DNA from: Chloracidobacterium sp.
Lineage (GTDB): Bacteria > Acidobacteriota > Blastocatellia > Pyrinomonadales > Pyrinomonadaceae
NCBI GenBank assembly: GCA_016711345.1
Contig: JADJTD010000002.1
Span: forward strand, 277-64,276
DNA: 64,000 bases
Reading direction: 5' to 3'
Shown: piece after piece, positions 1-64,000 of the stretch
How positions within the stretch are numbered: the first letter of the stretch is position 1
Layout of the letters: every line of letters starts with the position of its first letter
The notes under the pieces: generated by a model
Database searches by the model: none
What the model saw: the letters and a program-made list of their open reading frames with translations, nothing else
Told to the model about the DNA's origin: nothing
Position numbers and translations under genes: made by a program

Positions 1-783
1 ACCGAGAAACTGATCACGATGCTGCCAGATGTTTTCGCGCTCACTGTCGGTGAACCCAGTTCCGATATTGAACTCGACTCCTTCCGCAGTTCTGCAAACA
101 AGCGCTCCAAGGTCGCCTCGACCTGATTTACCCGCTCGATGACTGCTGCGTTTGGTTCGTCCAAGTTCAGACACAGTTGCTTCATTTCCATTGTGCATCC
201 TCTCTTCAAAACCAATGACCGTGGCCTCGGCATCCATGAACCTCTTTAGCTTCAGCAGGTAGCCTTCGCGTACCGTGCTGCGGCCCATCTTGTATGGGGC
301 ATCCGGGCTGCGCAGGATCAGACCTTCGAAGCCTTCATCGAGTATGTCCTCCTCGTACTTGAGTAATGCGTCGATAGTCTTGACGAGCTTCTGGTCGTGT
401 AGCACAACACTCAGTTCACGAGAATTCTTCAGCGCAGATTTCAGTTTGTCAGCACGACGCGAGTACTCAGATACCAGTTCTTCGACGTGATCGAACACGT
501 AGAAGCGCAGGTCGTACTTCTCCTTGTCGTGAGACATGACGTGACTGACAGTATCTCGATAGACAGTCTTGCCGCTGGGGTCACCAACGATCAGCTCGCC
601 ATCAAAGTGTGTGAGGTGCTTGAACTCCTGCTGCACGAAGGCATTCGGGATCGGCTTGTTGCTACGGCTGTACACCACACCGTCACGCACCACGGCTCTG
701 ACGCCATCCAATTTGGGTGAACACAAAATCGGATACCTTAATTTTTCTAAATCACAATCACATGCCAACATCGGCTTAAACAT
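1..783 (-). CDS. ATP-dependent DNA ligase (C-terminus runs off the window edge)
   Basis: Absent from the ORF track because it is open-ended. My minus-strand translation from ATG 783 reads MFKPMLACDCDLEKLRYPILCSPKLDGVRAVV...EGLILRSPDAPYKMGRS...GYLLKLKRF...GALVCRTAEGVEFNIGTGFTD. This shows the KxDG adenylation site, motifs IV/V and an OB-fold. The ATG overlaps the stop of ORF 776..1426. Confidence 0.85.
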   Translation of the reverse strand, partial: MFKPMLACDCDLEKLRYPILCSPKLDGVRAVVRDGVVYSRSNKPIPNAFVQQEFKHLTHFDGELIVGDPSGKTVYRDTVSHVMSHDKEKYDLRFYVFDHVEELVSEYSRRADKLKSALKNSRELSVVLHDQKLVKTIDALLKYEEDILDEGFEGLILRSPDAPYKMGRSTVREGYLLKLKRFMDAEATVIGFEERMHNGNEATVSELGRTKRSSHRAGKSGRGDLGALVCRTAEGVEFNIGTGFTDSERENIWQHRDQFLG

Positions 784-1426
784 TTTTAATCCTTTTGGTT
801 GTTGATAAAGCTCTGTCAATCGACCAACTGTTCCTATATATGCGTTCGTATATGAGGCGATACGGAAGGTTTTTTGATTCGCAAATGTTTACCAAAGGTA
901 CGAGTTGTCCTTTGTGCTTTATCCGTGGTGTACATGTGCGATTTCTCATTTGCTCTTTAACCGTCGCCCACTTGCAGTTGCCGGGTGCGTAATTGCCGTT
1001 TACATTAATGCGCTCAAGTGTGTGATTTGGTGGGCACTCACCCATATCAGTTAAGAAGCGTTCGAATGAGCTTTTCCAATGAGCGCATACCGTAATACCG
1101 CGAGCGCCGTAATTTTTGTATTGCGGCGCGTTCGGGTTAAAGCATCGGTCCTTCGCTCCACGCCACGCAAACCACTCACGTGTTTTTGTTTTACCGTGTC
1201 GTAGATTCGTTTTACCGACATTTGAACAAGTGTCTGCAACAAGACATCCACACGATCTTGAATGCCCTTCATGCAAATTCCCTGCTTCTACAAGGATGGT
1301 GTTACCGCAACCGCATATACACACCCAGTTAACGCGTCTGCGTCCATTGGCTTGAACATGGCCCGGACCCTCTTTGACTACTGTTAATCTCCCAACAACG
1401 TCACCTGTGCGATCTCGTTTCTTCAT
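776..1426 (-). CDS. free-standing homing-endonuclease-like / DNA-binding protein (Cys-cluster N-terminus)
   Basis: 216-aa track ORF. It has an N-terminal WVCICGCGN...SRSCGC cluster and a YGARGITVC..W...DMG...LERINVNGNYAPGNCKWAT module typical of mobile phage endonuclease-like genes. Codon usage is visibly AT-richer. It sits between a ligase 5' relic and the functional ligase start. Confidence 0.75.
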   Translation of the reverse strand: MKKRDRTGDVVGRLTVVKEGPGHVQANGRRRVNWVCICGCGNTILVEAGNLHEGHSRSCGCLVADTCSNVGKTNLRHGKTKTREWFAWRGAKDRCFNPNAPQYKNYGARGITVCAHWKSSFERFLTDMGECPPNHTLERINVNGNYAPGNCKWATVKEQMRNRTCTPRIKHKGQLVPLVNICESKNLPYRLIYERIYRNSWSIDRALSTTKRIKNV

Positions 1427-1445
1427 AACCCACTCAACTCAGTTA

Positions 1446-1547
1446 TTAAGTCTGATGGAGTATATCAGAGAGAAGTAGATTATGAAAGAGCGGAAAACGA
1501 AGCTTGTCCAGCTCAGCGTCGGTTGCAAGCATTGGCTTGAAAATCAT
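1446..1547 (-). pseudogene. relic 5' end of the DNA ligase gene (33 codons)
   Basis: ATG 1547 is preceded by AAGGAG. It encodes MIFKPMLATDAELDKLRFPLF and then diverges (HNLLLSDILHQT*). The first 20 residues align with the functional ligase N-terminus MFKPMLACDCDLEKLRYPIL at 783. Confidence 0.6.
1451..1490 (-). promoter_or_regulatory. CTCTGATA-family promoter/operator candidate upstream of the endonuclease-like gene
   Basis: The minus strand reads CTTCTCTCTGATATACTCCATCAGA. This gives TGnTATACT (extended -10-like) about 33 nt before ATG 1426. It also forms the inverted repeat TCTGAT-N7-ATCAGA (1451..1469). Confidence 0.4.
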
Positions 1548-1948
1548 TTCGTTTCTCCTTTGTAATACTGAAAGCTCCAGTCGCCGTAGAACATCCCGTC
1601 GTAATAGATCATGTCTTCCCAAACGAAGATAGGCGCACGAAACGACACTGGTTTCGTGCTGCCGTTGTGGAAGGTACAGACTGGGCAACCGATGCTGATA
1701 GCGTCACCCTCATCGTCACCAAAGCGTAGGTCGCTCATATAGGTGCATGCCATCCATTCGAACGGGCCGAGATAAGGGCCATCGTCACCCCAGTCACTCA
1801 TTTCCTCTTCGGCGTATTCGCGCCCGTGATAGAGGTAAAGGTACATGCCTGGTTTAGTCGGCTTGTCACACTTCAGCCCCTGTACCATGGTCGCTTCGCG
1901 ATCCATGACTGGGAGGGTGAGAATTTCTTCGATGGTGAGCTTAGTCAT
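1544..1948 (-). CDS. hypothetical protein
   Basis: Track ORF 1544..1981. I moved the start to ATG 1948 (MTKLTIEE), which overlaps the deaminase stop (ATGACTAA). Its TGA overlaps the ATG of the ligase relic. Confidence 0.7.
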   Translation of the reverse strand: MTKLTIEEILTLPVMDREATMVQGLKCDKPTKPGMYLYLYHGREYAEEEMSDWGDDGPYLGPFEWMACTYMSDLRFGDDEGDAISIGCPVCTFHNGSTKPVSFRAPIFVWEDMIYYDGMFYGDWSFQYYKGETK

Positions 1949-2393
1949 GTGGCACCTCATCAAAATAAACACCGCATTCATTGAACAGTCGGATTACACG
2001 ATATTTGTGCTCGATCCACCGCTTGGCGAATTCTTCTTCTGGCTTGGGCCAGAACACTTCCCTTATCCCAGCTTGAACAATTGCACGAGCGCAGTCCATG
2101 CACGGTGGGTGAGTGACGACAATGGTGCTTCCGATGAGCGACACACCCATACGCGCTGCGTTGTATATGGCGTTGCGTTCCGCGTGTTCCATCCAGAAAT
2201 ATTTCTCCGGCCTCTCGGTACCACGAACATCCTCATCGGCAGCACACCCTCTGGGAGCACCGTTGTATCCCATGGTTCGGACTTCGAGCGAGGGACTGAC
2301 GACGATTGCGCCAACCTGCGTGCTTTTGTCCTTGCTGAGCTTTGAAATAGCATTTGCGATCTCCAGGTACTTGCTGAATTTGTCTCGGTTCAT
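1941..2393 (-). CDS. dCMP deaminase (cytidine/deoxycytidylate deaminase fold)
   Basis: 150 aa with the zinc-binding motifs HAERNA and PCMDCA at the characteristic spacing. Confidence 0.85.
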   Translation of the reverse strand: MNRDKFSKYLEIANAISKLSKDKSTQVGAIVVSPSLEVRTMGYNGAPRGCAADEDVRGTERPEKYFWMEHAERNAIYNAARMGVSLIGSTIVVTHPPCMDCARAIVQAGIREVFWPKPEEEFAKRWIEHKYRVIRLFNECGVYFDEVPHD

Positions 2394-2608
2394 TGCACTG
2401 CCCTTTCTTCCGTCAGTCGACGACCCGACATGGCCAGCATGCTCAGGTATGGGTCGAGCTTCTCGCCCAGCTCAGCCTGCATCGCTAGATAGCCGACGAT
2501 GATGAAATACTCAGCCTTCGCTGCTGCTTGCGTTTTGGGCTTCAGGTTGTTGTTCTTAAACTGCACCAGGATCAGCTCGCGCAGTCGTTCGATATCGGGT
2601 CGCATCAT
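2390..2608 (-). CDS. hypothetical protein
   Basis: 72-aa track ORF. It shows ATGA stop/start coupling with the deaminase gene and an AGGAG RBS upstream. Confidence 0.65.
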   Translation of the reverse strand: MMRPDIERLRELILVQFKNNNLKPKTQAAAKAEYFIIVGYLAMQAELGEKLDPYLSMLAMSGRRLTEERAVQ

Positions 2609-2633
2609 GTGTTGCTCCTAAAAGAGTTTGGTG

Positions 2634-2663
2634 CCCGACAGGGGGCTGGGCAGCGGTGTCGGG
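2634..2663 (-). terminator. weak hairpin (7-bp stem CCCGACA/TGTCGGG, 16-nt loop)
   Basis: On the minus strand the hairpin is followed by CACCAAACTCTTTT. It lies between ORF 2782..2961 and the RBS of ORF 2390..2608. Confidence 0.3.
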
Positions 2664-2781
2664 GCTAACGTATCTCGGACGTTTCGAACGGAACAGTCAC
2701 GCAGCTGGAGGTGGAACAAGTAAGAGACCACGCCTGTTCAGCCAATGTTTTATCCCACCTTTGGCTGGGGCATCACGGACA

Positions 2782-2961
2782 CTACCTTGTGTACCAGCCG
2801 TAGCCTGGGTTGTGCCAGAGCTGCGTGGTGTTGACCTTCTCGCGTGCGTCTAGCCAGTTCTTGGCAGGAATGGTTTGCAACACGTTGTCCTTTGCAGAAG
2901 TCTCGGTATCGAGGATGACTCGATCTTCACCTTCGCGTTGCTTCAGGTAGAAGGTTTTCAT
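2782..2961 (-). CDS. hypothetical small protein (59 aa)
   Basis: Below the track length cutoff. My translation is MKTFYLKQREGEDRVILDTETSAKDNVLQTIPAKNWLDAREKVNTTQLWHNPGYGWYTR. The ATG lies 2 nt after the stop of the upstream ORF. Confidence 0.45.
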   Translation of the reverse strand: MKTFYLKQREGEDRVILDTETSAKDNVLQTIPAKNWLDAREKVNTTQLWHNPGYGWYTR

Positions 2962-2962
2962 T

Positions 2963-3664
2963 TCATTGTTCTTTCATTAGTTTCAAATCAATCACGCGTT
3001 TCTTCGTCCCATGTGCTGGAAATCCGATGACTGCGCGATCTGGACTGTTGTCTGCGCAAATACCGCAGCGTGCGCAGTCCATGTCGTCTCGATAAGTGGC
3101 TGGGCAGACGACGACCTTTCTTCCGCCAGCCGTGTAGAGCGAGTGCTCTGTTATTCCACTGGGTAGCACCACTGCTTGAGGTAGCGAGGTAATCTGTGCG
3201 ACTGCATCAGAGTTCGTCAGAGAGTCACACGAAACATTGATGGTGAATCCAGCTTCGTTCGCAGCTTCAATGATGTGAATGTTTTCCGGTGTGAGGGGGT
3301 AGTGTGTGTACGTGAAACCACGCTTCCCTTTGTTCGCCTGCACCAGTTCTTCAAGCGCAGGCTGGTCAATCAGTACGCCGTCACCTGGTAGATCACCTGC
3401 TTGGTTGTGTCGCCAGAGCTGCTTGCGCGGCAGGCGGCTGATCTCGTCACAGAAGTCTGGCCAGTCCATACCTCGTTCACCGTTATTGATCTTGTTCCAG
3501 TGCATGAGCAGTGGGCCGAACTTCGCGTAGCAGGTGTCGAACTGCTCACACGTGGGAGGGCAAGTACGCGCCTCTGTCGTGCTCACAGGGATAGGGCCAG
3601 TCTTCTTGTTATGACTGATGCGAGTTAGGCCGACACGGTACATGGCGCTCCTCTCGTTTTTCAA
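2963..3664 (-). CDS. Cys-rich conserved phage protein (possibly GP88-like family)
   Basis: 233-aa track ORF. It has an N-terminal TCPPTC..C and a C-terminal CP...CARCGIC cysteine pattern. The start may instead be the internal ATG at 3643 (MYRVGL). Confidence 0.65.
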   Translation of the reverse strand: MKNERSAMYRVGLTRISHNKKTGPIPVSTTEARTCPPTCEQFDTCYAKFGPLLMHWNKINNGERGMDWPDFCDEISRLPRKQLWRHNQAGDLPGDGVLIDQPALEELVQANKGKRGFTYTHYPLTPENIHIIEAANEAGFTINVSCDSLTNSDAVAQITSLPQAVVLPSGITEHSLYTAGGRKVVVCPATYRDDMDCARCGICADNSPDRAVIGFPAHGTKKRVIDLKLMKEQ

Positions 3665-3845
3665 AGTCGTACACGTAGTTCACTTCTTCGTCAGACTCAC
3701 GAGCTTCGAATCCGATAGGCATCGTCCACCGTTGAAAGCGGTCACTTGCAGCGGCATGCGCCTCAACCTCTGTGGCAAACGCCGTGGAGTTCGTGGCCCA
3801 CTCCCCACCGGGGAATTCAAAATAAGGTTTCCATGACTTGCTCAT
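3609..3845 (-). CDS. hypothetical protein
   Basis: 78-aa track ORF in the same orientation as its neighbours. It is coupled (ATGA) to the stop of ORF 3842..4351. Confidence 0.6.
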   Translation of the reverse strand: MSKSWKPYFEFPGGEWATNSTAFATEVEAHAAASDRFQRWTMPIGFEARESDEEVNYVYDFEKREERHVPCRPNSHQS

Positions 3846-4351
3846 ACCGCCTCCCTTCCAACCAAGTACCTCAAACCGCAGCGGTAGCGAATGCCATCGA
3901 GGTCAATGACGAACGCGCTTGGACTGCGGCGTTTGATAATCTCAGCGACTTTCTCGCCGATCTTCCACTTGCTCCCCTTGACCAGTGCTCTGGCATTTCT
4001 GCCACGGGCATACACGCGCTGCCGCCACTCGTAGGCCCAGTTGGTCTCCGGGGCGGTGCACATCTCCAGATAGGAGACAGGGCATGTGATCTCACACGGC
4101 CCAGCCGTTTCATGCACGTCCTTGTAGCCCCACCAGTCTTTGTCCATCCCGGTGTAGTTTTTGCTGACACCGTGCGGCCCTTTCATCATGCAGAGGCCGA
4201 CGCTGCGCTTGCCGTCCTCGTGCTCGTAGACCAGCCACAGGTTGTTACCCACAGTGCAGTGCTTGAGCACTTTCGCACCACCCTTGTTCTCAACGAGGTG
4301 CTTGATGAGGTTTTTGCGCTCTAACCACGCGCTGCTGAATAGCCATCCCAT
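3842..4351 (-). CDS. hypothetical protein
   Basis: 169-aa track ORF. The initiation region AGGAGAAATGAAATGGGAT is identical to that of ORF 4321..4542. Confidence 0.75.
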   Translation of the reverse strand: MGWLFSSAWLERKNLIKHLVENKGGAKVLKHCTVGNNLWLVYEHEDGKRSVGLCMMKGPHGVSKNYTGMDKDWWGYKDVHETAGPCEITCPVSYLEMCTAPETNWAYEWRQRVYARGRNARALVKGSKWKIGEKVAEIIKRRSPSAFVIDLDGIRYRCGLRYLVGREAV

Positions 4352-4542
4352 TTCATTTCTCCTTTGGTAGCCCCGCGAGCTACGACCAGTTCAGGGCGTT
4401 GATGATGTCGAACAATCCACTGTCCATGCCACTTACTGAACCACGGCTCTTCGCAGCGTTTTGCGAACTCTTGCTGCGCCCAGCTTCCGTGCCACGGCGT
4501 GATGGGAGTGTGCTTTCCGTTTACAACCGGGCCGTATCCCAT
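4321..4542 (-). CDS. hypothetical protein
   Basis: 73-aa track ORF with a strong RBS. Its 3' end overlaps the next gene by 31 nt, so the true stop is uncertain. Confidence 0.5.
   Translation of the reverse strand: MGYGPVVNGKHTPITPWHGSWAQQEFAKRCEEPWFSKWHGQWIVRHHQRPELVVARGATKGEMKWDGYSAARG
4345..4363. repeat. 19-nt exact repeat, copy 1 (ATCCCATTTCATTTCTCCT)
   Basis: Identical to 4536..4554. Both copies cover the RBS, the ATG and the first two codons of consecutive minus-strand genes. Confidence 0.8.
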
Positions 4543-4554
4543 TTCATTTCTCCT
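4536..4554. repeat. 19-nt exact repeat, copy 2
   Basis: Identical to 4345..4363. Confidence 0.8.
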
Positions 4555-5035
4555 CTTGTGCGTACAACGCCTCTACTTCAGGCAGTACAAGCTGAAAGTC
4601 CCAGTCAGCGCCTTCGTAGCCATTCAGGCAACGGATGGCAGCGTTCTTGATCCACTCAACTTGACGCCACGCCAAGGTGTCCTTCCAGTCGTCAGTCTCG
4701 CAGCTCTGGTAGTCGAGACTCATAGCCAGCTTGATGATCTGGATTGGCGCAACGCCTTGCGGGTGCGTCACGAAGTGGGCAGCGTAGATAGCTGCAGCCT
4801 CTTCGATCTCGGCGTCGTGCATGCACGGGCCGGGGCGGGAGCCTGACTCGTCGTCCGGGTAGCGATGAGCGACCGAACGAATGTTCTCGCGAGCCAGACC
4901 ACGAGCCACCGCCTGAGCTGTTTCGATGTCGTTGCCGATGACTGTTCTGCACCATTCGCGGACGGCGCAACTGCGTTGGATTGCGAACGCGGCGAGGATG
5001 CCGAAGTGTTCGGGGTTGCAGATGTATGCGGACAT
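4544..5035 (-). CDS. hypothetical protein
   Basis: 163-aa track ORF with protein-like composition, packed tightly against its neighbours. Confidence 0.75.
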   Translation of the reverse strand: MSAYICNPEHFGILAAFAIQRSCAVREWCRTVIGNDIETAQAVARGLARENIRSVAHRYPDDESGSRPGPCMHDAEIEEAAAIYAAHFVTHPQGVAPIQIIKLAMSLDYQSCETDDWKDTLAWRQVEWIKNAAIRCLNGYEGADWDFQLVLPEVEALYAQEEK

Positions 5036-5043
5036 TGTGCCTC

Positions 5044-5481
5044 CTAACTAGATACCCATTGTTTGATGCACTGAAGTTCACGCATCTCGCTGTCTTTGTA
5101 CTGATAGCCCCACTCTGCTCCGTCCTCACCACGAGCATAGATAGAGCCGTTAGCAAACGGTGCCAATGCGCGGAAGAAATGCTCTTCGTCTCCACATTTT
5201 TCACCACACCATGTGAATGAAAATTGAGACCCTTCATTCGTGGAATAAAGATTAAAGCGCCATGCCAAGAAGGCTTCTTCCATTGTGGTGAAACCGCCTG
5301 GAGGCGGATTGTCCGTCCATGAGTAGCGGACGTGGGTGCGTACTCCACCTTGATAAGTACCCGCATGACTCTGTGAAGCCATTAGCTCCGGGTCATGCAG
5401 GGCGTTGATAGCTGCGATTACTTCCGGCGCTCTTTCTGCCGGAATCGTCACAGCGATGTCGTACTCAACGTAGTAGCCCAT
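5044..5481 (-). CDS. hypothetical protein
   Basis: Track ORF 5044..5511. I moved the start to ATG 5481 (MGYYVEYD), which is preceded by AAGGAG. Confidence 0.7.
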   Translation of the reverse strand: MGYYVEYDIAVTIPAERAPEVIAAINALHDPELMASQSHAGTYQGGVRTHVRYSWTDNPPPGGFTTMEEAFLAWRFNLYSTNEGSQFSFTWCGEKCGDEEHFFRALAPFANGSIYARGEDGAEWGYQYKDSEMRELQCIKQWVSS

Positions 5482-5491
5482 GTCATTCTCC

Positions 5492-6448
5492 TTATGCTGC
5501 CAGCGCGACAAGCTCGTTCATCGCACGCACCTTGAGCTGCGCACCGTCGCCGAACCACGCACTATTCAAGCGGTTGTTCTGGTTCCGCGCACGCTTCTTG
5601 AAATCCACGTACTCGGTGACCGAGTTGATCAGACCCCAGGCGGTATCACCGGCAAGATCAGCACCGATGAACGTCTGATCCTTGAACATCTGGATCACGT
5701 TGTCGACGTGGATGCGATCCGGGTCGAGTGTGCGTGCCTGCATGTCCTCTGGCATCTTGAACACCTTGTCCATGATCTCGGTAGCCTTGGCCGTATCAAG
5801 CTTGATCTTGGCCAACACATCGAGCGTCTTGGTGAAGGTCTCCCACTGTTCACGTCCAATGCCGAGCTGAGCCTTGATCTCGTCAGGGCGGAAGTCACAT
5901 GCATGCGGAATCGTCACTCGGCCAGTGCTGTTACCCAGTGCCTGCTGCAGCGTGTTGTTACACACGACTCTGACGGAAGTGAACTGAGCGAGAGTAGAGA
6001 GCGTCAGATCGTAGGACGTGCTGAGCAGCAGGTAGCCGTCGACACGATCCTGGCCGAGTACCTTGTGCACATCGCCCGTTTCAGCGAGACACCAGATGCG
6101 GCCACCGTCCATGAGCGAGCCTGCGGTGTGCATCTTCATGTTGTGCATCGAGAGTAGATCACGGAAGAACTCGAAGACCTGTTTCGGCTGTACCGGCTTG
6201 TAGCGGTCAGACACAACGGAGTAGGGTTTGTCGTCCGTATCGCGAGCGATGACGAAGCGCTTTGGGAAGGTGCGCATGTAGTCCGCGCTACCTTCCTCGC
6301 AGTACTTCACCGGGCGCTTACTCACGGTCCAGTCCAAACCTGCTTCCTTCTGAAAATCTTCGAGGGCGATGTTGTCCTCGACCTTGTTACCGAGACCGTG
6401 CCACGGAACTTGTCCAGCGTACGCCATTGTTTCAATCATGTGTGCCAT
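5492..6448 (-). CDS. DUF932 / phage-plasmid-like protein (TIGR03299-type)
   Basis: 318 aa. From memory, the overall pattern MIETMAY.G..PWHGLG...RVVCNNT...NSAWFG fits the DUF932 family. A TAGGAGG RBS lies upstream. Confidence 0.75.
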   Translation of the reverse strand: MAHMIETMAYAGQVPWHGLGNKVEDNIALEDFQKEAGLDWTVSKRPVKYCEEGSADYMRTFPKRFVIARDTDDKPYSVVSDRYKPVQPKQVFEFFRDLLSMHNMKMHTAGSLMDGGRIWCLAETGDVHKVLGQDRVDGYLLLSTSYDLTLSTLAQFTSVRVVCNNTLQQALGNSTGRVTIPHACDFRPDEIKAQLGIGREQWETFTKTLDVLAKIKLDTAKATEIMDKVFKMPEDMQARTLDPDRIHVDNVIQMFKDQTFIGADLAGDTAWGLINSVTEYVDFKKRARNQNNRLNSAWFGDGAQLKVRAMNELVALAA

Positions 6449-6470
6449 TATTGCCTCCTAGAGAAAGAAC

Positions 6471-6498
6471 TGGCGATGCCAGTTTCCCGGCATCGCCA
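6471..6498 (-). terminator. hairpin / probable intrinsic terminator
   Basis: Minus strand GGCGATGCC-GGGAAACT-GGCATCGCC (9-bp stem) followed by AGTTCTTTCTCT. The RBS of the DUF932 gene follows immediately. Confidence 0.5.
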
Positions 6499-6505
6499 TC
6501 AAAAC

Positions 6506-6625
6506 TCATTTCCGTTTAATCGCCTTGTACGTTCCATGAACGAGAACGCCAATGAGGACGGTTGTTGACAGAATCGAGTACGTTAAACCAGCAACTTTAG
6601 CTGCTGACATCAGTAGACGAATCAT
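6506..6625 (-). CDS. small hydrophobic protein (39 aa)
   Basis: My translation is MIRLLMSAAKVAGLTYSILSTTVLIGVLVHGTYKAIKRK. The ATG is 5 nt after the upstream stop and is preceded by GAGG. Confidence 0.4.
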   Translation of the reverse strand: MIRLLMSAAKVAGLTYSILSTTVLIGVLVHGTYKAIKRK

Positions 6626-6629
6626 CTGA

Positions 6630-7091
6630 CTACCTCGTTGTTTGCTCCTTGATCCAAGCAGCGAGGCCCTGCCTAGTACGCAAAAGACAGACGTACTCCT
6701 TTGCGGTCATGGAAGATTCCCACAACCTGTCTCTCAGGAGCACACCGCCAGACGGACAGCCAATAATCACTGCCACATTCCGACCTTCATCATATCGACC
6801 AGTCAACCAATCAGCCTGTAATGCGCTGAGCAGCTTCATGGGGTCAACGATTCCGCGTTGCGGTATTCGCGGAAGGTTCTTGTATTCAACCCACAGGTCA
6901 CCTGCATTGCCGCTGTACCAGCCATCAGCAGTGCCTGCGCTATATGGGTTGTTCATCTTTTCGTAATGGATGTACTGGCTTTCGTGAACCAAGGCACGCG
7001 CAGCCGTGCACATCTTCAATCGCTTCAAAGGGAGCAGCTTGTTCACTGAAGCGATGAAGACTGTCTCAGGTTTGCTTGACATACCGGTCAT
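6630..7091 (-). CDS. PD-(D/E)XK-type nuclease (Holliday-junction-resolvase-like)
   Basis: 153 aa. The segment GTADGWYSGNAGDLWVEYK fits a D...E-x-K nuclease core. The start could be the internal ATG at 7082. Confidence 0.55.
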   Translation of the reverse strand: MTGMSSKPETVFIASVNKLLPLKRLKMCTAARALVHESQYIHYEKMNNPYSAGTADGWYSGNAGDLWVEYKNLPRIPQRGIVDPMKLLSALQADWLTGRYDEGRNVAVIIGCPSGGVLLRDRLWESSMTAKEYVCLLRTRQGLAAWIKEQTTR

Positions 7092-7404
7092 CCAGTTCAG
7101 GATGCGTGGTCATGTACTCAATCAGGAACGCAAGATTACAGCGTGCGTGTGCGAGGTGATGAATACCGGTTTCTTTGTCGAATGTCTCACCCGCATTGAA
7201 CGCTAGGGTATGACGAAGTGCAGCGTCGATGAGGCGTGACCACGCCATGCCACCGCGCCAGTTGTCTCGCCCGTATTTATTCTCGCCATATGCCATGACG
7301 AGCGCTTCTTGTATTAGAGCCGATTGCGGGATGAGACCGAGGGTTGCCTTGGAAGCGTCATGTTTCGTTGCTTCTTTGACAGGAGTTTTTTTTGATGTTG
7401 CCAT
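7066..7404 (-). CDS. MazG-like nucleotide pyrophosphohydrolase (dATP/dGTP diphosphohydrolase N-terminal-type domain)
   Basis: Motif KYGRDNW...W..L.DAALRH..A...GE..D.ETG.HHLAH...NLAFL. I placed the start at ATG 7404, after GGAGATAAAG. The track start at 7416 is a TTG. Confidence 0.7.
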   Translation of the reverse strand: MATSKKTPVKEATKHDASKATLGLIPQSALIQEALVMAYGENKYGRDNWRGGMAWSRLIDAALRHTLAFNAGETFDKETGIHHLAHARCNLAFLIEYMTTHPELDDRYVKQT

Positions 7405-7462
7405 CTTTATCTCCAAGTGTGATGGGCGTCGGCTGATTACGCGCAGCCGACCACGCGGAGCA

Positions 7463-7693
7463 TTACGCCTTGGCAGCGGCCAGAGCAGCAGCGGCCTTCA
7501 CATCTGCCTTTTCAGCAGCAGCCAGGGCCTTGTCGTGCGCCTTGTCTTCGGCAGCACGAGCCTTCAGAACACCCTTGCGGGTCTTCGCGATGGCGCTGAC
7601 TTCGGCAGCAGTAGCCTTTGCTTCGGCCTTCAGGTTGGCGAGGGCGGCTTTCTTTTCAGCCGGGGTCAGAACAACAGATTTGCTACGGGCCAT
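7463..7693 (-). CDS. Lys/Ala-rich small basic protein (histone H1-like composition)
   Basis: Start at ATG 7693 after AAGGAG. Sequence: MARSKSVVLTPAEKKAALANLKAEAKATAAEVSAIAKTRKGVLKARAAEDKAHDKALAAAEKADVKAAAALAAAKA. Confidence 0.65.
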   Translation of the reverse strand: MARSKSVVLTPAEKKAALANLKAEAKATAAEVSAIAKTRKGVLKARAAEDKAHDKALAAAEKADVKAAAALAAAKA

Positions 7694-7901
7694 GGATTTT
7701 CTCCTTGATATTGGCTTGATGCGTTTTACGTGCAAGCACGCGGGATTGACGATACAACTTTTCGAGGATGTGTTTGCGGCGAAGCGAAGCCTCCTCAAGC
7801 TTGATTGCTTCGATCAACTCCTCGTCCGTCATCTGTTGGAGAACACCCATCAGACGACGGACAGAAGTCAGTGCTTCAGAGATGCGCCATTCGTTAAGCA
7901 C
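7683..7901 (-). CDS. hypothetical protein
   Basis: 72-aa track ORF. The track start is a GTG overlapping the upstream stop. An internal ATG start is possible. Confidence 0.5.
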   Translation of the reverse strand: MLNEWRISEALTSVRRLMGVLQQMTDEELIEAIKLEEASLRRKHILEKLYRQSRVLARKTHQANIKEKIHGP

Positions 7902-8667
7902 GACGCTTCACAGGTGCCTTCAGCCCAGCCTTGCCACGAGCAGGCTTCGCATCGTTGGCGGCGTTGATAGCTGCGACATCCGGCTCCACCGACAGACGCT
8001 CGATTGCCTCTTGGCGACGGCCACGAACCATCTCGATGAATTCCATGTCTTCAATCGGTTGCGGATCGGAGAACACGCACACATCGTGCTTGGTCGACGG
8101 GTTGCACTCGACGTGAGTGATGACACCGTACGGCGGACGCTGCAGGCCACGAGCCACCGAGCTGACATACGCGCTGAACGGCTTCACAGCAGTGGGCGAG
8201 ATGTCGAGGATGGCGAACGGAGTGTCGGGGCCAGCATCAGCAGGCAGCACGGCCATCAGCAGGCGGTTCTGGCAAGCCTTACCCTTACCCGACGAGCCGA
8301 ACTGGTTTGCCCAGCACTTGTTGCAGTCTTCGCACTGGACATCCGGCGAGTTGGCAGACGGCACCATACCAGTCGGTTCCTGATGGATTGCGAAACAGTT
8401 CGGCGGGACAATGTTGTCCTTCTCGTATGCACCCTCGTAGTACTTGTTGGTGTACACGAAGTCGACGATCACGACATCGAGGAAGTCCAGAATGTCACCG
8501 GACGGCAACGTGAACTGCTTGTTGCTGATCTTGATACGATCACCGCTGACCTTCGTCAAACGACTGCGGAGGTCTTCCATGTCTTGCGCCATCGAGGACA
8601 TCACGTTGGTCGAGACAGCGGTGGATTTTGCTTTTGGTACGGCAGTACTTTTCGGCTTGGTTGCCAT
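7894..8667 (-). CDS. DNA-metabolism protein with Cys motif (possible ssDNA-binding protein)
   Basis: 257 aa. It contains CEDCNKCWANQFGSSGKGKAC and a basic C-terminal tail. It lies between recombination-like genes. The functional call is tentative. Confidence 0.7.
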   Translation of the reverse strand: MATKPKSTAVPKAKSTAVSTNVMSSMAQDMEDLRSRLTKVSGDRIKISNKQFTLPSGDILDFLDVVIVDFVYTNKYYEGAYEKDNIVPPNCFAIHQEPTGMVPSANSPDVQCEDCNKCWANQFGSSGKGKACQNRLLMAVLPADAGPDTPFAILDISPTAVKPFSAYVSSVARGLQRPPYGVITHVECNPSTKHDVCVFSDPQPIEDMEFIEMVRGRRQEAIERLSVEPDVAAINAANDAKPARGKAGLKAPVKRRA

Positions 8668-8679
8668 GGTGATGCTCCT

Positions 8680-9063
8680 TTACTTCAGTGATGTCAGATT
8701 GAGTCCGACTTTGGTGAATGCCTCAAGACCTGGAACCCCGCCTTTTGCTTCTGCGAGTTCCCTGAACGCCGGGTCAGAGATGCGACGTTGAAACAGTTGG
8801 AAGTTGCCGGTCTTCTTGACGAACTTGTAGACCGCATCCCAGTCGACCACGTTGGCCACGACCACACGGGAGATTGAGACAGTGGCTTTCTTACCGGTGG
8901 CCTTGTCCATACCCTCCTTGAGCAGACGGTCTTGGAGCTTGGCCATGAGATCGTTGTAGTCCTTCTCAGCGGCCTTGATCTGCTCACCGAGCTTGCGCTT
9001 CACTTCACGCAGATCGTCGAGCTTGTCGATGACCGTGCCGAGGGGTGGTTCTTTTGTAGCCAT
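8680..9063 (-). CDS. hypothetical protein; architecture reminiscent of Mu Gam-like host-nuclease inhibitor
   Basis: Start at ATG 9063 after AAGGAG. It has an N-terminal coiled coil followed by ...VVDWDAVYKFVKKTGNFQLFQRRIS...VPGLEAF. The resemblance is judged from memory only. Confidence 0.65.
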   Translation of the reverse strand: MATKEPPLGTVIDKLDDLREVKRKLGEQIKAAEKDYNDLMAKLQDRLLKEGMDKATGKKATVSISRVVVANVVDWDAVYKFVKKTGNFQLFQRRISDPAFRELAEAKGGVPGLEAFTKVGLNLTSLK

Positions 9064-9093
9064 TGTTTTCTCCTTGTACGAATCGTATAAGAA

Positions 9094-9132
9094 TCTGATA
9101 CAGATTGTATCAGAGTGATTTAGAGTGCGCAA
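9094..9132 (-). promoter_or_regulatory. CTCTGATA-family promoter/operator candidate
   Basis: Minus strand TTGCGC-N17-TACAAT with TGn (CACTCTGATACAAT). It also forms a perfect 9-bp palindrome, TCTGATACA-GAT-TGTATCAGA (9094..9114). It lies 40 nt upstream of ATG 9063. Confidence 0.5.
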
Positions 9133-9548
9133 TACTTTTTGTCAGAGCGGTATCCGATTTTCTTCTTCGCATGTAGCCGAGCGAGAAGACCTGTTGCTAC
9201 AGCTTCATTGCGACCCATAGCCACTGCGAGGTTCTGCAGTGTATCCGGGCCACCGCGCAGATGCGCCATTACCGCTGCCTCAGTCTCGCCACCGATCTTG
9301 GCGGTAGGGGTGCCGGGGCAGGCGATAAGCTTCGCATCATCCTTCGGAGCAGGGACTTCGACAGTGGGCGAGGGGGTAGTCACTTCCTGCTTGGCCTTGC
9401 CGTCACCGAAGTACTTGAAGACAGCGTTGGTTGCTTCCGACTGTCTGATCTTGAACGCCTTGTAATCCTCGACAGCGTTCAGAAGAATCTCGAACGGTGC
9501 ATCTGTCAGAATATGTAAGAGTCGCTCACGTTGTTTTTCATTGCTCAT
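9120..9548 (-). CDS. hypothetical protein
   Basis: 142-aa track ORF. Its start overlaps the 3' end of the polymerase gene. Confidence 0.7.
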   Translation of the reverse strand: MSNEKQRERLLHILTDAPFEILLNAVEDYKAFKIRQSEATNAVFKYFGDGKAKQEVTTPSPTVEVPAPKDDAKLIACPGTPTAKIGGETEAAVMAHLRGGPDTLQNLAVAMGRNEAVATGLLARLHAKKKIGYRSDKKYCAL

Positions 9549-11484
9549 TTTTCAAAACTCCAATGTCGGCAAGAATGTTATATGTCTCGTCGATGTACCA
9601 CTGACGATTCAGATCAGCAGGTATTGCTGTCGGCAGGATCATACACAGCTTCGCGCCTTCAGTCTTTGGAACCTTGTTGCCAGACTCGACATAGGTAATC
9701 GGAGGCAGTACCCGTGTCGTCATGTACCAGCGAGCGACACGGCCAAAGGGTTCACCGCCTACACCGACAGCGTAAGCATGTGGGCGAGACTTCCGTTTCT
9801 CTTTCTTGTCAGTGGTCTCGCTATACCAGATGTTGTCCTTTGTACCGAAGTCGTTCAGAAGCTTCCAGTCATCGACGATTACTGTGCGAGGATGCTGCAC
9901 ACCACCGGGCTTTTTCACACTGCGAATAGCCAGGAAGTCTTTGAAATTCTTGATCGACCGCGAGTGCTTGGCGATAAATTTCTCAGGCAGCGTGCCGTCG
10001 ATCAGATACTGACGCGTGGCCAATGAGCAGACTTCCATGGTCGGGTTCTTCATCAGACCACTGTCAGCGTACAAACCTTTTGCTTTTACCTTGCCATCGG
10101 TGGTGATCGCGATGTAGTTGTTCACATCCTTCATCGCTACCTTGGCGTAAGGCGTTTCTTCGTAAATGAACTTGGTCCGCTTGGCATTTGCAGCAATCGT
10201 CTTCAACACAGCGTCACGCTTGTTCTTTGGATAACCCACCATGATGCCGTCTGTGTTTGCCGAGAGCACACGAACACCTTTCGTACGCTCCAGGTCGTCA
10301 ATCAGACACAGCAGATTAAGCTGGCCGGTGAGGGTGACAGCGATCAGCAGATCGGGTGAGTAGAACGAGCAGTACGAGCTGCCCAGCTTGCCGAAGGTGC
10401 CGTTAAGAACAATCTTCAGCGAGTTTGCTGTTTTCTTGTCGCCAGCTTCTTTCGCAGCCATACGTGTGTTGTAGATTTCACGGTAGGCTTCAAGGAAGAG
10501 TTCACCTTTGTTCAAACCCAGTCTGGGTGCGTAATCACAGGCCAGCATGATTGATGGGTAATAGGAGGCAACGTCAAAGTCCGAGATGAGATACTCATCG
10601 GTAGCACAGTCATGGAAACAAACGTCATGCTGACTGTGTAGTCCACCCAGTCCATACTTGTACACTCCGTTGTTGATTTGAATAGGCTGCTCCATCCACT
10701 CAGCTTCTATGGGCGAGCCGTTCATGTAGTTGATCTTGAAAGTCTCCTGCTCGGTGTCGAACAAAAGGTCTTTGAGAACGCCAGACTTTGGTTGAATGAA
10801 GGCTGGTGCCTTGTAGGTCACACCACTGGGCATGCGCTGCTTGCCGGAGATCATGCACTTCTTTTTCAGGATCGCTTCGGCAATCTGTGCATCGGACTTG
10901 CTACGCAGATCGAGTCCATACTGCTCAGACATCTCTTCACGAAGCTGCAGCTCTTCCTTGAGCATGTTCATCAGGGCACGTGTGCCACCCAGGTCGTTCA
11001 TGCAGTAGTTCTCGACGACTGGAAGCTGCTTGGGTGTCAGATCAGTATCGTGATGGAAGGGCATGTCGATCAATGATGGATAGTGCATACGCCCCATGTA
11101 AATCTTGAGCGAAGTCATCACCCCTGGAGCCACGTTGATCAAGTCGATATGATCGAAGTCCAGCGGCTGCACCTTGGCGAATGCCAGGGCCTCCCAAGGC
11201 ATCAATTCATTCTCGATGATTTCTTGCGCGATGATCTTCAGATTATCCGCATCATGACCAGCGATGTAGGCAGCGAGTAGGGGGCCATCGAACCGCTCAC
11301 CGTTGAAGCTGATGAAGTTAAGACCCTTTGTGTTGAGAAGCGCTTCGAGATTGGCAGCATGACCTCTCTTGTGCGCCCAGAACGCATGCTGTTCATTGGT
11401 CGTCGTGTTCTCTACACAGACGAGGAAGACAGGTTTTTCTTTGCCGATGACTTCAATGTCAAAGATGCAGTTTTGTTTTTTCAA
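9538..11484 (-). CDS. family-B DNA polymerase with 3'-5' exonuclease domain
   Basis: 648 aa. Exonuclease motifs: FDIEV, FNGERFD, YCMNDL. Polymerase motifs: DVASYYPSIM, KIVLNGTFGKLG, SANTDGI. Confidence 0.9.
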   Translation of the reverse strand: MKKQNCIFDIEVIGKEKPVFLVCVENTTTNEQHAFWAHKRGHAANLEALLNTKGLNFISFNGERFDGPLLAAYIAGHDADNLKIIAQEIIENELMPWEALAFAKVQPLDFDHIDLINVAPGVMTSLKIYMGRMHYPSLIDMPFHHDTDLTPKQLPVVENYCMNDLGGTRALMNMLKEELQLREEMSEQYGLDLRSKSDAQIAEAILKKKCMISGKQRMPSGVTYKAPAFIQPKSGVLKDLLFDTEQETFKINYMNGSPIEAEWMEQPIQINNGVYKYGLGGLHSQHDVCFHDCATDEYLISDFDVASYYPSIMLACDYAPRLGLNKGELFLEAYREIYNTRMAAKEAGDKKTANSLKIVLNGTFGKLGSSYCSFYSPDLLIAVTLTGQLNLLCLIDDLERTKGVRVLSANTDGIMVGYPKNKRDAVLKTIAANAKRTKFIYEETPYAKVAMKDVNNYIAITTDGKVKAKGLYADSGLMKNPTMEVCSLATRQYLIDGTLPEKFIAKHSRSIKNFKDFLAIRSVKKPGGVQHPRTVIVDDWKLLNDFGTKDNIWYSETTDKKEKRKSRPHAYAVGVGGEPFGRVARWYMTTRVLPPITYVESGNKVPKTEGAKLCMILPTAIPADLNRQWYIDETYNILADIGVLKNEQ

Positions 11485-11948
11485 GAATCTTCTCCGATCA
11501 GTGCGAGTACGCCCTCGCAGAAGTCTTTCAGTACAAGATCACCGTCCCAATTGCCCAGTTCTTCAAACGCCTCACGCGCAACGGCCAGCTTGCGCTCGGC
11601 TTCGTTCGCCCGTTTGCATTCTTCTACAGCGGTAGCCATGTTCTCCTTCTGGTCAGCCTTCCACCCAATTATTGCGGCTTCCAGTTCCGCTATACGCTGA
11701 TTCGCATAATCCAGTTCTGTCTTATACATTTCCGGGTGCGTGGTGCCGCAGGTATAAAGGTGCTTCATCCTGAGCTTGGAGATTTCTTCAGCCTGTTCCG
11801 CTATCCGCTTATCCGCCGCTTCAAGGGCGTCGGCGGCTTCTGCTTCCAAGTACATATCGCCGTAACCTTTGCGCAACCGCTGAATCAACTCCGCATTACC
11901 CGGCAACAGATGCGCGTCGCTACCGTCGAATAGTTTGTCCATGGTCAT
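11481..11948 (-). CDS. hypothetical coiled-coil protein
   Basis: Track ORF 11481..11966. The ATG at 11948 (MTMDKLF) follows GGAGG and overlaps (ATGA) the stop of the small ORF upstream. Confidence 0.7.
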   Translation of the reverse strand: MTMDKLFDGSDAHLLPGNAELIQRLRKGYGDMYLEAEAADALEAADKRIAEQAEEISKLRMKHLYTCGTTHPEMYKTELDYANQRIAELEAAIIGWKADQKENMATAVEECKRANEAERKLAVAREAFEELGNWDGDLVLKDFCEGVLALIGEDS

Positions 11949-12070
11949 TTCCAGTACGCCTCCCACATCTTGAAAGCATATTCCACCGGAGGAATCGCAA
12001 ACATAAGCAGCACGCTGGACGAAACGATTACCGCCAGCAGTTTTAGCCAGTCTCGTGTTTCTTTATTCAT
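11945..12070 (-). CDS. small membrane protein (41 aa)
   Basis: My translation is MNKETRDWLKLLAVIVSSSVLLMFAIPPVEYAFKMWEAYWK. It has a GAGG RBS and ATGA coupling to the next gene. Confidence 0.45.
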   Translation of the reverse strand: MNKETRDWLKLLAVIVSSSVLLMFAIPPVEYAFKMWEAYWK

Positions 12071-12177
12071 GTCCAATATCCTCGTAAATAATCAGACACT
12101 CGGCCCGAAAGCCTTGTGCCAGTTGTGTTTCGGTGCGCCGCGTTGTCCAGCGTATACGTCAAAAGTGACGTCTACTT

Positions 12178-12360
12178 CTAGTTAGAGCGCAGCATCTCTA
12201 GCACCTGTTCTTCGGTGTAGAGCTTCGAGTGATACGTGCCGTCAATTGGCGGGTTCGTATCAAAAACAACCTCTTCGTTGTAGTCGCCTGGACCATAGGG
12301 CGTATCGGTGTCTTTCCACGCTTCAACCCACATATATGCTGTTGGTTCTGGTAGGTTCAT
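12178..12360 (-). CDS. hypothetical protein
   Basis: 60-aa track ORF with a GGAGAA RBS. Confidence 0.6.
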   Translation of the reverse strand: MNLPEPTAYMWVEAWKDTDTPYGPGDYNEEVVFDTNPPIDGTYHSKLYTEEQVLEMLRSN

Positions 12361-12462
12361 ACAATTCTCCGATCAAACGCCGCGCTCTAACCCTACGTTC
12401 GAGGCGACGGTTTATAAGCGGCGCTCCGTGGTTACTCTTCTGCGCCGCGCCTCAACTTCACG

Positions 12463-12750
12463 TTAGGCACCATTCATGTACTCGCACACTGCCATCACAA
12501 TGGCTTCCGCGCCGTGCTCCATTCCGCGCCCGCAGTGGTCGCCGGCCCATTCCACCTTGGCGAAGGAACAGCACACCAACCCGTTCCGCGCTGCCGACAC
12601 GTAAATCTGATGCCCAGCGCCTTCACGGTTCATCAACGTCTCCTTCGCCCACTTCGCGGCCTCATAAATGTCGTCGCGGACGTATTCGGGTACTGCCGAG
12701 TAAGCGGCTTGTATTCGCGCTTCCAGTGCTGCATTCGGTTTCATCTTCAC
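12463..12750 (-). CDS. hypothetical protein
   Basis: 95-aa track ORF with a GGGGAG RBS. A GC-rich hairpin (12418..12448) lies downstream. Confidence 0.65.
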   Translation of the reverse strand: MKMKPNAALEARIQAAYSAVPEYVRDDIYEAAKWAKETLMNREGAGHQIYVSAARNGLVCCSFAKVEWAGDHCGRGMEHGAEAIVMAVCEYMNGA

Positions 12751-12800
12751 TCCCCTATGCCTAACATTTGCGTCAACGCGGACGCTCCGCTTCGCTACGC

Positions 12801-12825
12801 GCCGGTTACGCCAGCGTTATGCATC
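12801..12825. repeat. 25-nt intergenic repeat, copy 1 (GCCGGTTACGCCAGCGTTATGCATC)
   Basis: Matches 13095..13119 at 22 of 25 positions. Both copies start at or just after the stop codon of a small minus-strand ORF. Confidence 0.7.
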
Positions 12826-13068
12826 GTGTGCTGTCTGGTCCATCATTACTGTTCGCGCTAGCGATTCGGCCTGTTGCTTCCAGTAGTCGCGTTCTACTAT
12901 CAACCGCGAAACGTCAGCGTCAAGGTAAAGGGTCGTTCCAACTGCATGACGCTCCCAATCCTTTCCGTACCAGTTAAGCCATTTTCGGCGCTTGGTTCCG
13001 CGCACGTCACAAACAGGTTCGGGCATAACATTTACGTCAACCGGACCTTGCGCGATAATCTCGCTCAT
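12817..13068 (-). CDS. hypothetical protein
   Basis: 83-aa track ORF. Confidence 0.65.
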   Translation of the reverse strand: MSEIIAQGPVDVNVMPEPVCDVRGTKRRKWLNWYGKDWERHAVGTTLYLDADVSRLIVERDYWKQQAESLARTVMMDQTAHDA

Positions 13069-13094
13069 TTCTCACACTCTTTCTCCGGCGCAAG

Positions 13095-13119
13095 GCCGGT
13101 TACGCTAGCGTTGGGCATC
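13095..13119. repeat. 25-nt intergenic repeat, copy 2 (GCCGGTTACGCTAGCGTTGGGCATC)
   Basis: See 12801..12825. Confidence 0.7.
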
Positions 13120-13417
13120 ACGTCCTAATGCCATCATGAAGTCGGTGCCCTTCGCCAGTTCCGCAGCATCGCGGGTACTGCAAACCCGTCAGTCCGGAGC
13201 AGTCCGTTGGTGCGTGAACGGCGTTGCACTCAGGGCACATCCACGCATAGCCCCGCCGTGTGAAGTTCTCAAACCGTCCGCAATCCTTCCGGTATTCGTG
13301 CCTGTAGGTGTAGCGGTCGTTGAACACCTTTGCTATCGCAGCCTTCTCGTCGCTGTCTCGGCGCTCGGCGCGTTTCTTCTTCGCCAGCGCCCATGCCTCT
13401 CTCAGAAAATCAATCAT
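13118..13417 (-). CDS. hypothetical protein with Cys pairs (possible zinc ribbon)
   Basis: 99-aa track ORF containing CPEC...CC. Confidence 0.65.
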   Translation of the reverse strand: MIDFLREAWALAKKKRAERRDSDEKAAIAKVFNDRYTYRHEYRKDCGRFENFTRRGYAWMCPECNAVHAPTDCSGLTGLQYPRCCGTGEGHRLHDGIRT

Positions 13418-13938
13418 CGCCTCTCCACTTCTGCCGTGAGGTCAGGTTGTGGGTGGGTGTAGAGTTCAATCTGATTCTTCCATCCCATATTGATGAAACT
13501 GATTGTGGCCCCTAGTGGGATATTTTCCGCCTTACCTTCAATAACGCTGCGGTACATGCCAGCAAGATAAGCAACCGGCTCATCCTTCACCGGCTCTTGC
13601 TTCTCGGCTTGCGCTGGCTTCGATTGCGCAATGTCGGGGTCACAGACCAAACACATTTGACCTTGCTGGCAACTGCATTCTTGCGCTTTCGGTGCTGCTG
13701 CGATCATTGCGTCGTGCAGTTCTTGCGCGGTGCCGTAAGCCCCGCTGTCGTTGCCATACACCGCCTCGATGGCTGGAGTTACGATGCGCGGCACAGCAAC
13801 ACAACCTTCCGGCAGCACTTCGGCTTCGATTGCTCGGGCAAGGTCGTGCATCCACTGTGCCGTTACTCCTATCCAGCCGTCTGGTAGCGATACCGCCCCA
13901 TTCGGGAAACAATCTTCAATTTCTTCAAAACTCAGCAT
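13414..13938 (-). CDS. hypothetical protein
   Basis: 174-aa track ORF with ATGA coupling to the next gene. Confidence 0.7.
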   Translation of the reverse strand: MLSFEEIEDCFPNGAVSLPDGWIGVTAQWMHDLARAIEAEVLPEGCVAVPRIVTPAIEAVYGNDSGAYGTAQELHDAMIAAAPKAQECSCQQGQMCLVCDPDIAQSKPAQAEKQEPVKDEPVAYLAGMYRSVIEGKAENIPLGATISFINMGWKNQIELYTHPQPDLTAEVERR

Positions 13939-14167
13939 TCTGTCTCTCCTCTTCAGTCAGTTCTTTCAGTTCTTTCCACATGTCAGTAACTGCATCACTG
14001 AATGTCGCCTCTTCGCCGTTGTATGGAAGCGTCGAGGAGAAGATCAATTCAATTAATGTTCGCAGCTTTGCATTTTCCTTCTCCAGCGCATCTATTTCAT
14101 CCGCAGCATCGTCTGCAAGAGCGTGGAAAAATCCTTGTTCGCGTATTCTGTCCGAAGTAATGCTCAT
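13925..14167 (-). CDS. hypothetical acidic protein
   Basis: 80-aa track ORF. Confidence 0.6.
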   Translation of the reverse strand: MSITSDRIREQGFFHALADDAADEIDALEKENAKLRTLIELIFSSTLPYNGEEATFSDAVTDMWKELKELTEEERQNAEF

Positions 14168-14169
14168 TC

Positions 14170-14493
14170 TTATTCTCCTCTCGATTTCAACACAGCCGAG
14201 GCTGCACGAAGCACAGCAAGAGCGAGGGATTGGTAGTCGCCTTTCTCAAACGGGATCATCACTTGCAACCCTGCCGGCCCATAGAAAACGACAGACAGCA
14301 GATTAAATCGAATCTCCAACTCCGCAGCCTCCGCCACCTTCATCAGATCACCGCGCTCTGGGTCGAGTGGGTTGAATCCATGCAACAGCCCTTGGTTATC
14401 AACTGCAACCGGAGTGCTTCCGCGCCAATCAACCACTTCAAGACCAAGCAGCTTCGCCGCATCCTCGATCGGTTTTTTTATTTCGGTGTTCAT
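14170..14493 (-). CDS. hypothetical protein
   Basis: The track start at 14517 is a GTG. The ATG at 14493 (MNTEIKK) follows GCGGAGAAAACAGA. Confidence 0.65.
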   Translation of the reverse strand: MNTEIKKPIEDAAKLLGLEVVDWRGSTPVAVDNQGLLHGFNPLDPERGDLMKVAEAAELEIRFNLLSVVFYGPAGLQVMIPFEKGDYQSLALAVLRAASAVLKSRGE

Positions 14494-14507
14494 TCTGTTT
14501 TCTCCGC

Positions 14508-14687
14508 TTACTTCCACACGTCAAAGGCTGGTTTTACCAAGTAGTCTTCAGGCCAACGCTTGTACGCTTCTCCGTATCGAGCTTTAAGTGCAACCTCCAT
14601 TCTCTCAACACGGTCGCTGTATCCCCTATTGTTGTTTGCGTCTCTTCGCATTTGAGCATCAGATACCGGATAAATACGTTTGCTCAT
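14508..14687 (-). CDS. hypothetical small protein (59 aa)
   Basis: My translation is MSKRIYPVSDAQMRRDANNNRGYSDRVERMEVALKARYGEAYKRWPEDYLVKPAFDVWK. It has an AAGGAG RBS. Confidence 0.5.
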   Translation of the reverse strand: MSKRIYPVSDAQMRRDANNNRGYSDRVERMEVALKARYGEAYKRWPEDYLVKPAFDVWK

Positions 14688-14848
14688 GGTTGCTTCTCCT
14701 TGTAGGCTATAAACGCAAACTCGCTTTCGAGCGCATTCGCAATTCTTGTCGCCAGCACACCGTCACCACTAAAACCTGTAAAGTCACACCAACGGGCAAT
14801 CTGCGACTCGATCACTGAAATCAAATACTCTTTGTCTTCGTCAGTCAT
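14684..14848 (-). CDS. hypothetical small protein (54 aa)
   Basis: My translation begins MTDEDKEYLISVIESQIARWCDF... It has an AAGGAG RBS and ATGA coupling to 14687. Confidence 0.5.
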   Translation of the reverse strand: MTDEDKEYLISVIESQIARWCDFTGFSGDGVLATRIANALESEFAFIAYKEKQP

Positions 14849-14893
14849 TTCCCGTTCTCCTTCTGCATGGCGAACTCAATATCTAAATCAAGG

Positions 14894-15184
14894 TTAGGAT
14901 GTGCTGCAAAAGCGCGTTCTATCGGTTGATTTGTCCAGTTCAGCCTTGAGCGTTGCGAGTTGTTCTTGCAGTTCTTGACACTTGCCTGCCCACTCAATTG
15001 CTGACAACTTTTCTTTTGTGTGGCCTTCTTTCCAAGCGGCGAGTTCTTCTCGAAGTTTGACTCTTACTTCTACATGGTTATTGTTGGTCGCATATAGAAC
15101 CTTTAGTTCTTCCCTGAGCCTAAGGATTTCATCTGCGCCGCTACCGACTTCTGTCGGGATTTCGTTGATTAGAACGATTGCCAT
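14894..15184 (-). CDS. hypothetical coiled-coil protein
   Basis: Track ORF. The ATG at 15184 overlaps the upstream TGA (TGATG). Confidence 0.6.
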   Translation of the reverse strand: MAIVLINEIPTEVGSGADEILRLREELKVLYATNNNHVEVRVKLREELAAWKEGHTKEKLSAIEWAGKCQELQEQLATLKAELDKSTDRTRFCSTS

Positions 15185-15507
15185 CACGCTTCTCCCTTCT
15201 CGATGCGCTGTGCGATAAAAGTTTCAATAGCTGCCTCACCGAGATGGTCAAACACGTCTTGATCCATGTACCAGTTATACAGTTCCCGAACCGCATCAGC
15301 CCGTACCTTGTTCAGCACTTCCGGGCATGGTTGGAGGGCGAGGGCTTTGCTAAAGACAGTCACAAGCACTTTGTCCGGATTATTACGTTCAGCAACTTGA
15401 AGTGCCTCGCGCATCTGCTCAATTACCGCAGCTTGTTGGGCGACGAGGGCTTCGAGTTCCTTGCACTCACGCTTCCAGTCCCGTTTTGCTGGATAACCTT
15501 CCATCAC
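15184..15507 (-). CDS. hypothetical protein
   Basis: 107-aa track ORF with a GGAGAG RBS. Confidence 0.65.
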   Translation of the reverse strand: MMEGYPAKRDWKRECKELEALVAQQAAVIEQMREALQVAERNNPDKVLVTVFSKALALQPCPEVLNKVRADAVRELYNWYMDQDVFDHLGEAAIETFIAQRIEKGEA

Positions 15508-15525
15508 ACTTCTCTCCTATCTGGT

Positions 15526-15580
15526 GCCGGGGTGATCCAATCCGCTACCTCCAGCAACTTCTAAGTAGTGGCACCCCGGC
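15526..15580 (-). other. long-range GC-rich inverted repeat (9-bp stem, 37-nt loop)
   Basis: GCCGGGGTG (15526..15534) pairs with CACCCCGGC (15572..15580). It lies in a 122-nt noncoding gap. Confidence 0.5.
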
Positions 15581-15629
15581 GTTGAAGGGTGGGGCAGGCC
15601 ATAGTTTTCCCGACTGCAGCCTTGGTTGA

Positions 15630-15944
15630 TTAGCCCCGTTGATCTATCCACTGCCAACGATACAGCGGTCTACCGCGTTCGTTCTTGCCTGAGTCGTCAA
15701 GTTCGACAATTCCGGCGGCACGCATACGCTTCAGTATCAGATTTGCGCTGTACTTGTCAGTACCTACAAGCCCTGCCAGTCGGTCGGTATGAAACCAGCC
15801 TTTACCCCGCATAACCTGCTCGTACTTATCGAGCGTCTTTTGTAGAAACCCCGTCGACACTCGCTTGTTCTGCGTAGCAACAGCCCTTGTCACTTCGGGC
15901 TTATGAGTGCTGGCGTAGTGGTGCGCGAGTTGGGTGAAGTTCAT
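15630..15944 (-). CDS. winged-helix DNA-binding protein (putative transcription regulator)
   Basis: 104 aa. The segment ...LAGLVGTDKYSANLILKRMRAAGIVELDD...GRPLYRW resembles a MarR/wHTH recognition helix plus wing. Confidence 0.6.
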   Translation of the reverse strand: MNFTQLAHHYASTHKPEVTRAVATQNKRVSTGFLQKTLDKYEQVMRGKGWFHTDRLAGLVGTDKYSANLILKRMRAAGIVELDDSGKNERGRPLYRWQWIDQRG

Positions 15945-16099
15945 ACCAACACCTTTGGCGCTTGGCTGTACTCGAACTTGCTGCCAACGCTGTGCGCACT
16001 GATACCTCGTTTTTGCAGATATCGTTTGGCGCGTATGAGACTTGCTGATTGTCGACGCGCTTGGCGATGTGCGGCCAGGGGCCAGTAGTTCGGTGGCAT
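15941..16099 (-). CDS. small basic protein (52 aa)
   Basis: My translation is MPPNYWPLAAHRQARRQSASLIRAKRYLQKRGISAHSVGSKFEYSQAPKVLV. It is coupled (ATGA) to the downstream gene, and its ATG lies 2 nt after the upstream stop. Confidence 0.4.
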   Translation of the reverse strand: MPPNYWPLAAHRQARRQSASLIRAKRYLQKRGISAHSVGSKFEYSQAPKVLV

Positions 16100-16101
16100 T
16101 T

Positions 16102-16374
16102 TCATGTCAGTTCTCCCATCATCGCGTCGTCACGCTCACGTTCCCATGCAGCCTCGGCTGCGCATACCAGTTCTTCGTGCTTGTGCTTCTCCGCTTCGTC
16201 ATACATGCGGTCCTGCAGGTACTCGTAGTCTTCCGGGTGCAGGATGTCGCTGACACGAACGCCTTCGAACATAATCTTGGTGATCTCTGCGGACGAAGCG
16301 TACGGCCACTTGTACTGGAAGAAGACTTCGACTTCACCGTCGTTCAGTGCGTGTTTGAATGAGCCTGTAGTCAT
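16102..16374 (-). CDS. hypothetical protein (N-terminus MTTGSFKHALNDGEVEVFF)
   Basis: Start at ATG 16374 after AAGGAAAGGA. The N-terminal motif is duplicated as a relic at 17257..17346. Confidence 0.6.
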   Translation of the reverse strand: MTTGSFKHALNDGEVEVFFQYKWPYASSAEITKIMFEGVRVSDILHPEDYEYLQDRMYDEAEKHKHEELVCAAEAAWERERDDAMMGELT

Positions 16375-16679
16375 TTCAAATCCTTTCCTTTTTCGATCCA
16401 CACATTCGCTGGTCGGCAAAGGTGCAGTTCGTTGTTGAAGTAAGCAGCGCCATGCCGCAAGCAGGAAATGATGAGCTGCTCGGCCTTATCTCGCTGCGAG
16501 TACTCTTCGTAGATGGCTTGAGAAAGTGCAGTGGTGTTCCAGATCAGTAAACCGATTAACGCCATAACGATCAATTGGGCAGCAGCACGTACGCTTGCCC
16601 AGAAATGTTTGTTTATGGTGTAGTTGGTACGCATGCCCTGGCGTTGCTGCTTTGGGTGCAGGATGTAGTTACGCGGCAT
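16371..16679 (-). CDS. membrane protein
   Basis: 102-aa track ORF with one clear hydrophobic helix (AAAQLIVMALIGLLIW). It is coupled at both ends. Confidence 0.6.
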   Translation of the reverse strand: MPRNYILHPKQQRQGMRTNYTINKHFWASVRAAAQLIVMALIGLLIWNTTALSQAIYEEYSQRDKAEQLIISCLRHGAAYFNNELHLCRPANVWIEKGKDLK

Positions 16680-17256
16680 ATGCGGCCAGTAGAGGTGATA
16701 GTTTTTTTAACCTTGTTCCAGAGCGTAATTTGCGTAGAACCTTTGCTTCAATCTGAATAATGCGATCTCTACATACACCAAGTATTTTTCCTATTTCAAC
16801 GTGTGACATATCTTCCGTAAATCGGTAGTGCAGCACTTGACGTTCGCGAGGTGTTAGCGCTTCTGTGCAAACATCAAGTAATTGTTGTGCAACTTGTTTA
16901 TTTTCGAATTCACTAATATCTAATTCATAGGATTGTTGTTCTGATGGTAGTAGTGCCGCTAATTGTTCGTGACTCATTTCCATTTCAGCAAAGTTCTTTT
17001 CCAATGGGTGCAGTTGTTCTGCACTCCAAAGGTCTTCTGGCACCTTATTGAGTAGGTCGCATAGTTGAGTTGCAATAGGGCTTAATGCCCCATACGACGT
17101 TATTGGACTACGCGTCATATTGATTAATTCGTTTACTTTCGTGTAGCTCAGATAATTTGCATCACACCATTTTTGACCAGGCGTGCCACCGGACTCTTCA
17201 ATTGCTTTTAAGAGTCGATTATTTCTGACCTTAACTGTTACGCGATAGTCCTTCAT
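16669..17256 (-). CDS. sigma-70 region-4 domain protein (atypical phage sigma or sigma-mimic)
   Basis: The C-terminus LTPRERQVLHYRFTEDMSHVEIGKILGVCRDRIIQIEAKVLRKLR is a near-textbook sigma-70 region 4.2. I recognise no region 2. The ATG at 17256 overlaps the stop of ORF 17253..17471 (ATGA). The gene is visibly AT-rich. Confidence 0.75.
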   Translation of the reverse strand: MKDYRVTVKVRNNRLLKAIEESGGTPGQKWCDANYLSYTKVNELINMTRSPITSYGALSPIATQLCDLLNKVPEDLWSAEQLHPLEKNFAEMEMSHEQLAALLPSEQQSYELDISEFENKQVAQQLLDVCTEALTPRERQVLHYRFTEDMSHVEIGKILGVCRDRIIQIEAKVLRKLRSGTRLKKLSPLLAAYAA

Positions 17257-17471
17257 AGCTGAGAACTCTCCTTCGACTTCCCCATCATTAACTGCATGAG
17301 TAAAGCTTCCGCTGATATGAGTTTTTCTTTCCAACTCGTCAAGCACAGTTCGCAGAACCAGCGGTGTGTTTTACCCCTATTAGCCTTGACGTAATCGCCG
17401 TTCTTCAAAGGGCGATAGCTGCGACAATTCGCACACCATCGATCTGAAATATTCAGGCGGCTGTAGATCAC
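17253..17471 (-). CDS. small Cys-pair (zinc-ribbon-like) protein
   Basis: 72-aa track ORF with CANC...CELC. It is coupled (ATGA) to the helicase stop and to the sigma-like gene start. Confidence 0.55.
   Translation of the reverse strand: MIYSRLNISDRWCANCRSYRPLKNGDYVKANRGKTHRWFCELCLTSWKEKLISAEALLMQLMMGKSKESSQL
17257..17346 (-). pseudogene. relic of the 5' end of a homologue of gene 16102..16374
   Basis: This frame reads ...ERKTHISGSFTHAVNDGEVEGEFSA. The functional gene reads DRKRKGFEMTTGSFKHALNDGEVEVFF. The initiator position is ATC in the relic, and the relic overlaps the 3' end of ORF 17253..17471. Confidence 0.4.
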
Positions 17472-18814
17472 AGTGCTTCTGCTGCGTCGAACAGTTGATC
17501 CATACGAACTTTCTTGTCCTGCATCATTTGCCAGATGCGTTCATCACGAGTGCCCTCGGCTACGATGACAATCGTCTCGGTCTTTTCTTTTTGACCAATA
17601 CGGTCAATACGCTTCAGACCTTGCAGGTAGTGTTCAAGGTTTGGCGTAGGAGAAGCCCAGATCGTAGCGGTGCCCTTGGTCAGTGTCAGACCATGACCAG
17701 CAGACTGCGGGTGAGCGAAGAGCACCTGGAAGAATCCTTGTTGATACTGGTGCTCAATCTCAGGGTGATCTGCGTCCCACACTTTGTGGGTGATGTCGCG
17801 TTTCTTGACCTCTTTCAGTAATTCTTCGAGCTGGTGCTCCCAGTGATAGAAGACGATGCTGTGCTTACGTGCTTCTACAAGGTCGAGAACAAGCTCATAG
17901 CGATCAGTTGCGAAGGATGAATACCCGCCGTCATTGTTATATACGGCACCACTCGCCGCCTGAAGCAGTTTCGTCGCAAGGACAGCGCCGTTGATCGCTG
18001 TGATGGTGGTCGTGCTGAATTCAAGGAAGGACTCTTTTTCAAGCTCGTCATATAGCTTCCTGTGCTTCGGGCTGAGTGTGATGTTCAGCGCGTATTTATG
18101 ATTGGGTGGGATGTCGATGCAGTCCTCAAACTTGTGACGAATCACAATGTCGGAGAGCAGACCAATCACCGTGTTTTCAACACCGGGTCGGTCGATCCAT
18201 TTCAGCATGTTGGCAGAAGGCCCGGTCTGTTCCGGTATGCACACTGCGTTGCGGAAACTGTAGAAGGATTGACCCAGGCGTTTGCCATCGTCGAGCAGCA
18301 GTACTTGGTGGTGAATGTCGCAGATGCCGTTGCTGGTAGGCGTACCGCTCATAGTGCGTCGGTACTCGAAATACTTTACGATCTTGCGTGCAGCTGAGCT
18401 GCGCTTGCTCGTGTGGTGCTTGAATGCAGTGCTCTCGTCGAAGATGATCGTGCCGCCTTTGAATCGCTTCCAGAAGGAGGCAGGTTTCTTCAACAGGTCT
18501 TTCACGCCATCGACGTTGATGATGTAGATGTCTGCATCGACGTTGAATGCATCATCACGGCAGTGTGCCCATGCGATGCTGGTTTTCAGATGTGGGGCAA
18601 ACTTCTTTACGTCGTTGGCCCATGCCGCTTGCAGCAATGATTTCGGAGCAACTACCAAGGCACAGCCGCCGCGCTTCTTGCGTCGGTCAGCGAAGTCCAT
18701 GATCTCGACAAAGGTCTTGCCAGTGCCAGGATCGCTCATATCGAAAACAGCTTTCTTTCCCTTCATGAATGCGAGGGATTGAAGCTGATGCTTCATTGCT
18801 GTTATTTTTTTCAT
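17468..18814 (-). CDS. SNF2-family helicase/ATPase
   Basis: 448 aa. Walker A PGTGKT, DExx box IIFDEST, and a helicase C-terminal region HPQSAGHGLTL...RIDRIGQ. Confidence 0.9.
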   Translation of the reverse strand: MKKITAMKHQLQSLAFMKGKKAVFDMSDPGTGKTFVEIMDFADRRKKRGGCALVVAPKSLLQAAWANDVKKFAPHLKTSIAWAHCRDDAFNVDADIYIINVDGVKDLLKKPASFWKRFKGGTIIFDESTAFKHHTSKRSSAARKIVKYFEYRRTMSGTPTSNGICDIHHQVLLLDDGKRLGQSFYSFRNAVCIPEQTGPSANMLKWIDRPGVENTVIGLLSDIVIRHKFEDCIDIPPNHKYALNITLSPKHRKLYDELEKESFLEFSTTTITAINGAVLATKLLQAASGAVYNNDGGYSSFATDRYELVLDLVEARKHSIVFYHWEHQLEELLKEVKKRDITHKVWDADHPEIEHQYQQGFFQVLFAHPQSAGHGLTLTKGTATIWASPTPNLEHYLQGLKRIDRIGQKEKTETIVIVAEGTRDERIWQMMQDKKVRMDQLFDAAEAL

Positions 18815-19605
18815 AGGAATCTCTTCAAGTCGTCATCCCCAAACATCTTGTCGGCCTTGGTCGCCTTGCCCGTCTTGACGAAGTTCATCGGCTTGACCAC
18901 AGAGGTCTGCTGACCCGATACAGAGATGCCGAACTTGCAGTCGCCTTGTTTGTCAGGGCTGTACGGGCAGTATTTGCAAGAGAAGATGTTCGGGTTCGGT
19001 TTGAACGTGGTGTCCGTCGTAAGTCTCACGCCTCTCTGATCGAAAATCTTCAGATAGCGTGAGAGTTGACGGCGATGCATGACGAAGGAAGCCAGCTCGT
19101 TGTGGTCGATGTACCACAGCTCACATGTCACTTGCTCAACGTCCGGGTAGCGGATCAGAGCACACAGTGCATAGAGTTGTAATTGCTCGGCATGTTTTAT
19201 TTCATTGCCGAATCGTTTGCCGGTTTTGAAATCAACCACTGCGACATGCTGCTTTGTAAGGTGGCACACTGTGTCGCATTTAAGCCTGAGCCACGCTGAT
19301 TTCCAAGGAGCAACACGCCATTGATTGTCAAAACCCCATTCCTCCTCACAAACGACACGCCCCTCGGCATAGTGTCTCGCGAGGGAGGAGAGGTCTTCAT
19401 TGAAATGACGGAGGTTGGCGGTGAGGGCGGCTTTTCCAGTGACATAATCTTCGGCCTCCTGGTGAATGGCAGTACCACGATCCGCAGCGGTCTTGGGTTG
19501 TAGATCAGGCACCTTGTCGATGGATGCGAGTCGCGCACGATACGCGCATGATTCGTACACGGTGAGCCTGGAGAAAGACCAGTTGGGGATCGTGGATTTT
19601 GTCAT
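18811..19605 (-). CDS. PD-(D/E)XK exonuclease, Cas4/RecB-like with four-Cys cluster
   Basis: One N-terminal Cys (YESCAY) plus C-terminal CKYCPY...C, with a D..(V)VDFKTGK core. The ATG at 19605 follows GAGGCAGTAAG. Confidence 0.8.
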   Translation of the reverse strand: MTKSTIPNWSFSRLTVYESCAYRARLASIDKVPDLQPKTAADRGTAIHQEAEDYVTGKAALTANLRHFNEDLSSLARHYAEGRVVCEEEWGFDNQWRVAPWKSAWLRLKCDTVCHLTKQHVAVVDFKTGKRFGNEIKHAEQLQLYALCALIRYPDVEQVTCELWYIDHNELASFVMHRRQLSRYLKIFDQRGVRLTTDTTFKPNPNIFSCKYCPYSPDKQGDCKFGISVSGQQTSVVKPMNFVKTGKATKADKMFGDDDLKRFL

Positions 19606-19632
19606 CTTACTGCCTCGCACAGAGAATCGCAG

Positions 19633-19662
19633 AGCGTATCAGAGTTCAGGATCGCCCGTCAA
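19633..19662 (-). promoter_or_regulatory. CTCTGATA-family promoter candidate
   Basis: Minus strand TTGACG-N18-TACGCT with TGn (AACTCTGATACGCT). It lies 27 nt upstream of ATG 19605. CTCTG recurs three times at 10-nt spacing. Confidence 0.5.
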
Positions 19663-20230
19663 CGAAGGTGACGATGTTCTGCAAGCCGAGTTGAAGCGCT
19701 TCGATCTCGTCCTTGAGTGCCTTCGGTTTGTGTTCGATCTTGTTGAGTTGTTCGATGCGAGCTTCGGCTTCAGTGATGACGCTGAAGATTGCCTCGTTGT
19801 TCAGGGTTGTTGCATCAGTGCCACGGATGAAGGTTTTGATTTCGAAGATCGGTGCGTTGTTTGCCATGATTGGCTCCTTGAAAATTTGTGTGAGGTTTTG
19901 TGCGGCAGTTTGAAATTCGCCTGTAGGTTGTGCCCAGGGTTGGTCCCCTTCGTTTACCCAGTCCTGCAGGAAAAGCCTGGTTGAAACTTTTGATGCGAGG
20001 TCCTTCATTTCGCCTTGCTTGTTTACAAGCGTGGATATGTCGCTTTCCAGTACCATTGCTTGCAGTATCGAATACTCTGCAAAACCATCGGCTATTCGAG
20101 CACGACACCATCCTCTGGATTTCGAAGCAGGCGCGTATCGACAAGCGAAGTACACGCAAGCCTTTGACGTGACGTACTGATAAGCAGAGCCGTTATATCC
20201 TCTGAACAGATTGGTCAGAGCCTTGTACAC
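19646..20230 (-). CDS. hypothetical protein; possibly two products
   Basis: 194-aa track ORF. A strong internal CAAGGAGCCAATC-ATG at 19867 would give a 73-aa protein (MANNAPIFEIK...). There is no stop between the two parts. Confidence 0.5.
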   Translation of the reverse strand: MYKALTNLFRGYNGSAYQYVTSKACVYFACRYAPASKSRGWCRARIADGFAEYSILQAMVLESDISTLVNKQGEMKDLASKVSTRLFLQDWVNEGDQPWAQPTGEFQTAAQNLTQIFKEPIMANNAPIFEIKTFIRGTDATTLNNEAIFSVITEAEARIEQLNKIEHKPKALKDEIEALQLGLQNIVTFVDGRS

Positions 20231-20375
20231 AGATTTCTCTGAAAGTGCTGCCGTTTATTGTGTGCTGAAAGAATCGGTCTGCTGCTGCTGGCTGAACCGT
20301 GTCGTAGAATTCTCTGTCGTTTTCAGCGACGAGGAAAAGTTCTTCGATTGTGTTGGGAATGGCCTCTTTTGTCAT
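20193..20375 (-). CDS. hypothetical protein
   Basis: Track ORF 20193..20384. The ATG at 20375 overlaps the DHH gene stop (ATGA). Confidence 0.5.
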   Translation of the reverse strand: MTKEAIPNTIEELFLVAENDREFYDTVQPAAADRFFQHTINGSTFREICVQGSDQSVQRI

Positions 20376-21253
20376 TTGATCCATTCCATCAGCGTTTCGA
20401 TGTCAGTTTCAAAACCAGCAGCGTTCCGATTACCGCCCCCACCGAAGCTGCTGGCAATTGCAGAAACGTCATATTCACCATTGCTGCGAAGGCTGCAGCG
20501 CACGCGCCCATCACTGCTGATGTAATACACAAGGCCGTAAGTACCAGAAGCATTTGCCAGTTCATGCCCGACCTCACTTTGGTGGATTGATGAGTTGACG
20601 GCGAGGCCTGATGCACCATCTGATGCAGCCGAGTTGGCATCGAAGATAATTCTGCATTCCCTCGCCTGCTTCGCCATGCGCTCGACGTGCTGCTTCTGGG
20701 CGCGGAGGATGGCGGTGCCTTGGTGATAGATGTGAATGTGTTCTTGTAGCAAAATGAGTTTTTGCCACTGCTCAAAGCTCCACGGTTGGTAGCTACTTAG
20801 TGCTGCATGAATCTCAGCCGAACCGGCAAGCTTCCACTGCCAGCGGTCGCGGTCGTCGATGTGCTGGATCAGCATCGGGACTTCGGTGCCGGGGTGGAAG
20901 TATTCCCAAGCGAGGAGAGCGCCGGACTTGTTGTTGTCGAGGATGATCACGTTATCTGTCGTGTCATTGAGTATGAAGTGTTCTCGTTCAGTGCTGCACC
21001 ACATCTCGAACGCAGTCTTGTGGTGATCGAGCCAGACGACGCGCTTGGCGCGAGCGAAGAACATCTCCATTACTTCGCGGGGGAAACTGAAGTCGAGGAT
21101 GTAAATCTCACGACCTGTCATTTCGGGCCATTCGAAGCTCTCGCCGTAATTCATCGGCAGATATTCAGCCTCGTCGCCCAGCTTGAGCCATGCTGCGAAC
21201 GCAGCGCCGTAGCCGTCGGTGCAGTTGGCGTGATAGATCACGAGTGGTTTCAT
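20372..21253 (-). CDS. DHH/DHHA1-family phosphoesterase (RecJ/NrnA-like)
   Basis: 293 aa. N-terminal HANCTDGYGAA, a DHH motif (WLDHHKT), and a C-terminal GGGGNRNAAGF (DHHA1 GGGH-type motif). Confidence 0.85.
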   Translation of the reverse strand: MKPLVIYHANCTDGYGAAFAAWLKLGDEAEYLPMNYGESFEWPEMTGREIYILDFSFPREVMEMFFARAKRVVWLDHHKTAFEMWCSTEREHFILNDTTDNVIILDNNKSGALLAWEYFHPGTEVPMLIQHIDDRDRWQWKLAGSAEIHAALSSYQPWSFEQWQKLILLQEHIHIYHQGTAILRAQKQHVERMAKQARECRIIFDANSAASDGASGLAVNSSIHQSEVGHELANASGTYGLVYYISSDGRVRCSLRSNGEYDVSAIASSFGGGGNRNAAGFETDIETLMEWIK

Positions 21254-21414
21254 TTCTTGTTCTCCAGCAGGTTTGCTGCGTAGTTGAGCATGTAAGCCAG
21301 CTCACCATCTTCGATGTTGATGCTGTCCAGACCATTATCGTCTACCTCCTTGGCGAGGCGTCGGAGGGACTTGATGAACTTGGTGAGCTTGTCAGGGTCA
21401 ATTGATTTGATCAT
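21250..21414 (-). CDS. hypothetical small protein (54 aa)
   Basis: My translation begins MIKSIDPDKLTKFIKSLRRLAKEVDDNGLD... It has ATGA coupling at both ends. Confidence 0.5.
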   Translation of the reverse strand: MIKSIDPDKLTKFIKSLRRLAKEVDDNGLDSINIEDGELAYMLNYAANLLENKK

Positions 21415-21602
21415 GACAGACTCCCAAGTAGGTAGAGCACCTGGCCTTCGTCAGCGATAACTTCTTCGTTTTCACCGTTCGGTGATTTTGCGATTTCTTC
21501 GTCGAGGTATTTGACCTGTGGGCTGTCTGCGCCAAATACCATTGACGCCAGCTTGCGGTAATTCTTCAGCGTTGAGTCGTCGCCAGTGCTGAGCTTTTTC
21601 AT
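21411..21602 (-). CDS. hypothetical small protein
   Basis: Track ORF 21411..21707, trimmed to ATG 21602 (MKKLSTGDD), which follows AAGGAA. Confidence 0.55.
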   Translation of the reverse strand: MKKLSTGDDSTLKNYRKLASMVFGADSPQVKYLDEEIAKSPNGENEEVIADEGQVLYLLGSLS

Positions 21603-21672
21603 TTCAGTTCCTTGTGTGTTTGCGTGCAGTTTACTTTCAGTTTCTGTCCCTATATAGAAACTGCGCGAAAGA

Positions 21673-21939
21673 TCAGGACTGCAACGACATGCGCTTCTTC
21701 GCTGCACGTGCCATACGGGGTGTGACCTTCATCGGGTAGCTGATACCGTGACATGTGCCCAGGCGCTGTTCGTCTGCATGCCGGGCCATCTTGTCACCAG
21801 CCTGGCCGCGCTTTCCGGCGCTACGTACACGGCGCGAGGGCGTGCCATGGTTGAATGAGAAGCGCGGGACGAAGTCTTGGACTTTTTCACCCGTAGTTGC
21901 GATGAGTGCAGCTATGGCTGCGAAGAGAGCGTTTGACAT
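21673..21939 (-). CDS. hypothetical basic protein
   Basis: Track ORF 21673..22038, trimmed to ATG 21939 (MSNALFAAI), which follows AAGGAGAAATAAGC. Confidence 0.55.
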   Translation of the reverse strand: MSNALFAAIAALIATTGEKVQDFVPRFSFNHGTPSRRVRSAGKRGQAGDKMARHADEQRLGTCHGISYPMKVTPRMARAAKKRMSLQS

Positions 21940-21941
21940 GC

Positions 21942-22079
21942 TTATTTCTCCTTCTTGCGAATGTTGAACGGTTGCTTGTGCGGATAGCCGCCACCGGATG
22001 TGCTCTTCGGCGCGTCGGGGGTGTGATAGCCAGGGCACTCGTTACGGGGCGTGCGGGACGTGATGTGACGATGTTTCAT
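21942..22079 (-). CDS. hypothetical small basic protein (45 aa)
   Basis: My translation is MKHRHITSRTPRNECPGYHTPDAPKSTSGGGYPHKQPFNIRKKEK. It is coupled (ATGA) to the stop of ORF 22076..22270. Confidence 0.4.
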   Translation of the reverse strand: MKHRHITSRTPRNECPGYHTPDAPKSTSGGGYPHKQPFNIRKKEK

Positions 22080-22270
22080 ATCTGCTCCTTGATAGCGATG
22101 ATGTTTTTGAGAACTTGATCCTGCTGGTTGTGAATCTGATTCAGCATGTCGTCTGCCTCGCGTCGGCGTTCACGCCAGCGTCTCTCTTGCAGTTGAAGTG
22201 CCCGGTATTCCTGCTCACTCAGGATGAGCGCGATGCCCAGGTCACTGAGCTTTACGTTTTCGATGGTCAT
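22076..22270 (-). CDS. hypothetical coiled-coil protein
   Basis: 64-aa track ORF, coupled (ATGA) to the primase-helicase stop. Confidence 0.6.
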   Translation of the reverse strand: MTIENVKLSDLGIALILSEQEYRALQLQERRWRERRREADDMLNQIHNQQDQVLKNIIAIKEQI

Positions 22271-24621
22271 TTCTTCCCTCCGACGACTTTCAGTCTCTTT
22301 TTCGATAGGTTCAGAGAGGCTTCGAGTTCTCGACGAAGTTCTGCCGAGACTTTCCAGTCCACTTGAATCCCATAGCCAAGCACGTTGTTCTTGCGAATAC
22401 GTTTCAACGAGATGTTGTTGTGACGCAGTAAGCTGGTGAACTTGTTCGGCGTCTTCGGCATGTTCCCCACGTTGTACTGCAGCATGATGAGCAGCTCATC
22501 GCGGGTAATCTTGTCGTCGAAATCGGTACGAGCAATCTCTTTGAGCAACAGGATGTACGCCGCAGCGTTCGTCGTGTGCTCGTTCATGATCCCCGACTCG
22601 TTCAGCAGTTTCTCATCAGGGCGTGCCATCCAGAGAGCCTCGAAGTCACCGTCCATGATCATCTGACAGGTTTCAACAAGGCTGGTGACACCCAGGCGCT
22701 GAATCTTGGTACGTGCCTCGGTGTGCACGATAGTATTCGCTTGTACGATATCCGCCTTGTGTGCCAGCAGGAACTGAGCGAAGGCTTCAAGTTCTGCGTT
22801 CACCACGCTGTCGTCAGGTCGCGGCAGCTTCTTGCTTTGGAACTCACCCACGTTGTATCTCCGATCACCTTCAGGGATGTGTACAGGTTGCGGCATGTTC
22901 GAGCTGAACATGAAGCAGCATGTGTTCACTGCGTCATAGGCTGTACGACGCATGTGGCGAATAGGTATCGTCGGTTCAGTGATGTGATTCTTCAGTTTGG
23001 CACCGACGCGACCTTTCTCCTTGAAGTCGTCGACATCCACCTCATCGATGAAGGCGAACAGAATGTTCTCCATCCAGCCGTTGAAGTCATCCTCGACGTT
23101 CGCAGCCAGCATAGAGGCAGCATTCATACTGCCCAGTAGCTGCGAGATGATCTTGTTGAACACATAGCCCTTGCCGGTACCTTGCGTACCCTGCATGACC
23201 CAGGATGTGGTGGGCTTCTCTTGCCGCTGAAAGATGCAGGCAAACCAGTTGATCCAGTGGTCGAAGAGCTTGTCCGGATCATTGTCGGGTGTGACACCCA
23301 GCATGTGGCAGATGATGCCCTTGATCGTCGGGAAGCGTGTGTTGTGCTTTGGTTCCAAGCGCATGAAACGACTGCGCTGGAAGATGTTGATCACATGCTC
23401 GTTCTCGTCGACAGTGAAGTGTTCTTTTGGCAGGTACTTCATCTGCCAGATCGGGATGAACTCGCCAAGGAAACGTCCATGGCTGCGCATCCAGTGATCC
23501 AGTTGCGTCTCGTTCTTTGCACGGTAGAGGGAGAGCTTTTCTTCCTTCGGGTTCCACAGCCCGTTGTAGTACTCGGAGCTTTGCAGATCACGAAAGGCCA
23601 GGATCAGATCACCATCTTCTGTTGGGGTTGAGGTGTGTGCGGAACGCTGATCACATAGCTCACTGTAGTAGCCGGGCACCAGCTCCTTCGTCTTGTACCA
23701 CGTGTCACTTTTGAAGTCGTGGATCAGTTCGAAGTTGTCACGGTAGTGGTAGTAAGCCCATGAGTCACCACCGTTCAAGTTCAATCTGATGTACTCACCA
23801 CAGTCCTTGGTCTCGGTAACAGTACATACGTCAGGCTTGTTCTGTACTTCGACACCTGTCACCCAGGTGGTCTTCGCTGTGCGCTTGGGCAGGCCCTCAG
23901 CGACACGTAGTGCGTTCAGTGCTGCACGCTCGTCGACCTTCAGTGCGTTGATGTGCTTCTCACCTATGGTCTCTACAGGTATGGCCGAGAGCTTGCGCTT
24001 GACGAAGCTGATGCGTGAGTTCTTGCCCATAGGGTCTTTCATACCCTTGAAGATAGGCGGTGCGATGTACAGCAGCTTGTCGTTCTGGCACGTGGTGATA
24101 TCCAGTGGCCAGCTCAGTGTGTTCTTCGAACGCGAGAGACGCAGACCATCGTTGAACACGGTCAGGTTCTTCTCCATCAGCCACGCCTTCAGCGTGGGTG
24201 CAGCCATGGGTTTGCTCAACAGCATGAACACATGGGCACTGACTGTGCCTTCGTTCTCGTCCAGGCCATGTGAGGCAGAGTACTGCAGTGTGTAGCTGAT
24301 ATTGCCTACGCCCAGCTTGGTGAGTTCTTCATCGATGTCAGCCGTTTCATGTCGGTCAAAATCCAGACATACCCACTGGGTGACCGAATCAGTTGAGGTG
24401 GTTCCACGACGAGGCTCATTACTGAGCGGGCGTGCGATGGTGCCTTTGAGTAGGCAGTGTCCTTGGGTGGCATGTTTGTCGATCGCTTTGAACAGGTCGA
24501 GTGGGTCTTTTACTTCTTCGTTGTAACTGGTGAAGTTTGTCACCAGTGGGTAGGCATCTTTTGATGTCGGTGAAAATGACTTCACCAGAGGCAACGCTGC
24601 CCCTAGAAATGTGATCTGCAT
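22267..24621 (-). CDS. DNA primase-helicase (D5/P4-like, SF3 NTPase)
   Basis: Walker A QGTQGTGKGY and Walker B AFIDEVD in the C-terminal half, with a large N-terminal primase-like region. The ATG at 24621 follows GAGGAAATCCATT. The track start at 24666 lies upstream of it. Confidence 0.85.
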   Translation of the reverse strand: MQITFLGAALPLVKSFSPTSKDAYPLVTNFTSYNEEVKDPLDLFKAIDKHATQGHCLLKGTIARPLSNEPRRGTTSTDSVTQWVCLDFDRHETADIDEELTKLGVGNISYTLQYSASHGLDENEGTVSAHVFMLLSKPMAAPTLKAWLMEKNLTVFNDGLRLSRSKNTLSWPLDITTCQNDKLLYIAPPIFKGMKDPMGKNSRISFVKRKLSAIPVETIGEKHINALKVDERAALNALRVAEGLPKRTAKTTWVTGVEVQNKPDVCTVTETKDCGEYIRLNLNGGDSWAYYHYRDNFELIHDFKSDTWYKTKELVPGYYSELCDQRSAHTSTPTEDGDLILAFRDLQSSEYYNGLWNPKEEKLSLYRAKNETQLDHWMRSHGRFLGEFIPIWQMKYLPKEHFTVDENEHVINIFQRSRFMRLEPKHNTRFPTIKGIICHMLGVTPDNDPDKLFDHWINWFACIFQRQEKPTTSWVMQGTQGTGKGYVFNKIISQLLGSMNAASMLAANVEDDFNGWMENILFAFIDEVDVDDFKEKGRVGAKLKNHITEPTIPIRHMRRTAYDAVNTCCFMFSSNMPQPVHIPEGDRRYNVGEFQSKKLPRPDDSVVNAELEAFAQFLLAHKADIVQANTIVHTEARTKIQRLGVTSLVETCQMIMDGDFEALWMARPDEKLLNESGIMNEHTTNAAAYILLLKEIARTDFDDKITRDELLIMLQYNVGNMPKTPNKFTSLLRHNNISLKRIRKNNVLGYGIQVDWKVSAELRRELEASLNLSKKRLKVVGGKK

Positions 24622-24670
24622 AATGGATTTCCTCGGTAGAGCGAATAGTCTGACAGACTCGAACAAGCCT

Positions 24671-24696
24671 TGTCAAAGAGTTCCTCAGAGCTGAGG
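24671..24696 (-). promoter_or_regulatory. -35-like TTGACA plus CCTCAG-AG-CTGAGG palindrome upstream of the primase-helicase gene
   Basis: Minus-strand TTGACA at 24676..24671. I found no convincing -10 at 16-19 nt. The palindrome is at 24683..24696. Confidence 0.3.
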
Positions 24697-24704
24697 ATTG
24701 ACCA

Positions 24705-24744
24705 GTGTTCCACGGTGTTTCACGCTGTTTCACGCTGTGTCAGC
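24705..24744. repeat. four tandem decamers (GTGTTCCACG GTGTTTCACG CTGTTTCACG CTGTGTCAGC)
   Basis: Read directly from the sequence. The period is exactly 10 bp. The minus-strand unit is CGTGRAACAS, the same core as the sites at 26.9-27.2 kb. Confidence 0.8.
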
Positions 24745-24749
24745 AGCGT

Positions 24750-24860
24750 TCAGTCGAACCATATCCACAGCAGGGCAGGGATGAACGTGATGTAGAACAA
24801 GAAGTCGTAGAGGTGCATCTCAACTGGGAGGTTGAGGATGAATTGTATTACCTCAGTCAT
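24750..24860 (-). CDS. small membrane protein (36 aa)
   Basis: My translation is MTEVIQFILNLPVEMHLYDFLFYITFIPALLWIWFD. It has a GAGGAGG RBS. Confidence 0.4.
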   Translation of the reverse strand: MTEVIQFILNLPVEMHLYDFLFYITFIPALLWIWFD

Positions 24861-24951
24861 GATGCCCTCCTCGATGTGATGCCCATAGGTGGGTCTAACA
24901 ATGAAAAATATCGCACCTGGGGATTAACCCAAGTGCGATATGTGTTGATTG

Positions 24952-25068
24952 TCAGCTATTGGCAATGAAGTTCACAACCCACTTAAGCATTGTGACAATG
25001 CCGACGATGGTCCACATGTAGTTGCTGAATTCAAAGAAGCGTTTACCAATGTTGTATAACGTGTTCAT
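24952..25068 (-). CDS. small membrane protein (38 aa)
   Basis: My translation is MNTLYNIGKRFFEFSNYMWTIVGIVTMLKWVVNFIANS. It is coupled (ATGA) to the upstream gene and has an AAGGTGGAGG RBS. Confidence 0.45.
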   Translation of the reverse strand: MNTLYNIGKRFFEFSNYMWTIVGIVTMLKWVVNFIANS

Positions 25069-25313
25069 GACCTCCACCTTTTTGGAAGCGTATGTGGGAT
25101 AACAACACCAGCAATGAGTGCTGCCACTGTTGCTGCGAAGCCACCTGCCATGCTACCACCGTGCAGTTTGAACACAATGATGAACACCGTGATTTCAATG
25201 ACTGCTGCGATGTAGCGTTTATGTGTGATCTTCCACCAGATGCTGAACAAGCCAAGGAAGATAACCACACCGTAGATGACAGGGCCTAAGTCCATGTGGC
25301 CTAAACCAAACAT
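25065..25313 (-). CDS. membrane protein (about 3 TM helices)
   Basis: 82-aa hydrophobic track ORF. Confidence 0.65.
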   Translation of the reverse strand: MFGLGHMDLGPVIYGVVIFLGLFSIWWKITHKRYIAAVIEITVFIIVFKLHGGSMAGGFAATVAALIAGVVIPHTLPKRWRS

Positions 25314-25326
25314 GATGATCTCCTTG

Positions 25327-25551
25327 TTAAGTTGGTTCAGTAACGGCTATCCAGTTGTTCGACGGTATGATGTTCTCTACGAGAATCGAACCATCTTCGA
25401 TGCCGTTGATGACACAATCGATGCAAATATCACGACCATGTGGATATTTTAACCTTGGCGATTCGTAGCCGAGGTCGTCTAGCCGAACTGATTTGTTACA
25501 GCAAGTGCAGTGTTCCCACTGGACGCCGTTAGAATCGATGATTCCGCTCAT
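25327..25551 (-). CDS. hypothetical Cys-rich small protein
   Basis: 74-aa track ORF with CTCC...CIDC and an AAGGAG RBS. Confidence 0.6.
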   Translation of the reverse strand: MSGIIDSNGVQWEHCTCCNKSVRLDDLGYESPRLKYPHGRDICIDCVINGIEDGSILVENIIPSNNWIAVTEPT

Positions 25552-25709
25552 GATGATCTCCTTGTAACTGAATGAGTGCCGGTTACGTTATCCGGCAATG
25601 CCGCGTTTGCATTCGAATAGTTGGGCGTACGGTCAGGCTCACGCTAAGCCCCAAGTCACACGACCGGTGTAATTGCTTTATCACTCGCTACACGTGCGAG
25701 TTGCATGTA

Positions 25710-25740
25710 GAACGTGGAGAGGTTATTAGTCTCCACGTTC
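25710..25740. other. perfect 11-bp-stem hairpin (GAACGTGGAGA / TCTCCACGTTC, 9-nt loop)
   Basis: It lies about 20 nt downstream of the stop of ORF 25758..26783. There is no U-tract on either strand. It may be a factor-dependent terminator, an RNA-processing site or a stabiliser. Confidence 0.5.
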
Positions 25741-25757
25741 CCCGTCATGCGGCGGTA

Positions 25758-26783
25758 CTACTCTGCGAGTGCAGCTTGTTTCTTCGCAGACTTCGTTGCC
25801 TTGGCTTTGGCGATAGCTGTTGCCATCTTCGTAGCATGTGCCTTGGCCTCCTGCTTCACAGCAGTTTCTTCAGCTTGGCGCTGAGCGACAGCCTGGGGCA
25901 CACGTACGCGAGTGGCAGTGGCTTTGGTCACAGGTGCTTCGACAGGCTCGGGCACTTCAGCATCAGCAGCAGCGAGTGCCGCTTCCACTTCAGCATCCGT
26001 CTTGTCGAATTCTGCATCGGCAGCCAGCAGTGTGTCTTCGATGCGTTTTTCTTCACCATCGAGTTTGGCCACGTCGATGCCCGTTTCAACCATGAGTTTT
26101 TCAATCTCGGGGAGATAACGGTTACACGCCTCGATGTGGCTGGCGATGAAGCTGCGATCACGCAGGGACTTGAGGTGAATACGCATTTCACGCAGCGGAC
26201 GCACCAGCTTTTCCAGCAGCGATTCGACGATGTAGCCGTACTCGTCGAAATCAACGAGTTGTGCGTCGTCACCGACAACGCCCGTGCTGAGTTCGCTGTC
26301 GGAAGAGTTGCACAGGAAGTACACCTCGTCGAGCAGTGCTTCGTTCTGCGCCTTCTGGGCAGTTGCCTGCTCCAGCTTGAGCGTTTGCAGCTCGGTACGG
26401 CGTTTCACGATTTGTTCCACGGACATGGGCTTGTTGCGCAGTTCCATGGCCACCTGGTCGCGTGTCAGCTTCTTGATGGCGTCGATATTGATCTCGGCGT
26501 CAATCTTGAGGCAGTTGCGGATCGCACCCATGCCAACTTCGTGGGATTCAGCCAGCTTGGCGAAATGGCGCAGGGATGCCAGAGCAACCTTGACCTGATC
26601 ACCTTTCTCGCTGTTGCGAATGTCTTCGTCCATACGAGCGAGGACAGCAGCGCGGTTGATGATGTTCCACTCAAACGGAGAGCTGAGCAGCCAGCCGATG
26701 TTGAGTTTGCGGAAGATCGGATCAGTCGAGAGCGACTGGGTTTTGCTGAAGATGTTGATGATGCTTTGTGCAGTGTGAGTCAT
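25758..26783 (-). CDS. hypothetical protein with Lys/Ala-rich C-terminal tail
   Basis: 341-aa track ORF with an AGGAG RBS. It is the first large gene after the noncoding island. The long plus-strand ORF antisense to it is judged spurious. Confidence 0.75.
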   Translation of the reverse strand: MTHTAQSIINIFSKTQSLSTDPIFRKLNIGWLLSSPFEWNIINRAAVLARMDEDIRNSEKGDQVKVALASLRHFAKLAESHEVGMGAIRNCLKIDAEINIDAIKKLTRDQVAMELRNKPMSVEQIVKRRTELQTLKLEQATAQKAQNEALLDEVYFLCNSSDSELSTGVVGDDAQLVDFDEYGYIVESLLEKLVRPLREMRIHLKSLRDRSFIASHIEACNRYLPEIEKLMVETGIDVAKLDGEEKRIEDTLLAADAEFDKTDAEVEAALAAADAEVPEPVEAPVTKATATRVRVPQAVAQRQAEETAVKQEAKAHATKMATAIAKAKATKSAKKQAALAE

Positions 26784-26809
26784 GATGTTACTCCTGTGTG
26801 ATTAAGTGA

Positions 26810-26829
26810 TGTAGTGAAGTTTCACTACA
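26810..26829 (-). promoter_or_regulatory. 5'-leader hairpin (TGTAGTGAA-GT-TTCACTACA)
   Basis: It lies between terminator t2 and the RBS of ORF 25758..26783. Confidence 0.4.
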
Positions 26830-26833
26830 CATG

Positions 26834-26865
26834 AAGAAAGGGGTGGGATTCGCCTCGCGAATCCC
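26834..26865 (-). terminator. intrinsic terminator t2 (GGGATTCGC-GAG-GCGAATCCC + ACCCCTTTCTTC)
   Basis: 9-bp stem and 3-nt loop, followed by a T-rich run on the minus strand. It is a paralogue of the hairpin at 27891..27911. Confidence 0.6.
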
Positions 26866-26924
26866 AAAATGACAAAGTTGTATGCGAATGTGCTGCGAAG
26901 TGCCCCAAAAAGCGTTCACAAAAA

Positions 26925-27227
26925 CCGGAACATTTTGGTTCCACGGGGGTGTTTTGAAAGTCACTTATGACGATGACAACTCCTGTCGTGAAACAATCCA
27001 TTTGTCATGTATGTTCCACGGCAGAAAATACCGGAACGGAACGGTGTTCGGAACGAATATTGGAACAGCTTGAAACCATTGGTACGACTGGTTTTATAGG
27101 GTATTTGTTCCAATGTTCTAAAATATTGAATATAACAAGTGGTAATGGTCACTATGCTGTTTTTGACCATGTGTATGTTCGATATTTAGACTAAAGTTGG
27201 CGAATTTCGGAACAAATTGTTCCACGG
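26925..27227. repeat. dense array of GGAAC/GTTCC and CCGTGGAACA sites around an AT-rich core
   Basis: GGAAC starts at 26927, 27033, 27038, 27050, 27062 and 27209. GTTCC starts at 26938, 27013, 27107 and 27219. TGTTCCACGG occurs at 27012 and 27218, and GGTTCCACGG at 26937. An inverted CGTGAAACA is at 26987. The AT-rich stretch spans about 27093..27150. Confidence 0.8.
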
Positions 27228-27270
27228 CTAATTAAGCAAACGCTTATATTCAGTGCTCTATGCCATGTGG

Positions 27271-27444
27271 TTAGTGCATTGGAATAAAATCAGCGTCAGA
27301 GGATTTCTTCGGATATGTGCGGTGCATACCCGATTTGCATTGCGCCTCGTACGCGTCGATTTCATCTTCCGCTTCCTCGTCGCGCAACATTTTTTCAAGC
27401 GGGTCGTCCATGAACGACGCTTGTTCAAAAAATTCATGAAGCAT
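27271..27444 (-). CDS. small acidic early protein (57 aa)
   Basis: Track ORF trimmed to ATG 27444 after AGGAGGAAACAC. Sequence: MLHEFFEQASFMDDPLEKMLRDEEAEDEIDAYEAQ... Confidence 0.55.
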   Translation of the reverse strand: MLHEFFEQASFMDDPLEKMLRDEEAEDEIDAYEAQCKSGMHRTYPKKSSDADFIPMH

Positions 27445-27523
27445 GTGTTTCCTCCTGTGTCGGAAAGGCCAAGCGCAGAGGCTAGGCCCGATGCCCATAG
27501 GCCGTTGTGCTCGGTTTCAACGG

Positions 27524-27541
27524 AGCGTGGGTTGCCCCACG
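27524..27541 (-). other. hairpin GCGTGGG-GCAA-CCCACGC after ORF 27555..27827
   Basis: 7-bp stem with a GNRA-type loop on the minus strand and a weak T-run. Confidence 0.3.
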
Positions 27542-27554
27542 CCCTGTTGATTTG

Positions 27555-27827
27555 TCACTGACCGATGCGTGCGCGGATTTCAGCAGCAGCACGAGCACGG
27601 AATTCTTCAGTGCGTGCAGCCGCATCGATTGCACCGACTTTCTTGCCGAGGTCGAAGATTTCGCCAGTGCCGCCGAGCGACTCGCTGACCTTACCGGCGC
27701 GATAGCTGGCGCGTTGCACAACGTTCTCGAACTTGTTGGCGACGACGGCTGCGAGCGACGGACGATTTTCTTCAACAGTCTTGGAAGCGAGGTAGGCTTC
27801 AACGTTGAACGAGTTGGCTTTGGCCAT
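27555..27827 (-). CDS. hypothetical early protein
   Basis: 90-aa track ORF with an AGGAGAAACATC RBS. Confidence 0.65.
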   Translation of the reverse strand: MAKANSFNVEAYLASKTVEENRPSLAAVVANKFENVVQRASYRAGKVSESLGGTGEIFDLGKKVGAIDAAARTEEFRARAAAEIRARIGQ

Positions 27828-27871
27828 GATGTTTCTCCTGAGTGATTAGCTGCGAGGACATTCTCGTCAGC

Positions 27872-27911
27872 TACAAAAACAGAAAGGGGTGGGATGCGCC
27901 TCGCGCATCCC
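27872..27911 (-). terminator. intrinsic terminator t1 (GGGATGCGC-GAG-GCGCATCCC + ACCCCTTTCTGTTTTTG)
   Basis: 9-bp stem and 3-nt loop with a good T-run. It starts 8 nt after the stop of ORF 27920..28099. Confidence 0.7.
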
Positions 27912-27919
27912 AAGTGTAA

Positions 27920-28099
27920 TTAGTTGCGACGACGTACGGTGACCACGAAGCGTGTGTGCGGGTAGTGCATGGTCTCCGTACGTACGGTTGAGTTGGGCCA
28001 AGTCTTCATGATGTCCTGAACATCCTTGGTACTTGGATAGTGGCCTGGGCGCATAACGAGCACAGGCATGCCGTGCAGTAGATCGAGCGGTAAGTTCAT
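27920..28099 (-). CDS. first early ORF (59 aa, Arg-rich C-terminus)
   Basis: AAGGAG lies 6 nt before ATG 28099. Sequence: MNLPLDLLHGMPVLVMRPGHYPSTKDVQDIMKTWPNSTVRTETMHYPHTRFVVTVRRRN. Confidence 0.55.
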   Translation of the reverse strand: MNLPLDLLHGMPVLVMRPGHYPSTKDVQDIMKTWPNSTVRTETMHYPHTRFVVTVRRRN

Positions 28100-28294
28100 G
28101 ATCATCTCCTTGTGATTGACACAAGCGATGGTGTTGCGATGCGCCTCGCGCAGCGCCTCGCGTACGAAGTACGCGGATCGTTCGTCACTACGAAACAAGG
28201 GACTCCTACCTTTCCCGAAATCCGAATCCGAAGTGGGGTGGTCACTTTGGCGAGGTGGGGGAGGGATGTACACCAAGTAAATCCTTTCGTTTTT

Positions 28295-28325
28295 GCGAAA
28301 TCACTCTTATGCCAAGTGATTTCGC
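28295..28325. promoter_or_regulatory. 11-bp perfect inverted repeat (GCGAAATCACT-N9-AGTGATTTCGC) in the divergent control region
   Basis: Read directly from the sequence. It is flanked by direct repeats TTTTTGCGAAAT and TTTTTGCAAAAT. Confidence 0.6.
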
Positions 28326-28384
28326 TATATTTTTGCAAAATTTCGTTTTCAGAATATGACAAACAAATCCGAAGCAACCCCGCC

Positions 28385-28413
28385 CTATCATTTCTACGGA
28401 ACTCGCATATAAT
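28385..28413 (+). promoter_or_regulatory. candidate rightward promoter (perfect TATAAT, weak -35 CTATCA)
   Basis: TATAAT at 28408..28413, 35 nt before the terS ATG. A CGGAAC site lies in the spacer. Confidence 0.35.
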
Positions 28414-28447
28414 ATTTTTAGATTCTTTCAGAGAGTATGCAAACATC

Positions 28448-28957
28448 ATGGGCAAAATATCCAGAGATGCCGTCGTAACGAAGAAGGCGCGAGAAAAATC
28501 CATCTGCACCAAGCAGGAGGAGATAAAAGCCAAGCATGCGGCTGTCGTACAGGCAAAGATGGAAGGCGCATCGGACACTGACGCCATGCGTGCTGCCGGT
28601 TATCACCCATCAAACGCGCTAAACGTCATGCGTGATGAGGATGTACAGACTGCACTGGCTGAAGCACGAAGCCAGATGAGTGATATTTCGACGATCAAGC
28701 GCATCGATGTGATGAATATCTTCATGGAAGCCATCGAAATGGCGAGAACTCTTGCTGATCCGGCCAACATGATCAACGGTGCAGACAAAATCGCGAAAGT
28801 CATGGGGTATTACGCTCCGGAGACGAAGCGCATCGAGCTGACGACGGATCAAAACGTCTTCGCATCGAAACTACGGCAGCTTACCGACCAGGAGTTGATG
28901 GATTTGGCTGAAGGTCGCCTGAAAACGATCGATGGCGAGTCGGAAAGACTGCAATGA
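28448..28957 (+). CDS. terS: terminase small subunit
   Basis: Track ORF 28112..28957, trimmed to ATG 28448. The upstream part of the track ORF is antisense to the early gene. The segment ...DAMRAAGYHPSNALNVMRDEDVQTAL... fits a Terminase_2-like HTH. It is coupled (ATGA) to terL. Confidence 0.75.
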   Translation: MGKISRDAVVTKKAREKSICTKQEEIKAKHAAVVQAKMEGASDTDAMRAAGYHPSNALNVMRDEDVQTALAEARSQMSDISTIKRIDVMNIFMEAIEMARTLADPANMINGADKIAKVMGYYAPETKRIELTTDQNVFASKLRQLTDQELMDLAEGRLKTIDGESERLQ

Positions 28958-31560
28958 CACGCAAAAAGCCACTCACACTCGGTCAGCTCAAGGCACAAGA
29001 GCTTGCAAAACAGCCAGCAGAGCCAACGCCACCGCCCAAGCCAGAAAAGAAACAGCGAGTGGTCAAAGTCGACGCCGCAGAAGAACTTTTTCACCAAGAA
29101 CCTCAAGAACCTCAAGAACAGGCACCTGTACCCACCAATGAGAGTGGCCTGATTGAGCCATATCTCGCACCCATGTTTGACTACGATGCTGCGACAGCCG
29201 ACCCACTTGCTGAACTCGCTTCAAGAGAGCTGTGTCGCCGTCGTCTGTTGCCTTTCATTCAGCGTTTCCGACCAAAGTACATGGCCGGTTGGGTCCACGC
29301 AGACATCTGTCGCCGCTTCGAACGGTTCCTCCAGCAGGTAGAAAATGGCGAGGAGCCTCGTCTGCTTCTGATGATGCCTCCGCGTTCAGGTAAGTCAGAG
29401 ATTTCTTCACGCCACTACGCTGCATGGGTACTGGGGCAGCACCCGGACTGGGAAATCATCGCTGCGAGCCATACCGGCAGCCTAACCATGAGTTTCTCAC
29501 GCTACCTGCGTGACCTCATTCGTGATCCGGCCTACTCCGCTGTGTTCCCCGACGCCAGACTCGATCCATCCAGCCAGTCTGTTGAGAACTGGAACTTGAC
29601 CCGTGGTGGCGGCTACCTCGCTGCGGGTGTCGGCACGGGTATTACGGGTCGCGGTGCTCACATCCTGCTGCTGGACGACTTGGTGAAGGACATCGAGGCT
29701 GCGGACTCGCTGACGATTCGTGACAACACATGGGAGTGGTACATCTCTACTGCATACACCCGTCTCGCACCGGGTGGCGGCGTGCTTGGCCTCATGTGCA
29801 TGACTGGCGACACACTAGTGTTGATGGCGGACGGCACCGAGAAACGCCTCGACACTCTGAAGACCTCTGACAAGGTAGCCACGTACCGCAACGGGGCGCT
29901 AAGTTCCTCTCGTGTAGCGGCTTTGAAGACAAGTGGTCGAGATTTAGTCTTCAAAATTACGACGACTTCTGGTAAGATTGTCAGAGCGAATCAGAGGCAT
30001 CCCTTCCTGACAATCACACCCGACGGAGAACTCGTATGGACAAGAGTGAGAAGCTTGACTACGGCCCACAAAATCGTAGCCTGCCCGGACAATGGGGTAA
30101 GTGGAAGGGCATCGCTTGCTCAGTTGATGGATGTGAGCAGCCTGCCAAGTGCCGAGGCTTGTGTAGCTCGCACTACTACAAGAAAAAGTGGGCGGACGGG
30201 CACCGTACAAAAGCTGACGGCTACGAACCTCGTCGCAATGCCCGACTCAAGCATCGCTACGGGATCACAGCAGCCGACTACGACAGAATGTACGCCGATC
30301 AGGGCGGAAAATGCGCCATCTGCGGGTGTGGTCGGGAACGTCAACCTGCGCATTGGAAAGACAAACTCGCCGTTGATCACTGCCACGACACAGGCAGGGT
30401 TCGAGGATTGCTCTGCAACGACTGCAACGCAGGAATCGGACATCTTGGAACTGAGTCGGTGGCACGTTCCGCAGCGAAATACCTTCGACTTCACGCTGGA
30501 TGAAATCGTCAGCATTGAGTTCGACTGCGAGGAAGAAGTTTTCGACGTTCAGGTCGACGACACTGAGAACTTCATAGCCAACGGGTTGGTTTCACACAAC
30601 ACCTGGTGGCACGACGACGACTGGGCGGGTCGCATCCAGAATGCTATGGCTGCAGGGGAGGGTGACCAGTTCGAAGTTGTGCGCTACCCGGCGATCAACG
30701 AGTCTGGTGATGAGTATCTGCTGGAGGACGACACCATCGTCGAGATTCCTCCGGACTACACCGTACCGCAAGGAGCACGTCGCACACGTCCGCACAACAC
30801 GGCGATTCACCCGGAGCGCTACACCACCGAGGCCATGTTGCGTATCAAGCGCAACGCCATCGCAGCAGGCATGAAGCGCACGTGGGACGCGCTGTACCAG
30901 CAGAACCCCATACCAGACGAGGGGAACTACTTCTCAAAAGAGATGTTCCGCTACTACTCCACTGCGCCGCGCCGGGAAGACCTCTACGTGTATCAGGCAT
31001 GGGACTTCGCCATCAGCACAGGCAAGGAGAGTGATTTCACGGTGTGTGCCACTGTCGGTGTGGATCACCGCGACGCCTGCTACGTGCTCGACATCCGCCG
31101 ATTCAAGACGGCAGACGGCATACACCTCGCGGAGACGATGGTGGACATGGCGAAGCTCTTCGCTGTCGACGGTCTGGGTGTCGAGGACGGGCAGATATGG
31201 AAGTCCATCGAGACGCAGTTCCTGAAGGCTTGTGAGGAGAAGCGCACGTTCCCCAGCTTCGAAGTGCTGAAGCCTCTGACGGACAAGATGGTACGGGCGA
31301 ATCCGTTGAAGGGGCGCATGCAGGCGGGGAAGGTGTATTTCGACCAGAACGCTCACTGGTGGAAGGACTTGCAGAAAGAGATGTTGCACTTCCCTGCAGG
31401 GAAGCACGACGACCAGATCGACGCCCTTGCCTGGGTCACGCGCCTCATCCTGACCCGTACAGCACCTCGCGAAAAGCGCCCTGAGCCAAAACTCAAGAGC
31501 TGGAAGGACGATCTCGCTCGTTTCATGGAGAACGGAGGCGGTACACACATGAGCGCCTAG
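28954..31560 (+). CDS. terL: terminase large subunit, interrupted by an intein
   Basis: 868 aa. Walker A PPRSGKSE and Walker B HILLLDDLV. The host-protein (extein) junction is GLM|C...HN|TWWHDDDW. The spliced product would be 600 aa. Confidence 0.9.
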   Translation: MTRKKPLTLGQLKAQELAKQPAEPTPPPKPEKKQRVVKVDAAEELFHQEPQEPQEQAPVPTNESGLIEPYLAPMFDYDAATADPLAELASRELCRRRLLPFIQRFRPKYMAGWVHADICRRFERFLQQVENGEEPRLLLMMPPRSGKSEISSRHYAAWVLGQHPDWEIIAASHTGSLTMSFSRYLRDLIRDPAYSAVFPDARLDPSSQSVENWNLTRGGGYLAAGVGTGITGRGAHILLLDDLVKDIEAADSLTIRDNTWEWYISTAYTRLAPGGGVLGLMCMTGDTLVLMADGTEKRLDTLKTSDKVATYRNGALSSSRVAALKTSGRDLVFKITTTSGKIVRANQRHPFLTITPDGELVWTRVRSLTTAHKIVACPDNGVSGRASLAQLMDVSSLPSAEACVARTTTRKSGRTGTVQKLTATNLVAMPDSSIATGSQQPTTTECTPIRAENAPSAGVVGNVNLRIGKTNSPLITATTQAGFEDCSATTATQESDILELSRWHVPQRNTFDFTLDEIVSIEFDCEEEVFDVQVDDTENFIANGLVSHNTWWHDDDWAGRIQNAMAAGEGDQFEVVRYPAINESGDEYLLEDDTIVEIPPDYTVPQGARRTRPHNTAIHPERYTTEAMLRIKRNAIAAGMKRTWDALYQQNPIPDEGNYFSKEMFRYYSTAPRREDLYVYQAWDFAISTGKESDFTVCATVGVDHRDACYVLDIRRFKTADGIHLAETMVDMAKLFAVDGLGVEDGQIWKSIETQFLKACEEKRTFPSFEVLKPLTDKMVRANPLKGRMQAGKVYFDQNAHWWKDLQKEMLHFPAGKHDDQIDALAWVTRLILTRTAPREKRPEPKLKSWKDDLARFMENGGGTHMSA
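29797..30600 (+). mobile_element. Hint-type intein (268 codons) in terL
   Basis: Cys1 CMTGDTLVLMADG, block B ...ANQRHPF, a C-terminal ...VFDVQVDDTENFIANGLVSHN, and a +1 Thr. The central ~125 codons are low-complexity but contain no stop. Confidence 0.85.
30036..30503 (+). CDS. endonuclease VII-type HNH homing endonuclease, overprinted inside the intein in another frame
   Basis: 155-aa track ORF with GGAG 8 nt upstream. Motif HRYGITAADYDRMYADQGGKCAICG...LAVDHCHDTGRVRGLLCNDCNAGIGHLG. The frame differs from terL (30036 is the third position of a terL codon). Confidence 0.8.
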   Translation: MDKSEKLDYGPQNRSLPGQWGKWKGIACSVDGCEQPAKCRGLCSSHYYKKKWADGHRTKADGYEPRRNARLKHRYGITAADYDRMYADQGGKCAICGCGRERQPAHWKDKLAVDHCHDTGRVRGLLCNDCNAGIGHLGTESVARSAAKYLRLHAG

Positions 31561-31561
31561 T

Positions 31562-31591
31562 TTGTCAACGGGTATAACACTCTGATACACT
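31562..31591 (+). promoter_or_regulatory. CTCTGATA-family promoter candidate
   Basis: TTGTCA-N18-TACACT with TGn (CACTCTGATACACTCTGG). CACTCTG occurs twice, 10 nt apart. It lies 27 nt upstream of ATG 31619. Confidence 0.5.
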
Positions 31592-31618
31592 CTGGCGAAA
31601 TCTGAACAGGAGAGCACC

Positions 31619-31975
31619 ATGGACTTTTCGCTCGGCAGCATGCTCGGCATCAAGAAGAAGCCGGTACCACCCACCACACCGGAGACAGACCCCCTGGCCA
31701 GCGTGAAAGCCTCACAGGCGGCGCGAGCCAAGATGGGGGCAGAGTACGGTCCGGCACCGTCGCCTGCTATCGCCACACCTGACCCCATGCCACCGGCACC
31801 GTCTCCCGTACAGCCTGCTGTCACCACTACACCCACCACCGTACCGGGGGTAATCGACGCTATCAAGGCGAACAGGGACGCTGTGCGCTCCGCCGCTGGT
31901 ATGAAGGACGGCGGTATCGTCGAAAAAGAACTTCTTCGTCGCAAGGCAGCAGTGAACCAAAAACGGGGCTGCTGA
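31619..31975 (+). CDS. Pro-rich hypothetical protein
   Basis: 118-aa track ORF with an AGGAGAG RBS. Confidence 0.65.
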   Translation: MDFSLGSMLGIKKKPVPPTTPETDPLASVKASQAARAKMGAEYGPAPSPAIATPDPMPPAPSPVQPAVTTTPTTVPGVIDAIKANRDAVRSAAGMKDGGIVEKELLRRKAAVNQKRGC

Positions 31976-31976
31976 T

Positions 31977-34145
31977 ATGCCAGTGAATACCGAGATTTGT
32001 GATGAGCAGTGGCGTCGTTTTGAGTATTGCCGCGACCGTGGGCACTTGGAGTTCATAGCCAAGGCCGACAAGTGCGACAACTTCCTGATTGGAAACCAGT
32101 GGGAAGTGAGTGATCTGGCACGGTTGAAGGAAGAGCGCAGACCGGCCATGACGATCAACAAGATCATGTCCACGATCAGCACAATTCTCGGAGAGCAGAT
32201 TTACAACCGCACAGAAGTCCTGTATCGACCGAAGAACGGCGCACCTGCCGAGGTGGCAGACGCCTTGAACAAGGTGTGGATGCAGATCAGTCAGAACAAC
32301 CAGTTGGACTGGACGCGCAGCGACGTGTTCTGCGACGGCATGGTGCGCAGCCGTGGCTTCTACGATGTGCGCCTGGACTTCACCGACAGCATGCAGGGCG
32401 AGGTGCGCATCGGCCTGCAGAACAGCAAGAACGTTGTGTTGGACCCGGATGGCGAGGAGTACGACCCGGATAGCTGGGCGGACTGCTTCATCTCGAAGTG
32501 GATGACCACTGACGACATCTCTATCAATTATTCGGAAGACGATGCGAAGTACCTGAAGGACCACGCTGGCCTCGCTACTTTCGGGGCGGATTCCGTCGAG
32601 CGCGTGCGTGACCGCTTTGCTGGCACAACCTTGACTGGCACCACTTCCGACGACCCGAACATCACTCAGCAGCGGAATATCCGCGTGCTCGAACGTCAGT
32701 ACCGCAAGCTGGACAAGCAGGAGCACTTCGTTGACCTGCAGACCGGCGATATGCGGCCAATTCCACGTGACTGGGACAGGAACCGCATCTCGCTAGTGCT
32801 TGAGAAGGCTCAGGGTCAGCTCAGCACCACGAAGAAGCTGATCAAGCGGGTACGCTGGCGTGTGACGGCGGACAACGTGCTGCTGCACGACGACTGGTCG
32901 CCATACAAGCACTTCACCATCGTGCCGTTCTTCCCCATGTTCCGCTACGGCAAGACCATGGGTGCTGTGGAGAACTTGCTGGGGCCGCAGGAGATTCTGA
33001 ACAAGGTCTCCAGTCAGGAGTTGCACATCGTCAACACGACGGCGAACAGTGGTTGGATGATTGAGCAGGACTCGCTGCTGAACATGACCATCGGTGAGCT
33101 GGAGCAGAAGGGTGCACAGACTGGTCTCGTCGTTGAGTACCGCAAGGGTGCGCAGCCGCCGCAGAAGATCGTACCGAACCAGACCCCCACCGGCCTCGAC
33201 CGCATCACCTACAAGGCTGAGGACAGCATCAAGACGATTTCCGGCGTGTCTGACAGCATGCAGGGCTTCGACCGCGAGGACGTGGCAGCGAAGGCCATCG
33301 CCTACAAGAAGCAGAGTGGCTCCGTCTCCATGGCGAAGCCGCAGGACAACCTGCAGCGCACAGATTACATCCTGGCCCGGAACGTATTGGATATCGTGCA
33401 GGAGTACTACACCGAGCCGCGCATCATCGACATCATCAAGGACAACGTCAGCCACGAGTCTGAGAGCGTCGAGGTGAACCAGCCTGATCCGGTAACAGGT
33501 GAGATTCTGAACGACCTCACGCTCGGTGAGTACAGCATCGTAGTCACTTCCACCCCGGCACGTGCCAGCCTCGAAGACTCCCAGTTCGAACAGGCACGCG
33601 CCCTCCGTGAGCTTGGCTTGCCAATCCCGGATAGCGTGCTGATTGAGAACAGCCGCCTGCAGAACCGCGCTGAGATCGTCAAGCAGATGGAAGCCGCTGC
33701 GAACTCGCCTGAAGCGCAGCAGCAGAAGCAGCTGCAGATGCGCGGTCAGGAAGCTGAGGTGGCGAAGACAGAGGCCGAGGTCCAGAAGACATCTGCCGAA
33801 GCTGCGACGAAGGCTCAGGAAGCCCAAGGTGGTGATCAGAGCGAGATGCAGAAGGTCATGGCTGAAATTCAGCTCATGCGAGAAGAGGCCCAGCTCAAAC
33901 GCGAAGAGATGGAGATGAAGATGCAGACCGAGCGCGAGAAGCTCGCTCTGAAGGTTCAGGAGATGGAGCAGAAGCTGGCACTGCAGGCTCAAGAGCACCA
34001 GCAGAACCAGGTTTTCAAGCAGCAGGAACACGCGCAGAACATGCAGCTGCGCGATCAACAGGCTGAGCAGCAGGCGGAAGCTCAGCGTGCACAACAACTG
34101 CGCAGCGAAGCGCAGGGAACCGCCAGCCCTTCACAACAGGAGTAA
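31977..34145 (+). CDS. portal protein
   Basis: 722 aa. Called from size and position (after terL, before scaffold and capsid). It has a Gln/Glu-rich coiled C-terminal tail. Confidence 0.75.
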   Translation: MPVNTEICDEQWRRFEYCRDRGHLEFIAKADKCDNFLIGNQWEVSDLARLKEERRPAMTINKIMSTISTILGEQIYNRTEVLYRPKNGAPAEVADALNKVWMQISQNNQLDWTRSDVFCDGMVRSRGFYDVRLDFTDSMQGEVRIGLQNSKNVVLDPDGEEYDPDSWADCFISKWMTTDDISINYSEDDAKYLKDHAGLATFGADSVERVRDRFAGTTLTGTTSDDPNITQQRNIRVLERQYRKLDKQEHFVDLQTGDMRPIPRDWDRNRISLVLEKAQGQLSTTKKLIKRVRWRVTADNVLLHDDWSPYKHFTIVPFFPMFRYGKTMGAVENLLGPQEILNKVSSQELHIVNTTANSGWMIEQDSLLNMTIGELEQKGAQTGLVVEYRKGAQPPQKIVPNQTPTGLDRITYKAEDSIKTISGVSDSMQGFDREDVAAKAIAYKKQSGSVSMAKPQDNLQRTDYILARNVLDIVQEYYTEPRIIDIIKDNVSHESESVEVNQPDPVTGEILNDLTLGEYSIVVTSTPARASLEDSQFEQARALRELGLPIPDSVLIENSRLQNRAEIVKQMEAAANSPEAQQQKQLQMRGQEAEVAKTEAEVQKTSAEAATKAQEAQGGDQSEMQKVMAEIQLMREEAQLKREEMEMKMQTEREKLALKVQEMEQKLALQAQEHQQNQVFKQQEHAQNMQLRDQQAEQQAEAQRAQQLRSEAQGTASPSQQE

Positions 34146-34148
34146 ACC

Positions 34149-35159
34149 ATGAGCTTTGATCTTGACTCTCTCGCCCCCGGTATTGACCTCGATGCTGTCG
34201 ATATTGCCTCGATGGACAAGGGCGACACACTTGAAGCCCTCGAAGAGGCGCTTGCAGAGCCTGCCACAGAGGAGGTAGCCAAGGAGGAAGCTCCTGCTGT
34301 AGAGGAAACCTCTAAGGAGGAGCCTTCTGCTGAGGAGGAAGCCTCTGAAGAGCCGCCGCGCAACGATAAGGGCCAGTTCGAGAAGAAGGAGGCGAAGATT
34401 CCGAAGTCGCGCTTCGACGAACAGGTTGGCAAGGAGCGTGCGGCTCGTGAAGCCGCCGAGCGCCGTGCCGAAGCCCTTGAGAAGCAGTTGAGCGAGCAGG
34501 CTACAAATACGCAGCAGAGCGCCGACATCCAGGCACTGGAAGATCAGGCCACCGCGCTCTACGCGAAGGCCGACGAGGTGCTGCTGGACGGTGATGCAAA
34601 GGCCGCTGCCGAGCTGCGGAATCAGGCCCGGAAGATTGACAAGCATGTCTCGGCTATCGAGGCGGATGCCCGTTCCCGCGTCACCAGCTCTAACGTACTC
34701 GAAGCGGATCGCTTGGAGTCTGCCATCGCTCGCCTTGAGGCGGATCACCCGGTGCTGAACCCGAAGAGCGAGATGTTCGACAAGTCACTCGTCACCTACG
34801 TGCTGGCCGAGCAGCAGCTTCTAGTCAAGACCGAGGGCTATAGCCCGTCAGCCGCCATGGCTCTCGCTGCGCAGAACGTGCTTGGTCGCTTCAATCCTGC
34901 CGCCAGTGATCCAGGTGAGGAAGAGGCGGACGAGAAGGCGAAAGGTCTGTCGAAGGCTGCAGAAGAGCGCAAGACGGCGCAGGTGAGGAAGAACCTCTCC
35001 GCAGCGAAAGCGCAGCCGTCGAACATGAAGGATGTCGGTCTCGATAGCGACAAGGCAGGGCAGAACACCGGCCTGCCAGACGTGACGAAGCTCTCGCAGG
35101 AAGAGTTCAACGCCTTGCCTGAGAAGACTCGCGCCCGTCTGCGTGGAGACGAGCTTTAA
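34149..35159 (+). CDS. scaffolding protein
   Basis: 336 aa, very acidic and Ala/Glu/Lys-rich with predicted coiled coil. It lies between portal and capsid. Confidence 0.7.
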   Translation: MSFDLDSLAPGIDLDAVDIASMDKGDTLEALEEALAEPATEEVAKEEAPAVEETSKEEPSAEEEASEEPPRNDKGQFEKKEAKIPKSRFDEQVGKERAAREAAERRAEALEKQLSEQATNTQQSADIQALEDQATALYAKADEVLLDGDAKAAAELRNQARKIDKHVSAIEADARSRVTSSNVLEADRLESAIARLEADHPVLNPKSEMFDKSLVTYVLAEQQLLVKTEGYSPSAAMALAAQNVLGRFNPAASDPGEEEADEKAKGLSKAAEERKTAQVRKNLSAAKAQPSNMKDVGLDSDKAGQNTGLPDVTKLSQEEFNALPEKTRARLRGDEL

Positions 35160-35162
35160 CTG

Positions 35163-35191
35163 TTGCAGACTCTGAGACACTCTGATAGAGT
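35163..35191 (+). promoter_or_regulatory. CTCTGATA-family promoter candidate upstream of the capsid leader
   Basis: TTGCAG-N17-TAGAGT with TGn. ACTCTGA occurs twice, 10 nt apart (35169 and 35179). Confidence 0.45.
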
Positions 35192-35449
35192 TGCGCCAGC
35201 ACTCCTCGTGTGCTTCGCCCCGCTGCTTGCGGCCACATAGGTTATCTCGAAACCGGGTGGCGATTCAGCGGGGCACCTCGCAAGGCCAGCGATACGGCCA
35301 CTGCTCAAGCTGAGAGCGCAAAAATCAGCCGGGTCGTCTCCGTCAAAAGTCGTTCGTTTTCGCAAGTTGCCAGCGACACAGGCACCGCACGCCGCCGCGT
35401 ACGGCAGCAAGAAACCGTTCGATTTTTAATTTGATAGGAGATCACTCAA

Positions 35450-36565
35450 ATGGGTGCCCCAACTAACTTTGCACTGCTCACCAATGAGCAAAAAACCGCC
35501 TGGTCCATGGACTTCTGGCGTCAATCCCGCAACATGTCCTTCGTCAACAAGTTCCTCGGCAAGGGTGAGAACTCGCTGATTCAGCACGTTACCGAACTGA
35601 AGAAGACTGAGAAGGGCGCTCGCGCCGTGATCACTCTGCTCGCCGACATGGAAGGCGACGGCGTCGTGGGCGACCGCACGCTGGAAGGCAACGAAGAGCA
35701 GCTCACCTCGCAAGACAAGGTGATCCGCATCGACATGATGCGTAACGCCAACCGTCACGAAGGTACGATGGCCGACCAAAAGTCGGTTGTGAACTTCCGT
35801 GAAAACTCCCGCAACAAGCTGGCCTACTGGATGGCTGACCGTATCGACCAACTGGCCTTCCTGACCATGGCCGGTATCGCCTACACCAAGATGCCCGATG
35901 GCCGCACTCGTGTTGGTTCCGATCTCAAGAACCTTGAGTTCGCCGCCGACATCGTTGCCCCGTCTGCCAAGCGAGTGGCTCGCTGGAACGGTGCCACGAA
36001 GAGCCTCGTTGTTGGCGGTGCTTCGAGCGATGTGGTCGTCGCCGACACTCCGATGTGGGAAATGCTCGTTCAGGCCAAAGCCTACGCGAAAGAGACCTAC
36101 ATGCGCGGTACCGGTGGTGATGGTGGTGATGAGGACTATCACGCCTTCCTGTCGCCGATGGCTATGTCCCGTCTGAAGCTCGACGCGACCTACCTGCAAA
36201 ACTTGCGCCACGCTCAGAACAGCAAGAACGACGCCCTCTTCAGCGGCAACGCTGTGAAGGTCGACGGTATCTGGCTGCACGAGTTCCGCCACGTCCCGAA
36301 CACCCGTCTCGCATCTTCGGGTTCGAAGTACGGTGCAGGTGGTCTGGTCGACGGTTGTCAGGTTCTGTTCTGCGGCGCTCAAGCGCTCGGTATGGCAGAC
36401 CTCGGTGCACCGACGTGGGTCGAGAAGGAATTCGACTACGACAACCAGCCGGGTATTTCCATCGGCAAGATTCTTGGTTTCCTGAAGCCGCAGTTCAAGT
36501 CGCAATACTTGGGTGGCACCACGCAGGAAGACCACGGCGTCATGTCCATCTACGTTGCCCAGTAA
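35450..36565 (+). CDS. major capsid protein
   Basis: 371 aa with a TAGGAG RBS. It follows the scaffold gene. From memory, the sequence resembles the N4 gp56-type capsid family; I cannot verify this here. Confidence 0.8.
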   Translation: MGAPTNFALLTNEQKTAWSMDFWRQSRNMSFVNKFLGKGENSLIQHVTELKKTEKGARAVITLLADMEGDGVVGDRTLEGNEEQLTSQDKVIRIDMMRNANRHEGTMADQKSVVNFRENSRNKLAYWMADRIDQLAFLTMAGIAYTKMPDGRTRVGSDLKNLEFAADIVAPSAKRVARWNGATKSLVVGGASSDVVVADTPMWEMLVQAKAYAKETYMRGTGGDGGDEDYHAFLSPMAMSRLKLDATYLQNLRHAQNSKNDALFSGNAVKVDGIWLHEFRHVPNTRLASSGSKYGAGGLVDGCQVLFCGAQALGMADLGAPTWVEKEFDYDNQPGISIGKILGFLKPQFKSQYLGGTTQEDHGVMSIYVAQ

Positions 36566-36577
36566 GGAGAAATTACC

Positions 36578-37024
36578 ATGGCAAAATTGCTTGCAACCCG
36601 CTCTGCTCAGTGGCCGCTGCTGGCCGAGTTCACCTTCAACTTCGACGACACGATGGTCGACATCAACGGTGTGGAGAAGAGCTTCGGTTCGACCTACACC
36701 CACCTCATCGTAGCCTCGGCTCTCAATCTGCCGGATAACGCGGTGGTTGTAGGTGGCGAAGTCGTCATCGATGTTCAGGGTGTTGGCCCGACTGTCTACA
36801 CTGTCTCGCTGGGCGACTCTGCGTTGGCCACACGTTACGCTTCGGCAGTCGATCTGAAAGGCGCTGTCGGTACTCGCACCGCGCTGACTCTGACCGGTTT
36901 CCGCGCCACGGAAAACCTTCGCCTGACGATCAACTCGACCGTCGCCAACGCTTCTGCTGGCAAAGCGACGGTGCGTGTCCTGTTCGTCATCCCCGGCAAG
37001 GCCAACGAGGTGATCCCGAACTAA
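36578..37024 (+). CDS. capsid-associated protein (possible decoration protein)
   Basis: 148 aa with a TAAGGAG RBS. It lies immediately after the capsid gene and before a strong terminator. Confidence 0.65.
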   Translation: MAKLLATRSAQWPLLAEFTFNFDDTMVDINGVEKSFGSTYTHLIVASALNLPDNAVVVGGEVVIDVQGVGPTVYTVSLGDSALATRYASAVDLKGAVGTRTALTLTGFRATENLRLTINSTVANASAGKATVRVLFVIPGKANEVIPN

Positions 37025-37040
37025 TTGTTGTGAGGGCTTT

Positions 37041-37070
37041 GAGGGTGAGGAAACTCACCCTCCTTTTTGG
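37041..37070 (+). terminator. strong intrinsic terminator (GAGGGTGAG-GAAA-CTCACCCTC + CTTTTTGG)
   Basis: 9-bp GC-rich stem, tetraloop and T5 run. Confidence 0.8.
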
Positions 37071-37072
37071 GA

Positions 37073-37088
37073 CAGGGCTTCGGCCCTG
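37073..37088 (+). terminator. second hairpin (CAGGGC-TTCG-GCCCTG)
   Basis: 6-bp stem with a TTCG loop, in tandem with the previous terminator. It has no clear T-run. Confidence 0.4.
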
Positions 37089-37127
37089 CCTCATTCAACC
37101 GTAGCGCCACTATAAGACGAGGAAGTC

Positions 37128-37514
37128 ATGCCCGAATACACATTGAATCGCAACCACCTGCATCGCTCCACGCAGGGTTTCACCATCAAGTTTGAAAAAG
37201 GCCGACCGGTCCACGTTCCCCCTGCATGTGAGCGCGAAGTTGTCGCATTCGGCGCAGAGCGCGTCGACGGTGACAACCCGGATGTGCTCGCCCCAGAGAA
37301 TGTGGATGATCCGACTCCTGTTGGCCAGGATCGCGAAGCCATTCTGTTCGCAGCATTCGAACAGATCGTCGCCGTAAACGACTCGAAGGACTTCGGAGCT
37401 GCCGGTACGCCGAGCATCAAAGCTGTCGAGCGGCTGGTTAAGTTCGGCATCGACAAGAAAGAACTGCTCGAAGTCTGGCAAGCGTTCCGCGCATCCAAGG
37501 ACGAAGCACAGTGA
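37128..37514 (+). CDS. hypothetical protein
   Basis: 128-aa track ORF with a GAGGAAG RBS. Confidence 0.65.
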   Translation: MPEYTLNRNHLHRSTQGFTIKFEKGRPVHVPPACEREVVAFGAERVDGDNPDVLAPENVDDPTPVGQDREAILFAAFEQIVAVNDSKDFGAAGTPSIKAVERLVKFGIDKKELLEVWQAFRASKDEAQ

Positions 37515-38188
37515 ACTCCAGTGAGCTGTACGACACATTCAGATCGGACGTGTCCGATGTAGCGAAGCCCTACCTCTGGTCGGACGATGAGGTGTTTCGC
37601 TACATGGACGCGGCCTACAAGATGTTCGTGCGGCTCACTGGTGGCATCACCGACTTCCTTTCGGATGCCACGCTGATCGACATTGTCGCAGGGGAGAAGG
37701 TGGCAGACAGTCACCCCTCCATCCTGCGCATCCTCCACGCTGAGCGTGTGAGCGACGGCAACCCGCTCAGGATCGTCAATACGACAGACTTGAACTCGGT
37801 CACGCAGAGCGACTACGGCAACGTGCGTAGTCTGGTGAATGATAGAAGTGTCGGTGCAGTGCACTCGATGATCATCGGTCGCCAGAAGGACAAGGTTGAG
37901 TGGGCTTCGATCCCCGTTGAGGATGATCAAGCACAGCTCTCAGTGTTCCGTCTACCGCTCGAAGACATCTGTGGATTCGATCACGACTTGGCTGAGGTGG
38001 ATGAGATGCATCACATCTACCTGCTCGACTGGATGAAGCATCTCGCTTACAAGAAGCACGATGCGGAGACGTACGACGTGAACAAGTCGACGCATTGCGG
38101 TGACGAGTTCAGAGCTTACTGCTTGCAAGCGAAGGGCGAGCTTGAGCGCCAGCGCTACAAGGTTGGAGTGGTTCAATATGGCGGCTAA
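37511..38188 (+). CDS. putative head-tail adaptor / head completion protein
   Basis: 225 aa. The GTG start overlaps the upstream stop (GTGA). The function is called from position only. Confidence 0.55.
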   Translation: MNSSELYDTFRSDVSDVAKPYLWSDDEVFRYMDAAYKMFVRLTGGITDFLSDATLIDIVAGEKVADSHPSILRILHAERVSDGNPLRIVNTTDLNSVTQSDYGNVRSLVNDRSVGAVHSMIIGRQKDKVEWASIPVEDDQAQLSVFRLPLEDICGFDHDLAEVDEMHHIYLLDWMKHLAYKKHDAETYDVNKSTHCGDEFRAYCLQAKGELERQRYKVGVVQYGG

Positions 38189-38780
38189 GAATCTGACGAT
38201 CACGCAGGGCAAAACTTTCAGCCTTGTGCTGAGATGGGAAGCCCCGCCAGTAATCTTCAAACCCATCACAGGGGCCACACAGACAGCTCCGGTGAACCTC
38301 ACTGTGGCCGCTCACGGCGTGCCTGAAGGCTGGCGCGTAGCCGTCACCAACGTCAAGGGCATGACCGACATCAACGCCCCTGCGAACGAGGTCAAGGACA
38401 GCGATTATCACCAAGCGACAGTGATCGACGCTTCTACGATCCAGATCAACGACATCAACGCAGCAGGCTTCAAGCCCTACGTCAGCGGCGGCTACATCCA
38501 GTACAACACCCCTGTCGTACTCACCGGCTTCACCGCACGCATGTCGATCAAGGATAAAGTGGGTGGCACCGAGTTGCTCTCGCTCACCACCGAGAACGGC
38601 GGCATAGCTATCGATCTCGTGCGCAGCACTATTTCGCTGACGATCGCGGCCCTGGCCACAGCCGCACTGACGTGGAAGACCGGGGTCTACGACCTCGAAC
38701 TAGTCAGCGGTGATGTCACCCCAGTAGTGACCGCGCTGCTGACAGGTAAGGTCACAGTCACGAAAGAGGTGACGACGTGA
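38178..38780 (+). CDS. virion structural protein (beta-rich)
   Basis: Track ORF 38100..38780, trimmed to ATG 38178 (MAAKNLTITQGK). Confidence 0.65.
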   Translation: MAAKNLTITQGKTFSLVLRWEAPPVIFKPITGATQTAPVNLTVAAHGVPEGWRVAVTNVKGMTDINAPANEVKDSDYHQATVIDASTIQINDINAAGFKPYVSGGYIQYNTPVVLTGFTARMSIKDKVGGTELLSLTTENGGIAIDLVRSTISLTIAALATAALTWKTGVYDLELVSGDVTPVVTALLTGKVTVTKEVTT

Positions 38781-39229
38781 TCCCAGTCGGCCCATTCCAC
38801 GACGTGTATTGCCGCCTGTTGAAGATCGTCTTCTATAGCGACCTGCACGGCACGCGTTTCATGCTGGCACTGGCCGAAGCAGTCTGGTCAATCACCCTGT
38901 TCATGCCGGGTGACACCTTTGCTCGCCCAACCTACGCGGTCATGAGACAGGTCATGGTTGAAGAGGCATGGGCGCTCGTGTTCGCTGTATCCGCCGCAAC
39001 ACAGTTGAGCATTCTGATCCGTTGCGAGTACCACACCGCCTTCGCCACAGCCTTCGCCGGTTGGAACAGCGTGCTGTGGAGCTTCGTGGTCATCGCCATG
39101 TATCTCAGCGTATCTCCACCCCCTGCAGCAATCTCTGGTGAACTGGCGCTTGCTGTCGGTGCTGCCTGGGTGTGGGTGCGCTCCGGGTTGAAACTCAAAG
39201 GTGTTAGGGCGAACGACTATGGCTGCTGA
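38777..39229 (+). CDS. multi-pass membrane protein (holin candidate)
   Basis: 150 aa with about 4 hydrophobic helices. The GTG start overlaps the upstream stop. Confidence 0.55.
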   Translation: MIPVGPFHDVYCRLLKIVFYSDLHGTRFMLALAEAVWSITLFMPGDTFARPTYAVMRQVMVEEAWALVFAVSAATQLSILIRCEYHTAFATAFAGWNSVLWSFVVIAMYLSVSPPPAAISGELALAVGAAWVWVRSGLKLKGVRANDYGC

Positions 39230-39629
39230 GGCCGAAATCATGACCTATGGAACCTACGCTATCGGGGGCACGGGTATCGTCAGTGTGGTGATACTGGCGA
39301 TTCGCCACCTCGTCTTGCGCATCAGCCGCGACGCGACCACTGTCGTGCAGGACTCGACGCAGCGTGAGCAGATAGGGAGCCTGCGTGAAGAGATAGGCAG
39401 ACTGGAAGTCCTGGTACGTGCGCAGTCACATGACATCGCTCTGATGACTCAGCAGTTGATGAAGCTGCGCTTTGCCTTCATCGACGAGCAGGCCGCTCTG
39501 CTGCGCATTCTAAACGAGATGAACACCATCGACGACCCACTGGTGAAGGCGCGTATCAGCGCCGAGATTGAGGCTGCGAATCACCGTCGCATGGCCGTGA
39601 TGGATCACGTCATGGAGGTGAAGCAATGA
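39219..39629 (+). CDS. N-terminal TM + coiled-coil protein
   Basis: The track start at 39201 is a GTG. ATG alternatives are at 39219 and 39240. The TM segment is AIGGTGIVSVVILAI. Confidence 0.55.
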   Translation: MAAEAEIMTYGTYAIGGTGIVSVVILAIRHLVLRISRDATTVVQDSTQREQIGSLREEIGRLEVLVRAQSHDIALMTQQLMKLRFAFIDEQAALLRILNEMNTIDDPLVKARISAEIEAANHRRMAVMDHVMEVKQ

Positions 39630-40036
39630 AGCTCCTGGTCCAACGTGAATTGTTCAGCGACAAGACAAGCATAGGCACCATGTACGTCGATGGTGTGCGC
39701 GAGTGTTATACGCTCGAAGACCGTGATCGTCACCTTGAAGAAGGAGGCGAAAAAGTATATGGGGAAACGGCTATACCTCGTAATACTTACAAAGTCGTTA
39801 TCACCTACAGCAATAGGTTCAAGCAGCCAATGCCGTTGCTTGTGGATGTTCCGCAGTTTGAAGGCATCCGTATCCACCCCGGTAACACGGCGGAAGATAC
39901 GCATGGCTGCATCCTCGTTGGGGTCGGTATCGGGAATGACCGGCTGTACAACTCGCGGCAAGCCTACGAGCGCCTGTTCAACAAGCTCGAAGCAGCAGAA
40001 GCACTTGGTGAGGAGATCACCATTGAAATCCGATGA
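39626..40036 (+). CDS. putative endolysin, YkuD / L,D-transpeptidase-like catalytic fold (DUF5675-like)
   Basis: 136 aa. The segment GIRIHPGNTAEDTHGCILVG matches the H...(S/T)HGC(I/V) active-site signature. It lies among holin-like and spanin genes. Confidence 0.65.
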   Translation: MKLLVQRELFSDKTSIGTMYVDGVRECYTLEDRDRHLEEGGEKVYGETAIPRNTYKVVITYSNRFKQPMPLLVDVPQFEGIRIHPGNTAEDTHGCILVGVGIGNDRLYNSRQAYERLFNKLEAAEALGEEITIEIR

Positions 40037-40194
40037 AACGCCCATTCAGATTCATCGACAGGGAGATTCTTCTTGCCCTAGCGCAGACTGCCCTGATCGG
40101 GTGTTTGCTTGTTGGCTTGGCGGTGACTGCCGCAAAACTGGCAATCTGGATGTCCTGTTTGGCTGCGCCGTCGTGTCATACGTGGCGCTGGTGA
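40033..40194 (+). CDS. small membrane protein (53 aa)
   Basis: My translation begins MKRPFRFIDREILLALAQTALIGCLLVGLAVTAAKLAIWMS... The ATG overlaps the endolysin stop (ATGA). Confidence 0.45.
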   Translation: MKRPFRFIDREILLALAQTALIGCLLVGLAVTAAKLAIWMSCLAAPSCHTWRW

Positions 40195-40228
40195 GTTGTT
40201 TGGCATGGGCTTGGTATGAGACGTGGCG

Positions 40229-40486
40229 ATGAACTGGGCAGAGACACTTCGGACGGCGGCAATCAATGGGGCGAAGGACATTGCCCGGCACCCGGTTCGC
40301 ATCACGGTCCTGACGACGGCGATCTTGATGACCTTGGAAGTGTCGCGCTGGAGCATGTGGTTCGCAGTGGGAAACGCAAGGCCGGGGTTGGAGATTGCGG
40401 CGATTCTGGCCGCTGTACAAGCACCTGTGACGCTCTTTGCCGGTACGGTATTCCGTGCGTACATCGAGAGTCGGAAGGATGAATGA
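40229..40486 (+). CDS. membrane protein (holin/antiholin candidate)
   Basis: Track ORF 40223..40486. It has an ATG at 40229 and 2-3 hydrophobic segments. It is coupled to the i-spanin start. Confidence 0.6.
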   Translation: MNWAETLRTAAINGAKDIARHPVRITVLTTAILMTLEVSRWSMWFAVGNARPGLEIAAILAAVQAPVTLFAGTVFRAYIESRKDE

Positions 40487-40941
40487 TGAACCCGATGGTG
40501 ATCCAGTTCTTCAAGTGGGCGCTGCCCTACGGCGTAGTCTTCGGGCTAGGCTTCTGCGCGGCTTGGTACGTTCAGGGGTTGCACGTGAGCAGCCTGAAGA
40601 ACGACGTGAAAACCGAAAAGCAGCGCTACAAGACACGGGAGCAGGCCATCATCGATCAGAAGCAGATCGAGAAGGACAAGCAGCAGAAATTAAACGAGGA
40701 GACAAGCAATGACTGGCTCAAGAATCTGGATGCTCTGCATCAGTGCTACAAGTCTGGCCGCTGTGGGGTGCGCCCCAGTGCCGGTGGTATGCCCTCCGGT
40801 GGAGTATCCGCGCCCTCCAGCCGAGCTAATGAAACCGGGGCCGGCACAGTACCTTCTGCCGACCGAATTGCAGCGGACTGCGCCGAAGTCCAACTGATGC
40901 AGAACATGCTTCAAAGCTGGAACGAGAAGGTAAGCAAATGA
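40483..40941 (+). CDS. i-spanin (Rz-like)
   Basis: 152 aa with an N-terminal TM segment (ALPYGVVFGLGFCAAWYV) and a coiled coil. It contains the embedded o-spanin ORF. Confidence 0.75.
   Translation: MMNPMVIQFFKWALPYGVVFGLGFCAAWYVQGLHVSSLKNDVKTEKQRYKTREQAIIDQKQIEKDKQQKLNEETSNDWLKNLDALHQCYKSGRCGVRPSAGGMPSGGVSAPSSRANETGAGTVPSADRIAADCAEVQLMQNMLQSWNEKVSK
40709..40897 (+). CDS. o-spanin (Rz1-like lipoprotein) embedded out of frame in the i-spanin gene
   Basis: 62 aa. It has a signal-plus-lipobox-like SLAAVGC followed by a Pro-rich mature part (APVPVVCPPVEYPRPP). Confidence 0.7.
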   Translation: MTGSRIWMLCISATSLAAVGCAPVPVVCPPVEYPRPPAELMKPGPAQYLLPTELQRTAPKSN

Positions 40942-40992
40942 TTGCAACCTCGCCAAGCTGGCGAATACTATCTCCGCATCGAGGGGTAAGCC

Positions 40993-43581
40993 TTGGCCAC
41001 TCTGACCGTTGACCGTTATCTCGACGCCGCTGCTTGCACGGCGGGCGAAGCCTTTACGCTCAACGGCGGACGGCTGACGATCCGCACAGACACACGCTGG
41101 CACGCGAACAGCCCGGCCTCCATGACTGGCAGCCTCGGCAGCGTCACGATCTCGGCAACGCTGGGCGGCGGCTACACGATTGACGGGCGCAACGTGCGCT
41201 GGATGGCCTACGACGCAGGCAGCGGCAACGTGCCGGCAATTGGCACCACAGTTACGGGCGGAACCTCGGGTGCATCTGGCTACCTGCTGGGCGTGTGGGC
41301 TTCCATGACCGCAGCCCCTACCGCAGTGGGTGCAGCGATGCCTGCCACGGGCTTTCTCAAGTTCCGTGAGGTTACGGGCGCGTATGTCGATAACGATGTC
41401 CTGTCAGGCATCGGCGCAACGGCCAATGGGGCGGATGCGGTCGGCTGGCTGGAGGTTGTTCATGACCAGGCTATCGCCATCACAGTCCCACGGCTTGGTG
41501 ACTTCACGGTGCGCGGCGATTGGTTCGACCTCGGCACCACGACCGGCGCGGCAAACCAAGTCGTTCAGATTCCCACCAACGGCAGCTCAACCTGCTACGT
41601 GCCGGGTATCTGGATCGCCAACGTCGCCAGCCCGACGACCGACGACGACTACGATTTCTACCCGTCGATTTACGCGGCGGCGATGATTACAACCAACTTC
41701 GGCACAGACGCCCGAAGCAAATTCGTGTGCATGGAGACTACTGGCGCAATTCGCATCGGGCACAACGGTACCGCCTCCGTTTGCTACGTGCCGCCGGCTG
41801 GGCGAAAGATTCGCATCCCCAACGTGTTCGGTCGCCAGTGCGCGACGGGGACACGCGCTACCAGCGCCATCCCAAACGCCACGGCAGCCACGCGGCCAGA
41901 CTTCACAACAACCTCGGCAGGCGCTATCGACATCGAGCATTTCGTGACGGACTGGTATCTCCTGTTCGCGCAGCCGTACGCTGTCAAGATGCACCACTGC
42001 GCCACGTTCGACTACATCAACGTGAGCGAGTGCGCCTCGGCGGTCAATATCTACGACGGCGGCAATGGAATCAGCCAGACGCTTGATGCCCGAACCGCAA
42101 CCTTTACCTCCAACTTTGCCGGCGGCGATGTGCTCAAGTGGGATTCTCCACGGCATCAAGCAGGCACAACCGACCACGCCTTTGAAATGGTCTATTGCTC
42201 TGGCGACTGGAATCTCGACGTTCGCTCGGGCATCGTGACCTACGCTAGATCAACGGGCCTGCCGTTTCAATTCACGCAATGCAGCGGCATCACCGGCACC
42301 TTGCAGCAGTTCAACGGGCCGGTGGCATTTACGACCTGTTTCGACTGTCACCTGCAATTGGTGGATCACGTTGATCGCTACGTCGGCGCGACCAACACCA
42401 CAACCGGCGTCTATGCCGTGGTTGTCAGCGCCTCGTCGGCACGCATCACGGTGGATGCAGTGACTTTCGGCATGGGCGGTGCAATCGCCAACTGCCACCC
42501 GTACCTAGGCGTATTCAACTGCGGCCAGAGCGAGGACATTACATTCCGCGGCCTCGGCAGCCGTGCGGCGTTTGCTGCTGGCGGCAGTGCGAACCAGCCG
42601 GCCTACATCTTCCTCAGCAGCGGCAACAACCGGCGAGTTAAGGTGCAGCGCTGCTACATGCTGCCAACGCGGACGGGCGCAATCAGTACAACGAACTCCG
42701 ACAAAGGCAACACCTACGAGCACGTTTATGGTGACGTGGCTGACACGATGACCATCGCTGACCTGAACTCGTCGGTCAAGAACTGCGGCGGTACGAATAC
42801 CACAACCGGGCAGGCGTCTGTCTATGGCACGCACTTCTGGGATGCCTTTACCTCTGACACGGCCGGGCGTGTCATCTTGAGCCTCAACGAGCCGACGACG
42901 GAAACCTCCGGCTATTACACCGTCGTTTCAGGTACGCCGAAATTCACCTCGGCTGGAAACCTTGTGCTGGCGACTGTGGGCGATGAAGTCATTATCGAAA
43001 GCAGCTACTTCGTCAAGGGCTGCACGGCACTGACCAACACTGCGCCGATTGTCACAGGCACGAACGTTACGCATGTGAGCGGCCCGGATTGGGGCAACCA
43101 CGATATTTACTACCAGATCGACACCGGAAGCGGATACGGCGGCACATGGAAAGACCTGACAGCAGCGAACTTGAGTGGCGAAACCATCTCGCCCGCTACG
43201 GGATTCCGGCCGAAATACCGGATTGTCTGCGACACGACCTCGACGACCAACCTGCTGACCTACATCCGCATTGCGACGACGAGCACGCTGGCAGCTCAGA
43301 CGGATAACTTGTATCCGCTGGACGTGACTACCGTTACCTTCACCGGTCTGCCGTCCGGTTACGACGCCGTGGTATTGACAGCAGGCACCTCGACGATTCT
43401 GGCGCAGGTGGATAGCGCCGCCGGCACGACCTACGGCTACACCTACGAAGGCACGCCGACCGTGGATGTCGGCTTTATCAAGCCGGGATATGTGCCGTAC
43501 TACTTCCGCAACCTCGCGCTAGGCGCGGCAGATTCAAGCTTGCCGGTGACACTGACACCGGATAGGAATTATTTGCCATGA
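40993..43581 (+). CDS. tailspike / tail fibre protein (beta-helix-like, Gly/Thr/Asn-rich)
   Basis: 862-aa track ORF. The apparent start is a TTG after GAGGGG. Confidence 0.75.
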   Translation: MATLTVDRYLDAAACTAGEAFTLNGGRLTIRTDTRWHANSPASMTGSLGSVTISATLGGGYTIDGRNVRWMAYDAGSGNVPAIGTTVTGGTSGASGYLLGVWASMTAAPTAVGAAMPATGFLKFREVTGAYVDNDVLSGIGATANGADAVGWLEVVHDQAIAITVPRLGDFTVRGDWFDLGTTTGAANQVVQIPTNGSSTCYVPGIWIANVASPTTDDDYDFYPSIYAAAMITTNFGTDARSKFVCMETTGAIRIGHNGTASVCYVPPAGRKIRIPNVFGRQCATGTRATSAIPNATAATRPDFTTTSAGAIDIEHFVTDWYLLFAQPYAVKMHHCATFDYINVSECASAVNIYDGGNGISQTLDARTATFTSNFAGGDVLKWDSPRHQAGTTDHAFEMVYCSGDWNLDVRSGIVTYARSTGLPFQFTQCSGITGTLQQFNGPVAFTTCFDCHLQLVDHVDRYVGATNTTTGVYAVVVSASSARITVDAVTFGMGGAIANCHPYLGVFNCGQSEDITFRGLGSRAAFAAGGSANQPAYIFLSSGNNRRVKVQRCYMLPTRTGAISTTNSDKGNTYEHVYGDVADTMTIADLNSSVKNCGGTNTTTGQASVYGTHFWDAFTSDTAGRVILSLNEPTTETSGYYTVVSGTPKFTSAGNLVLATVGDEVIIESSYFVKGCTALTNTAPIVTGTNVTHVSGPDWGNHDIYYQIDTGSGYGGTWKDLTAANLSGETISPATGFRPKYRIVCDTTSTTNLLTYIRIATTSTLAAQTDNLYPLDVTTVTFTGLPSGYDAVVLTAGTSTILAQVDSAAGTTYGYTYEGTPTVDVGFIKPGYVPYYFRNLALGAADSSLPVTLTPDRNYLP

Positions 43582-44351
43582 AACCAATCAATGGATTTTC
43601 AAAATACCTGATCGCCGAAGACGGTACGGTCGTCGGCCCGCGCGGGCACGCGATATCCCCGCACCTGAACAAAGGGATGCTGGCGGTAAAGATACATAAC
43701 GACGCTGGCAAACGCATAGCGGTACCTATCCATCGCGCTGTTGCCGAGGCGTACATCGGACTGCAAAGAGGCTTGCGCGTTCGCCACAAAGATGGTGACA
43801 CGCTGAATAATCGTATTGAGAACCTTGAGATTTATTCGCCGACGCCCACGGTTGAGCAAAAGAAAGCAGCAGCCAAGGCGCGTAATGACAAGTACCGCGC
43901 CAATGGTGGAGAGCGCGTAAAAGCGCTTCGCTATGCGGCCGGCAAGGCATTCAAAGAGCGACTTGCGAACGACCCGTCCTACGCGGACAAACGCGCCGAA
44001 GCGCGACGCAAGGCAATAGAAAACACCCGGCGGTGGCAAGCAGCCAATCCAGAAATGGTTAAAGCCCATGCGCGAGCCGTCAGGCAACGCAGGCCACATC
44101 TTGAGGTGGCAAAGGTTCAGCGCAGGAACGCGGCGAAATTGTGCCGGGCAGTAGCGTGGGCCGACAAAGAACGTATCAATCGGATATATCACGTTGCTCG
44201 CCGCATAACCGAAATTACCGGGATTCCGCACCACGTCGATCATGTGATCCCGTTACGCGGCGAGAAGGTTAGCGGGCTGCATGTTCCTGAAAATTTATCG
44301 GTCGTTGCATACGACTACAACTGTTCTAAAGCCAATAGGTACGAGGTCTAA
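43578..44351 (+). CDS. free-standing HNH homing endonuclease with two HNH-like modules
   Basis: The N-terminus is NUMOD4/HNH_3-like (FSKYLIAEDGTV...VRHKDGDTLNNRIENLE). The C-terminus reads HVDHVIPLRGEKVSGLHVPENL...N.SKAN. The gene is visibly AT-richer than the flanking tail genes. Confidence 0.85.
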   Translation: MKPINGFSKYLIAEDGTVVGPRGHAISPHLNKGMLAVKIHNDAGKRIAVPIHRAVAEAYIGLQRGLRVRHKDGDTLNNRIENLEIYSPTPTVEQKKAAAKARNDKYRANGGERVKALRYAAGKAFKERLANDPSYADKRAEARRKAIENTRRWQAANPEMVKAHARAVRQRRPHLEVAKVQRRNAAKLCRAVAWADKERINRIYHVARRITEITGIPHHVDHVIPLRGEKVSGLHVPENLSVVAYDYNCSKANRYEV

Positions 44352-44353
44352 TC

Positions 44354-45724
44354 ATGGCGAAAATTACAAGCAAGTCGCTTTTGAACGTCGGCACGGAACT
44401 GGTAATCAATGAGCCAGCTCGAACGATTCAGTTGGTTGCTACCGGCAACCTTGTCGCAAAAGACGGCGTGACGTGGCAAGCGCTATACTCGAAGATCGTA
44501 GATTTGTGGGCAACGGCGTCATATCAAGATAGCCCAATGCCTTTCTACGCGATTGACGCGCTATCAGGGCAGTTTCAGATTGGAACTGACGGCGCGACAT
44601 TCAGCGGCTGGAACTTCGATAGCGACACCACGCGCAATATGCTGCGCGATGGCGGGTGGGCCGAGTACAACAGCGGCGGCACAAAGACTGCCGAGTACGT
44701 GGGTGCAGTGGGCCTTGGTTCGATCACCCCGGTGACGACCTGCCAGCCGTACTATCACCTCGCCTCGACCGATGCGCCGATCAACTTCCCTTTCACCGAC
44801 CAGTTCAACGTCGGCGTCAAGGTCTATGACAACGTATCACTGGACAAACGCACCTACTTCAAGGCGTTCATTCGTGAGTACGGCAAGAAGTTCAAATCCT
44901 CAGTGCTGGCGGATACCGGTTCGTCAGGCACCGGCCCGTTCAAGCAGAACTTCCTTGTCTCGAACGAAGACGACCTGAAGCTGACGACCTTGCTTGGCTC
45001 GGATGCTACCGCCGCAGACGCAGCTATGGCCGGGGCGCCTTACTCCGGCATCACTGTGGCGTACTACTCAGCCAACCAGACGCGCACCATCGCAGGTGTA
45101 TCGCGCAACTTCAAAATCATCATCGAGGGCAACGGCGGCACGTTGGAGCAGATTTACGCCAAGGTTCAGTATCTGCTGCGCCAGAACGCCGATATCAACA
45201 CAGGCGGCACCGCCGGCACCAAGACGGGCAAGATTCAGGACGAACTACTGCGTTTCGTGGGCGACACGCTGGTGACTTCGCAGTCGGTCTATATCGACGA
45301 CGTTCTCTCGGCAGACAGCAACCGGGTTGAGTTTTACGACGACAGCAACACACTGCGCGTCAATAACTACACCGCATCGGGCGCAATGGCATTCAACAGC
45401 GTGCTGGTCGGTGCAGGGTCAAGCTATCGGCTGATCTACACGACCACACCGGGCGGCGACGACTACGGCGAGGCCACTGCGATTACGGTCAATAACGCAG
45501 CCGGAACGCCAATCACAGGCACGATCAGCAGCGGGTCAATTTCCTTCGACTTCGACTGGAACGGCAACACGCAGGGCGGGTTCTCTGGCGGCACGGTACG
45601 CGACGTTACGCTGATCGGCATTCGTCCGGGGTATGGAAAGTTCGCTGTGGCAACCGGGCAGATTACGCAGAGCAAGTCGATTGCGCTGTCACTGGTCGCA
45701 GAAGCTGACCGAGTATATGCCTGA
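44354..45724 (+). CDS. virion structural protein
   Basis: 456-aa track ORF within the tail module. Confidence 0.75.
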   Translation: MAKITSKSLLNVGTELVINEPARTIQLVATGNLVAKDGVTWQALYSKIVDLWATASYQDSPMPFYAIDALSGQFQIGTDGATFSGWNFDSDTTRNMLRDGGWAEYNSGGTKTAEYVGAVGLGSITPVTTCQPYYHLASTDAPINFPFTDQFNVGVKVYDNVSLDKRTYFKAFIREYGKKFKSSVLADTGSSGTGPFKQNFLVSNEDDLKLTTLLGSDATAADAAMAGAPYSGITVAYYSANQTRTIAGVSRNFKIIIEGNGGTLEQIYAKVQYLLRQNADINTGGTAGTKTGKIQDELLRFVGDTLVTSQSVYIDDVLSADSNRVEFYDDSNTLRVNNYTASGAMAFNSVLVGAGSSYRLIYTTTPGGDDYGEATAITVNNAAGTPITGTISSGSISFDFDWNGNTQGGFSGGTVRDVTLIGIRPGYGKFAVATGQITQSKSIALSLVAEADRVYA

Positions 45725-46143
45725 TGGCAATTACGATTGATCCGGCAAACAACCGGATTATCCTCGACTCGGCCAGCGTCACCGCCAAGGACATTTTCAG
45801 GGCGTGGGCGGATTGGGCATTGCTTTCCGACAACCTCAAGTACCTGCCAGCTTTCAGCGCGACAGGCGGCGACGATCTCGGCGGCGGCTTGTCGATCCCA
45901 CCTTACTTCTTCCTGCTCAACGGCTGGCGCGTGCGTCCGATGGAGTCAAGCCACAATTTGACGATCACCGGCAACCTGTTCGTTGATGGCGGCGGCGTGC
46001 CGGTTGTCTCGACGCTCGGCACGTTCCAAGTCAACGTGAACTACACCGTGCCGGTACAGGCGCAGGGGATCAGCACGTCGGGCAGCACGGGGCCAACTGC
46101 TGCAGAGATAGCTGATGCCGTATGGGCCAAGGTGCTGCCATGA
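45724..46143 (+). CDS. virion structural protein
   Basis: 139-aa track ORF with a TGATG overlap. Confidence 0.7.
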   Translation: MAITIDPANNRIILDSASVTAKDIFRAWADWALLSDNLKYLPAFSATGGDDLGGGLSIPPYFFLLNGWRVRPMESSHNLTITGNLFVDGGGVPVVSTLGTFQVNVNYTVPVQAQGISTSGSTGPTAAEIADAVWAKVLP

Positions 46144-46493
46144 GTACTGCTGGGGCAATCCTCGTCGGTTTGTCTGGGCTGACTGGGGTCAGTGCAGGAT
46201 CACACCTGCTTGCTATCACAGCAGGTAGTGGCCCAGGCACGCCGTACCCGGTGCTGGTATCTCAGTTCACCGTGGTCGTTGAAGAGCCAACCCACACGAT
46301 ATTGCAGACGAAGTTCAAGGACGCTCCTGAAGAAGTGCGACCACGGAATCCGATTCGTAGATCAGTGCCGGCTACCTCGGTCGAGTTCATCGCTACACAG
46401 GAGGCCTTGCTGTTCGTGCGCCTCGGAAGCGACGAGCTATCCATCGTGGAAGAGCAGGGTGAGTTCGTGACGATCACCGAGGTGCTACAATGA
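46140..46493 (+). CDS. hypothetical structural protein
   Basis: Track ORF 46122..46493. The ATG at 46140 overlaps the upstream stop (ATGA). Confidence 0.6.
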   Translation: MSTAGAILVGLSGLTGVSAGSHLLAITAGSGPGTPYPVLVSQFTVVVEEPTHTILQTKFKDAPEEVRPRNPIRRSVPATSVEFIATQEALLFVRLGSDELSIVEEQGEFVTITEVLQ

Positions 46494-46678
46494 AAAACAT
46501 CAGCGTTGTCACTGAGGTGCAAACCTTCGTCGTCGCAGCGGGTGAGCAGGGGCCACCTGGGCCTGCTGGTGCGAATGGGTCAAGCGGGAACCTTGAACCT
46601 GTCTCTGTTTACAACTTTGGTAATCCTGAAATTGTATTTACAAAAGAAGGTGATGTGGTGACCAACGATGCTACATAA
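46490..46678 (+). CDS. small protein with a short collagen-like stretch (GPPGPAG)
   Basis: 62-aa track ORF with ATGA coupling. Confidence 0.55.
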   Translation: MKNISVVTEVQTFVVAAGEQGPPGPAGANGSSGNLEPVSVYNFGNPEIVFTKEGDVVTNDAT

Positions 46679-47666
46679 AAATATTCCAGTTGAAGATAGA
46701 CACGCCACGCACAACTATGAGTATGCGAATGCTGCTGCTCGCACTGGTGCGACGGGGTTTCAAAGTTCCGATTTGCATAAGCTGGCCTTGCAGCTAGATG
46801 ATGGAACTTATTGGCGCTTGGCATCAACCACCCCCACCTGGGTTGCTTTTGGCGCTGCTGGCCCACAAGGACCGGCTGGCCCTGCTGGCCCTGCTGGCCC
46901 TGCTGGCGATGGGGCAGGGGATATGCTCAAGTCTGATAATTTGTCAGGGTTGGCCAGCTACCCTGCGGCCCGTACCAATCTCGGCCTTGGTAACGTAGAC
47001 AATACGAGCGATGCAAACAAGCCTGTTAGTAGCGCACAGGCAGCGGCTGACAGCGCAGCACAAGCCGCTGCCATTGCTGCTAGTGCACCATCTGCCCACG
47101 TTGGTGCTGGCGGAGCTGCACATGCGTTGGCGGTGGCGTCTGGTGCAGCGGGTTTCCTGAGCGGCTCTGATAAAGCGAAACTTGACGCGACCAGTGGTAC
47201 AAATACGGGTGATAATGCGGCCAACACGAATTACACCAACGACTACCGAGCAGCGAATTTCGTGGCGGGTACTAATTACCTGGCACCGGCAGCGATTGGC
47301 GTAACCGTCCAAGCATACGACGCCGACACCGCAAAGACTGACGTGGCGCAGAACTGGGTAGCCTCGCAACGCAGTGCAAACATCCCTGATAACGACGGAT
47401 CGTTTGACCTCTCTGGTGCAGGGAACAACTACGCGAGTGCCCCAACCAGCGCAGTCGCTATCACGTTCACCAACATCGCCGCCAATGCGGGGAAATCCGG
47501 ATACATCACCCTCACGAATGGAAGCAACTACGCCTACACCGCACACACGAATACGAAGATTGCAACGACTGACCTAGCCAAGATTGTCGTCAGTGGTACG
47601 TATGTCCTTCCGTATCTGTGTGATGGAACGGATGTTTTCATCCTGGGCGTCTGGACGAAGCCATGA
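46668..47666 (+). CDS. tail fibre protein with collagen-like repeat
   Basis: 332 aa. It contains GPQGPAGPAGPAGPAG and the NLGLGNVDNTSDANKP motif common in fibre proteins. Confidence 0.8.
   Translation: MLHKNIPVEDRHATHNYEYANAAARTGATGFQSSDLHKLALQLDDGTYWRLASTTPTWVAFGAAGPQGPAGPAGPAGPAGDGAGDMLKSDNLSGLASYPAARTNLGLGNVDNTSDANKPVSSAQAAADSAAQAAAIAASAPSAHVGAGGAAHALAVASGAAGFLSGSDKAKLDATSGTNTGDNAANTNYTNDYRAANFVAGTNYLAPAAIGVTVQAYDADTAKTDVAQNWVASQRSANIPDNDGSFDLSGAGNNYASAPTSAVAITFTNIAANAGKSGYITLTNGSNYAYTAHTNTKIATTDLAKIVVSGTYVLPYLCDGTDVFILGVWTKP
46869..46907 (+). repeat. in-frame 9-nt tandem repeat (GGCCCTGCT x3 plus a degenerate copy)
   Basis: Encodes the Gly-Pro-Ala collagen-like triplets. Confidence 0.8.
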
Positions 47667-50119
47667 GCGTTCTGGCTAATTCCAATGTAATTGGTTCGGG
47701 CACCTCCGGCATAGACACCGGCGACATCGGGCATTCGCTTCGGTTTCGTGGTGCGCAGTATTTGAATCGCACCCCCGGAGGAGCAGGTAGTCGTAGGATA
47801 CTAACCTATTCAGCTTTTCTTAAAGTGTCCCCCAGTGCAGCAATGCAGCGGATTTTCGTGGGAAACGATACAGGGTCAAGTGTATTCAACATCGCAATCA
47901 ACGCGAGCAATCAACTTGAAATTGTTGACTTCAGTGGTTCGTATCAAATCAGAGGCATATCCACGCGATTGTTTCGTGACCCAACAGTGCACATACACCT
48001 TGTCGTAGCGCTTGACACCAACCAAGCAACCTTCGCCAATGCTGTCAAGGTTTGGGTCAATAATGAACAGATTACGTCTTGGGGTACAAGCACGTACTCC
48101 GGTGCTCACGATATGCAGATGAACGACACCCGTATGCAGGGTATCGGTGTATATCTTGGCGGTGGCGTTCCAGTATCAACCTTTGACTATTATGGGGGCT
48201 ACCTCTCCCGCATCTGCTTCGTAGATGGTCAAGCACTGACTCCGAGTTCCTTCGGCTACCTCAACACCGAAATCAACGAGTGGGTTAGCAAGTCACAATC
48301 CGCAGTCAAAGCTGTTGTCGATGCTGGTGGTACGAACAGCTTCATGCTGGACTTCGATGATGCTACGTCGCTCACCACGCTCGGCTATGACAAGAGTAGC
48401 AAGGGCAACAACTGGACGCTGAACGGATTCTCTCTCACAGCAGGAACAACCTACGATCACATGCTGGATGTGCCGGGGAATTCGTATGCGACGTTGAATC
48501 CATTGCAGTACAACCCATCCAACATTGCTGCTGGCAATCTGCAATTTACGTCATCTACTACCTTGTGCGCACGGGGCGTTCCTGATCTGCTCTCGTGTGG
48601 AAAGTCCTATTTTGAGTACCCATCTGCCGGTGTTAATTACATGGGATGGGGTGTTCAAGGTGGAGGTGCAGTAGCTTCTGCAAGCATGGGTTCTGTCTCT
48701 GCGGAACTGTGGGGTGTATATAACACAGGTTCGATGAACACCATTTACAACGGGTCTAGTGCTTCTTTGGGTATCGCTCCTCCTACTGCTGGCGGAGTTC
48801 TTTGCGTAGCGTTTGATGCTGCGACTGGTAATTTATGGCTCGGATACGCAGCTTCTGGAACTAGCACACCAACTTGGATTGGCGGGGGCGATCCCGCCGC
48901 AGGGACTTCCCCATCAACAACCGTAAGCATAACCAAACCTGTGTTTCCTCACGCAGACATACAGGGCGGAGGAGGCTCGCAGACTTGCACCTTCAACGCT
49001 GGTCAGTATCCATCGACAGCAAATTCTGCATTTAGAACTGACGCGGGTGGCTTCTTCCATTGTGTTCCGCCAACCGGCTTCAAAGCACTCTGCCAAGCGA
49101 ACCTGCCAGATGTAGCGATCAAGAATCCGAAGGCGCATTTTGATGTGCTGACGCACACTGGCAATGGTGTTCAGGATCGTGCAATTACTGGCTCGCAATT
49201 CGACCCTGATTTTGCGTGGATTAAGAATCGTGGTGTATCTGCTACGCACGTTCTTTTTGATAGAGTCAGAGGTGGGGACAAACAGCTATTCTCTAACCTG
49301 ACTAACGCAGAGCAAACAAATAACGACATAACAAATGGGTTCGCAACTGGCGGAATAATTGTAGGCGACAACGTAACTGGTACGGGTAGTACAAATCAGA
49401 ATACGAACACCTACGTTGATTGGCTCTGGAAAGCAGGTGGCGCACCTGTTGCCAACAACGCAGGCAGCATTACCTCACAGGTATCCGCTAACGTGGATGC
49501 TGGCTTCTCGATTGTTACGGCTACGCTATCCGCAGCAAACGGCACTGTTGGTCACGGTCAAGGTAAAGCGCCCAAGCTGATTATTGGCTTTAAGCGTAAT
49601 GGAGTGAGCAGCCACCCCATATACCACTCTGGCCTGACAAGCGCTGCCAACGTGATGTATCTCGATACCACTGCCGCACAAGCAGCAAGCGCAACGACTT
49701 GGAACAGCACTCCCCCGACATCTACGGTGTTCTCAGTCGGAACCGGCCTTACAGGGGATTGGGTGTTCTACTGCTTCGCCGACATCGAAGGCTACAGCAA
49801 GGCATTCAGCTACACAGGTAACGGCAGTGCTGATGGGCCGTATGTACATCTAGGGTTCAAGCCTCGGTGGATTCTGATTAAGCGGACAGACAGCACAGGA
49901 GACTGGCTGATATTCGACACCACGCGGAACACGGTTAACGTTATGAACCTGTACCTTGGTGCAAACCTATCTAGCGCAGAATTCTCTGATGGGGCGCTGG
50001 ATACTACTGCTAACGGCATGAAGTGGCGCACTACGGGAGCAAGCGCAAACGCAAGCAGCGGCACCTACATCGGCTTCGCGATTGCCGACGTGGCTGGTAA
50101 ATACTCACTAGGACGATAA
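47663..50119 (+). CDS. large tail fibre / receptor-binding protein (LamG/jelly-roll-like modules)
   Basis: 818-aa track ORF. The pattern SLRF...YL.RT...IFVG...RDPTVHIHLV...VWVNNEQ...GYLSRICFVDGQALTPSSFG is typical of lectin-like fibre modules (from memory). Confidence 0.75.
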   Translation: MSVLANSNVIGSGTSGIDTGDIGHSLRFRGAQYLNRTPGGAGSRRILTYSAFLKVSPSAAMQRIFVGNDTGSSVFNIAINASNQLEIVDFSGSYQIRGISTRLFRDPTVHIHLVVALDTNQATFANAVKVWVNNEQITSWGTSTYSGAHDMQMNDTRMQGIGVYLGGGVPVSTFDYYGGYLSRICFVDGQALTPSSFGYLNTEINEWVSKSQSAVKAVVDAGGTNSFMLDFDDATSLTTLGYDKSSKGNNWTLNGFSLTAGTTYDHMLDVPGNSYATLNPLQYNPSNIAAGNLQFTSSTTLCARGVPDLLSCGKSYFEYPSAGVNYMGWGVQGGGAVASASMGSVSAELWGVYNTGSMNTIYNGSSASLGIAPPTAGGVLCVAFDAATGNLWLGYAASGTSTPTWIGGGDPAAGTSPSTTVSITKPVFPHADIQGGGGSQTCTFNAGQYPSTANSAFRTDAGGFFHCVPPTGFKALCQANLPDVAIKNPKAHFDVLTHTGNGVQDRAITGSQFDPDFAWIKNRGVSATHVLFDRVRGGDKQLFSNLTNAEQTNNDITNGFATGGIIVGDNVTGTGSTNQNTNTYVDWLWKAGGAPVANNAGSITSQVSANVDAGFSIVTATLSAANGTVGHGQGKAPKLIIGFKRNGVSSHPIYHSGLTSAANVMYLDTTAAQAASATTWNSTPPTSTVFSVGTGLTGDWVFYCFADIEGYSKAFSYTGNGSADGPYVHLGFKPRWILIKRTDSTGDWLIFDTTRNTVNVMNLYLGANLSSAEFSDGALDTTANGMKWRTTGASANASSGTYIGFAIADVAGKYSLGR

Positions 50120-50121
50120 CT

Positions 50122-50673
50122 ATGTTCATCGACAACGACACAAAACTGCGGGTCAATATCAACTCCCCGTACAAGGGCTTTTCCCGCCTCGAAACGCCTG
50201 AACAACGAGCCGCGGCGAACGTGGTGGAGATTGCTGATCCGGCACGCGGCGACGAGCAGTTTTACTACAACACGGAACAGAACGACGCGCCGTATCTGGT
50301 CGTCACGCCGAAGTCAGTTGAATCCATCCGCGAAATGCTGAAGTCCAAGGTCAAAGCCATGCGCGACCAGAAGGAAGCCGAAGGCTTTATCTACATGACC
50401 AAGCCTTTCGACAGCGACGAGCGCAGCGTGGCGCGGATCACTTCGGCGGCACTGACGGCAATGGCAGTCGGCCCGACCTTCACAGTCGACTGGACTGCGG
50501 CGGATAACTCCATCGTTACCCTTGACCAAGCCGCGATGCTCGGTATGCCTGCTGCTCTTGCCATGAACGCCAGCGCACTGCACTCCGCAGCCAAGGCACA
50601 CAAGACCGCAATCGACGCTGCTGATTTCGAGACACTGACGACTTACGACATCAACGCCGGGTGGCCTGTGTGA
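50122..50673 (+). CDS. DUF4376-like protein (tail-fibre assembly/chaperone-type)
   Basis: 183 aa. It contains ...FDSDERSVARITSA...W.AADNS...L and a WPV C-terminus, and follows the fibre gene. Confidence 0.65.
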   Translation: MFIDNDTKLRVNINSPYKGFSRLETPEQRAAANVVEIADPARGDEQFYYNTEQNDAPYLVVTPKSVESIREMLKSKVKAMRDQKEAEGFIYMTKPFDSDERSVARITSAALTAMAVGPTFTVDWTAADNSIVTLDQAAMLGMPAALAMNASALHSAAKAHKTAIDAADFETLTTYDINAGWPV

Positions 50674-50903
50674 GACAAGTTCTGATTGCCATTGACCAGT
50701 TGCTGAATACCCTTGTCGGCGGGTATGCCGACGAGACTGTATCCGCTCGCGCCTACCGTAAAGGATGGAAGCGGCGAGAAGCGTTCATCAACTGGATATT
50801 CCGTGATCCGAACCACTGCCAGGATAGTTACAACAGCGAGCTACTGCGCTCGCATCTGCCGAAAGCGTATCGCGCTCAGCAATCGAAATCTGATAAACTC
50901 TGA
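50661..50903 (+). CDS. hypothetical protein
   Basis: 80-aa track ORF with a GTG start. An alternative GTG is at 50670. Confidence 0.5.
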   Translation: MACVRQVLIAIDQLLNTLVGGYADETVSARAYRKGWKRREAFINWIFRDPNHCQDSYNSELLRSHLPKAYRAQQSKSDKL

Positions 50904-50909
50904 TAAGCT
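50888..50909 (+). promoter_or_regulatory. tandem TCTGATAA motif (TCTGATAAAC TCTGATAAGC)
   Basis: It belongs to the same motif family as the CTCTGATA sites. It lies only about 15 nt before ATG 50924, so a promoter role is doubtful. Confidence 0.3.
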
Positions 50910-50923
50910 CGAAAGGACACATC

Positions 50924-51376
50924 ATGTCAGCTCTATCCAATTACCTCGAAAACAAATTGATCGATCAGATTTTTCGCGGCCAAGCCTACTCATTCCCAGG
51001 CACGCTGTACTTCGCCCTGTTCACCGCAACACCGAGTGATACGGGTGGCGGTACCGAAGTCTCGACCACGGGTACCAACTACGCACGCAAGTCCGTCGTC
51101 GCCTCGCTTGCCAACTTCGCTGCTACGTCTGTTCCGGGAGGCATCGCTGTTTCAGCGGGTACTGACGCAGTAACTTCGAACAACGCATCGATTGTTTTCA
51201 ACGCGCCGACAGGCGGTACGAACTGGGGCACGATCACCGCAGTGGGTGTGTTCGACGCAGCGACGGCGGGGAACTTGTTAGTGTGGGGTACGTTGACCAC
51301 GCCAAAGACGGTGAACAACGGAGACGCAGCCCCTAGCTTTTCCACCGGAGCATTCGTATTCACGTTGGATACGTAA
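50924..51376 (+). CDS. conserved phage virion/fibre-associated protein
   Basis: 150 aa with an AAGGA RBS. The pattern YFALFT..PSD.GGGTEV...NYAR...WGTITAVGVFDA...GNLLVWG recalls a widespread phage family. Confidence 0.7.
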   Translation: MSALSNYLENKLIDQIFRGQAYSFPGTLYFALFTATPSDTGGGTEVSTTGTNYARKSVVASLANFAATSVPGGIAVSAGTDAVTSNNASIVFNAPTGGTNWGTITAVGVFDAATAGNLLVWGTLTTPKTVNNGDAAPSFSTGAFVFTLDT

Positions 51377-51382
51377 AATCCT

Positions 51383-52969
51383 ATGTCGATTGTATGGGTA
51401 AGCCCGTCCAGCACGGCTAGAACGGAATACTCGTATCTTCGGTCGGTACTGATCCACTCCGCTGGAGCAGACGAGCGGTACCACAGCATCCATGCGCGAG
51501 GTGCATCGGTAGCCGCCCATGCAATGTCGTTCGATTTCTCCAGCGGCTCGCTGACTTCGAACGGCACAACAACTTCCGTCCCCCCATACGGAAGTGGGGA
51601 AAACTCATCGACAAATAACTTTTCCACTAAGTTGTCAGACGGAAGGTTATTTGTCGGCGGCTCTTGGTGGAACACAGGGTCATACGATGAGACCACGTAT
51701 CTAGGCACCTACTCGTCGGGTACCAATACATACTCGTGGGTGCAGTCAACAGATTTACCAGCAGCGATGGCTTGGGGAGGTGCTGGCGATTTCAATAACG
51801 TCAATTCCTGTGTCACCTTACCTGATGGAAGAATCTGCGTTTGGAGCAACCACGGGAATTGTCAACTCGGCACAGTTTCTTCCAATACGATCACCTGGGC
51901 AACATGCACTCAGTCTGGGTGGTCTCAAGGTGCTGGGTGGGAAGGGTGGTCTTATGATGTCCTCAACGATGGGCGACTGATCGCTGTAACCTCCAACGGC
52001 ACTTACTATTATCTCGGTGTGGTGAGTGGGGACACCATCACGTGGACAGCGGCAACAACAGTTAATTTGCCAAGTGAGTTCGGCAAGCGGGTCACGCTTC
52101 GAGTATTTCCTAACAGGGTTATCGGCTGTTCCGTTCTAAAGACATCCACGGGTTATCTGACCTCCGGCCATCTACAAGAGATCACGGTATCTGGCGATAC
52201 ACTTACTTTCTCAACATTGTGCGATAAGCCCAGTGCCCTTGCATCGTATGACGAGATATTTGATTTATTCCAGTTGCAGAGTGGCAAGCTGGTATTGGTA
52301 TCTAGCCGTGCGAATGCTAACACCACAGATGCTATTTTCATCGGACAAGATGCGGCAAACTTAGACAGCTACCCGACCGTCACCAGTACGGTTACGGCGG
52401 CGCTTGATCCAGGAATCTTTGCCGACTTATCGGCTTCTAGTACTGCGCTTGCAACTCTCAGCGACTCGTTGATTGCTCTTGAGGCAGCGCTGTCGTGCTC
52501 GCCACCCTCATTGATTGCGACGTTGGATGGTCGCTTCTACGCAGCACTATCTGCCACACAATCGATCTTTGCTGATCTGACAGACTATGTTCCACCAACA
52601 GCGTATCTGGCAGCACAACTTAAAACACAGAGCGAAGTATTTGCAAGACTATCGACGGGTGTAGGTTTTTCCGCGAGCCTGACATGCGCTTCCACCGCCG
52701 AGTCATCGCTGTTAAGTCAGATTCGCATCGCAGCAAATTTGTCAGCACAGGCAGCGCTCACAGCGGATGTTGTAACTCAGATCAGGCTGGCAGCAGCCCT
52801 CGATCAGCTATCGACACTCGTCACTGAACTGACCACACAGATCACCATGGAGAGCGATCTCTCCGCTGCAGCGTCCTGCCGTGCGTATCTCATTGTGCCA
52901 ACACCGGAAGAGATGCAGCAGTGCTACGTGCTGACCCCAGAACACGCAGAGGTTTGTTATGGCATTTGA
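51383..52969 (+). CDS. structural protein with DGR(L/I)-type repeats (beta-propeller-like) and an Ala/Leu/Ser-repeat C-terminus
   Basis: 528-aa track ORF. The first ~47 codons look non-protein-like, so the start may be ATG 51524 (MSFDFSSGSL). The gene is visibly lower in GC. Confidence 0.6.
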   Translation: MSIVWVSPSSTARTEYSYLRSVLIHSAGADERYHSIHARGASVAAHAMSFDFSSGSLTSNGTTTSVPPYGSGENSSTNNFSTKLSDGRLFVGGSWWNTGSYDETTYLGTYSSGTNTYSWVQSTDLPAAMAWGGAGDFNNVNSCVTLPDGRICVWSNHGNCQLGTVSSNTITWATCTQSGWSQGAGWEGWSYDVLNDGRLIAVTSNGTYYYLGVVSGDTITWTAATTVNLPSEFGKRVTLRVFPNRVIGCSVLKTSTGYLTSGHLQEITVSGDTLTFSTLCDKPSALASYDEIFDLFQLQSGKLVLVSSRANANTTDAIFIGQDAANLDSYPTVTSTVTAALDPGIFADLSASSTALATLSDSLIALEAALSCSPPSLIATLDGRFYAALSATQSIFADLTDYVPPTAYLAAQLKTQSEVFARLSTGVGFSASLTCASTAESSLLSQIRIAANLSAQAALTADVVTQIRLAAALDQLSTLVTELTTQITMESDLSAAASCRAYLIVPTPEEMQQCYVLTPEHAEVCYGI

Positions 52970-55205
52970 AGATGATGGGAAGCTGATCTTCCCCACACGC
53001 GACGGTATCCTCGGCACGGCAGAAGAGAACCGGATGATCAGACACGTCGGTGGCCCTAATGGCATTCGCAAGACCGTCGTACCTGAACTGAACGGTGATG
53101 AGAAGATGCTCGTCACTCGTAGTGGCATGCCAGAGATCACGGTGAAGAAGAAGGTCACCTCTCCGGGCATCAACCGCACCTTTGTCTTCAGCCACATTGG
53201 CGACACTATTGGCATCGTTGCCAACCGCTACGGTGGTGGGCTGAAAGTGCTCATCAACAACCTGGTCATCGGCCCGTGCAGCTATGCAGTGGGTGTGCTG
53301 CGCACAGGGACACAGGGCTTCTGGAAAGATGTGCTGCGACTAGACACCACGACGCTGAAGAACAACGGTGTCACCCCGCCCACTACACTGGTAACGACCA
53401 CCACTCCGAGCTACGACAGATACGTAGTGCCCTATGTCGCCACTGACGGTGCCTATCACCCGGAGGCTACTGGTGATAGCACGCGCTCCACGGTGTTCTT
53501 CGGAAAGTGTGCGCCGTCAGGGCAGGGCGTGTCCTCAGTATCCACGACAGGTACAGAGAAGAGCTTCCTGACAGCGACGGGTTCCTATGACGATATGGGT
53601 AGTGCAGGTGTGCGTTCAGCAGACGACACCTTTCATTTCTACATGGCGCAGCCAGACACAGACGGTGACAATATTTTTGGTGTTGCTTGGTCGTGGTCAA
53701 AAATTCAGACCACACTCGCTTCCCCCTATCTCAGCCAGATTGGGAGCGGTAGCGGCTCTCACTATATGCTATGGAGCTACCCATACTTGGCGTCTCAACA
53801 GTACTGCGTTGTATTTACTGGTTCTCTATCACGAGGTAGCAGTAGCGGTGCAGCCACTATCCAGTTCCCCGGCACAGCTTACAAGACCAAGGGTACAGCG
53901 ACGATGGCGGCTGCACCTGTCTCTGGCTATAACACAACGACCGTGTGGTCACAGATCGCGTCAACGATAGAGGCTGTGTTTGTGGAAACTGCACAACCCT
54001 ATCCTGATTTTCCATATATACAGGGCAGTTCTTCGAATGACACCGTTGCTACAAGTCAGACGAACACACCATCTACTGTGACAGGTTATACCGGGTCGTC
54101 TATCCCCCTTACGCTGAACTCATCGCTCGATATAACCTACGCGGCAGATAGGCGCAGCGAGGTTAGGGCTAGGCACGTTTATCTGGGGACGACCTTCGCC
54201 TCTCCAGTCGGTAGCAGCAGCCAGGTCAGTGCGACATCGACAGTTAGGGTGACGCTCGACTCGGCTATTGGAAAACTGTATGACAGTACGACGGCGGTGA
54301 TCGAAAACTTTAATGTGCTTAATCAGCAAGTGCGGGTGGCCTCCCCGGAGTTGTCACCGGGTCCAGGTTCTGAGGAAACGAACTGGTTTGAGAGTGAGGC
54401 TGCGGCAAGCGCATATGTTGATTCGATCAATAACGCACCCGCTGTATGGGACAACCGAATTCCGAACTATGCCGTGTCCGTCTTGTCGGGTAATCACGGT
54501 ACAAGCTCCACCACATTTGAATGCACGACGCGTGATTTCGTCTTTGCTGATGTCGACGACGGGGTGACCCTCGCGCTTGAATCCAAGCTCAACTACGTTG
54601 TGGTGAACAACTACGTCAATGGGGTGAATACACCTACCGTCACCAAGAAGCTTCTGGTGGAGTACGTCTTGTCGGTTCGCGGCAATCGCTACACGTTCGA
54701 GGTATTCAACGAAGACCTTGACGACGAGCCGGGGCTGCTGATGGGTTCTGTCTATGAAGGCGATGCGGGTCTGAACCTTGGCGGGGGTACCTATCACAAA
54801 GTGTATCGGCCACCACCGATCCTGGCCCCACCGTTCATGTCGCAGGGTAACTGCCCGTACATCGCCTATACGACACGGGTTGAGGAGCTGCAAGGGGCAG
54901 TGCCTCAGATGTATGTCGACTTCACTCTGAAGGTGGTACAGCCAAGTGCGTGGACGGGCATGGACAACTACGGTGGGATGGTGACGTTCATCCCGTTCCA
55001 GTTCCAGAATGTATATCAGCGGTATATCGGCTCGGCCCCTTACTACACCGGGCCTGGCCCCGCCACACGGAACGTGGCACTATGGGATAGGCTATTTTCG
55101 ACCCCTTTTAAGGTACAATACGCCAACGGTGTCAAGGGGGTTTGGCAGAGCCAGCTTGGCGCAGGTTTCACCGGCTATCCGGGTATGGAGATTACTCGCA
55201 TATGA
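52959..55205 (+). CDS. large virion structural protein (tail tube/nozzle candidate)
   Basis: 748-aa track ORF. Confidence 0.75.
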   Translation: MAFEDDGKLIFPTRDGILGTAEENRMIRHVGGPNGIRKTVVPELNGDEKMLVTRSGMPEITVKKKVTSPGINRTFVFSHIGDTIGIVANRYGGGLKVLINNLVIGPCSYAVGVLRTGTQGFWKDVLRLDTTTLKNNGVTPPTTLVTTTTPSYDRYVVPYVATDGAYHPEATGDSTRSTVFFGKCAPSGQGVSSVSTTGTEKSFLTATGSYDDMGSAGVRSADDTFHFYMAQPDTDGDNIFGVAWSWSKIQTTLASPYLSQIGSGSGSHYMLWSYPYLASQQYCVVFTGSLSRGSSSGAATIQFPGTAYKTKGTATMAAAPVSGYNTTTVWSQIASTIEAVFVETAQPYPDFPYIQGSSSNDTVATSQTNTPSTVTGYTGSSIPLTLNSSLDITYAADRRSEVRARHVYLGTTFASPVGSSSQVSATSTVRVTLDSAIGKLYDSTTAVIENFNVLNQQVRVASPELSPGPGSEETNWFESEAAASAYVDSINNAPAVWDNRIPNYAVSVLSGNHGTSSTTFECTTRDFVFADVDDGVTLALESKLNYVVVNNYVNGVNTPTVTKKLLVEYVLSVRGNRYTFEVFNEDLDDEPGLLMGSVYEGDAGLNLGGGTYHKVYRPPPILAPPFMSQGNCPYIAYTTRVEELQGAVPQMYVDFTLKVVQPSAWTGMDNYGGMVTFIPFQFQNVYQRYIGSAPYYTGPGPATRNVALWDRLFSTPFKVQYANGVKGVWQSQLGAGFTGYPGMEITRI

Positions 55206-56776
55206 AGACGCAAGCCCTTGCCCCGTTTCTAGGTATCAACAACAGGAAGCCTGACTTCTCGTTGCGCGTGGCCACGTCCACCATGAATGGTCAGTACCTC
55301 CGCAGCGCAGATAACGTGGATGTGAACAACGCTGGCAAGCTGCGCCGCATTGACGGCGCTACCCGCATCGCCGCCATGGCGAACCCGCACAGTCTCTTCG
55401 CTGACAGCTTTGTCGTGCGCTCTGCCGTGCTCTATTCGATCACCCTTCCGACATATGCAGAGACCATGCTGAAGGTGCTCACGAGCGACGCAGCGATGTC
55501 CTACGTCGAGGCGAACGGCAGCACCTACTACTCGAACGGCACAGACTCAGGGCGCGCGACAAGCGGTATTGTCTACCCCCTGGCCTTGCCCACCCCGGAT
55601 GAGCCAACGATCTCAATCACAACGGGTGGACTTCTTCCCGGTCGGTATCAAGTCGGTGTGAGCTACAGCAACGCCACCACGGGCGAAGAGGGTGGTATCA
55701 GTGCGTCAAGCAACATCGAGCTGACGACCACGAGCGGTATCCACGTAGTGCTACCTGCGGCGACCACTGGGGCCACTCACGTCAACATCTACCTCTCGGA
55801 TGCGAACGGCTCGGTGCCGAAACTGGTGACATCTGTTGTCACAGGTACGGCGAGCTACGACTGTGTTGCTCTCGGCACTGGTCGCGAGTCCAATGGTCGG
55901 TTCGAGGAGCCACTACCGGCAGGCACCTTGTTCATGTCCAACGGACGCTTGTGCAGCTTCTCTCAGAACACGGTCTTTGTCGGTCTTCCGTACCGCCATG
56001 GCTACTATCTGCCAGCTAGTGGATATATCCCATTCCCGGCAGATGTTACGGTGGCTGTAGAGAATCAGGGTGGAACATTCATCGTGGCTGACAAGAGTTA
56101 CTGGTTCCCTGGCGACCTGGGGGCACCGAAAGAACAGGTGGCCACCGTGCTGCCGTATGGCGGCGTCGCCGGTACTGCATTCAAGATGCCTGATAGCAGC
56201 ATGTGTGGGTGGTTCGGTGATAAGGGTTTCGTCTTCGGTGCGACCTCTGGTGAGGTGGAAGCGGTGATGACTGAGAACGTTGACCTCACTCCGCCGCAGT
56301 CCGGTTTCTCCACGATCTACGAGACGACGGGCTACTCCCGCGTGATGAGTTGCGGGTGGACGGTGAACCTTGAGAACAAGGCTGCGACAACCTATAGCGT
56401 GCCATTCACCTCTGCATCTGGTAACTACGTCACGCGCTCTGATGGAATCTATCAGATTGACAGCGAGGCTGCTGTCGATGCGTCAATCGGATTCGGCAAG
56501 ATGAACTTCGAGACTGAGGCGAAGAAGTCTATCCCTGCTGTGTACCTAGGCATCGATGCGAGCGACCAAATGATGCTCACAGTGACTACGCCGAATGGCA
56601 CGAGCTATGAGTACCTTGCGCGTAGCAGCAGCGAGGATTTGAAAATTCAGCGCATTGATCCGGGCAAGGGCTTACTCGAAAACTGGTTCGATCTTGCGCT
56701 GACAAACACAAACGGTTCAGCTTTCACCATGGCTTCCATCTCATTCGGGGCCATCGCCTCTTCGCGGAGAATCTAA
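55202..56776 (+). CDS. virion structural protein
   Basis: Track ORF 55142..56776. The ATG at 55202 overlaps the upstream stop (ATGA). Confidence 0.75.
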   Translation: MKTQALAPFLGINNRKPDFSLRVATSTMNGQYLRSADNVDVNNAGKLRRIDGATRIAAMANPHSLFADSFVVRSAVLYSITLPTYAETMLKVLTSDAAMSYVEANGSTYYSNGTDSGRATSGIVYPLALPTPDEPTISITTGGLLPGRYQVGVSYSNATTGEEGGISASSNIELTTTSGIHVVLPAATTGATHVNIYLSDANGSVPKLVTSVVTGTASYDCVALGTGRESNGRFEEPLPAGTLFMSNGRLCSFSQNTVFVGLPYRHGYYLPASGYIPFPADVTVAVENQGGTFIVADKSYWFPGDLGAPKEQVATVLPYGGVAGTAFKMPDSSMCGWFGDKGFVFGATSGEVEAVMTENVDLTPPQSGFSTIYETTGYSRVMSCGWTVNLENKAATTYSVPFTSASGNYVTRSDGIYQIDSEAAVDASIGFGKMNFETEAKKSIPAVYLGIDASDQMMLTVTTPNGTSYEYLARSSSEDLKIQRIDPGKGLLENWFDLALTNTNGSAFTMASISFGAIASSRRI

Positions 56777-56777
56777 T

Positions 56778-57806
56778 ATGCCGTACACACCTACCGATAT
56801 CATCACAGTATTCCCCGGTACGTACACGCCGGGTGCTGAGACATCTCTCAACGCCATGGCCGACGTTATCAACGCAGCGTGGAACAAGGCCGGTGAGAAG
56901 GCATACGACTACGACGCGAAGATTGCTGCTGCGACCACCGGCTGGCTGGATGGCGCAAGCGCACCGCACATCACGGCATCGACAGCAACAGCGCCGACTG
57001 TGACTGAGCCAGCTGTCACGATTCCATCCACGGTGAACGTCACGGATGTGATGACGCTGTTTGACACCAAGTACCTTGAATTGGTGGCGCTGCTTTCCGA
57101 CAAGTTTACCTATTTCCGCACCACCTATTTTCCGAACGACTCGGCTGACTATGCCGCTGTCGATGCGTGGATTCAGGCAGGGTTAGCCGACGAGAGTGGT
57201 CTCCCTGCAGCAGTGCGTGCCCAGATGCTCACCGACGCGAGCGATGCGATCTATGCCGACGCAGCTCGTGCTTCGGATGCAGTGCTGCAGACTTTCGCTG
57301 CCATGCGGTACCCTATCCCGCCCGGTGCTGCGGCAAGTGCTGTGCTTCAAATCCAGCAGAAGGCTCAAGATGGTGTAGCTGAGGCTGGGCGCAAGATCAC
57401 TGTGGCTTCTGTCGACCAGCTTCGCTTCGTCGTCGAGAAAGCGGTCGGTCTGCGCCATGAGGCGATGGCTGACGGTATCGCTTACATCCAGGCACTGGCC
57501 TCTGGCCCCGACATGGCGAGCAAGCTGATCTCTACCGGCTACGACGCACAGAGCAAGCTTATCTCAAGTGCCTCCCAGTTCTACAACGCACGCACTGAAG
57601 CTGCGAGACTCACTGCAAGCGTCAGTCAGTTCAACGCCAGCGCCACACAGGAAGCTGCCACGAAGAATCAGGTGTCTGACCTGACCCTTATCGAAGACAA
57701 GCTGAAAGCACTTCTCTCTGAAGCACAAGCACTCGCCACCATGGCGACCAGCCTCTACAACAACGTCCACGCGAGCGCAGGTACTGGCTACAGCGTAGCT
57801 GCATAA
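56778..57806 (+). CDS. virion protein (Ala-rich, helical; internal-protein candidate)
   Basis: 342-aa track ORF. Confidence 0.7.
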   Translation: MPYTPTDIITVFPGTYTPGAETSLNAMADVINAAWNKAGEKAYDYDAKIAAATTGWLDGASAPHITASTATAPTVTEPAVTIPSTVNVTDVMTLFDTKYLELVALLSDKFTYFRTTYFPNDSADYAAVDAWIQAGLADESGLPAAVRAQMLTDASDAIYADAARASDAVLQTFAAMRYPIPPGAAASAVLQIQQKAQDGVAEAGRKITVASVDQLRFVVEKAVGLRHEAMADGIAYIQALASGPDMASKLISTGYDAQSKLISSASQFYNARTEAARLTASVSQFNASATQEAATKNQVSDLTLIEDKLKALLSEAQALATMATSLYNNVHASAGTGYSVAA

Positions 57807-57819
57807 TCGGAGAACACAA

Positions 57820-60147
57820 ATGGCATCCAACATTACCAAGAACTTCAAGGCGAAGGCCGGTCTGCGCATGGCACAGGGTGGCGTACTGGACAACTTCATG
57901 AGCACCGTACCTGATGCGCAGCCTACAAGCATGTTCGCTGGCCCCGGTGGCGGCGTGGCTACGTCGTACGGTGGCGGTAGGGGTGAACTTCGCCCTACGG
58001 TAGCACCGATGCGGCCTGGATACGGTCAGAACCGTACGCAGGTACAGGCGCTGACAGATCGCGTGAATCTCGGTCAAGCGATGCAAGGTCTGTCGAATAC
58101 GGATCGCTCGAACCTGATGAATCCTGGCAATCAGCCCTACAAGGCTGACTCACCCATGGCGATGGTAGGCACATCGGCGGGTGCATCGATGGAGCGCCAG
58201 CAGACGGACGTCATGGGCCGACTGCGTGACAATCTTGCGCAGCAGCCCGGTGTCAAGACGAAGTTCAGCCTCCGCAGCGGCGGTGTTGTAGACCCTGAGC
58301 AGAACGAGGTCTACAACATCCAAGGCCCCGGTGACGGCAGCGGGCGCGACGACAAGGTTGATGTGAACGTCCATGGCAAGAACATCCACGTGTCGAAGAA
58401 CGAGCGCTTTGCTGTGTTCCCTGCGTCGATTGCCGCAGAGGAGATCGAAGCGTTCATCGAGTCGAAGACAGGTCGACCCACGGCCACTTCGGGCGGTGGG
58501 TTGCGCGAGGGGATGAATGCATTTGGGGGTGGTGTAGACGACGCAGGTAATTTACTTGAGCGGCTACCTAAAGGAAACCCGGTCCCTGTTGTCGATGACT
58601 TTGGTAATGTAGTGAAGCCGAGCGCAAAAAGCACAATCATGGGGCAACAAGCCGCACGTGCTCTTTCGGGGGCACAACCCGTTGCTGCGCCTGCTGCGCC
58701 TGCTGCGCCTGCTGCGCCTGCTGCGCCTGCTGCGCAACAAGCCACTCGCTTGGGGAGGGCTGTAGAGAATCTCAAGTTTCTCGGACAAGCCATTAAACCA
58801 CCAGCTGCCCTAAGTACCGGCACATCAGCTATTGGTAGGTTAGCAGGGGGTGTGCTCCCCGGCCTCGGATACATGCCCGGTGTTCGCCCAGAGTTGAACG
58901 AAGATCAGAGAAAACTCGCTCCTGGTGCTGGCGGTATAAATCTCCGCAGTATTTTTGACCCTGAGTCGAGAGAAGGTATGGTCGCTGCTTATGACAACAT
59001 CAATGAGGCTAAGGGTAATACAACTCCTGTTGATTCCTCGCAGGGTGCTCGCATACGAGCAAAGAACGAAGCGATTCTCGATGGTGCAGAATCTAAACCC
59101 AGCGCGTCAATGGTTGAGAAAACGGCTAAAGGTAAACCTGTCGCTATGCCAACACCAACGCAACCTGCTGCGCCAACACAACCTGTCACGCCGACCGATC
59201 TTCAGGCCCGCTCCGAAGAAGCGCAGGGCATGCGCGACTTCGGTGACAAAATGCTCACGGATCGTGGTTTGTCACGCGCTCAGGGTTTGGCTACAGACGC
59301 CGGTGTTCGCAACACCTTCCAAGCAGCCCATGACATTGAAGGTAGTGGTGTGAAAATCGGCACTACCATCGGTGCCGATGGAAAACCGCAAGCCTCTTAC
59401 TCAGGTGGCGTACCGACGAAGGCCCAATACATTGGGGCTGATGGGAACCCGACAAATCGTTGGGAAGATACCACTCGCTACAAGGAAGCTATTGCACGCA
59501 ATCAGCAGGACAAAATTACCCTGCGCGAAATGCAGAAGGACCGCTACAAACGAAGCCTTGAGTCTCAGAGTGCTGGATGGCGCAATGAAGGCGCACTGGG
59601 CCTTGCCGCCATGCTCAAGGAAGATGAGATTGAGGGCAACAACGCAGCGAAGCAGGCAACGGCAGGTATCGCACGGGCGAATCTGAATCGAGGTTTGCGT
59701 CAAGATCAGCAGAGTCAGATGAACGCTGATCGCACGTACGAAACTGGTCGTCAAGACAAGCACGATGAACGTGTTGCAAAGATGCTTGACACCGCTGCTG
59801 GCGATCCAAAAGCCGATGGCTATCACCAGCGTCGTGGGCTGATGGACAAGTACTCCAGCGAGTTCAAGAAGAACTACAAGGGTGCGCCTGAACAGTTTGC
59901 TGCCGCGCTGCAAGATGAACTGGCTATCGAGATGGCCCTTGAGCAAAACGGCGCACGCTGGTTTGGTTGGGGTCAGAAGCCTTGGAACGGCACGAAGACG
60001 CAAGTCAGCAAAGAGAAAGCCCCTTGGTACAAGGTTGGTAGCGAAGCCTACAGCGACGCCCACAATCGTAACCCCACGCTTGCTGAGATGTCCAAGTCGC
60101 TTACACCACAGCAGCTTGAGCACTTCCTAAAAACCCGCGTGAACTAA
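57820..60147 (+). CDS. internal virion / ejection protein candidate (disordered, Gly/Ala/Pro/Gln-rich)
   Basis: 775-aa track ORF containing an (AAP)5 repeat. Confidence 0.75.
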   Translation: MASNITKNFKAKAGLRMAQGGVLDNFMSTVPDAQPTSMFAGPGGGVATSYGGGRGELRPTVAPMRPGYGQNRTQVQALTDRVNLGQAMQGLSNTDRSNLMNPGNQPYKADSPMAMVGTSAGASMERQQTDVMGRLRDNLAQQPGVKTKFSLRSGGVVDPEQNEVYNIQGPGDGSGRDDKVDVNVHGKNIHVSKNERFAVFPASIAAEEIEAFIESKTGRPTATSGGGLREGMNAFGGGVDDAGNLLERLPKGNPVPVVDDFGNVVKPSAKSTIMGQQAARALSGAQPVAAPAAPAAPAAPAAPAAQQATRLGRAVENLKFLGQAIKPPAALSTGTSAIGRLAGGVLPGLGYMPGVRPELNEDQRKLAPGAGGINLRSIFDPESREGMVAAYDNINEAKGNTTPVDSSQGARIRAKNEAILDGAESKPSASMVEKTAKGKPVAMPTPTQPAAPTQPVTPTDLQARSEEAQGMRDFGDKMLTDRGLSRAQGLATDAGVRNTFQAAHDIEGSGVKIGTTIGADGKPQASYSGGVPTKAQYIGADGNPTNRWEDTTRYKEAIARNQQDKITLREMQKDRYKRSLESQSAGWRNEGALGLAAMLKEDEIEGNNAAKQATAGIARANLNRGLRQDQQSQMNADRTYETGRQDKHDERVAKMLDTAAGDPKADGYHQRRGLMDKYSSEFKKNYKGAPEQFAAALQDELAIEMALEQNGARWFGWGQKPWNGTKTQVSKEKAPWYKVGSEAYSDAHNRNPTLAEMSKSLTPQQLEHFLKTRVN
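58684..58734 (+). repeat. in-frame 9-nt tandem repeat (GCTGCGCCT x5)
   Basis: Encodes AAPAAPAAPAAPAAP. Confidence 0.85.
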
Positions 60148-60156
60148 GAGGTTCGC

Positions 60157-63100
60157 ATGATCACACTTGCTGATTCGCAACAGTACGCTCTTGAGGCTAA
60201 TCCGGAGGTCGCGGCCTTCAACACACCGCAGAATCAGGCATTTCTCACCGACGCTTATGTGCGAGGTACAAGTCAGTTCGGTCGAGGGTTGCGTTCAGCG
60301 GGTCTGCAAGAGGATGTTGGGTTCCTAGCGGACAACGCGAACGACGCCTACCGTCGTGGTGACGTCGCACTTGCACAAGCGCTTGAAACGCAGATGCATG
60401 ATAAAGCCGCTCAGGCGCAGCAGTGGGCACCAACGACGCAGAACTTCACCGACATCAACAGCGCTGGTTCTGCTGTCGACTGGGCGACTGGGAGCATGGG
60501 TCAGGGGCTGCGAAGCACCCTTATACCCGTGGCGGGTTCACTGGCAGGTGCGGGTGCAGGTGCACTGACGGGCATCGTCACGAAGAATCCGGGTCTTGGT
60601 GCAAAGGTTGGTGCGGGAGTTGGTGGATTCCTCGGTGGCTACAACATGGAGGCAAACGAGACACTCGCGTCGGCCATGATGGACCCGCAGATTCGTGCCA
60701 ACAAGACCATGCAGGAGATCAAGGACGCAGGTCGTGTGAAGGGTGTGGCTGCAGGTGCACTCGAAGCTGTGGTGCCAGCCATGATGGTGGGAAAGGCGGC
60801 GGGACTGGCAGGGCGCGTTGGGAAGGGCGACAGGCTTGCCGCAATTGGCAGAGCCGCAGGACAGGGTGCTATCACCGAGTTCGGCACAGAAGCGGCCCAA
60901 GACCTTACGGGGCAGGCAACTGAGAACTACCTCAAGGACCACGCGCTGGGTAACATCGACCCGTTGCAGGCGCTTAACGCTGGTATGGCTGGCGCTGTTG
61001 CCGGTGGCGGCATGGGTCTCATGGGTGGCCTCGCTTCGGCTGCGCATGCCAAGGTGGACAACGGCGTTGAAGCCGTGAAGGATGTTGCTGCCGACCCGCT
61101 AGGCAAGGCCGCATTCGAAGCTGGCAAGCTGGTGGAAGCAGGCAAGGGCAAGGCGCGTGATCTGGCCGAGCTAATGATGCCGAGCGAGGACGCCCTCGAC
61201 ACACTGCTCTCGCCCGGTGGCACCGCTGCTCAGAAAGACCTCATGGCAGCGAAGCACGCCGAGTCGGTGATGAACGATCCTGCGGCCACACCTGAAGACC
61301 GTGCTGCGGCAGAGGTGTATGCCAAGGACGGTGACTGGTCACGGTACCGCGACAAGATGACGACTAACCACATGCCGGGTCGTCTGACGAAGCCGCACAA
61401 CGACATCGCTGACGAGATCGCTCAGCGCACGGGTGAGACGAGCAAGTCTTCCATGGTCATGCCTACTCAGCAACCTGCATGGGATGTTAATGCGAAGATG
61501 CCCCAAGCTGTTCCCGCATCGACCCGCATGGACATCGAGGCAGGTATTCTCGGTGACAAGTCGAAGCAGCAACAGACCATTGCCTCAGTGGCCGACATCT
61601 GGCGCAAGCAGGGTGTCGACGAGAAGCTCCTGAGCGCCACCAGCCAGCACACGGATGAGTCGCAACGCAAGATGGCCGTGTCGGTGCTCGGCTGGGTCTC
61701 TCGCGGCTTCAAGGATGCTGATGGCAATCTGTTCGTACCTGACAGCCTGACCAAGCACTACGGCAAGAAAACACCCGCGCTGATCCGCAAAGCGGTTGAG
61801 CTGGCCGCGCATAAGGGTCTGATTGATTTCGATACCGCAGCCAAGCTGCCTGAGATCGAGAAGCTGGCAACGGAGCAGCACGCTAACGCAACGGCGGTAT
61901 TTGACGCCGTTGCTGGTGCCATGCCCGAGTCCGTGCGCAAACTCTACCCGGCGAAGCAGATCGAGAGCTTCATCCCTGAGCTGCGCCGTATGGCTCAGAA
62001 TGGCACGACCAAGAAAGAAGAGGAAGTGCTGCTGCGTGTCTTCGGTAGCAAGGAAGGTATCGCCAATGCCATGTCGAAGTTCGAGGCCCCGAAGGGTAAG
62101 AACACACTGGCTGGAGACAGTCTGAGCGACGACCAGCTCAGTGCCTCGATTAACGAGGACACGGGTGTCAAGAACGAAGATGGCGTCGGCCCGGATGATG
62201 TGGTCGACACGCGCACTGGCATGAGCGAAACAGGTGGTGAGACGACTGAGATTCGCACCTGGAACAAGGCCGGTCACCCGTACGACATGAAGAATACCGA
62301 TCAGGCTGAGGCGATGAAGAACAACATCGCTAAGGCTGAGTCGCATGAGCGCCGCACCAGCATCGGTGCAGTTGACCGTGCTCGTATGGAAGTGCACGGC
62401 GCAGAACTGTTCAACGCAGAGAATGATCTCCTCGATCTGTACGGCGCGGACTTCTTGAAGGACTCCGAGAAGCGTGCGATGAAGGAGTACGGCGAAGGTG
62501 TGCGTGTCAGCGACTATGTTGAAGGTCTGCCTGCAGAGGGACGTGCTGCGATCCTTGGCAAGATCAACGAGCGATATCGCATGCTGCGTGTCGACCAGAT
62601 CGAGAGCGCGGCACCGTTCGATGCGATCAGCAAGGCTGACATCGGCAAGTTCGAAGAGCGCGGTGTGAAGCCGAACACCGATGCCGCGACGATCAGCCAC
62701 GGCACCGTGTTCCTTGAGCGCATCGACGCTGATGGCAAGACGATGACCCCGTTCATCACCTCGGCTTATCGACTCGTGCGTCACCAGCAGAAGTCGCGCA
62801 AGGCGCACCCCGGTGAAGGCGACATGAACCGTGGCGTGGGTGCGCAGGAGAGCTACAACGACATGCTTGCCACCATCGCCGCACTGATGGAGGCAGATAG
62901 CCGCTTCACCGGGCGTGTGGGCTACAAGGTGGAAGCCTCGTGGGCCGAGCCTAAGTGGATCGAAGGCTCCAAGAACTCGTCTGTCGGTACCAAGACTAAG
63001 CAGCGTCTGCCATCGGCTTTCCAGCTCGTGATGGGCAAGATTGCTGACGCATGGCGGCAACAGCAGAAGGAACTGGTTAGCGGTGACAAAGAAGGTGAGC

Positions 63101-64000
63101 GCATCCCGTTCGCCAAGAACTACGCTGAGCGTCTGGCTGTAGTACACGCTGCGATCACCAAGGCCGTTGCGAAGAAGCAGGACAAGTACGTCAAGTACCT
63201 TGAGGGTGTCTTGAAGAGTCCGAAGCTCGTGAATGCGTTCTACACCGATCAACGGAATCGTTTTCAGGGTAGCGTCGATGACCTGATGAACACGGGTAGC
63301 CGTCAGGGAGAAGAGCCGATCCACAGTCGTGCGAAGGCCGACTCGGAAGCCGTAGCGTATCAGCACAAGCTGATTGCTCAGGCTCGCAAGAATGGACGGC
63401 AGCTTCCCAAGAACGTCGACCAACCTGTCGCGAAGGGGCAGAAGAAAGAAGCCTTCGTGCGAGCTGAGGAAGACCTCGTGGCCAGCGAGAAGGTGGCTGA
63501 CGAAGAAGTGCAACACAGCTACCGTCGTGAAGACCCGCAGGGAGGTGATCCGATCCACCGTGATCAGACTGGTGCTGCTGCAGGTCTGGGTGCTGGTGCC
63601 GAAGGCGGCGGCTATGGTGGCAACACACGTGGTGGCACTCGCGGTGGTAAACCTGCAGAGGGTTTCACGGTCAAGGCTCGGCGCGTTGGTGCTACAGACG
63701 ATGCGAAGCAGTGGATTATGACGACGATCAAGAAGGGCCTGCCTGCTTTCAACGCAGAACTCGCCAAGCTCAGCAAGGATCGCTTCACAACTATTCAACA
63801 TGTCTTGAGTGAAGCTGCCAAGATGGGCCAGTATGGTATCGAGCAATTCTTCAGAGTGAAGGGTGAGGAAGCTCTCACCATGCTCAAGCGTGTGCGCGAA
63901 GCTGCCACCTCTGTTGCTGTCGAGCAGGAAGAAGCCGAGGCAGCGAAAGCTGCGAAAGCGCAGGCGAAGTCTGCTCCCACCCCTGTTGTCGAACCTGAAA
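60157..64000 (+). CDS. giant virion protein, N-terminal 1281 codons (ORF still open at window end)
   Basis: Absent from the ORF track because it is open-ended. I translated it by hand from ATG 60157 (AGAGG RBS) and found no stop. It has Gly-zipper hydrophobic segments near the N-terminus (GSLAGAGAGALTGIV, GAGVGGFLGG, GMAGAVAGGGMGLMGGLA). Confidence 0.85.
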   Translation, partial: MITLADSQQYALEANPEVAAFNTPQNQAFLTDAYVRGTSQFGRGLRSAGLQEDVGFLADNANDAYRRGDVALAQALETQMHDKAAQAQQWAPTTQNFTDINSAGSAVDWATGSMGQGLRSTLIPVAGSLAGAGAGALTGIVTKNPGLGAKVGAGVGGFLGGYNMEANETLASAMMDPQIRANKTMQEIKDAGRVKGVAAGALEAVVPAMMVGKAAGLAGRVGKGDRLAAIGRAAGQGAITEFGTEAAQDLTGQATENYLKDHALGNIDPLQALNAGMAGAVAGGGMGLMGGLASAAHAKVDNGVEAVKDVAADPLGKAAFEAGKLVEAGKGKARDLAELMMPSEDALDTLLSPGGTAAQKDLMAAKHAESVMNDPAATPEDRAAAEVYAKDGDWSRYRDKMTTNHMPGRLTKPHNDIADEIAQRTGETSKSSMVMPTQQPAWDVNAKMPQAVPASTRMDIEAGILGDKSKQQQTIASVADIWRKQGVDEKLLSATSQHTDESQRKMAVSVLGWVSRGFKDADGNLFVPDSLTKHYGKKTPALIRKAVELAAHKGLIDFDTAAKLPEIEKLATEQHANATAVFDAVAGAMPESVRKLYPAKQIESFIPELRRMAQNGTTKKEEEVLLRVFGSKEGIANAMSKFEAPKGKNTLAGDSLSDDQLSASINEDTGVKNEDGVGPDDVVDTRTGMSETGGETTEIRTWNKAGHPYDMKNTDQAEAMKNNIAKAESHERRTSIGAVDRARMEVHGAELFNAENDLLDLYGADFLKDSEKRAMKEYGEGVRVSDYVEGLPAEGRAAILGKINERYRMLRVDQIESAAPFDAISKADIGKFEERGVKPNTDAATISHGTVFLERIDADGKTMTPFITSAYRLVRHQQKSRKAHPGEGDMNRGVGAQESYNDMLATIAALMEADSRFTGRVGYKVEASWAEPKWIEGSKNSSVGTKTKQRLPSAFQLVMGKIADAWRQQQKELVSGDKEGERIPFAKNYAERLAVVHAAITKAVAKKQDKYVKYLEGVLKSPKLVNAFYTDQRNRFQGSVDDLMNTGSRQGEEPIHSRAKADSEAVAYQHKLIAQARKNGRQLPKNVDQPVAKGQKKEAFVRAEEDLVASEKVADEEVQHSYRREDPQGGDPIHRDQTGAAAGLGAGAEGGGYGGNTRGGTRGGKPAEGFTVKARRVGATDDAKQWIMTTIKKGLPAFNAELAKLSKDRFTTIQHVLSEAAKMGQYGIEQFFRVKGEEALTMLKRVREAATSVAVEQEEAEAAKAAKAQAKSAPTPVVEPE

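Follow-up and report, generated by a model that had tools for sequence, protein, structure and literature searches.

A putative homing-endonuclease cassette that appears to bring a substitute gene start to a phage DNA ligase

Introduction

The preferred targets of homing endonuclease genes are highly conserved codons of catalytic sites, and insertion at such codons normally requires a self-splicing intron or intein, as the gene is otherwise split. How, then, could an endonuclease-like gene come to interrupt a phage DNA ligase gene while the ligase is still encoded in full? This question is raised by the window, the whole stretch of 64,000 nt analyzed here (contig JADJTD010000002.1 of assembly GCA_016711345.1, positions 277-64,276, Chloracidobacterium sp.). 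A sequence-only reading had described a short ligase-like ORF, a promoter-like motif, a 216-aa endonuclease-like ORF, and a second ligase start, all four of which were found at the minus-strand coordinates given there, and had proposed that the ligase gene was disrupted by a mobile cassette that carried a new 5' end for it. After our analysis, the locus is probably best explained by a free-standing homing-endonuclease-type mobile cassette that inserted into the coding sequence of a phage ATP-dependent DNA ligase and brought a substitute start with it. The window was compared with a sister phage contig (L286), with cassette-type loci (L048-L053, L055, and L057), and with loci free of the gene (L288 and L290).

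Organization of the ligase locus

The following features were identified.

1544..1948, minus strand: 134-aa ORF, native neighbor upstream of the ligase locus (DNA 95% identical to the equivalent ORF of L286)
1486..1547, minus strand: stranded 5' end of the native ligase gene (relic), 20 codons + 2 nt (MIFKPMLATDAELDKLRFPL + TT; L286 match 45/47)
1446..1485, minus strand: stretch of the cassette leader into which the relic ORF reads through, giving HNLLLSDILHQT and a stop (sequence and L286 comparison)
715..1485, minus strand: whole inserted cassette, 765-771 nt, right end ambiguous between 721 and 715 (absent from L286; low GC)
1459..1486, minus strand: promoter-like site TTCATA-16-TG-n-TATACT, putative function (consensus scan)
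1446..1469, minus strand: conserved non-coding element TCTGATATACTCCATCAGACTTAA (identity among L052, L048, and L053)
1410..1492, minus strand: predicted leader hairpin (folding energy against shuffles)
776..1426, minus strand: 216-aa putative homing endonuclease ORF (PHROG matches, AlphaFold model, ligase-adjacent clade)
715..783, minus strand: cassette-borne replacement ligase 5' end, codons 1-21/23, MFKPMLACDCDLEKLRYPILC(SP) (GC, codon usage, non-alignability to L286)
1..714, minus strand: native ligase body, beginning with the lysine of motif I (KLDG) (98.3% DNA identity to L286; Pfam)

On the minus strand, the cassette thus consists of a promoter-like leader, the 216-aa ORF, and 21-23 AT-rich replacement ligase codons, its content being a single ORF without transposase or integrase domains. 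Upstream of it, AAGGAG-N7-ATG at 1547 opens MIFKPMLATDAELDKLRFPLF, which, as had been read before, runs on into HNLLLSDILHQT and ends after 33 codons with a stop at 1448-1446. The relic has kept the native AAGGAG ribosome-binding site as well as its coupling to the 134-aa ORF upstream, the TGA of which shares nucleotides with the relic ATG (ATGA). The second ligase start (ATGTTTAA, position 783) shares nucleotides with the stop codon of the 216-aa ORF, uses the ribosome-binding site AAAGGA within the 3' end of that ORF, and indeed leads into a full ligase of 291 aa (Pfam DNA_ligase_A_M and DNA_ligase_OB_2), the body of which extends 90 nt beyond the window start to contig position C2:187. The proposed homology of the two ligase N-termini was also confirmed, with 13/20 residues and 37/60 nt identical, and a tblastn search against the whole 4.6-Mb assembly matched them to each other (E 2e-4).

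A group I or group II intron or an intein that is spliced out, with the upstream 21 codons as a real exon 1, would likewise interrupt a coding sequence with an endonuclease-like gene in the region of a conserved catalytic motif, where introns and inteins are often found. We regard this as highly improbable, since no Rfam match at E <= 1 was obtained over positions 1..2500, the relic frame stops after 33 codons while the endonuclease-like ORF lies in a separate frame, and a complete second N-terminus with its own ribosome-binding site makes splicing unnecessary.

Comparison with an uninterrupted sister locus

Contig L286 carries a native, uninterrupted ligase 5' end and shows 95-98% DNA identity to the window on either side (95% for 3836..1537 and 98.3% for 720..-275). 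The alignment of related ligase loci with and without the insert, as suggested by the earlier reading, defined the junctions at 1485 and 715-721, and the window flanks of the insertion are 4 nt apart in L286. The insertion sits between CCG CTC TT and AAA TTG GAT GGC (motif I), at a point that precedes the KLDG codons of this motif by about 10 nt. Native CTC TTA GCC TCT CCG, kept in L286, is split in the window and replaced by ATT TTG TGT TCA CCC (native L286-type site: GACAAGCTTCGTTTTCCGCTCTTAGCCTCTCCGAAATTGGATGGC). At positions 1532..1486, the relic is identical to the native L286 ligase 5' end in 45/47 nt, with the homology ending after CTC TT, while the new segment is alignable to L286 only from codon 22-24. 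Thus, comparison with L286 revealed a discrete insertion with the native codons 1-21 stranded upstream, which supports the idea of a mobile cassette that brought a replacement 5' end. A repeat scan of the cassette ends detected no target-site duplication, terminal inverted repeats, or att repeats at 1485 or 715-721.

Since L286 keeps the native CTC TTA GCC TCT CCG, the insertion in the window most simply appears to post-date the 2-5% DNA divergence from L286. A single ancestral insertion common to the window and L048 was also considered and judged less likely, given the unaltered native site in L286.

In L286, the same ligase gene harbors, 45 nt upstream, an endonuclease gene of an unrelated NUMOD4/HNH_3 type; this gene has a substitute ligase start of 8 codons, and 8 nt of the native start persist as a stump.

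An assembly artefact or chimeric contig could be suspected from the many phage-sized contigs of differing GC in the assembly. The same architecture was found, however, in independent assemblies (L048-L050, from three samples, and L055), and both junctions lie within continuous reading frames, so that we give this explanation hardly any weight.

Composition of the cassette and the replacement segment

The compositional break suspected from the sequence is real, with a GC content of 45.9% and a GC3 of 42% for the 216-aa ORF compared to 52-53% and 58-66%, respectively, for the flanks. The first 21 codons of the new ligase have a GC content of 33%, corresponding to the 0.5th percentile of 63-nt windows of the contig, and use TTR for 5/5 Leu codons (16% contig-wide, p about 1e-4) and AGR for 2/2 Arg codons. 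The functional 5' end had been called AT-rich and similar to the inserted gene; this held for codons 1-21/23, which are foreign, but not for AAA TTG GAT (KLD) and the AGA codons just beyond, which are native because L286 has both, so that the foreign tract ends at codon 21-23 and not at codon 27. A recoded 5' segment was present in all ligases adjoining the endonuclease-like gene: GC of their first 63 nt averages 12 points below that of the body, while the difference is 0 in 38 gene-free ligases (Mann-Whitney p = 2e-5). The ILCSP signature was detected in only 3/120 ligase clusters.

Elsewhere in the window, at 16102-17471, there is a second low-GC cassette with a 5' relic.

Leader region

The promoter-like motif reported after the relic was recovered by a consensus scan as TTCATA-16-TATACT with a TG extended -10 (1486..1459), and its -35-like hexamer begins at the insertion junction; a promoter function is suggested by this match. 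The 24-nt element TCTGATATACTCCATCAGACTTAA, which overlaps the -10 and contains an anti-Shine-Dalgarno-like ACTCC, is identical in L052 (24/24), in spite of a protein identity of only 57%. L048 has a near-identical copy and L053 retains part of the element, and 0 chance matches are expected in the window. A second sequence resembling the leader motif, located within a structural gene on its antisense strand (56437-56456), was judged to be due to chance.

In a hairpin predicted for the leader (dG -22.8 kcal/mol, z -3.4; 0/200 shuffles as stable), the 5' portion of this region base-pairs with the ribosome-binding site and AUG that belong to the 216-aa ORF; the structure would form only in read-through transcripts. 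Such an arrangement would resemble the regulation of mobE and I-TevI. Leader hairpins in L048, L052, L051, and L053 were not significant, with weaker anti-SD pairings in L048 and L052, so that the idea of regulation by a hairpin derives only from the window.

The 216-aa protein

The 216-aa ORF had been called endonuclease-like, which agrees with its matches to PHROG 374 (E 8e-56), PHROG 3377 (E 2e-43), and PHROG 2081, all annotated as 'HNH endonuclease', a family with matches in 1137 phage records. Its matches in BFVD are named HNH, AP2, or PVL ORF-50-like. The deduced protein has a Cys4 beta domain at its N-terminus and a helical part at its C-terminus, and the domain between them contains a variant HNH-like beta-beta-alpha element; in the AlphaFold model (pLDDT 94), the two strands and the helix at the HNH-like motif are present (strands 136-139 and 151-154, helix 156-161). 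Profile searches of Pfam and NCBIfam yielded no match, and sequence and Foldseek searches of the PDB yielded no significant one. Pfam HNH_3 was matched by 1/63 relatives (E 0.024), and the sole HNH-like alignment was a weak one (hhalign E 0.054), which pairs LERINVNGNYAPGNCKWAT with VDHINGNPSDFSLKNLRWVT from a bona fide HNH_3 protein. No similarity to the HNH protein of L286 was detected by BLASTP. Thus, nuclease or DNA-binding homology stands as far as the PHROG annotation and weak C-terminal HTH matches in a few relatives are concerned, but the catalytic general-base His expected at the end of strand 1 is absent and replaced by an Arg (R139) that 63 relatives share without exception; conservation was also seen at N150 and N162. 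Nuclease activity and a cut site are putative, and the question arises whether this very common HNH-annotated family with Arg for the catalytic His is really a nuclease.

Relatives, relics, and distribution

Searches against 50,697 phage records (megablast and blastn) revealed no close relatives of the locus and only 67-75% matches to the ligase body, and GTDB genome contigs scanned with the alignment of the endonuclease-like gene contained distant relatives only. The exact 17-mer TCTGATATACTCCATCA had 17 matches in IMG/VR and 66 in GTDB, none near an endonuclease-like gene or ligase, and these numbers fit chance. The endonuclease-like protein belongs to a clade (SH-aLRT 98) in which 10/10 sampled members either overlap a ligase start or precede one by no more than 45 nt, while family members of less than 47% identity from IMG/VR and metagenome contigs are not adjacent to a ligase. 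At L057, the gene even adjoins a ligase that is only 29-37% identical. In contrast, 42 related ligase loci in IMG/VR lack the gene at that position, and its presence is sporadic among close relatives, as shown by its absence from L286.

Full relics were identified in the window, L048, and L055, whereas 6/9 distinct gene-bearing loci lack one. The relics of L048 and L055 are ATGA-coupled, each to a different upstream gene, and in L055 the relic TGA overlaps the ATG of the endonuclease-like gene. All three end at CGY TTY CCG CTN T, within 3 nt of the same position, while the left ends of the cassettes differ, with a 17-nt filler, a 7-nt filler, or the ATG of the ORF directly. The relic protein matches the N-termini of uninterrupted ligases in relatives; the 33-codon ORF is thus not a conserved independent gene, its sequence being the ligase's own N-terminus there. 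Between the window and L048, the relics show 11 synonymous and 0 non-synonymous differences over 19 codons, as expected if each had been a working gene end until recently.

The ligases of the three relic phages share 53-71% identity. Based on the native site in L286, the ligase body of L048 (71% protein identity to the window), the placement of the L055 ligase elsewhere in a quick ligase tree (SH-aLRT 92), and the synonymous-only relic differences, the insertion events look independent as far as the sequences go. Gene-bearing and gene-free ligase bodies are interleaved in this tree, corresponding to about 7 state changes; as the tree was built by a quick method and is poorly resolved with many open forks, the number of gains is uncertain beyond the arguments from L055 and L286.

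Two gene-free loci show unusual 5' ends. L288 has relic-type codons up to CGC TTT CCG followed by cassette-type ATT TTG TGT TCA CCC, and L290 carries an AT-rich cassette-type ligase 5' segment. Judged by their sequences, these hybrid or recoded ends look like footprints of gene loss.

An old, vertically inherited insertion in the lineage of the window and L048 has to be weighed here, the relic being selected as a functional small ORF that acts as a homology arm, as a peptide, or as a coupling leader delivering ribosomes to the endonuclease-like gene and the ligase. It would agree with the identity of the two relic proteins (19/19) despite their synonymous differences, with the strong ribosome-binding site and ATGA coupling kept by the relic, and with the stop-start overlap in L055. 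The endonuclease-like genes of these two loci have diverged synonymously at 41% of conserved codons, about as much as the flanking genes (42-49%), which, taken alone, would also fit long vertical co-descent. However, L286, with a 98% identical ligase body, has the native site without a hybrid footprint, so that a precise reversion would be needed, most gene-bearing loci have no full relic, and the relic corresponds to the working N-terminus of gene-free ligases, which explains the signal of purifying selection without any function of the relic. We therefore consider an old insertion unlikely.

About equally unlikely is ordinary illegitimate recombination, i.e., module shuffling between one phage with the upstream gene and a ligase and another with a free-standing endonuclease-like gene and a ligase, in which the ORF was a passenger, perhaps merely a DNA-binding protein, and no site-specific break occurred. 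While the missing catalytic His in the HNH-like motif, the lack of a nuclease fold match, the mosaic nature of phage genomes, and the upstream genes varying by locus would suit such shuffling, random illegitimate events would not recur at one site, and the coinciding relic ends in three phages with divergent ligases and different upstream genes argue against it. The same applies to the exclusively ligase-adjacent ORF clade and to the recoded 5' segment, which is specific to gene-adjacent ligases.

Proposed mechanism

Under the favored reading of a mobile cassette with a substitute gene start, no intron or intein would be needed, as the cassette has its own promoter-like leader, an endonuclease-like ORF, and recoded ligase codons 1-21. 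Since it carries these codons, a complete ligase would be translated from the new start overlapping the stop of the 216-aa ORF, and the displaced codons 1-21 would persist as a short ORF translationally coupled to the preceding gene.

The encoded protein may recognize, in cassette-free alleles, CGY TTY CCG CTC followed directly by YTR GCC WSY CCS AAR, and may make a break near CCGCT^CTT, the predicted recognition site comprising about 30 bp around this point. A cassette-bearing phage would then provide the ligase body through which the downstream end is repaired by homologous recombination. The upstream end could be joined illegitimately (one-sided homing), giving a constant relic end and a variable left end of the cassette; alternatively, once relic-bearing donors exist, the relic could serve as the upstream homology arm. 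With the putative target split and its right half recoded, carriers would be immune to self-cleavage. Finally, recombination between the relic and the new segment could later delete the gene and leave gene-free hybrid alleles, which are probably resistant; L288 and L290 look like the last part of a cycle of gain, fixation, and loss.

We tentatively suggest, as a possibility somewhat less probable than its opposite, that cassettes with replacement gene ends are a general third way into conserved phage coding sequences, besides introns or inteins and gene splitting, with the stranded end as homology arm and coupling leader. This is hinted at by the NUMOD4/HNH_3 case in L286, the cassette at 16102-17471, and the loss footprints of L288 and L290.

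Natural stages are in hand, namely the native L286, the relic loci (window, L048, and L055), loci with the gene but without a full relic, and the hybrids L288 and L290, which make the recognition site, the natural role of one-sided illegitimate repair, and the origin of resistant alleles testable. For annotation, a short ORF that repeats the N-terminus of the gene just beyond an endonuclease-like gene would point to such a cassette.

Comparison with known systems

Integrative elements that rebuild the gene they enter include SXT in the 5' end of prfC and prophages or islands in the 3' ends of tRNA genes. The ligase cassette is similar in carrying a replacement for the displaced gene end, but those elements use integrases and att sites, neither of which was found at the cassette.

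With the free-standing homing endonucleases of T-even phages (SegA-G, MobA-E; PMC2988022), the locus shares the sporadic presence in close relatives beside a conserved gene of DNA metabolism, a putative target-site polymorphism in the carrier and the co-conversion of flanks known from intronless homing, and a hairpin that may sequester the ribosome-binding site of the endonuclease gene in read-through transcripts. While the T4 endonuclease genes are intergenic, the gene described here lies inside the ligase coding sequence. In the case of Aeh1 nrdA/mobE, the interrupted gene is split into two working polypeptides (PMC3045599). A substitute gene start together with a stranded native start is not among the arrangements of the T4 review (PMC2988022), nor was a phage report of it found in the wider literature searched. 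A mechanistic parallel for the junctions is the one-sided homing documented for T4, in which double-strand breaks are repaired illegitimately at microhomologies (Parker, Belisle and Belfort 1999, as summarized in PMC2988022): homology on one side of the break and microhomology junctions on the other would give a constant relic end and a variable left end of the cassette. According to that summary, it concerns an engineered laboratory system with an intron, whereas the present case is natural, spans three phage lineages, and involves no intron.

The ligase locus would thus represent a splicing-free phage solution, in which the element supplies a recoded substitute gene start. To our knowledge, the mirror-image solution, concerning the 3' end, is known only from fungal mitochondria, which provide the closest analogue. 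There, mobile ORFs (mORFs) form 'hybrid genes' in Allomyces macrogynus atp6 (Paquin, Laforest and Lang 1994) and in atp6, atp9, cox2, and nad3 of Glomus (Beaudet et al. 2013, PMC3630166). As in these cases, an endonuclease ORF in a conserved gene brings a foreign duplicate of the displaced end, the native end is left as a relic, and the sister sequence resembles the relic more than the inserted copy (here, 45/47 for the relic and L286, and 37/60 for the new segment and the relic). In contrast to the organellar systems, the host is a bacteriophage, the endonuclease-like ORF is separate and overlapping instead of an in-frame fusion, and it belongs to an HNH-annotated phage family instead of a mitochondrial endonuclease type. 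Moreover, replacement concerns the 5' end here but the 3' end in Allomyces atp6, so that the ligase cassette has to bring a start codon with a ribosome-binding site, and probably a promoter as well.

Organization of the ligase locus

The window covers positions 277-64276 of C2, a phage-like contig of 68.5 kb (GC content of 54.8%). In the ligase region, every element that the sequence-only reading had placed there was found at the coordinates given. The locus is organized as follows:

2393..1941, minus strand, dCMP deaminase gene
1948..1544, minus strand, 134-aa ORF
start at 1547, minus strand, 33-codon ORF opening MIFKPMLATDAELDKLRFPLF, its ATG overlapping the stop of the 134-aa ORF (ATGA)
60 nt, minus strand, leader ahead of the 216-aa ORF
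1426..776, minus strand, 216-aa ORF
start at 783, minus strand, ATP-dependent DNA ligase of 291 aa beginning MFKPMLACDCDLEKLRYPILCSPKLDG, its start overlapping the stop of the 216-aa ORF

The main chromosome of the same assembly has 4.15 Mb and a GC content of 49.4%. The assembly also contains 13 contigs, 5-68 kb in length, whose GC contents range from 47% to 73%, so that several phages or other elements were probably present in the sample.

The 5' end of the 33-codon ORF (hereafter the relic) and the working ligase start agree in 13 of 20 residues (37 of 60 nt), which bears out the proposed homology at the protein level. In related IMG/VR phages, uninterrupted ligases have the sequence ...MLATDA(E/D)L.KLRFPLLAS(P/A)KLDG, i.e., the version of the relic and not that of the working copy, and the relic-type N-terminus was detected in 117 of the 120 closest ligase clusters. 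The claimed contrast in codon style was also recovered: all five leucines in working codons 1-21 are TTA or TTG (16% contig-wide) and both arginines are AGR, while the relic uses CTN and CGT. The compositional discontinuity was likewise evident, with a GC content of 45.9% (GC3 42%) for the 216-aa ORF compared to 52-53% (GC3 58-66%) for flanking genes, and of 33% for working codons 1-21 (at the 0.5th percentile among the contig's 63-nt windows).

Definition of the insertion

A ligase search identified P0121, a ligase with 97% identity and the native N-terminus, which is encoded on L286, a sister phage contig. Alignment of both contigs gave three blocks:

window 3836..1537, L286 946-3249, 95.0% identity
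window 1532..1486 (relic), L286 4025-4071, 45/47 identical
window 720..-275, L286 4076-5071, 98.3% identity

At this site, the L286 ligase is unbroken (CGT TTT CCG CTC TTA GCC TCT CCG AAA TTG GAT GGC). Since homology ends after CTC TT (1486) and is back by AAA TTG GAT GGC (714), the insertion comprises 765-771 nt (1485 to 721-715), with at most 10 nt replaced; neither a target-site duplication nor terminal inverted repeats were found at its ends. Immediately past the new segment, the AT-rich codons for KLD and the AGA codons are native, and thus the foreign tract stops at codon 21-23. This discrete insertion, with native codons left upstream as a relic, supports the reading of a mobile cassette carrying a replacement 5' end.

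In L286 itself, the 5' end of this ligase gene harbors an insertion of another kind (L286:3239-4024, corresponding to window 1547..1533). It contains a 77-aa ORF opening with ATGATTTT, the initial 8 nt of the native ligase, as well as a gene for a 180-aa NUMOD4/HNH_3 endonuclease and a substitute ligase start of its own with eight codons (MSANTFRC). Thus, the replacement-start strategy is used by two unrelated endonuclease genes whose positions in the ligase gene differ by 45 nt. A second low-GC cassette at window 16102-17471 (minus strand), where the downstream gene has GSFKHALNDGEVEVFF at its start and the upstream stretch GSFTHAVNDGEVEGEF is a repeat of it, carries a sigma-factor-like ORF (PHROG 351, E 2e-12) and a 102-aa ORF between the repeats; it has the same architecture, with no recognizable endonuclease among its ORFs.

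Recurrence of relics and replacement segments

Relics were also identified in phage contigs L048 (MSTIFKPMLATDAELDKLRFPL then stop; endonuclease-like protein 79%, ligase body 71% identical) and L055 (MSDKPFRPMLADPHVDELLRFPL then stop; 59% and 53%), the TGA of the latter overlapping the ATG of the endonuclease-like gene. Each of the three relics is ATGA-coupled to a different upstream gene. All end within 3 nt of one another at CGY TTY CCG CTN T, beyond which lies filler of 17 nt or of 7 nt, or immediately the ATG. In protein, the L048 relic matches that of the window in 19 of 19 residues, with 11 synonymous differences in the DNA. As the native site is unaltered in L286, three separate insertions into working ligase genes would be the simplest history, rather than one old event. 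Three loci with the endonuclease-like gene and no full relic (L052:4938-4965, L053:83-94, L051:4925-4945) show, immediately ahead of the cassette leader, a mini-ORF (3-8 codons) that overlaps the preceding gene's stop codon. In L053, for example, it reads ATGAGTGAC TAG, and the ligase there begins with VSD. Deletion may have reduced native ligase starts to these remnants.

The 63-nt segment preceding the ASPK codons was lower in GC than the following 300 nt by an average of 12 points at ten loci with the gene, compared to a difference of zero at 38 loci without it (p = 2e-5, loci being only partly independent). Two segment types were distinguished, one of native length (PI[LF]CS; window and L048) and one two residues longer (LDFSRG-like; L051, L052, L053, L055, L056, and L125), both absent from the 38 loci. 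Judging from these comparisons, the replacement segment and the endonuclease-like gene travel together.

Two ligase contigs without the gene carry 5' ends that look like footprints of its loss. In L288 (3001-3100), relic-type DNA up to CGC TTT CCG is followed by the cassette signature ATT TTG TGT TCA CCC; its ligase gene shares 94% identity with the window relic over the first 51 nt, although the ligase body is only 72% identical. L290 (1536-1635) has a fully cassette-type, AT-rich 5' end (GC 40% versus 59% in the body), and its ligase is coupled directly to the upstream gene. Recombination between relic and new segment would delete the endonuclease-like gene, fitting both contigs, and would leave alleles with a changed presumed target, which are possibly resistant.

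The endonuclease-like protein

The 216-aa ORF was matched (E 8e-56) by PHROG families bearing the annotation "HNH endonuclease". In BFVD, it matched numerous phage proteins, under the names HNH endonuclease, AP2 domain protein, or PVL ORF-50-like. Sequence searches against Pfam, NCBIfam, and PDB gave no match, nor did Foldseek of the confident AlphaFold model (pLDDT 94) against the PDB. In 1137 phage records, all tblastn relatives were below 60% identity, with at most 42% among the matches listed. A Cys4 cluster (C38, C40, C59, C61) and a beta-beta-alpha element (136-161) are conserved in the family, while the C-terminal part gave weak HTH matches in a few relatives. Using hhalign, the beta-beta-alpha element aligned weakly with a bona fide HNH motif (E 0.054), the invariant R139 taking the place of the catalytic His. 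Annotation and genomic behavior together make nuclease activity plausible.

Relatives with 35-36% identity to the 216-aa protein are encoded on two further contigs of phage size in this assembly (G000; C12:38234-38695, C13:11712-12170). Out of frame within the 216-aa ORF, ATGTTCAAGCCAATG (window 1345-1359) would read MFKPM, the ligase start, and is 1 nt off ATTTTCAAGCCAATG of the relic (c. 0.02 such matches expected by chance); it may be a coincidence, an old recombination scar, or microhomology.

All seven closest homologs (48-78% identity), whose contexts were each fetched, have a ligase gene immediately downstream, the phages differing in neighboring genes. Among 159 fetched family loci, all with at least 48% identity were ligase-adjacent, while none at 46% or below was. 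In a tree of 65 proteins, those known to be ligase-adjacent, ten in number, formed one clade (SH-aLRT 98), with genomic context taken from the individually fetched loci. In the ligase tree, bodies from loci carrying the gene are intermixed with those from loci lacking it. One copy of the gene is located next to a ligase with only 29-37% identity to the other ligases.

Putative expression signals

A promoter-like motif, TTCATA-16-TGnTATACT, is located at 1486..1459 (minus strand). The 24-nt element around its putative -10 is the same in L052, although the proteins are only 57% identical. In a predicted leader hairpin (dG -22.8, z -3.4), both the RBS and the AUG of the endonuclease-like gene are paired with nucleotides that precede the putative transcription start, so that the start of the gene would be hidden in read-through transcripts only and not in those from the cassette promoter. 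Equivalent leader folds at the other loci were not significant. The leader element TCTGATATACTCCATCAGAC has a 17/20 match at window 56437-56456, antisense within a 544-aa structural gene, which is probably due to chance.

Proposed mechanism and comparison with known systems

Altogether, the earlier observation on the ligase locus is confirmed and its interpretation, a cassette with a replacement ligase start, is supported. The best-supported model from these genomic comparisons is a homing-type cassette with a putative nuclease activity, cut site, and repair route. Its protein would cut cassette-free ligase alleles near CCGCT^CTT, with homologous repair in the ligase body at the downstream end. 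The upstream end would be closed by illegitimate joining as in one-sided homing of T4, for which illegitimate joining at one end was shown experimentally (Parker et al. 1999, as reported in PMC2988022); alternatively, the relic may have served as a homology arm there. No phage example of such a gene-end-replacing cassette was found in the literature searched. The closest described architecture to this homing-type cassette is that of mitochondrial mobile-ORF hybrid genes, namely Allomyces atp6 and Glomus atp6, atp9, cox2, and nad3, which duplicate the 3' end (PMC3630166), while the phage ligase cassette replaces the 5' end.

Follow-up and report, generated by a model that had tools for sequence, protein, structure and literature searches.

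A candidate iteron-type replication origin with half-parS boxes in the early arm of a lytic phage related to KPP25 and phiR18

What is the function of a stretch of about 490 bp in which a phage genome carries no coding ORF? The island at positions 26784-27270 of the window (the whole stretch of 64,000 nucleotides analysed here) precedes the replication genes in the early arm of the genome of a lytic phage distantly related to the Pseudomonas phages KPP25 and phiR18. The original prediction offered three readings of it: a replication origin, an operator array for a phage regulator, and the template of a noncoding RNA. The first is the best supported, through colinear islands, phased iterons, an AT-rich core and DnaA boxes in many relatives, while the noncoding RNA gained no support. 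On the basis of its sequence, the island is probably (at roughly 60%) a cis-acting iteron-type replication origin composed of iterons, an AT-rich core and host-factor boxes, probably fired by a primase-SF3 helicase with a host cofactor, ParB here and DnaA in sister phages. For the KPP25/phiR18 group, which comprises Pseudomonas therapy phages and environmental relatives, no origin was found in the literature searched; the island would provide a precise, testable origin candidate in every member of the group.

Composition and motifs of the island

All ORFs in the island have coding scores of 0.8 or lower. The 69-aa minus-strand ORF (26961-27170), named beforehand as a finding that would overturn the noncoding reading, is ruled out as a gene: its coding score is -0.6, a stop codon shortens the frame to 37 aa in the approximately 98% identical relative L019, and the relative L022 has no counterpart. 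Megablast of the region against cultured phages returned no match. The GC content of the island is 41%, compared with 55% in the window, and falls to 27.6% at 27093-27150, in agreement with the AT-rich centre described before. In a scan of the 64 kb at scales of 40, 60 and 100 bp, duplex stability reaches its lowest value at 27094-27194; this segment is enclosed by the 150-bp stability minimum (27056-27205) and also lies inside the lowest 100- and 200-bp GC windows. The cumulative GC-skew minimum, at approximately 16-17.6 kb, is away from the island, which counts against an origin here; this minimum corresponds to an AT-rich sigma gene without repeats, and GC skew was discarded as origin evidence.

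The pentamer GGAAC is found at 26927, 27033, 27038, 27050, 27062 and 27209, and its complement GTTCC at 26938, 27013, 27107 and 27219. These ten sites in 300 bp compare with a window mean of 0.61 per 300 bp, making the island the densest spot of the window and bearing out the claimed ten copies in about 300 bp against 0.6 by chance. The inverted pairs, the direct cluster and the repeats of the original prediction, the tandem decamers near 24.7 kb (24706-24735) and the terminator-like hairpin called t2 (26866-26844, minus strand) are likewise all present where predicted. In dinucleotide-preserving shuffles of the island (n = 2000), GGAAC occurs 1.0 times on average and at most 6 times. The pentamer count alone is not unique, as other 487-bp segments hold 10-11 copies of some pentamer; those high counts have coding reasons, such as the cluster of GGTAC at 51 kb, which merely reflects Gly-Thr codons. 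The decisive statistics come from the longer box CGTGRAACA, with 8 copies against 1.5 +/- 1.3 expected and none of 100 shuffles reaching 8. Of the 13 copies of CGTGRAAC, 10 fall within 24400-27230 (binomial P = 7e-12), nine of them on the minus strand. Counted across the whole window, enrichment holds for both GGAAC and CGTGRAACA, and motif clusters are confined to the island and 24.7 kb, the other intergenic regions being without them.

Judged by sequence, the island holds two motif classes: short GGAAC(A) elements, which appear to be phage-specific iterons, and long CGTGRAACA boxes, which correspond to half-parS sites. GGAAC and CCGTGGAACA had been regarded as a single motif, and the long class had not been recognised as a half-site of the host centromere parS. 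The two overlap in the window lineage because GGAACA is also the outer part of a parS arm.

The proposed origin would consist of three modules (Table 1). The first comprises the GGAAC(A) iterons, of which two form a tandem pair and four a phased array, with inverted pairs at either edge; the second is the AT-rich core, predicted to be the easiest spot of the genome to melt; the third is a set of boxes for a host origin-associated protein, CGTGRAACA here and perfect DnaA boxes in sister phages. Two features sought in an origin are found side by side: at least three direct repeats in helical phase, provided by the four GGAAC copies at 27033-27066, and an adjacent, easily melted AT-rich element at 27094-27194. 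The motif anatomy and its enrichment, the noncoding status, the conserved colinear layout, the exchange of DnaA for half-parS boxes and the match to parS are observed in the sequences; that replication starts here, which protein binds the iterons and that ParB binds the boxes are inferred.

Table 1. Coordinates of the island and associated features, with their counterparts in the relative L022.
Feature	Position	Strand	Observation
Whole island, putative replication origin	26784..27270	.	Noncoding, 41% GC; colinear or same layout in relatives
Left boundary: half-parS box CGTGGAACA (27218-27226) fused to palindrome GGAACA-AAT-TGTTCC (27209-27223)	27209..27226	-	GTTCCGAAATT block kept in L022
AT-rich core, candidate DNA-unwinding element	27094..27194	.	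Least stable duplex of the window
Hallmark tandem iteron pair AGAACA-TT-GGAACA	27106..27119	-	20-nt block kept in L022
Four-iteron array (plus-strand GGAAC at 27033, 27038, 27050, 27062)	27033..27066	-	Spacing 5, 12, 12
Half-parS box CGTGGAACA	27012..27020	-	Three tandem half-parS copies with a 10-bp period in the matching L022 slot
Half-parS box CGTGAAACA	26987..26995	+	Sole box in opposite orientation; TGTTTCACG kept in L022
Right boundary: CCCGTGGAACC (half-parS variant, 26937-26945), N5, GTTCCGG	26925..26946	-	CCCGTGGAACC-N4-GTTCCG in L022
Terminator-like hairpin, then CCCCTTTCTT	26844..26866	-	Stronger terminator at the equivalent place in L022
Second hairpin GTAGTGAA-ac-TTCACTAC, leader of the 341-aa gene	26812..26829	-	
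Half-parS-like box pair inside the 341-aa gene	26401..26421	-	Encodes SVEQIVKR; no DNA-level conservation in L022 or L021; probably coincidental
Second site: three tandem half-parS boxes CGTGAAACAG CGTGAAACAC CGTGGAACAC	24706..24735	-	Precedes the primase-helicase ATG by 70-100 bp
Gene of the primase-SF3 helicase (784 aa, ATG at 24621), candidate initiator	22267..24621	-	

Transcriptional readings and conservation in relatives

The island lies inside a leftward early operon, between an early gene and the terminator-like hairpin, and could in principle be a transcriptional control region without a replication role. A phage regulator, for instance a small early protein or the protein encoded at 15630 (wHTH) or 16669 (sigma-r4), would then act on the GGAAC and CGTGRAACA arrays, and early transcription would be shut off or let past the terminator into the 341-aa and primase-helicase genes. 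The phage encodes a sigma-70-family protein, the long box also precedes the primase-helicase gene, and both DnaA and ParB are able to act as transcription factors (PMC7022226). However, the confinement of the motif clusters to two places speaks against such control, and the recurrent promoter-like sites of the genome are marked by a different motif, ACTCTGA-N4-ACTCTG. No shared -10 element follows the 8 forward-oriented GGAAC sites, so these are not ECF-type promoters; sigma-54 and ECF promoters at GGAAC were both rejected for want of a consistent downstream element. The combination of phased iterons with an AT-rich minimum and arrays of DnaA boxes is instead the classical signature of an origin, and transcriptional control alone is considered rather unlikely.

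Much less probable still is that the island is the template of a leftward noncoding RNA ending at the hairpin 26866-26844. The minus-strand RNA does fold better than shuffled sequences (z = -3.3), which is expected from the many inverted GGAAC/GTTCC copies, and the hairpin at its end has a strong terminator as its counterpart in L022. This hairpin nevertheless belongs to a general gene-leader module, in which a hairpin, a second hairpin and an RBS precede many genes of this phage group. Rfam 15 gave no match in the window at the gathering score and only chance-level matches at E <= 1 in 26600-27600; the tRNA scan found no tRNA, and no sigma-70-like promoter was found on the minus strand of the island. 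What is conserved consists of short motifs in both orientations with helical phasing, not of stems, and the intervening sequence is scrambled.

The origin reading draws further on comparison between phages. Position and layout of the island are kept in every relative recovered, as far as cultured phiR18, whose primase-helicase is 37% identical to that of the window. The islands of L019, L020, L022 and L200 are colinear with it, and the same architecture is found in L003, L004, L006, L029, L035, L038, L039, L042 and phiR18. In a footprint against L022, a relative of 46% identity, motif positions are 84% identical and the remainder 45% (Fisher P = 1e-9); the proposed check for a motif array retained in relatives is answered in the affirmative. 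In L019, substitutions affect 0 of 73 motif positions and 9 of 414 positions outside. The iteron spacing of 12, 12 and 5 is common to the window and L022, and the four-iteron array has its counterpart in the GGTAC-type relatives as four GTACC copies at 10-11-bp spacing.

The iteron core itself is exchanged. It reads GGTACA in L003, L004, L006, L029, L035, L038, L039 and L042, AGAACA in L200, and CGTAACA or CGTGACA (CGTRACA) in phiR18, where it lies in a 678-bp gap with a very AT-rich core, the phiR18 island being at 36589-37265. The arrangement of the hallmark pair is retained throughout these changes, as GGTACATTGGTACA in L003, L004, L006, L029, L039 and L042, as CGTAACATTCGTGACA in phiR18 and as GAACATTAGAACA in L200. 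The short iterons accordingly read as phage-specific elements whose core changes between lineages. A 21-copy ATTGGCA repeat in L002 was rejected as an iteron array, as it belongs to the gene of a pentapeptide-repeat protein.

The terminase genes are nearby, the gene of the small subunit being approximately 0.85 kb off on the other strand, and terminase genes also flank several half-parS arrays of other viral contigs. The island might on these grounds be a pac site read by the small terminase subunit, a highly improbable assignment: in phiR18 the island is several kb from the terminase, in L006 at least 2.4 kb upstream of it are free of terminase genes, contigs with unrelated terminases carry the same box, and neither DnaA boxes nor a melting-prone core is a feature of pac sites.

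Half-parS boxes and DnaA boxes in the same slot

The box CGTGRAACA reproduces without a mismatch one arm of parS (TGTTNCACGTGNAACA), the centromere that ParB recognises on the chromosome, with nine consecutive bases matching this arm plus the central base. The parS consensus, TGTTNCACGTGAAACA, is bound by ParB/Spo0J, and in P. aeruginosa ParB also occupies the half-sites GTTCCAC and GTTTCAC, which do not support its spreading (PMC7022226). Both natural variants are present in the phage, as 12 heptamers in 24400-27230. The 16-bp palindrome TGTTNCACGTGNAACA is absent from the window, where the best match has 3 mismatches and lies outside the island. Unlike chromosomal parS, the half-parS boxes are not palindromic but either spaced or repeated in direct tandem every 10 bp, in a lytic phage and beside iterons. 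All four cultured Kochitakasuvirus genomes (phiR18, KPP25, CRPAP1904 and YMC17/07/R4900a) hold a perfect 16-bp parS of the P. aeruginosa type, far from the island and adjoining the capsid gene.

The island of the window is without a DnaA box, even with one mismatch allowed. In L003, L004, L006, L029 and L035, the half-parS slot is occupied by 3-4 perfect DnaA boxes (TGTGGATAA), and the islands of L039 and L042 display the full architecture with no host-factor boxes. L038 has GGTAC iterons, yet carries GTTCCACG-at-GTTTCACG in this slot, a combination indicating that the box is a separate module. The swap is repeated upstream of the primase-helicase gene, where the place of 24706-24735 is taken by two half-parS boxes in L022 and by one perfect DnaA box in L004 and L006. 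The three tandem boxes of the window at this place may link initiator expression to the same host protein, or may form a second cis site.

A slot occupied by DnaA boxes in some phages and by arms of the ParB centromere in others is unusual, and suggests that the phages recruit different host origin proteins. If so, phage origins would plug into whichever host origin-proximal protein is at hand, and recruitment of ParB would tie phage replication or genome positioning to the segregation machinery of the host. A comparable situation exists in Vibrio cholerae chromosome II, where ParB2 binds a non-centromeric 39-mer in an iteron-type origin and competes with RctB (PMC3688505). As proposed for the island, a segregation protein there works within an iteron-controlled origin region from a site other than its centromere; V. 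cholerae chromosome II is, however, a secondary chromosome with its own ParB2/parS2, whereas the phage would borrow the ParB of the primary host chromosome.

The identity of the box with half-parS also allows for a host-ParB docking element that is not an origin, which would place or condense the phage DNA or titrate ParB off the host chromosome. The perfect parS of the cultured relatives, beside the capsid gene and distant from the island, fits such a role, as do the half-parS arrays in many unrelated viral contigs. In sister phages of the GGTAC type, the full architecture nevertheless persists where the host-factor boxes are DnaA boxes or are missing altogether (L042 and L039), so that docking of ParB cannot be the core function; the failure of half-sites to support ParB spreading in P. 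aeruginosa (PMC7022226) weighs against it as well. We regard docking without an origin as improbable, and the boxes as more likely accessory to an origin.

A search of IMG/VR finds tandem half-parS pairs in 35 contigs and a scrambled control in 1; the pairs recur in dozens of otherwise unrelated viral contigs. Among cultured phages, BLAST with a synthetic half-parS array gave no match, probably owing to the low-complexity filter or the shortness of the query. These contigs have no flanking protein family in common, and a ParB domain is present in 0 of 61 flanking ORFs; likewise, no ParB-like domain was detected in the approximately 48 window proteins scanned. In the full-text searches made, no description of host chromosomal parS or half-parS sites in phage genomes was found. 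On a bolder and less likely reading, tandem half-parS arrays with a 10-bp period would be a dedicated cis-element by which many phages, this one among them, recruit host ParB to the origin region, interchangeable in function with the DnaA-box arrays of sister phages; replication or genome organisation of lytic phages would then depend on ParB as a host factor overlooked so far. Enterobacteriaceae and Pasteurellaceae lack ParABS, and their phages would be expected to have no such arrays. The half-parS box may instead be read by a phage protein that is small (<70 aa) or evolves fast.

A candidate initiator and known origins

Iteron-type theta origins include P1 oriR, F oriS, RK2 oriV, the pSC101 origin and lambda ori, and classical plasmid iterons measure 17-22 bp. 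The island resembles these origins in its direct repeats in helical phase, the adjacent AT-rich unwinding element and the inverted partial repeats at its edges, and the sister phages L003, L004, L006, L029 and L035 share their host DnaA-box arrays. It differs from them in the mixed orientation of its iterons, in the lack of a neighbouring winged-helix Rep gene and in half-parS boxes taking the place of DnaA boxes. Its iteron core, of only 5-6 bp, is also far from the classical length and counts against the origin reading. The core origins of polyomaviruses and papillomaviruses are composed of pentanucleotide repeats and an AT tract, which an SF3 helicase recognises through its origin-binding domain. 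There, as in the island, direct and inverted pentamers flank an AT-rich element and the initiator is an SF3 helicase (here a candidate). These are, however, eukaryotic viruses; their DNA-binding domain is not homologous and their origins have no such host-factor boxes.

In the proposed mechanism, the phage initiator would occupy the iterons on one face of the helix, melt the adjoining AT-rich core, load itself and prime synthesis. The likeliest candidate is the 784-aa primase-SF3 helicase, which, like P4 alpha or pRN1 ORF904, would contact the iterons through a winged helix at its C-terminus; the combination of primase, SF3 helicase and C-terminal winged-helix initiator has a precedent (PMC2777425). 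As in those two systems, the window encodes one large primase-SF3 helicase with a predicted C-terminal winged helix, and as in P4 ori/crr short repeats are present at two cis sites, one being the island and the other preceding the gene. P4 differs in using neither DnaA nor ParB boxes. Its octamer iteron is presumably TGTTCACC.

The primase-helicase matches DUF5906 (66.6 bits, above the cut-off) and phrog_24712 and resembles the NrS-1 helicase domain; like P4 it matches TIGR01613, the P4-family primase, but weakly (32 bits, cut-off 108.7). The model of its C-terminus has a beta-alpha-alpha-beta-beta order and winged-helix topology with a pLDDT of approximately 90. Winged-helix matches of this domain in Foldseek are weak (E of at least 0.065), and the top 50 matches show no fold link to P4 alpha (1KA8), which is absent from them. 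The 341-aa protein encoded downstream of the island is unsupported as an initiator: it has no Pfam, PHROG or NCBIfam match and no tblastn match among phages, its confident all-alpha model (pLDDT 88) has no PDB fold match, and its gene is apart from the island in the GGTAC-type relatives and phiR18. In the primase-helicase, the wing sequence differs between GGTAC-type and GGAAC-type phages, a co-variation with the iteron core that amounts to one evolutionary change.

Anatomy and conservation of the island

The window, apparently the greater part or the whole of a ~64-kb phage genome, has leftward (minus strand) genes from about 28.6 kb and rightward genes from 28.1 kb. The rightward arm opens with a probable small terminase, followed by a large terminase containing an intein, and the leftward arm carries the replication genes, including a primase-SF3 helicase, an SNF2 helicase, a PD-(D/E)XK nuclease and a sigma-70-family protein. 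No cultured phage matches the window at the DNA level; the nearest cultured relatives are the Pseudomonas phages KPP25 and phiR18 (genus Kochitakasuvirus), with a primase-helicase identity of 37%. The island at 26784-27270 is noncoding. Under a codon model trained on long genes, every ORF within it scores 0.8 or less, and none has a counterpart in the more distant relative L022. The 69-aa ORF, allowed for as a possible gene in the original prediction, is shortened to 37 aa by an A-to-T change in L019, a metagenomic sequence ~98% identical.

The predicted density of GGAAC is confirmed, with 10 copies of GGAAC/GTTCC in 300 bp at the densest spot of the window (mean 0.61); when the island is shuffled with its dinucleotides preserved, GGAAC averages 1.0 and never exceeds 6. 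The inverted pairs, the direct cluster, the three CCGTGGAAC(A/C) copies and the inverted CGTGAAACA all lie where they had been placed, as do the tandem decamers upstream of the primase-helicase gene. Because some pentamer reaches 10-11 copies in coding regions elsewhere in the window, the count alone is unexceptional, and the weight of the enrichment case is carried by the longer box CGTGRAACA. Counted over the whole sequence, a check proposed at the outset, this box occurs 8 times against 1.5 +/- 1.3 expected. The shorter form CGTGRAAC has 10 of its 13 copies within 24400-27230 (P = 7e-12), nine of these ten on the minus strand. The AT-rich core, noted at the outset as a stretch in the middle of the island, has the lowest duplex stability in the window when measured over 40, 60 or 100 bp.

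Relatives were retrieved via the primase-helicase and via the 341-aa protein encoded downstream of the island. The island of L022, whose 341-aa homologue is 46% identical, is colinear with that of the window, and the conserved blocks coincide exactly with the motifs: GTTCCGAAATT; ATTTTAGAACATT(G/A)GAACA; the array GTTCY-N7-GTTCC-N7-GTTCCGTTCC, spaced 12, 12 and 5 in both; CGTGGAACA, in three tandem copies in L022; TGTTTCACG; CCCGTGGAACC-N4/5-GTTCCG; and the terminator. Motif positions are 84% identical between the two islands, the remaining positions 45% (Fisher P = 1e-9); conservation of the motif array in related phages had been asked for in the original prediction. Between the window and L019, none of nine substitutions falls in the 73 motif positions.

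Noncoding islands of 0.5-0.9 kb with the same plan occupy the same early arm in eight further relatives (L003, L004, L006, L029, L035, L038, L039 and L042). In order, the GGTAC-type islands have a tandem pair GGTACA-TT-GGTACA, 50-75 bp of AT-rich sequence, four oppositely oriented GTACC spaced 10-11 bp apart, a slot that takes additional boxes, and an inverted GTACC/GGTAC group. The window has AGAACA-TT-GGAACA and GGAAC in the corresponding positions, L200 has AGAACA, and L005 combines GGAAC-TTC-GGAAC with four AT-rich GATC-containing 11-mers in a run. The phiR18 variant contains TCGTAACA x8 and TCGTGACA x6 with the pair CGTAACA-TT-CGTGACA. The short repeat is thus an iteron whose core, generally (G/A/C)G(W)ACA, is specific to the lineage. 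A changing core in a fixed layout is the pattern that co-evolution with a cognate phage protein would give.

DnaA boxes and half-parS boxes in a shared slot

The slot after the four-iteron array contains three or four perfect DnaA boxes TGTGGATAA in L003, L004, L006, L029 and L035; three of those in L003 form a tandem array spaced 11 bp apart. CGTGRAACA boxes occupy this slot in the window and L022. L038 has GGTAC iterons, yet its slot contains GTTCCACG-at-GTTTCACG, a combination indicating that the long box is a separate module alternating with DnaA boxes. The same exchange occurs ahead of the primase-helicase gene, 70-100 bp before its start: L004 and L006 have a perfect DnaA box there, the window has three tandem CGTGRAACA and L022 has two.

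A full-text literature search with the box sequence returned matches nearly all on bacterial chromosome segregation. The long box is identical to the chromosomal centromere parS over one arm and the central base; the general consensus of parS is TGTTNCACGTGAAACA and its form in P. aeruginosa and P. putida is TGTTCCACGTGGAACA. The window variants GTGGAAC and GTGAAAC are the half-parS heptamers GTTCCAC and GTTTCAC, which are occupied by ParB at hundreds of P. aeruginosa sites in ChIP-seq, and likewise by several other ParBs (PMC7022226). A full parS palindrome is absent from the window. The perfect 16-bp P. aeruginosa parS is present in all four cultured Kochitakasuvirus genomes checked (phiR18, KPP25, CRPAP1904 and YMC17/07/R4900a). 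In each it sits at the same place, between a terminator and the stop codon that ends the gene ahead of the major head gene, which it directly follows; the literature searched does not mention it. With one perfect site expected by chance at ~1.5e-5 per 64 kb (arithmetic estimate), its presence in all four points to a real relationship of this clade with the host ParB system.

A scan of IMG/VR for the tandem pair CGTGRAACA-N-CGTGRAACA found it in 35 contigs, while a scrambled control of matched composition gave 1. These arrays have a 10-bp period, often lie in divergent intergenic regions, and belong to contigs mostly unrelated to the window phage. Apart from L200, the array contigs have no common protein family within 5 kb (BLASTP 1e-5), and none of 61 flanking ORFs contains a ParB domain; a common host-encoded reader of the box would therefore be more economical than a phage-encoded one. 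A ParB-like domain was likewise not found among the ~48 window proteins scanned. Very small or fast-evolving phage proteins may instead read the long box. The long box also occurs in contigs with unrelated terminases, which, together with the DnaA boxes in relatives' islands and the varying distance between island and terminase gene, makes it unlikely that the island is a pac site.

A putative replication origin and its candidate reader

The island, directly observed in its anatomy, conservation and sequence identities, is real and conserved, and is best explained as the putative replication origin of this phage group, the first of the roles originally proposed. Its unexpected component is the host parS half-sites, standing where sister phages have DnaA boxes. 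An operator array, in which the repeats would bind a regulator, is possible but rather improbable. As the template of a noncoding RNA ended at terminator t2, the island is an unlikely candidate: the folding z-score of -3.3 is accounted for by the inverted repeats, the Rfam search gave no match, and the terminal hairpin is part of a hairpin-hairpin-RBS leader module that is general in the group and stands before many genes. Counting against an origin are the lack of any DnaA box in the window, the very short iteron core and the position of the GC-skew minimum, at ~16-17.6 kb and away from the island; that region contains no repeats.

In the mechanism envisaged for the origin, an initiator would bind the phased iterons and the tandem pair flanking the AT-rich core, melt the core, assemble as an SF3 hexamer and prime synthesis. 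A host origin-associated protein on the adjacent boxes, on this model ParB in the window phage and DnaA in sister phages, would bend, stabilise, position or gate the complex. Through the boxes before the initiator gene, that host protein could be coupled to expression of the initiator or to a second cis site. V. cholerae chromosome II offers a precedent, in that a ParB acts there within an iteron-type origin at a site that is not a centromere (PMC3688505).

The primase-helicase is the candidate iteron reader, as the sole protein common to all relatives with a plausible DNA-binding module. Its last ~100 residues are modelled as beta-alpha-alpha-beta-beta (pLDDT around 90), with the NrS-1 C-terminal region as the best Foldseek match (probability 0.99, E = 0.065), followed by assorted winged-helix regulators, all weak; P4 alpha is absent from the matches. 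The domain order, primase, SF3 helicase and C-terminal winged helix, is that of P4 alpha and pRN1 ORF904, in which the winged helix is an origin binder (PMC2777425), whereas here it is predicted. The wing reads ...ETKQ-R-NGQKTYG in the GGTAC-type L002, L003, L004 and L006, and ...KRI(R/K)... in both GGAAC-type phages, the window and L005; L005, otherwise more distant, is relatively nearer the window in this segment. The L002 island, retrieved after the wing comparison, is GGTAC-type in agreement with the wing-based prediction; since L002 and the other GGTAC phages are closely related, this counts as one evolutionary change. The 341-aa protein encoded beside the island is not implicated as a reader, having an all-alpha fold without known relative and lying apart from the island in other lineages. 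Its AlphaFold model, a confident one (pLDDT 88), has no PDB fold match. The protein has an Ala/Lys-rich C-terminal helix, and its family of ~27 members is confined to this phage group.

Positions of features in the window and in related or array-bearing sequences
Feature	Sequence	Position (strand)	Details
AT-rich core	window	27094-27194	
150-bp duplex-stability minimum	window	27056-27205	contains the AT-rich core
Tandem decamers	window	24706-24735	
Primase-SF3 helicase	window	22267-24621	784 aa, leftward arm; DUF5906, phrog_24712, NrS-1 helicase-domain similarity
341-aa protein	window	25758-26783 (-)	
82-aa membrane protein	window	25065-25313 (-)	
Large terminase subunit	window	28954-31560 (+)	split by intein PF14890 between Terminase_6N and Terminase_6C domains
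Sigma-70-family protein	window	16669-17346 (-)	225 aa; region 4 present
Nucleotide-metabolism cluster	window	1941-2393, 7066-7416, 2963-3664, 5492-6448 (all -)	
Pentapeptide-repeat protein	L002, early region	3829-4704	37 copies of a 15-nt unit, A(N/D)LXX-type
Island variant	phiR18 record	36589-37265	678-bp gap, very AT-rich core
Perfect parS	L041 (phiR18 record portion)	21920-21935	record ~46919-46934
Perfect parS	L043 (cultured Kochitakasuvirus)	218-233	
Perfect parS	L044 (cultured Kochitakasuvirus)	221-236	
Perfect parS	L045 (cultured Kochitakasuvirus)	218-233	
Half-parS array	L174 (IMG/VR)	5022-5360	17 boxes in 300 bp
Half-parS array	L197 (IMG/VR)	8074-8240	7 boxes, DnaA box, AT-rich stretch
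Half-parS array	L175 (IMG/VR)	2525-2563	four boxes in tandem
Half-parS array	L178 (IMG/VR)	4642-4760	tandem array
Half-parS array	L176 (IMG/VR)	7000-7100	boxes combined with AGAAC/GGAAC repeats
Half-parS array	L200 (relative of window phage)	3940-4020	boxes combined with AGAAC/GGAAC repeats
Leader module	window	26844-26866 + 26812-26829; 24908-24941	
Leader module	L006; L026; L034	~3430-3520; ~700-790; ~1240-1325	
ACTCTGA motif	window	31580, 35170 (+); 24690, 19644, 3222 (-)	
CTATGGGCA(T/C)C	window	~27500, ~24890 (-)	

Transcription-related elements and neighbouring genes

The leader module, a terminator-like hairpin with T-run, a second hairpin, a strong RBS and ATG, recurs in the phage group, which suggests that at many gene boundaries read-through is regulated or RNA is processed. 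The motif ACTCTGA-N4-ACTCTG(ATAGACT) lies in several intergenic regions of both arms and is kept upstream of the primase-helicase gene in all relatives (L002-L006, L022); its likely role is that of a promoter or regulator site specific to the phage, perhaps one serving the phage sigma factor. A further motif, CTATGGGCA(T/C)C, is found shortly after terminator-like hairpins and at the upstream (left) island edge in the GGTAC-type L003, L006, L035, L038 and L039, and may be an early promoter or start-site element driving transcription across the island. GGAAC sites as ECF-type promoters were excluded, as they share no common -10 element.

The best NCBIfam match of the sigma-70-family protein is the C-terminus of the MzaA sigma factor, from an anti-phage system. 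The gene of the phage protein lies close to the minimum of cumulative GC skew, within the 490 bp of the window that are richest in AT. Of the early genes, that of the small 82-aa membrane protein is conserved most widely: every relative has it, and in the majority it is the first gene after the island. The pentapeptide-repeat gene of L002 gave a first impression of a DNA repeat array. The nucleotide-metabolism cluster comprises dCMP deaminase, a MazZ-like dATP/dGTP diphosphohydrolase N-terminal domain (PF18909), DUF7227 and DUF932. Possibly the phage changes its nucleotide pool or the bases of its DNA, and this could influence how host proteins bind that DNA.
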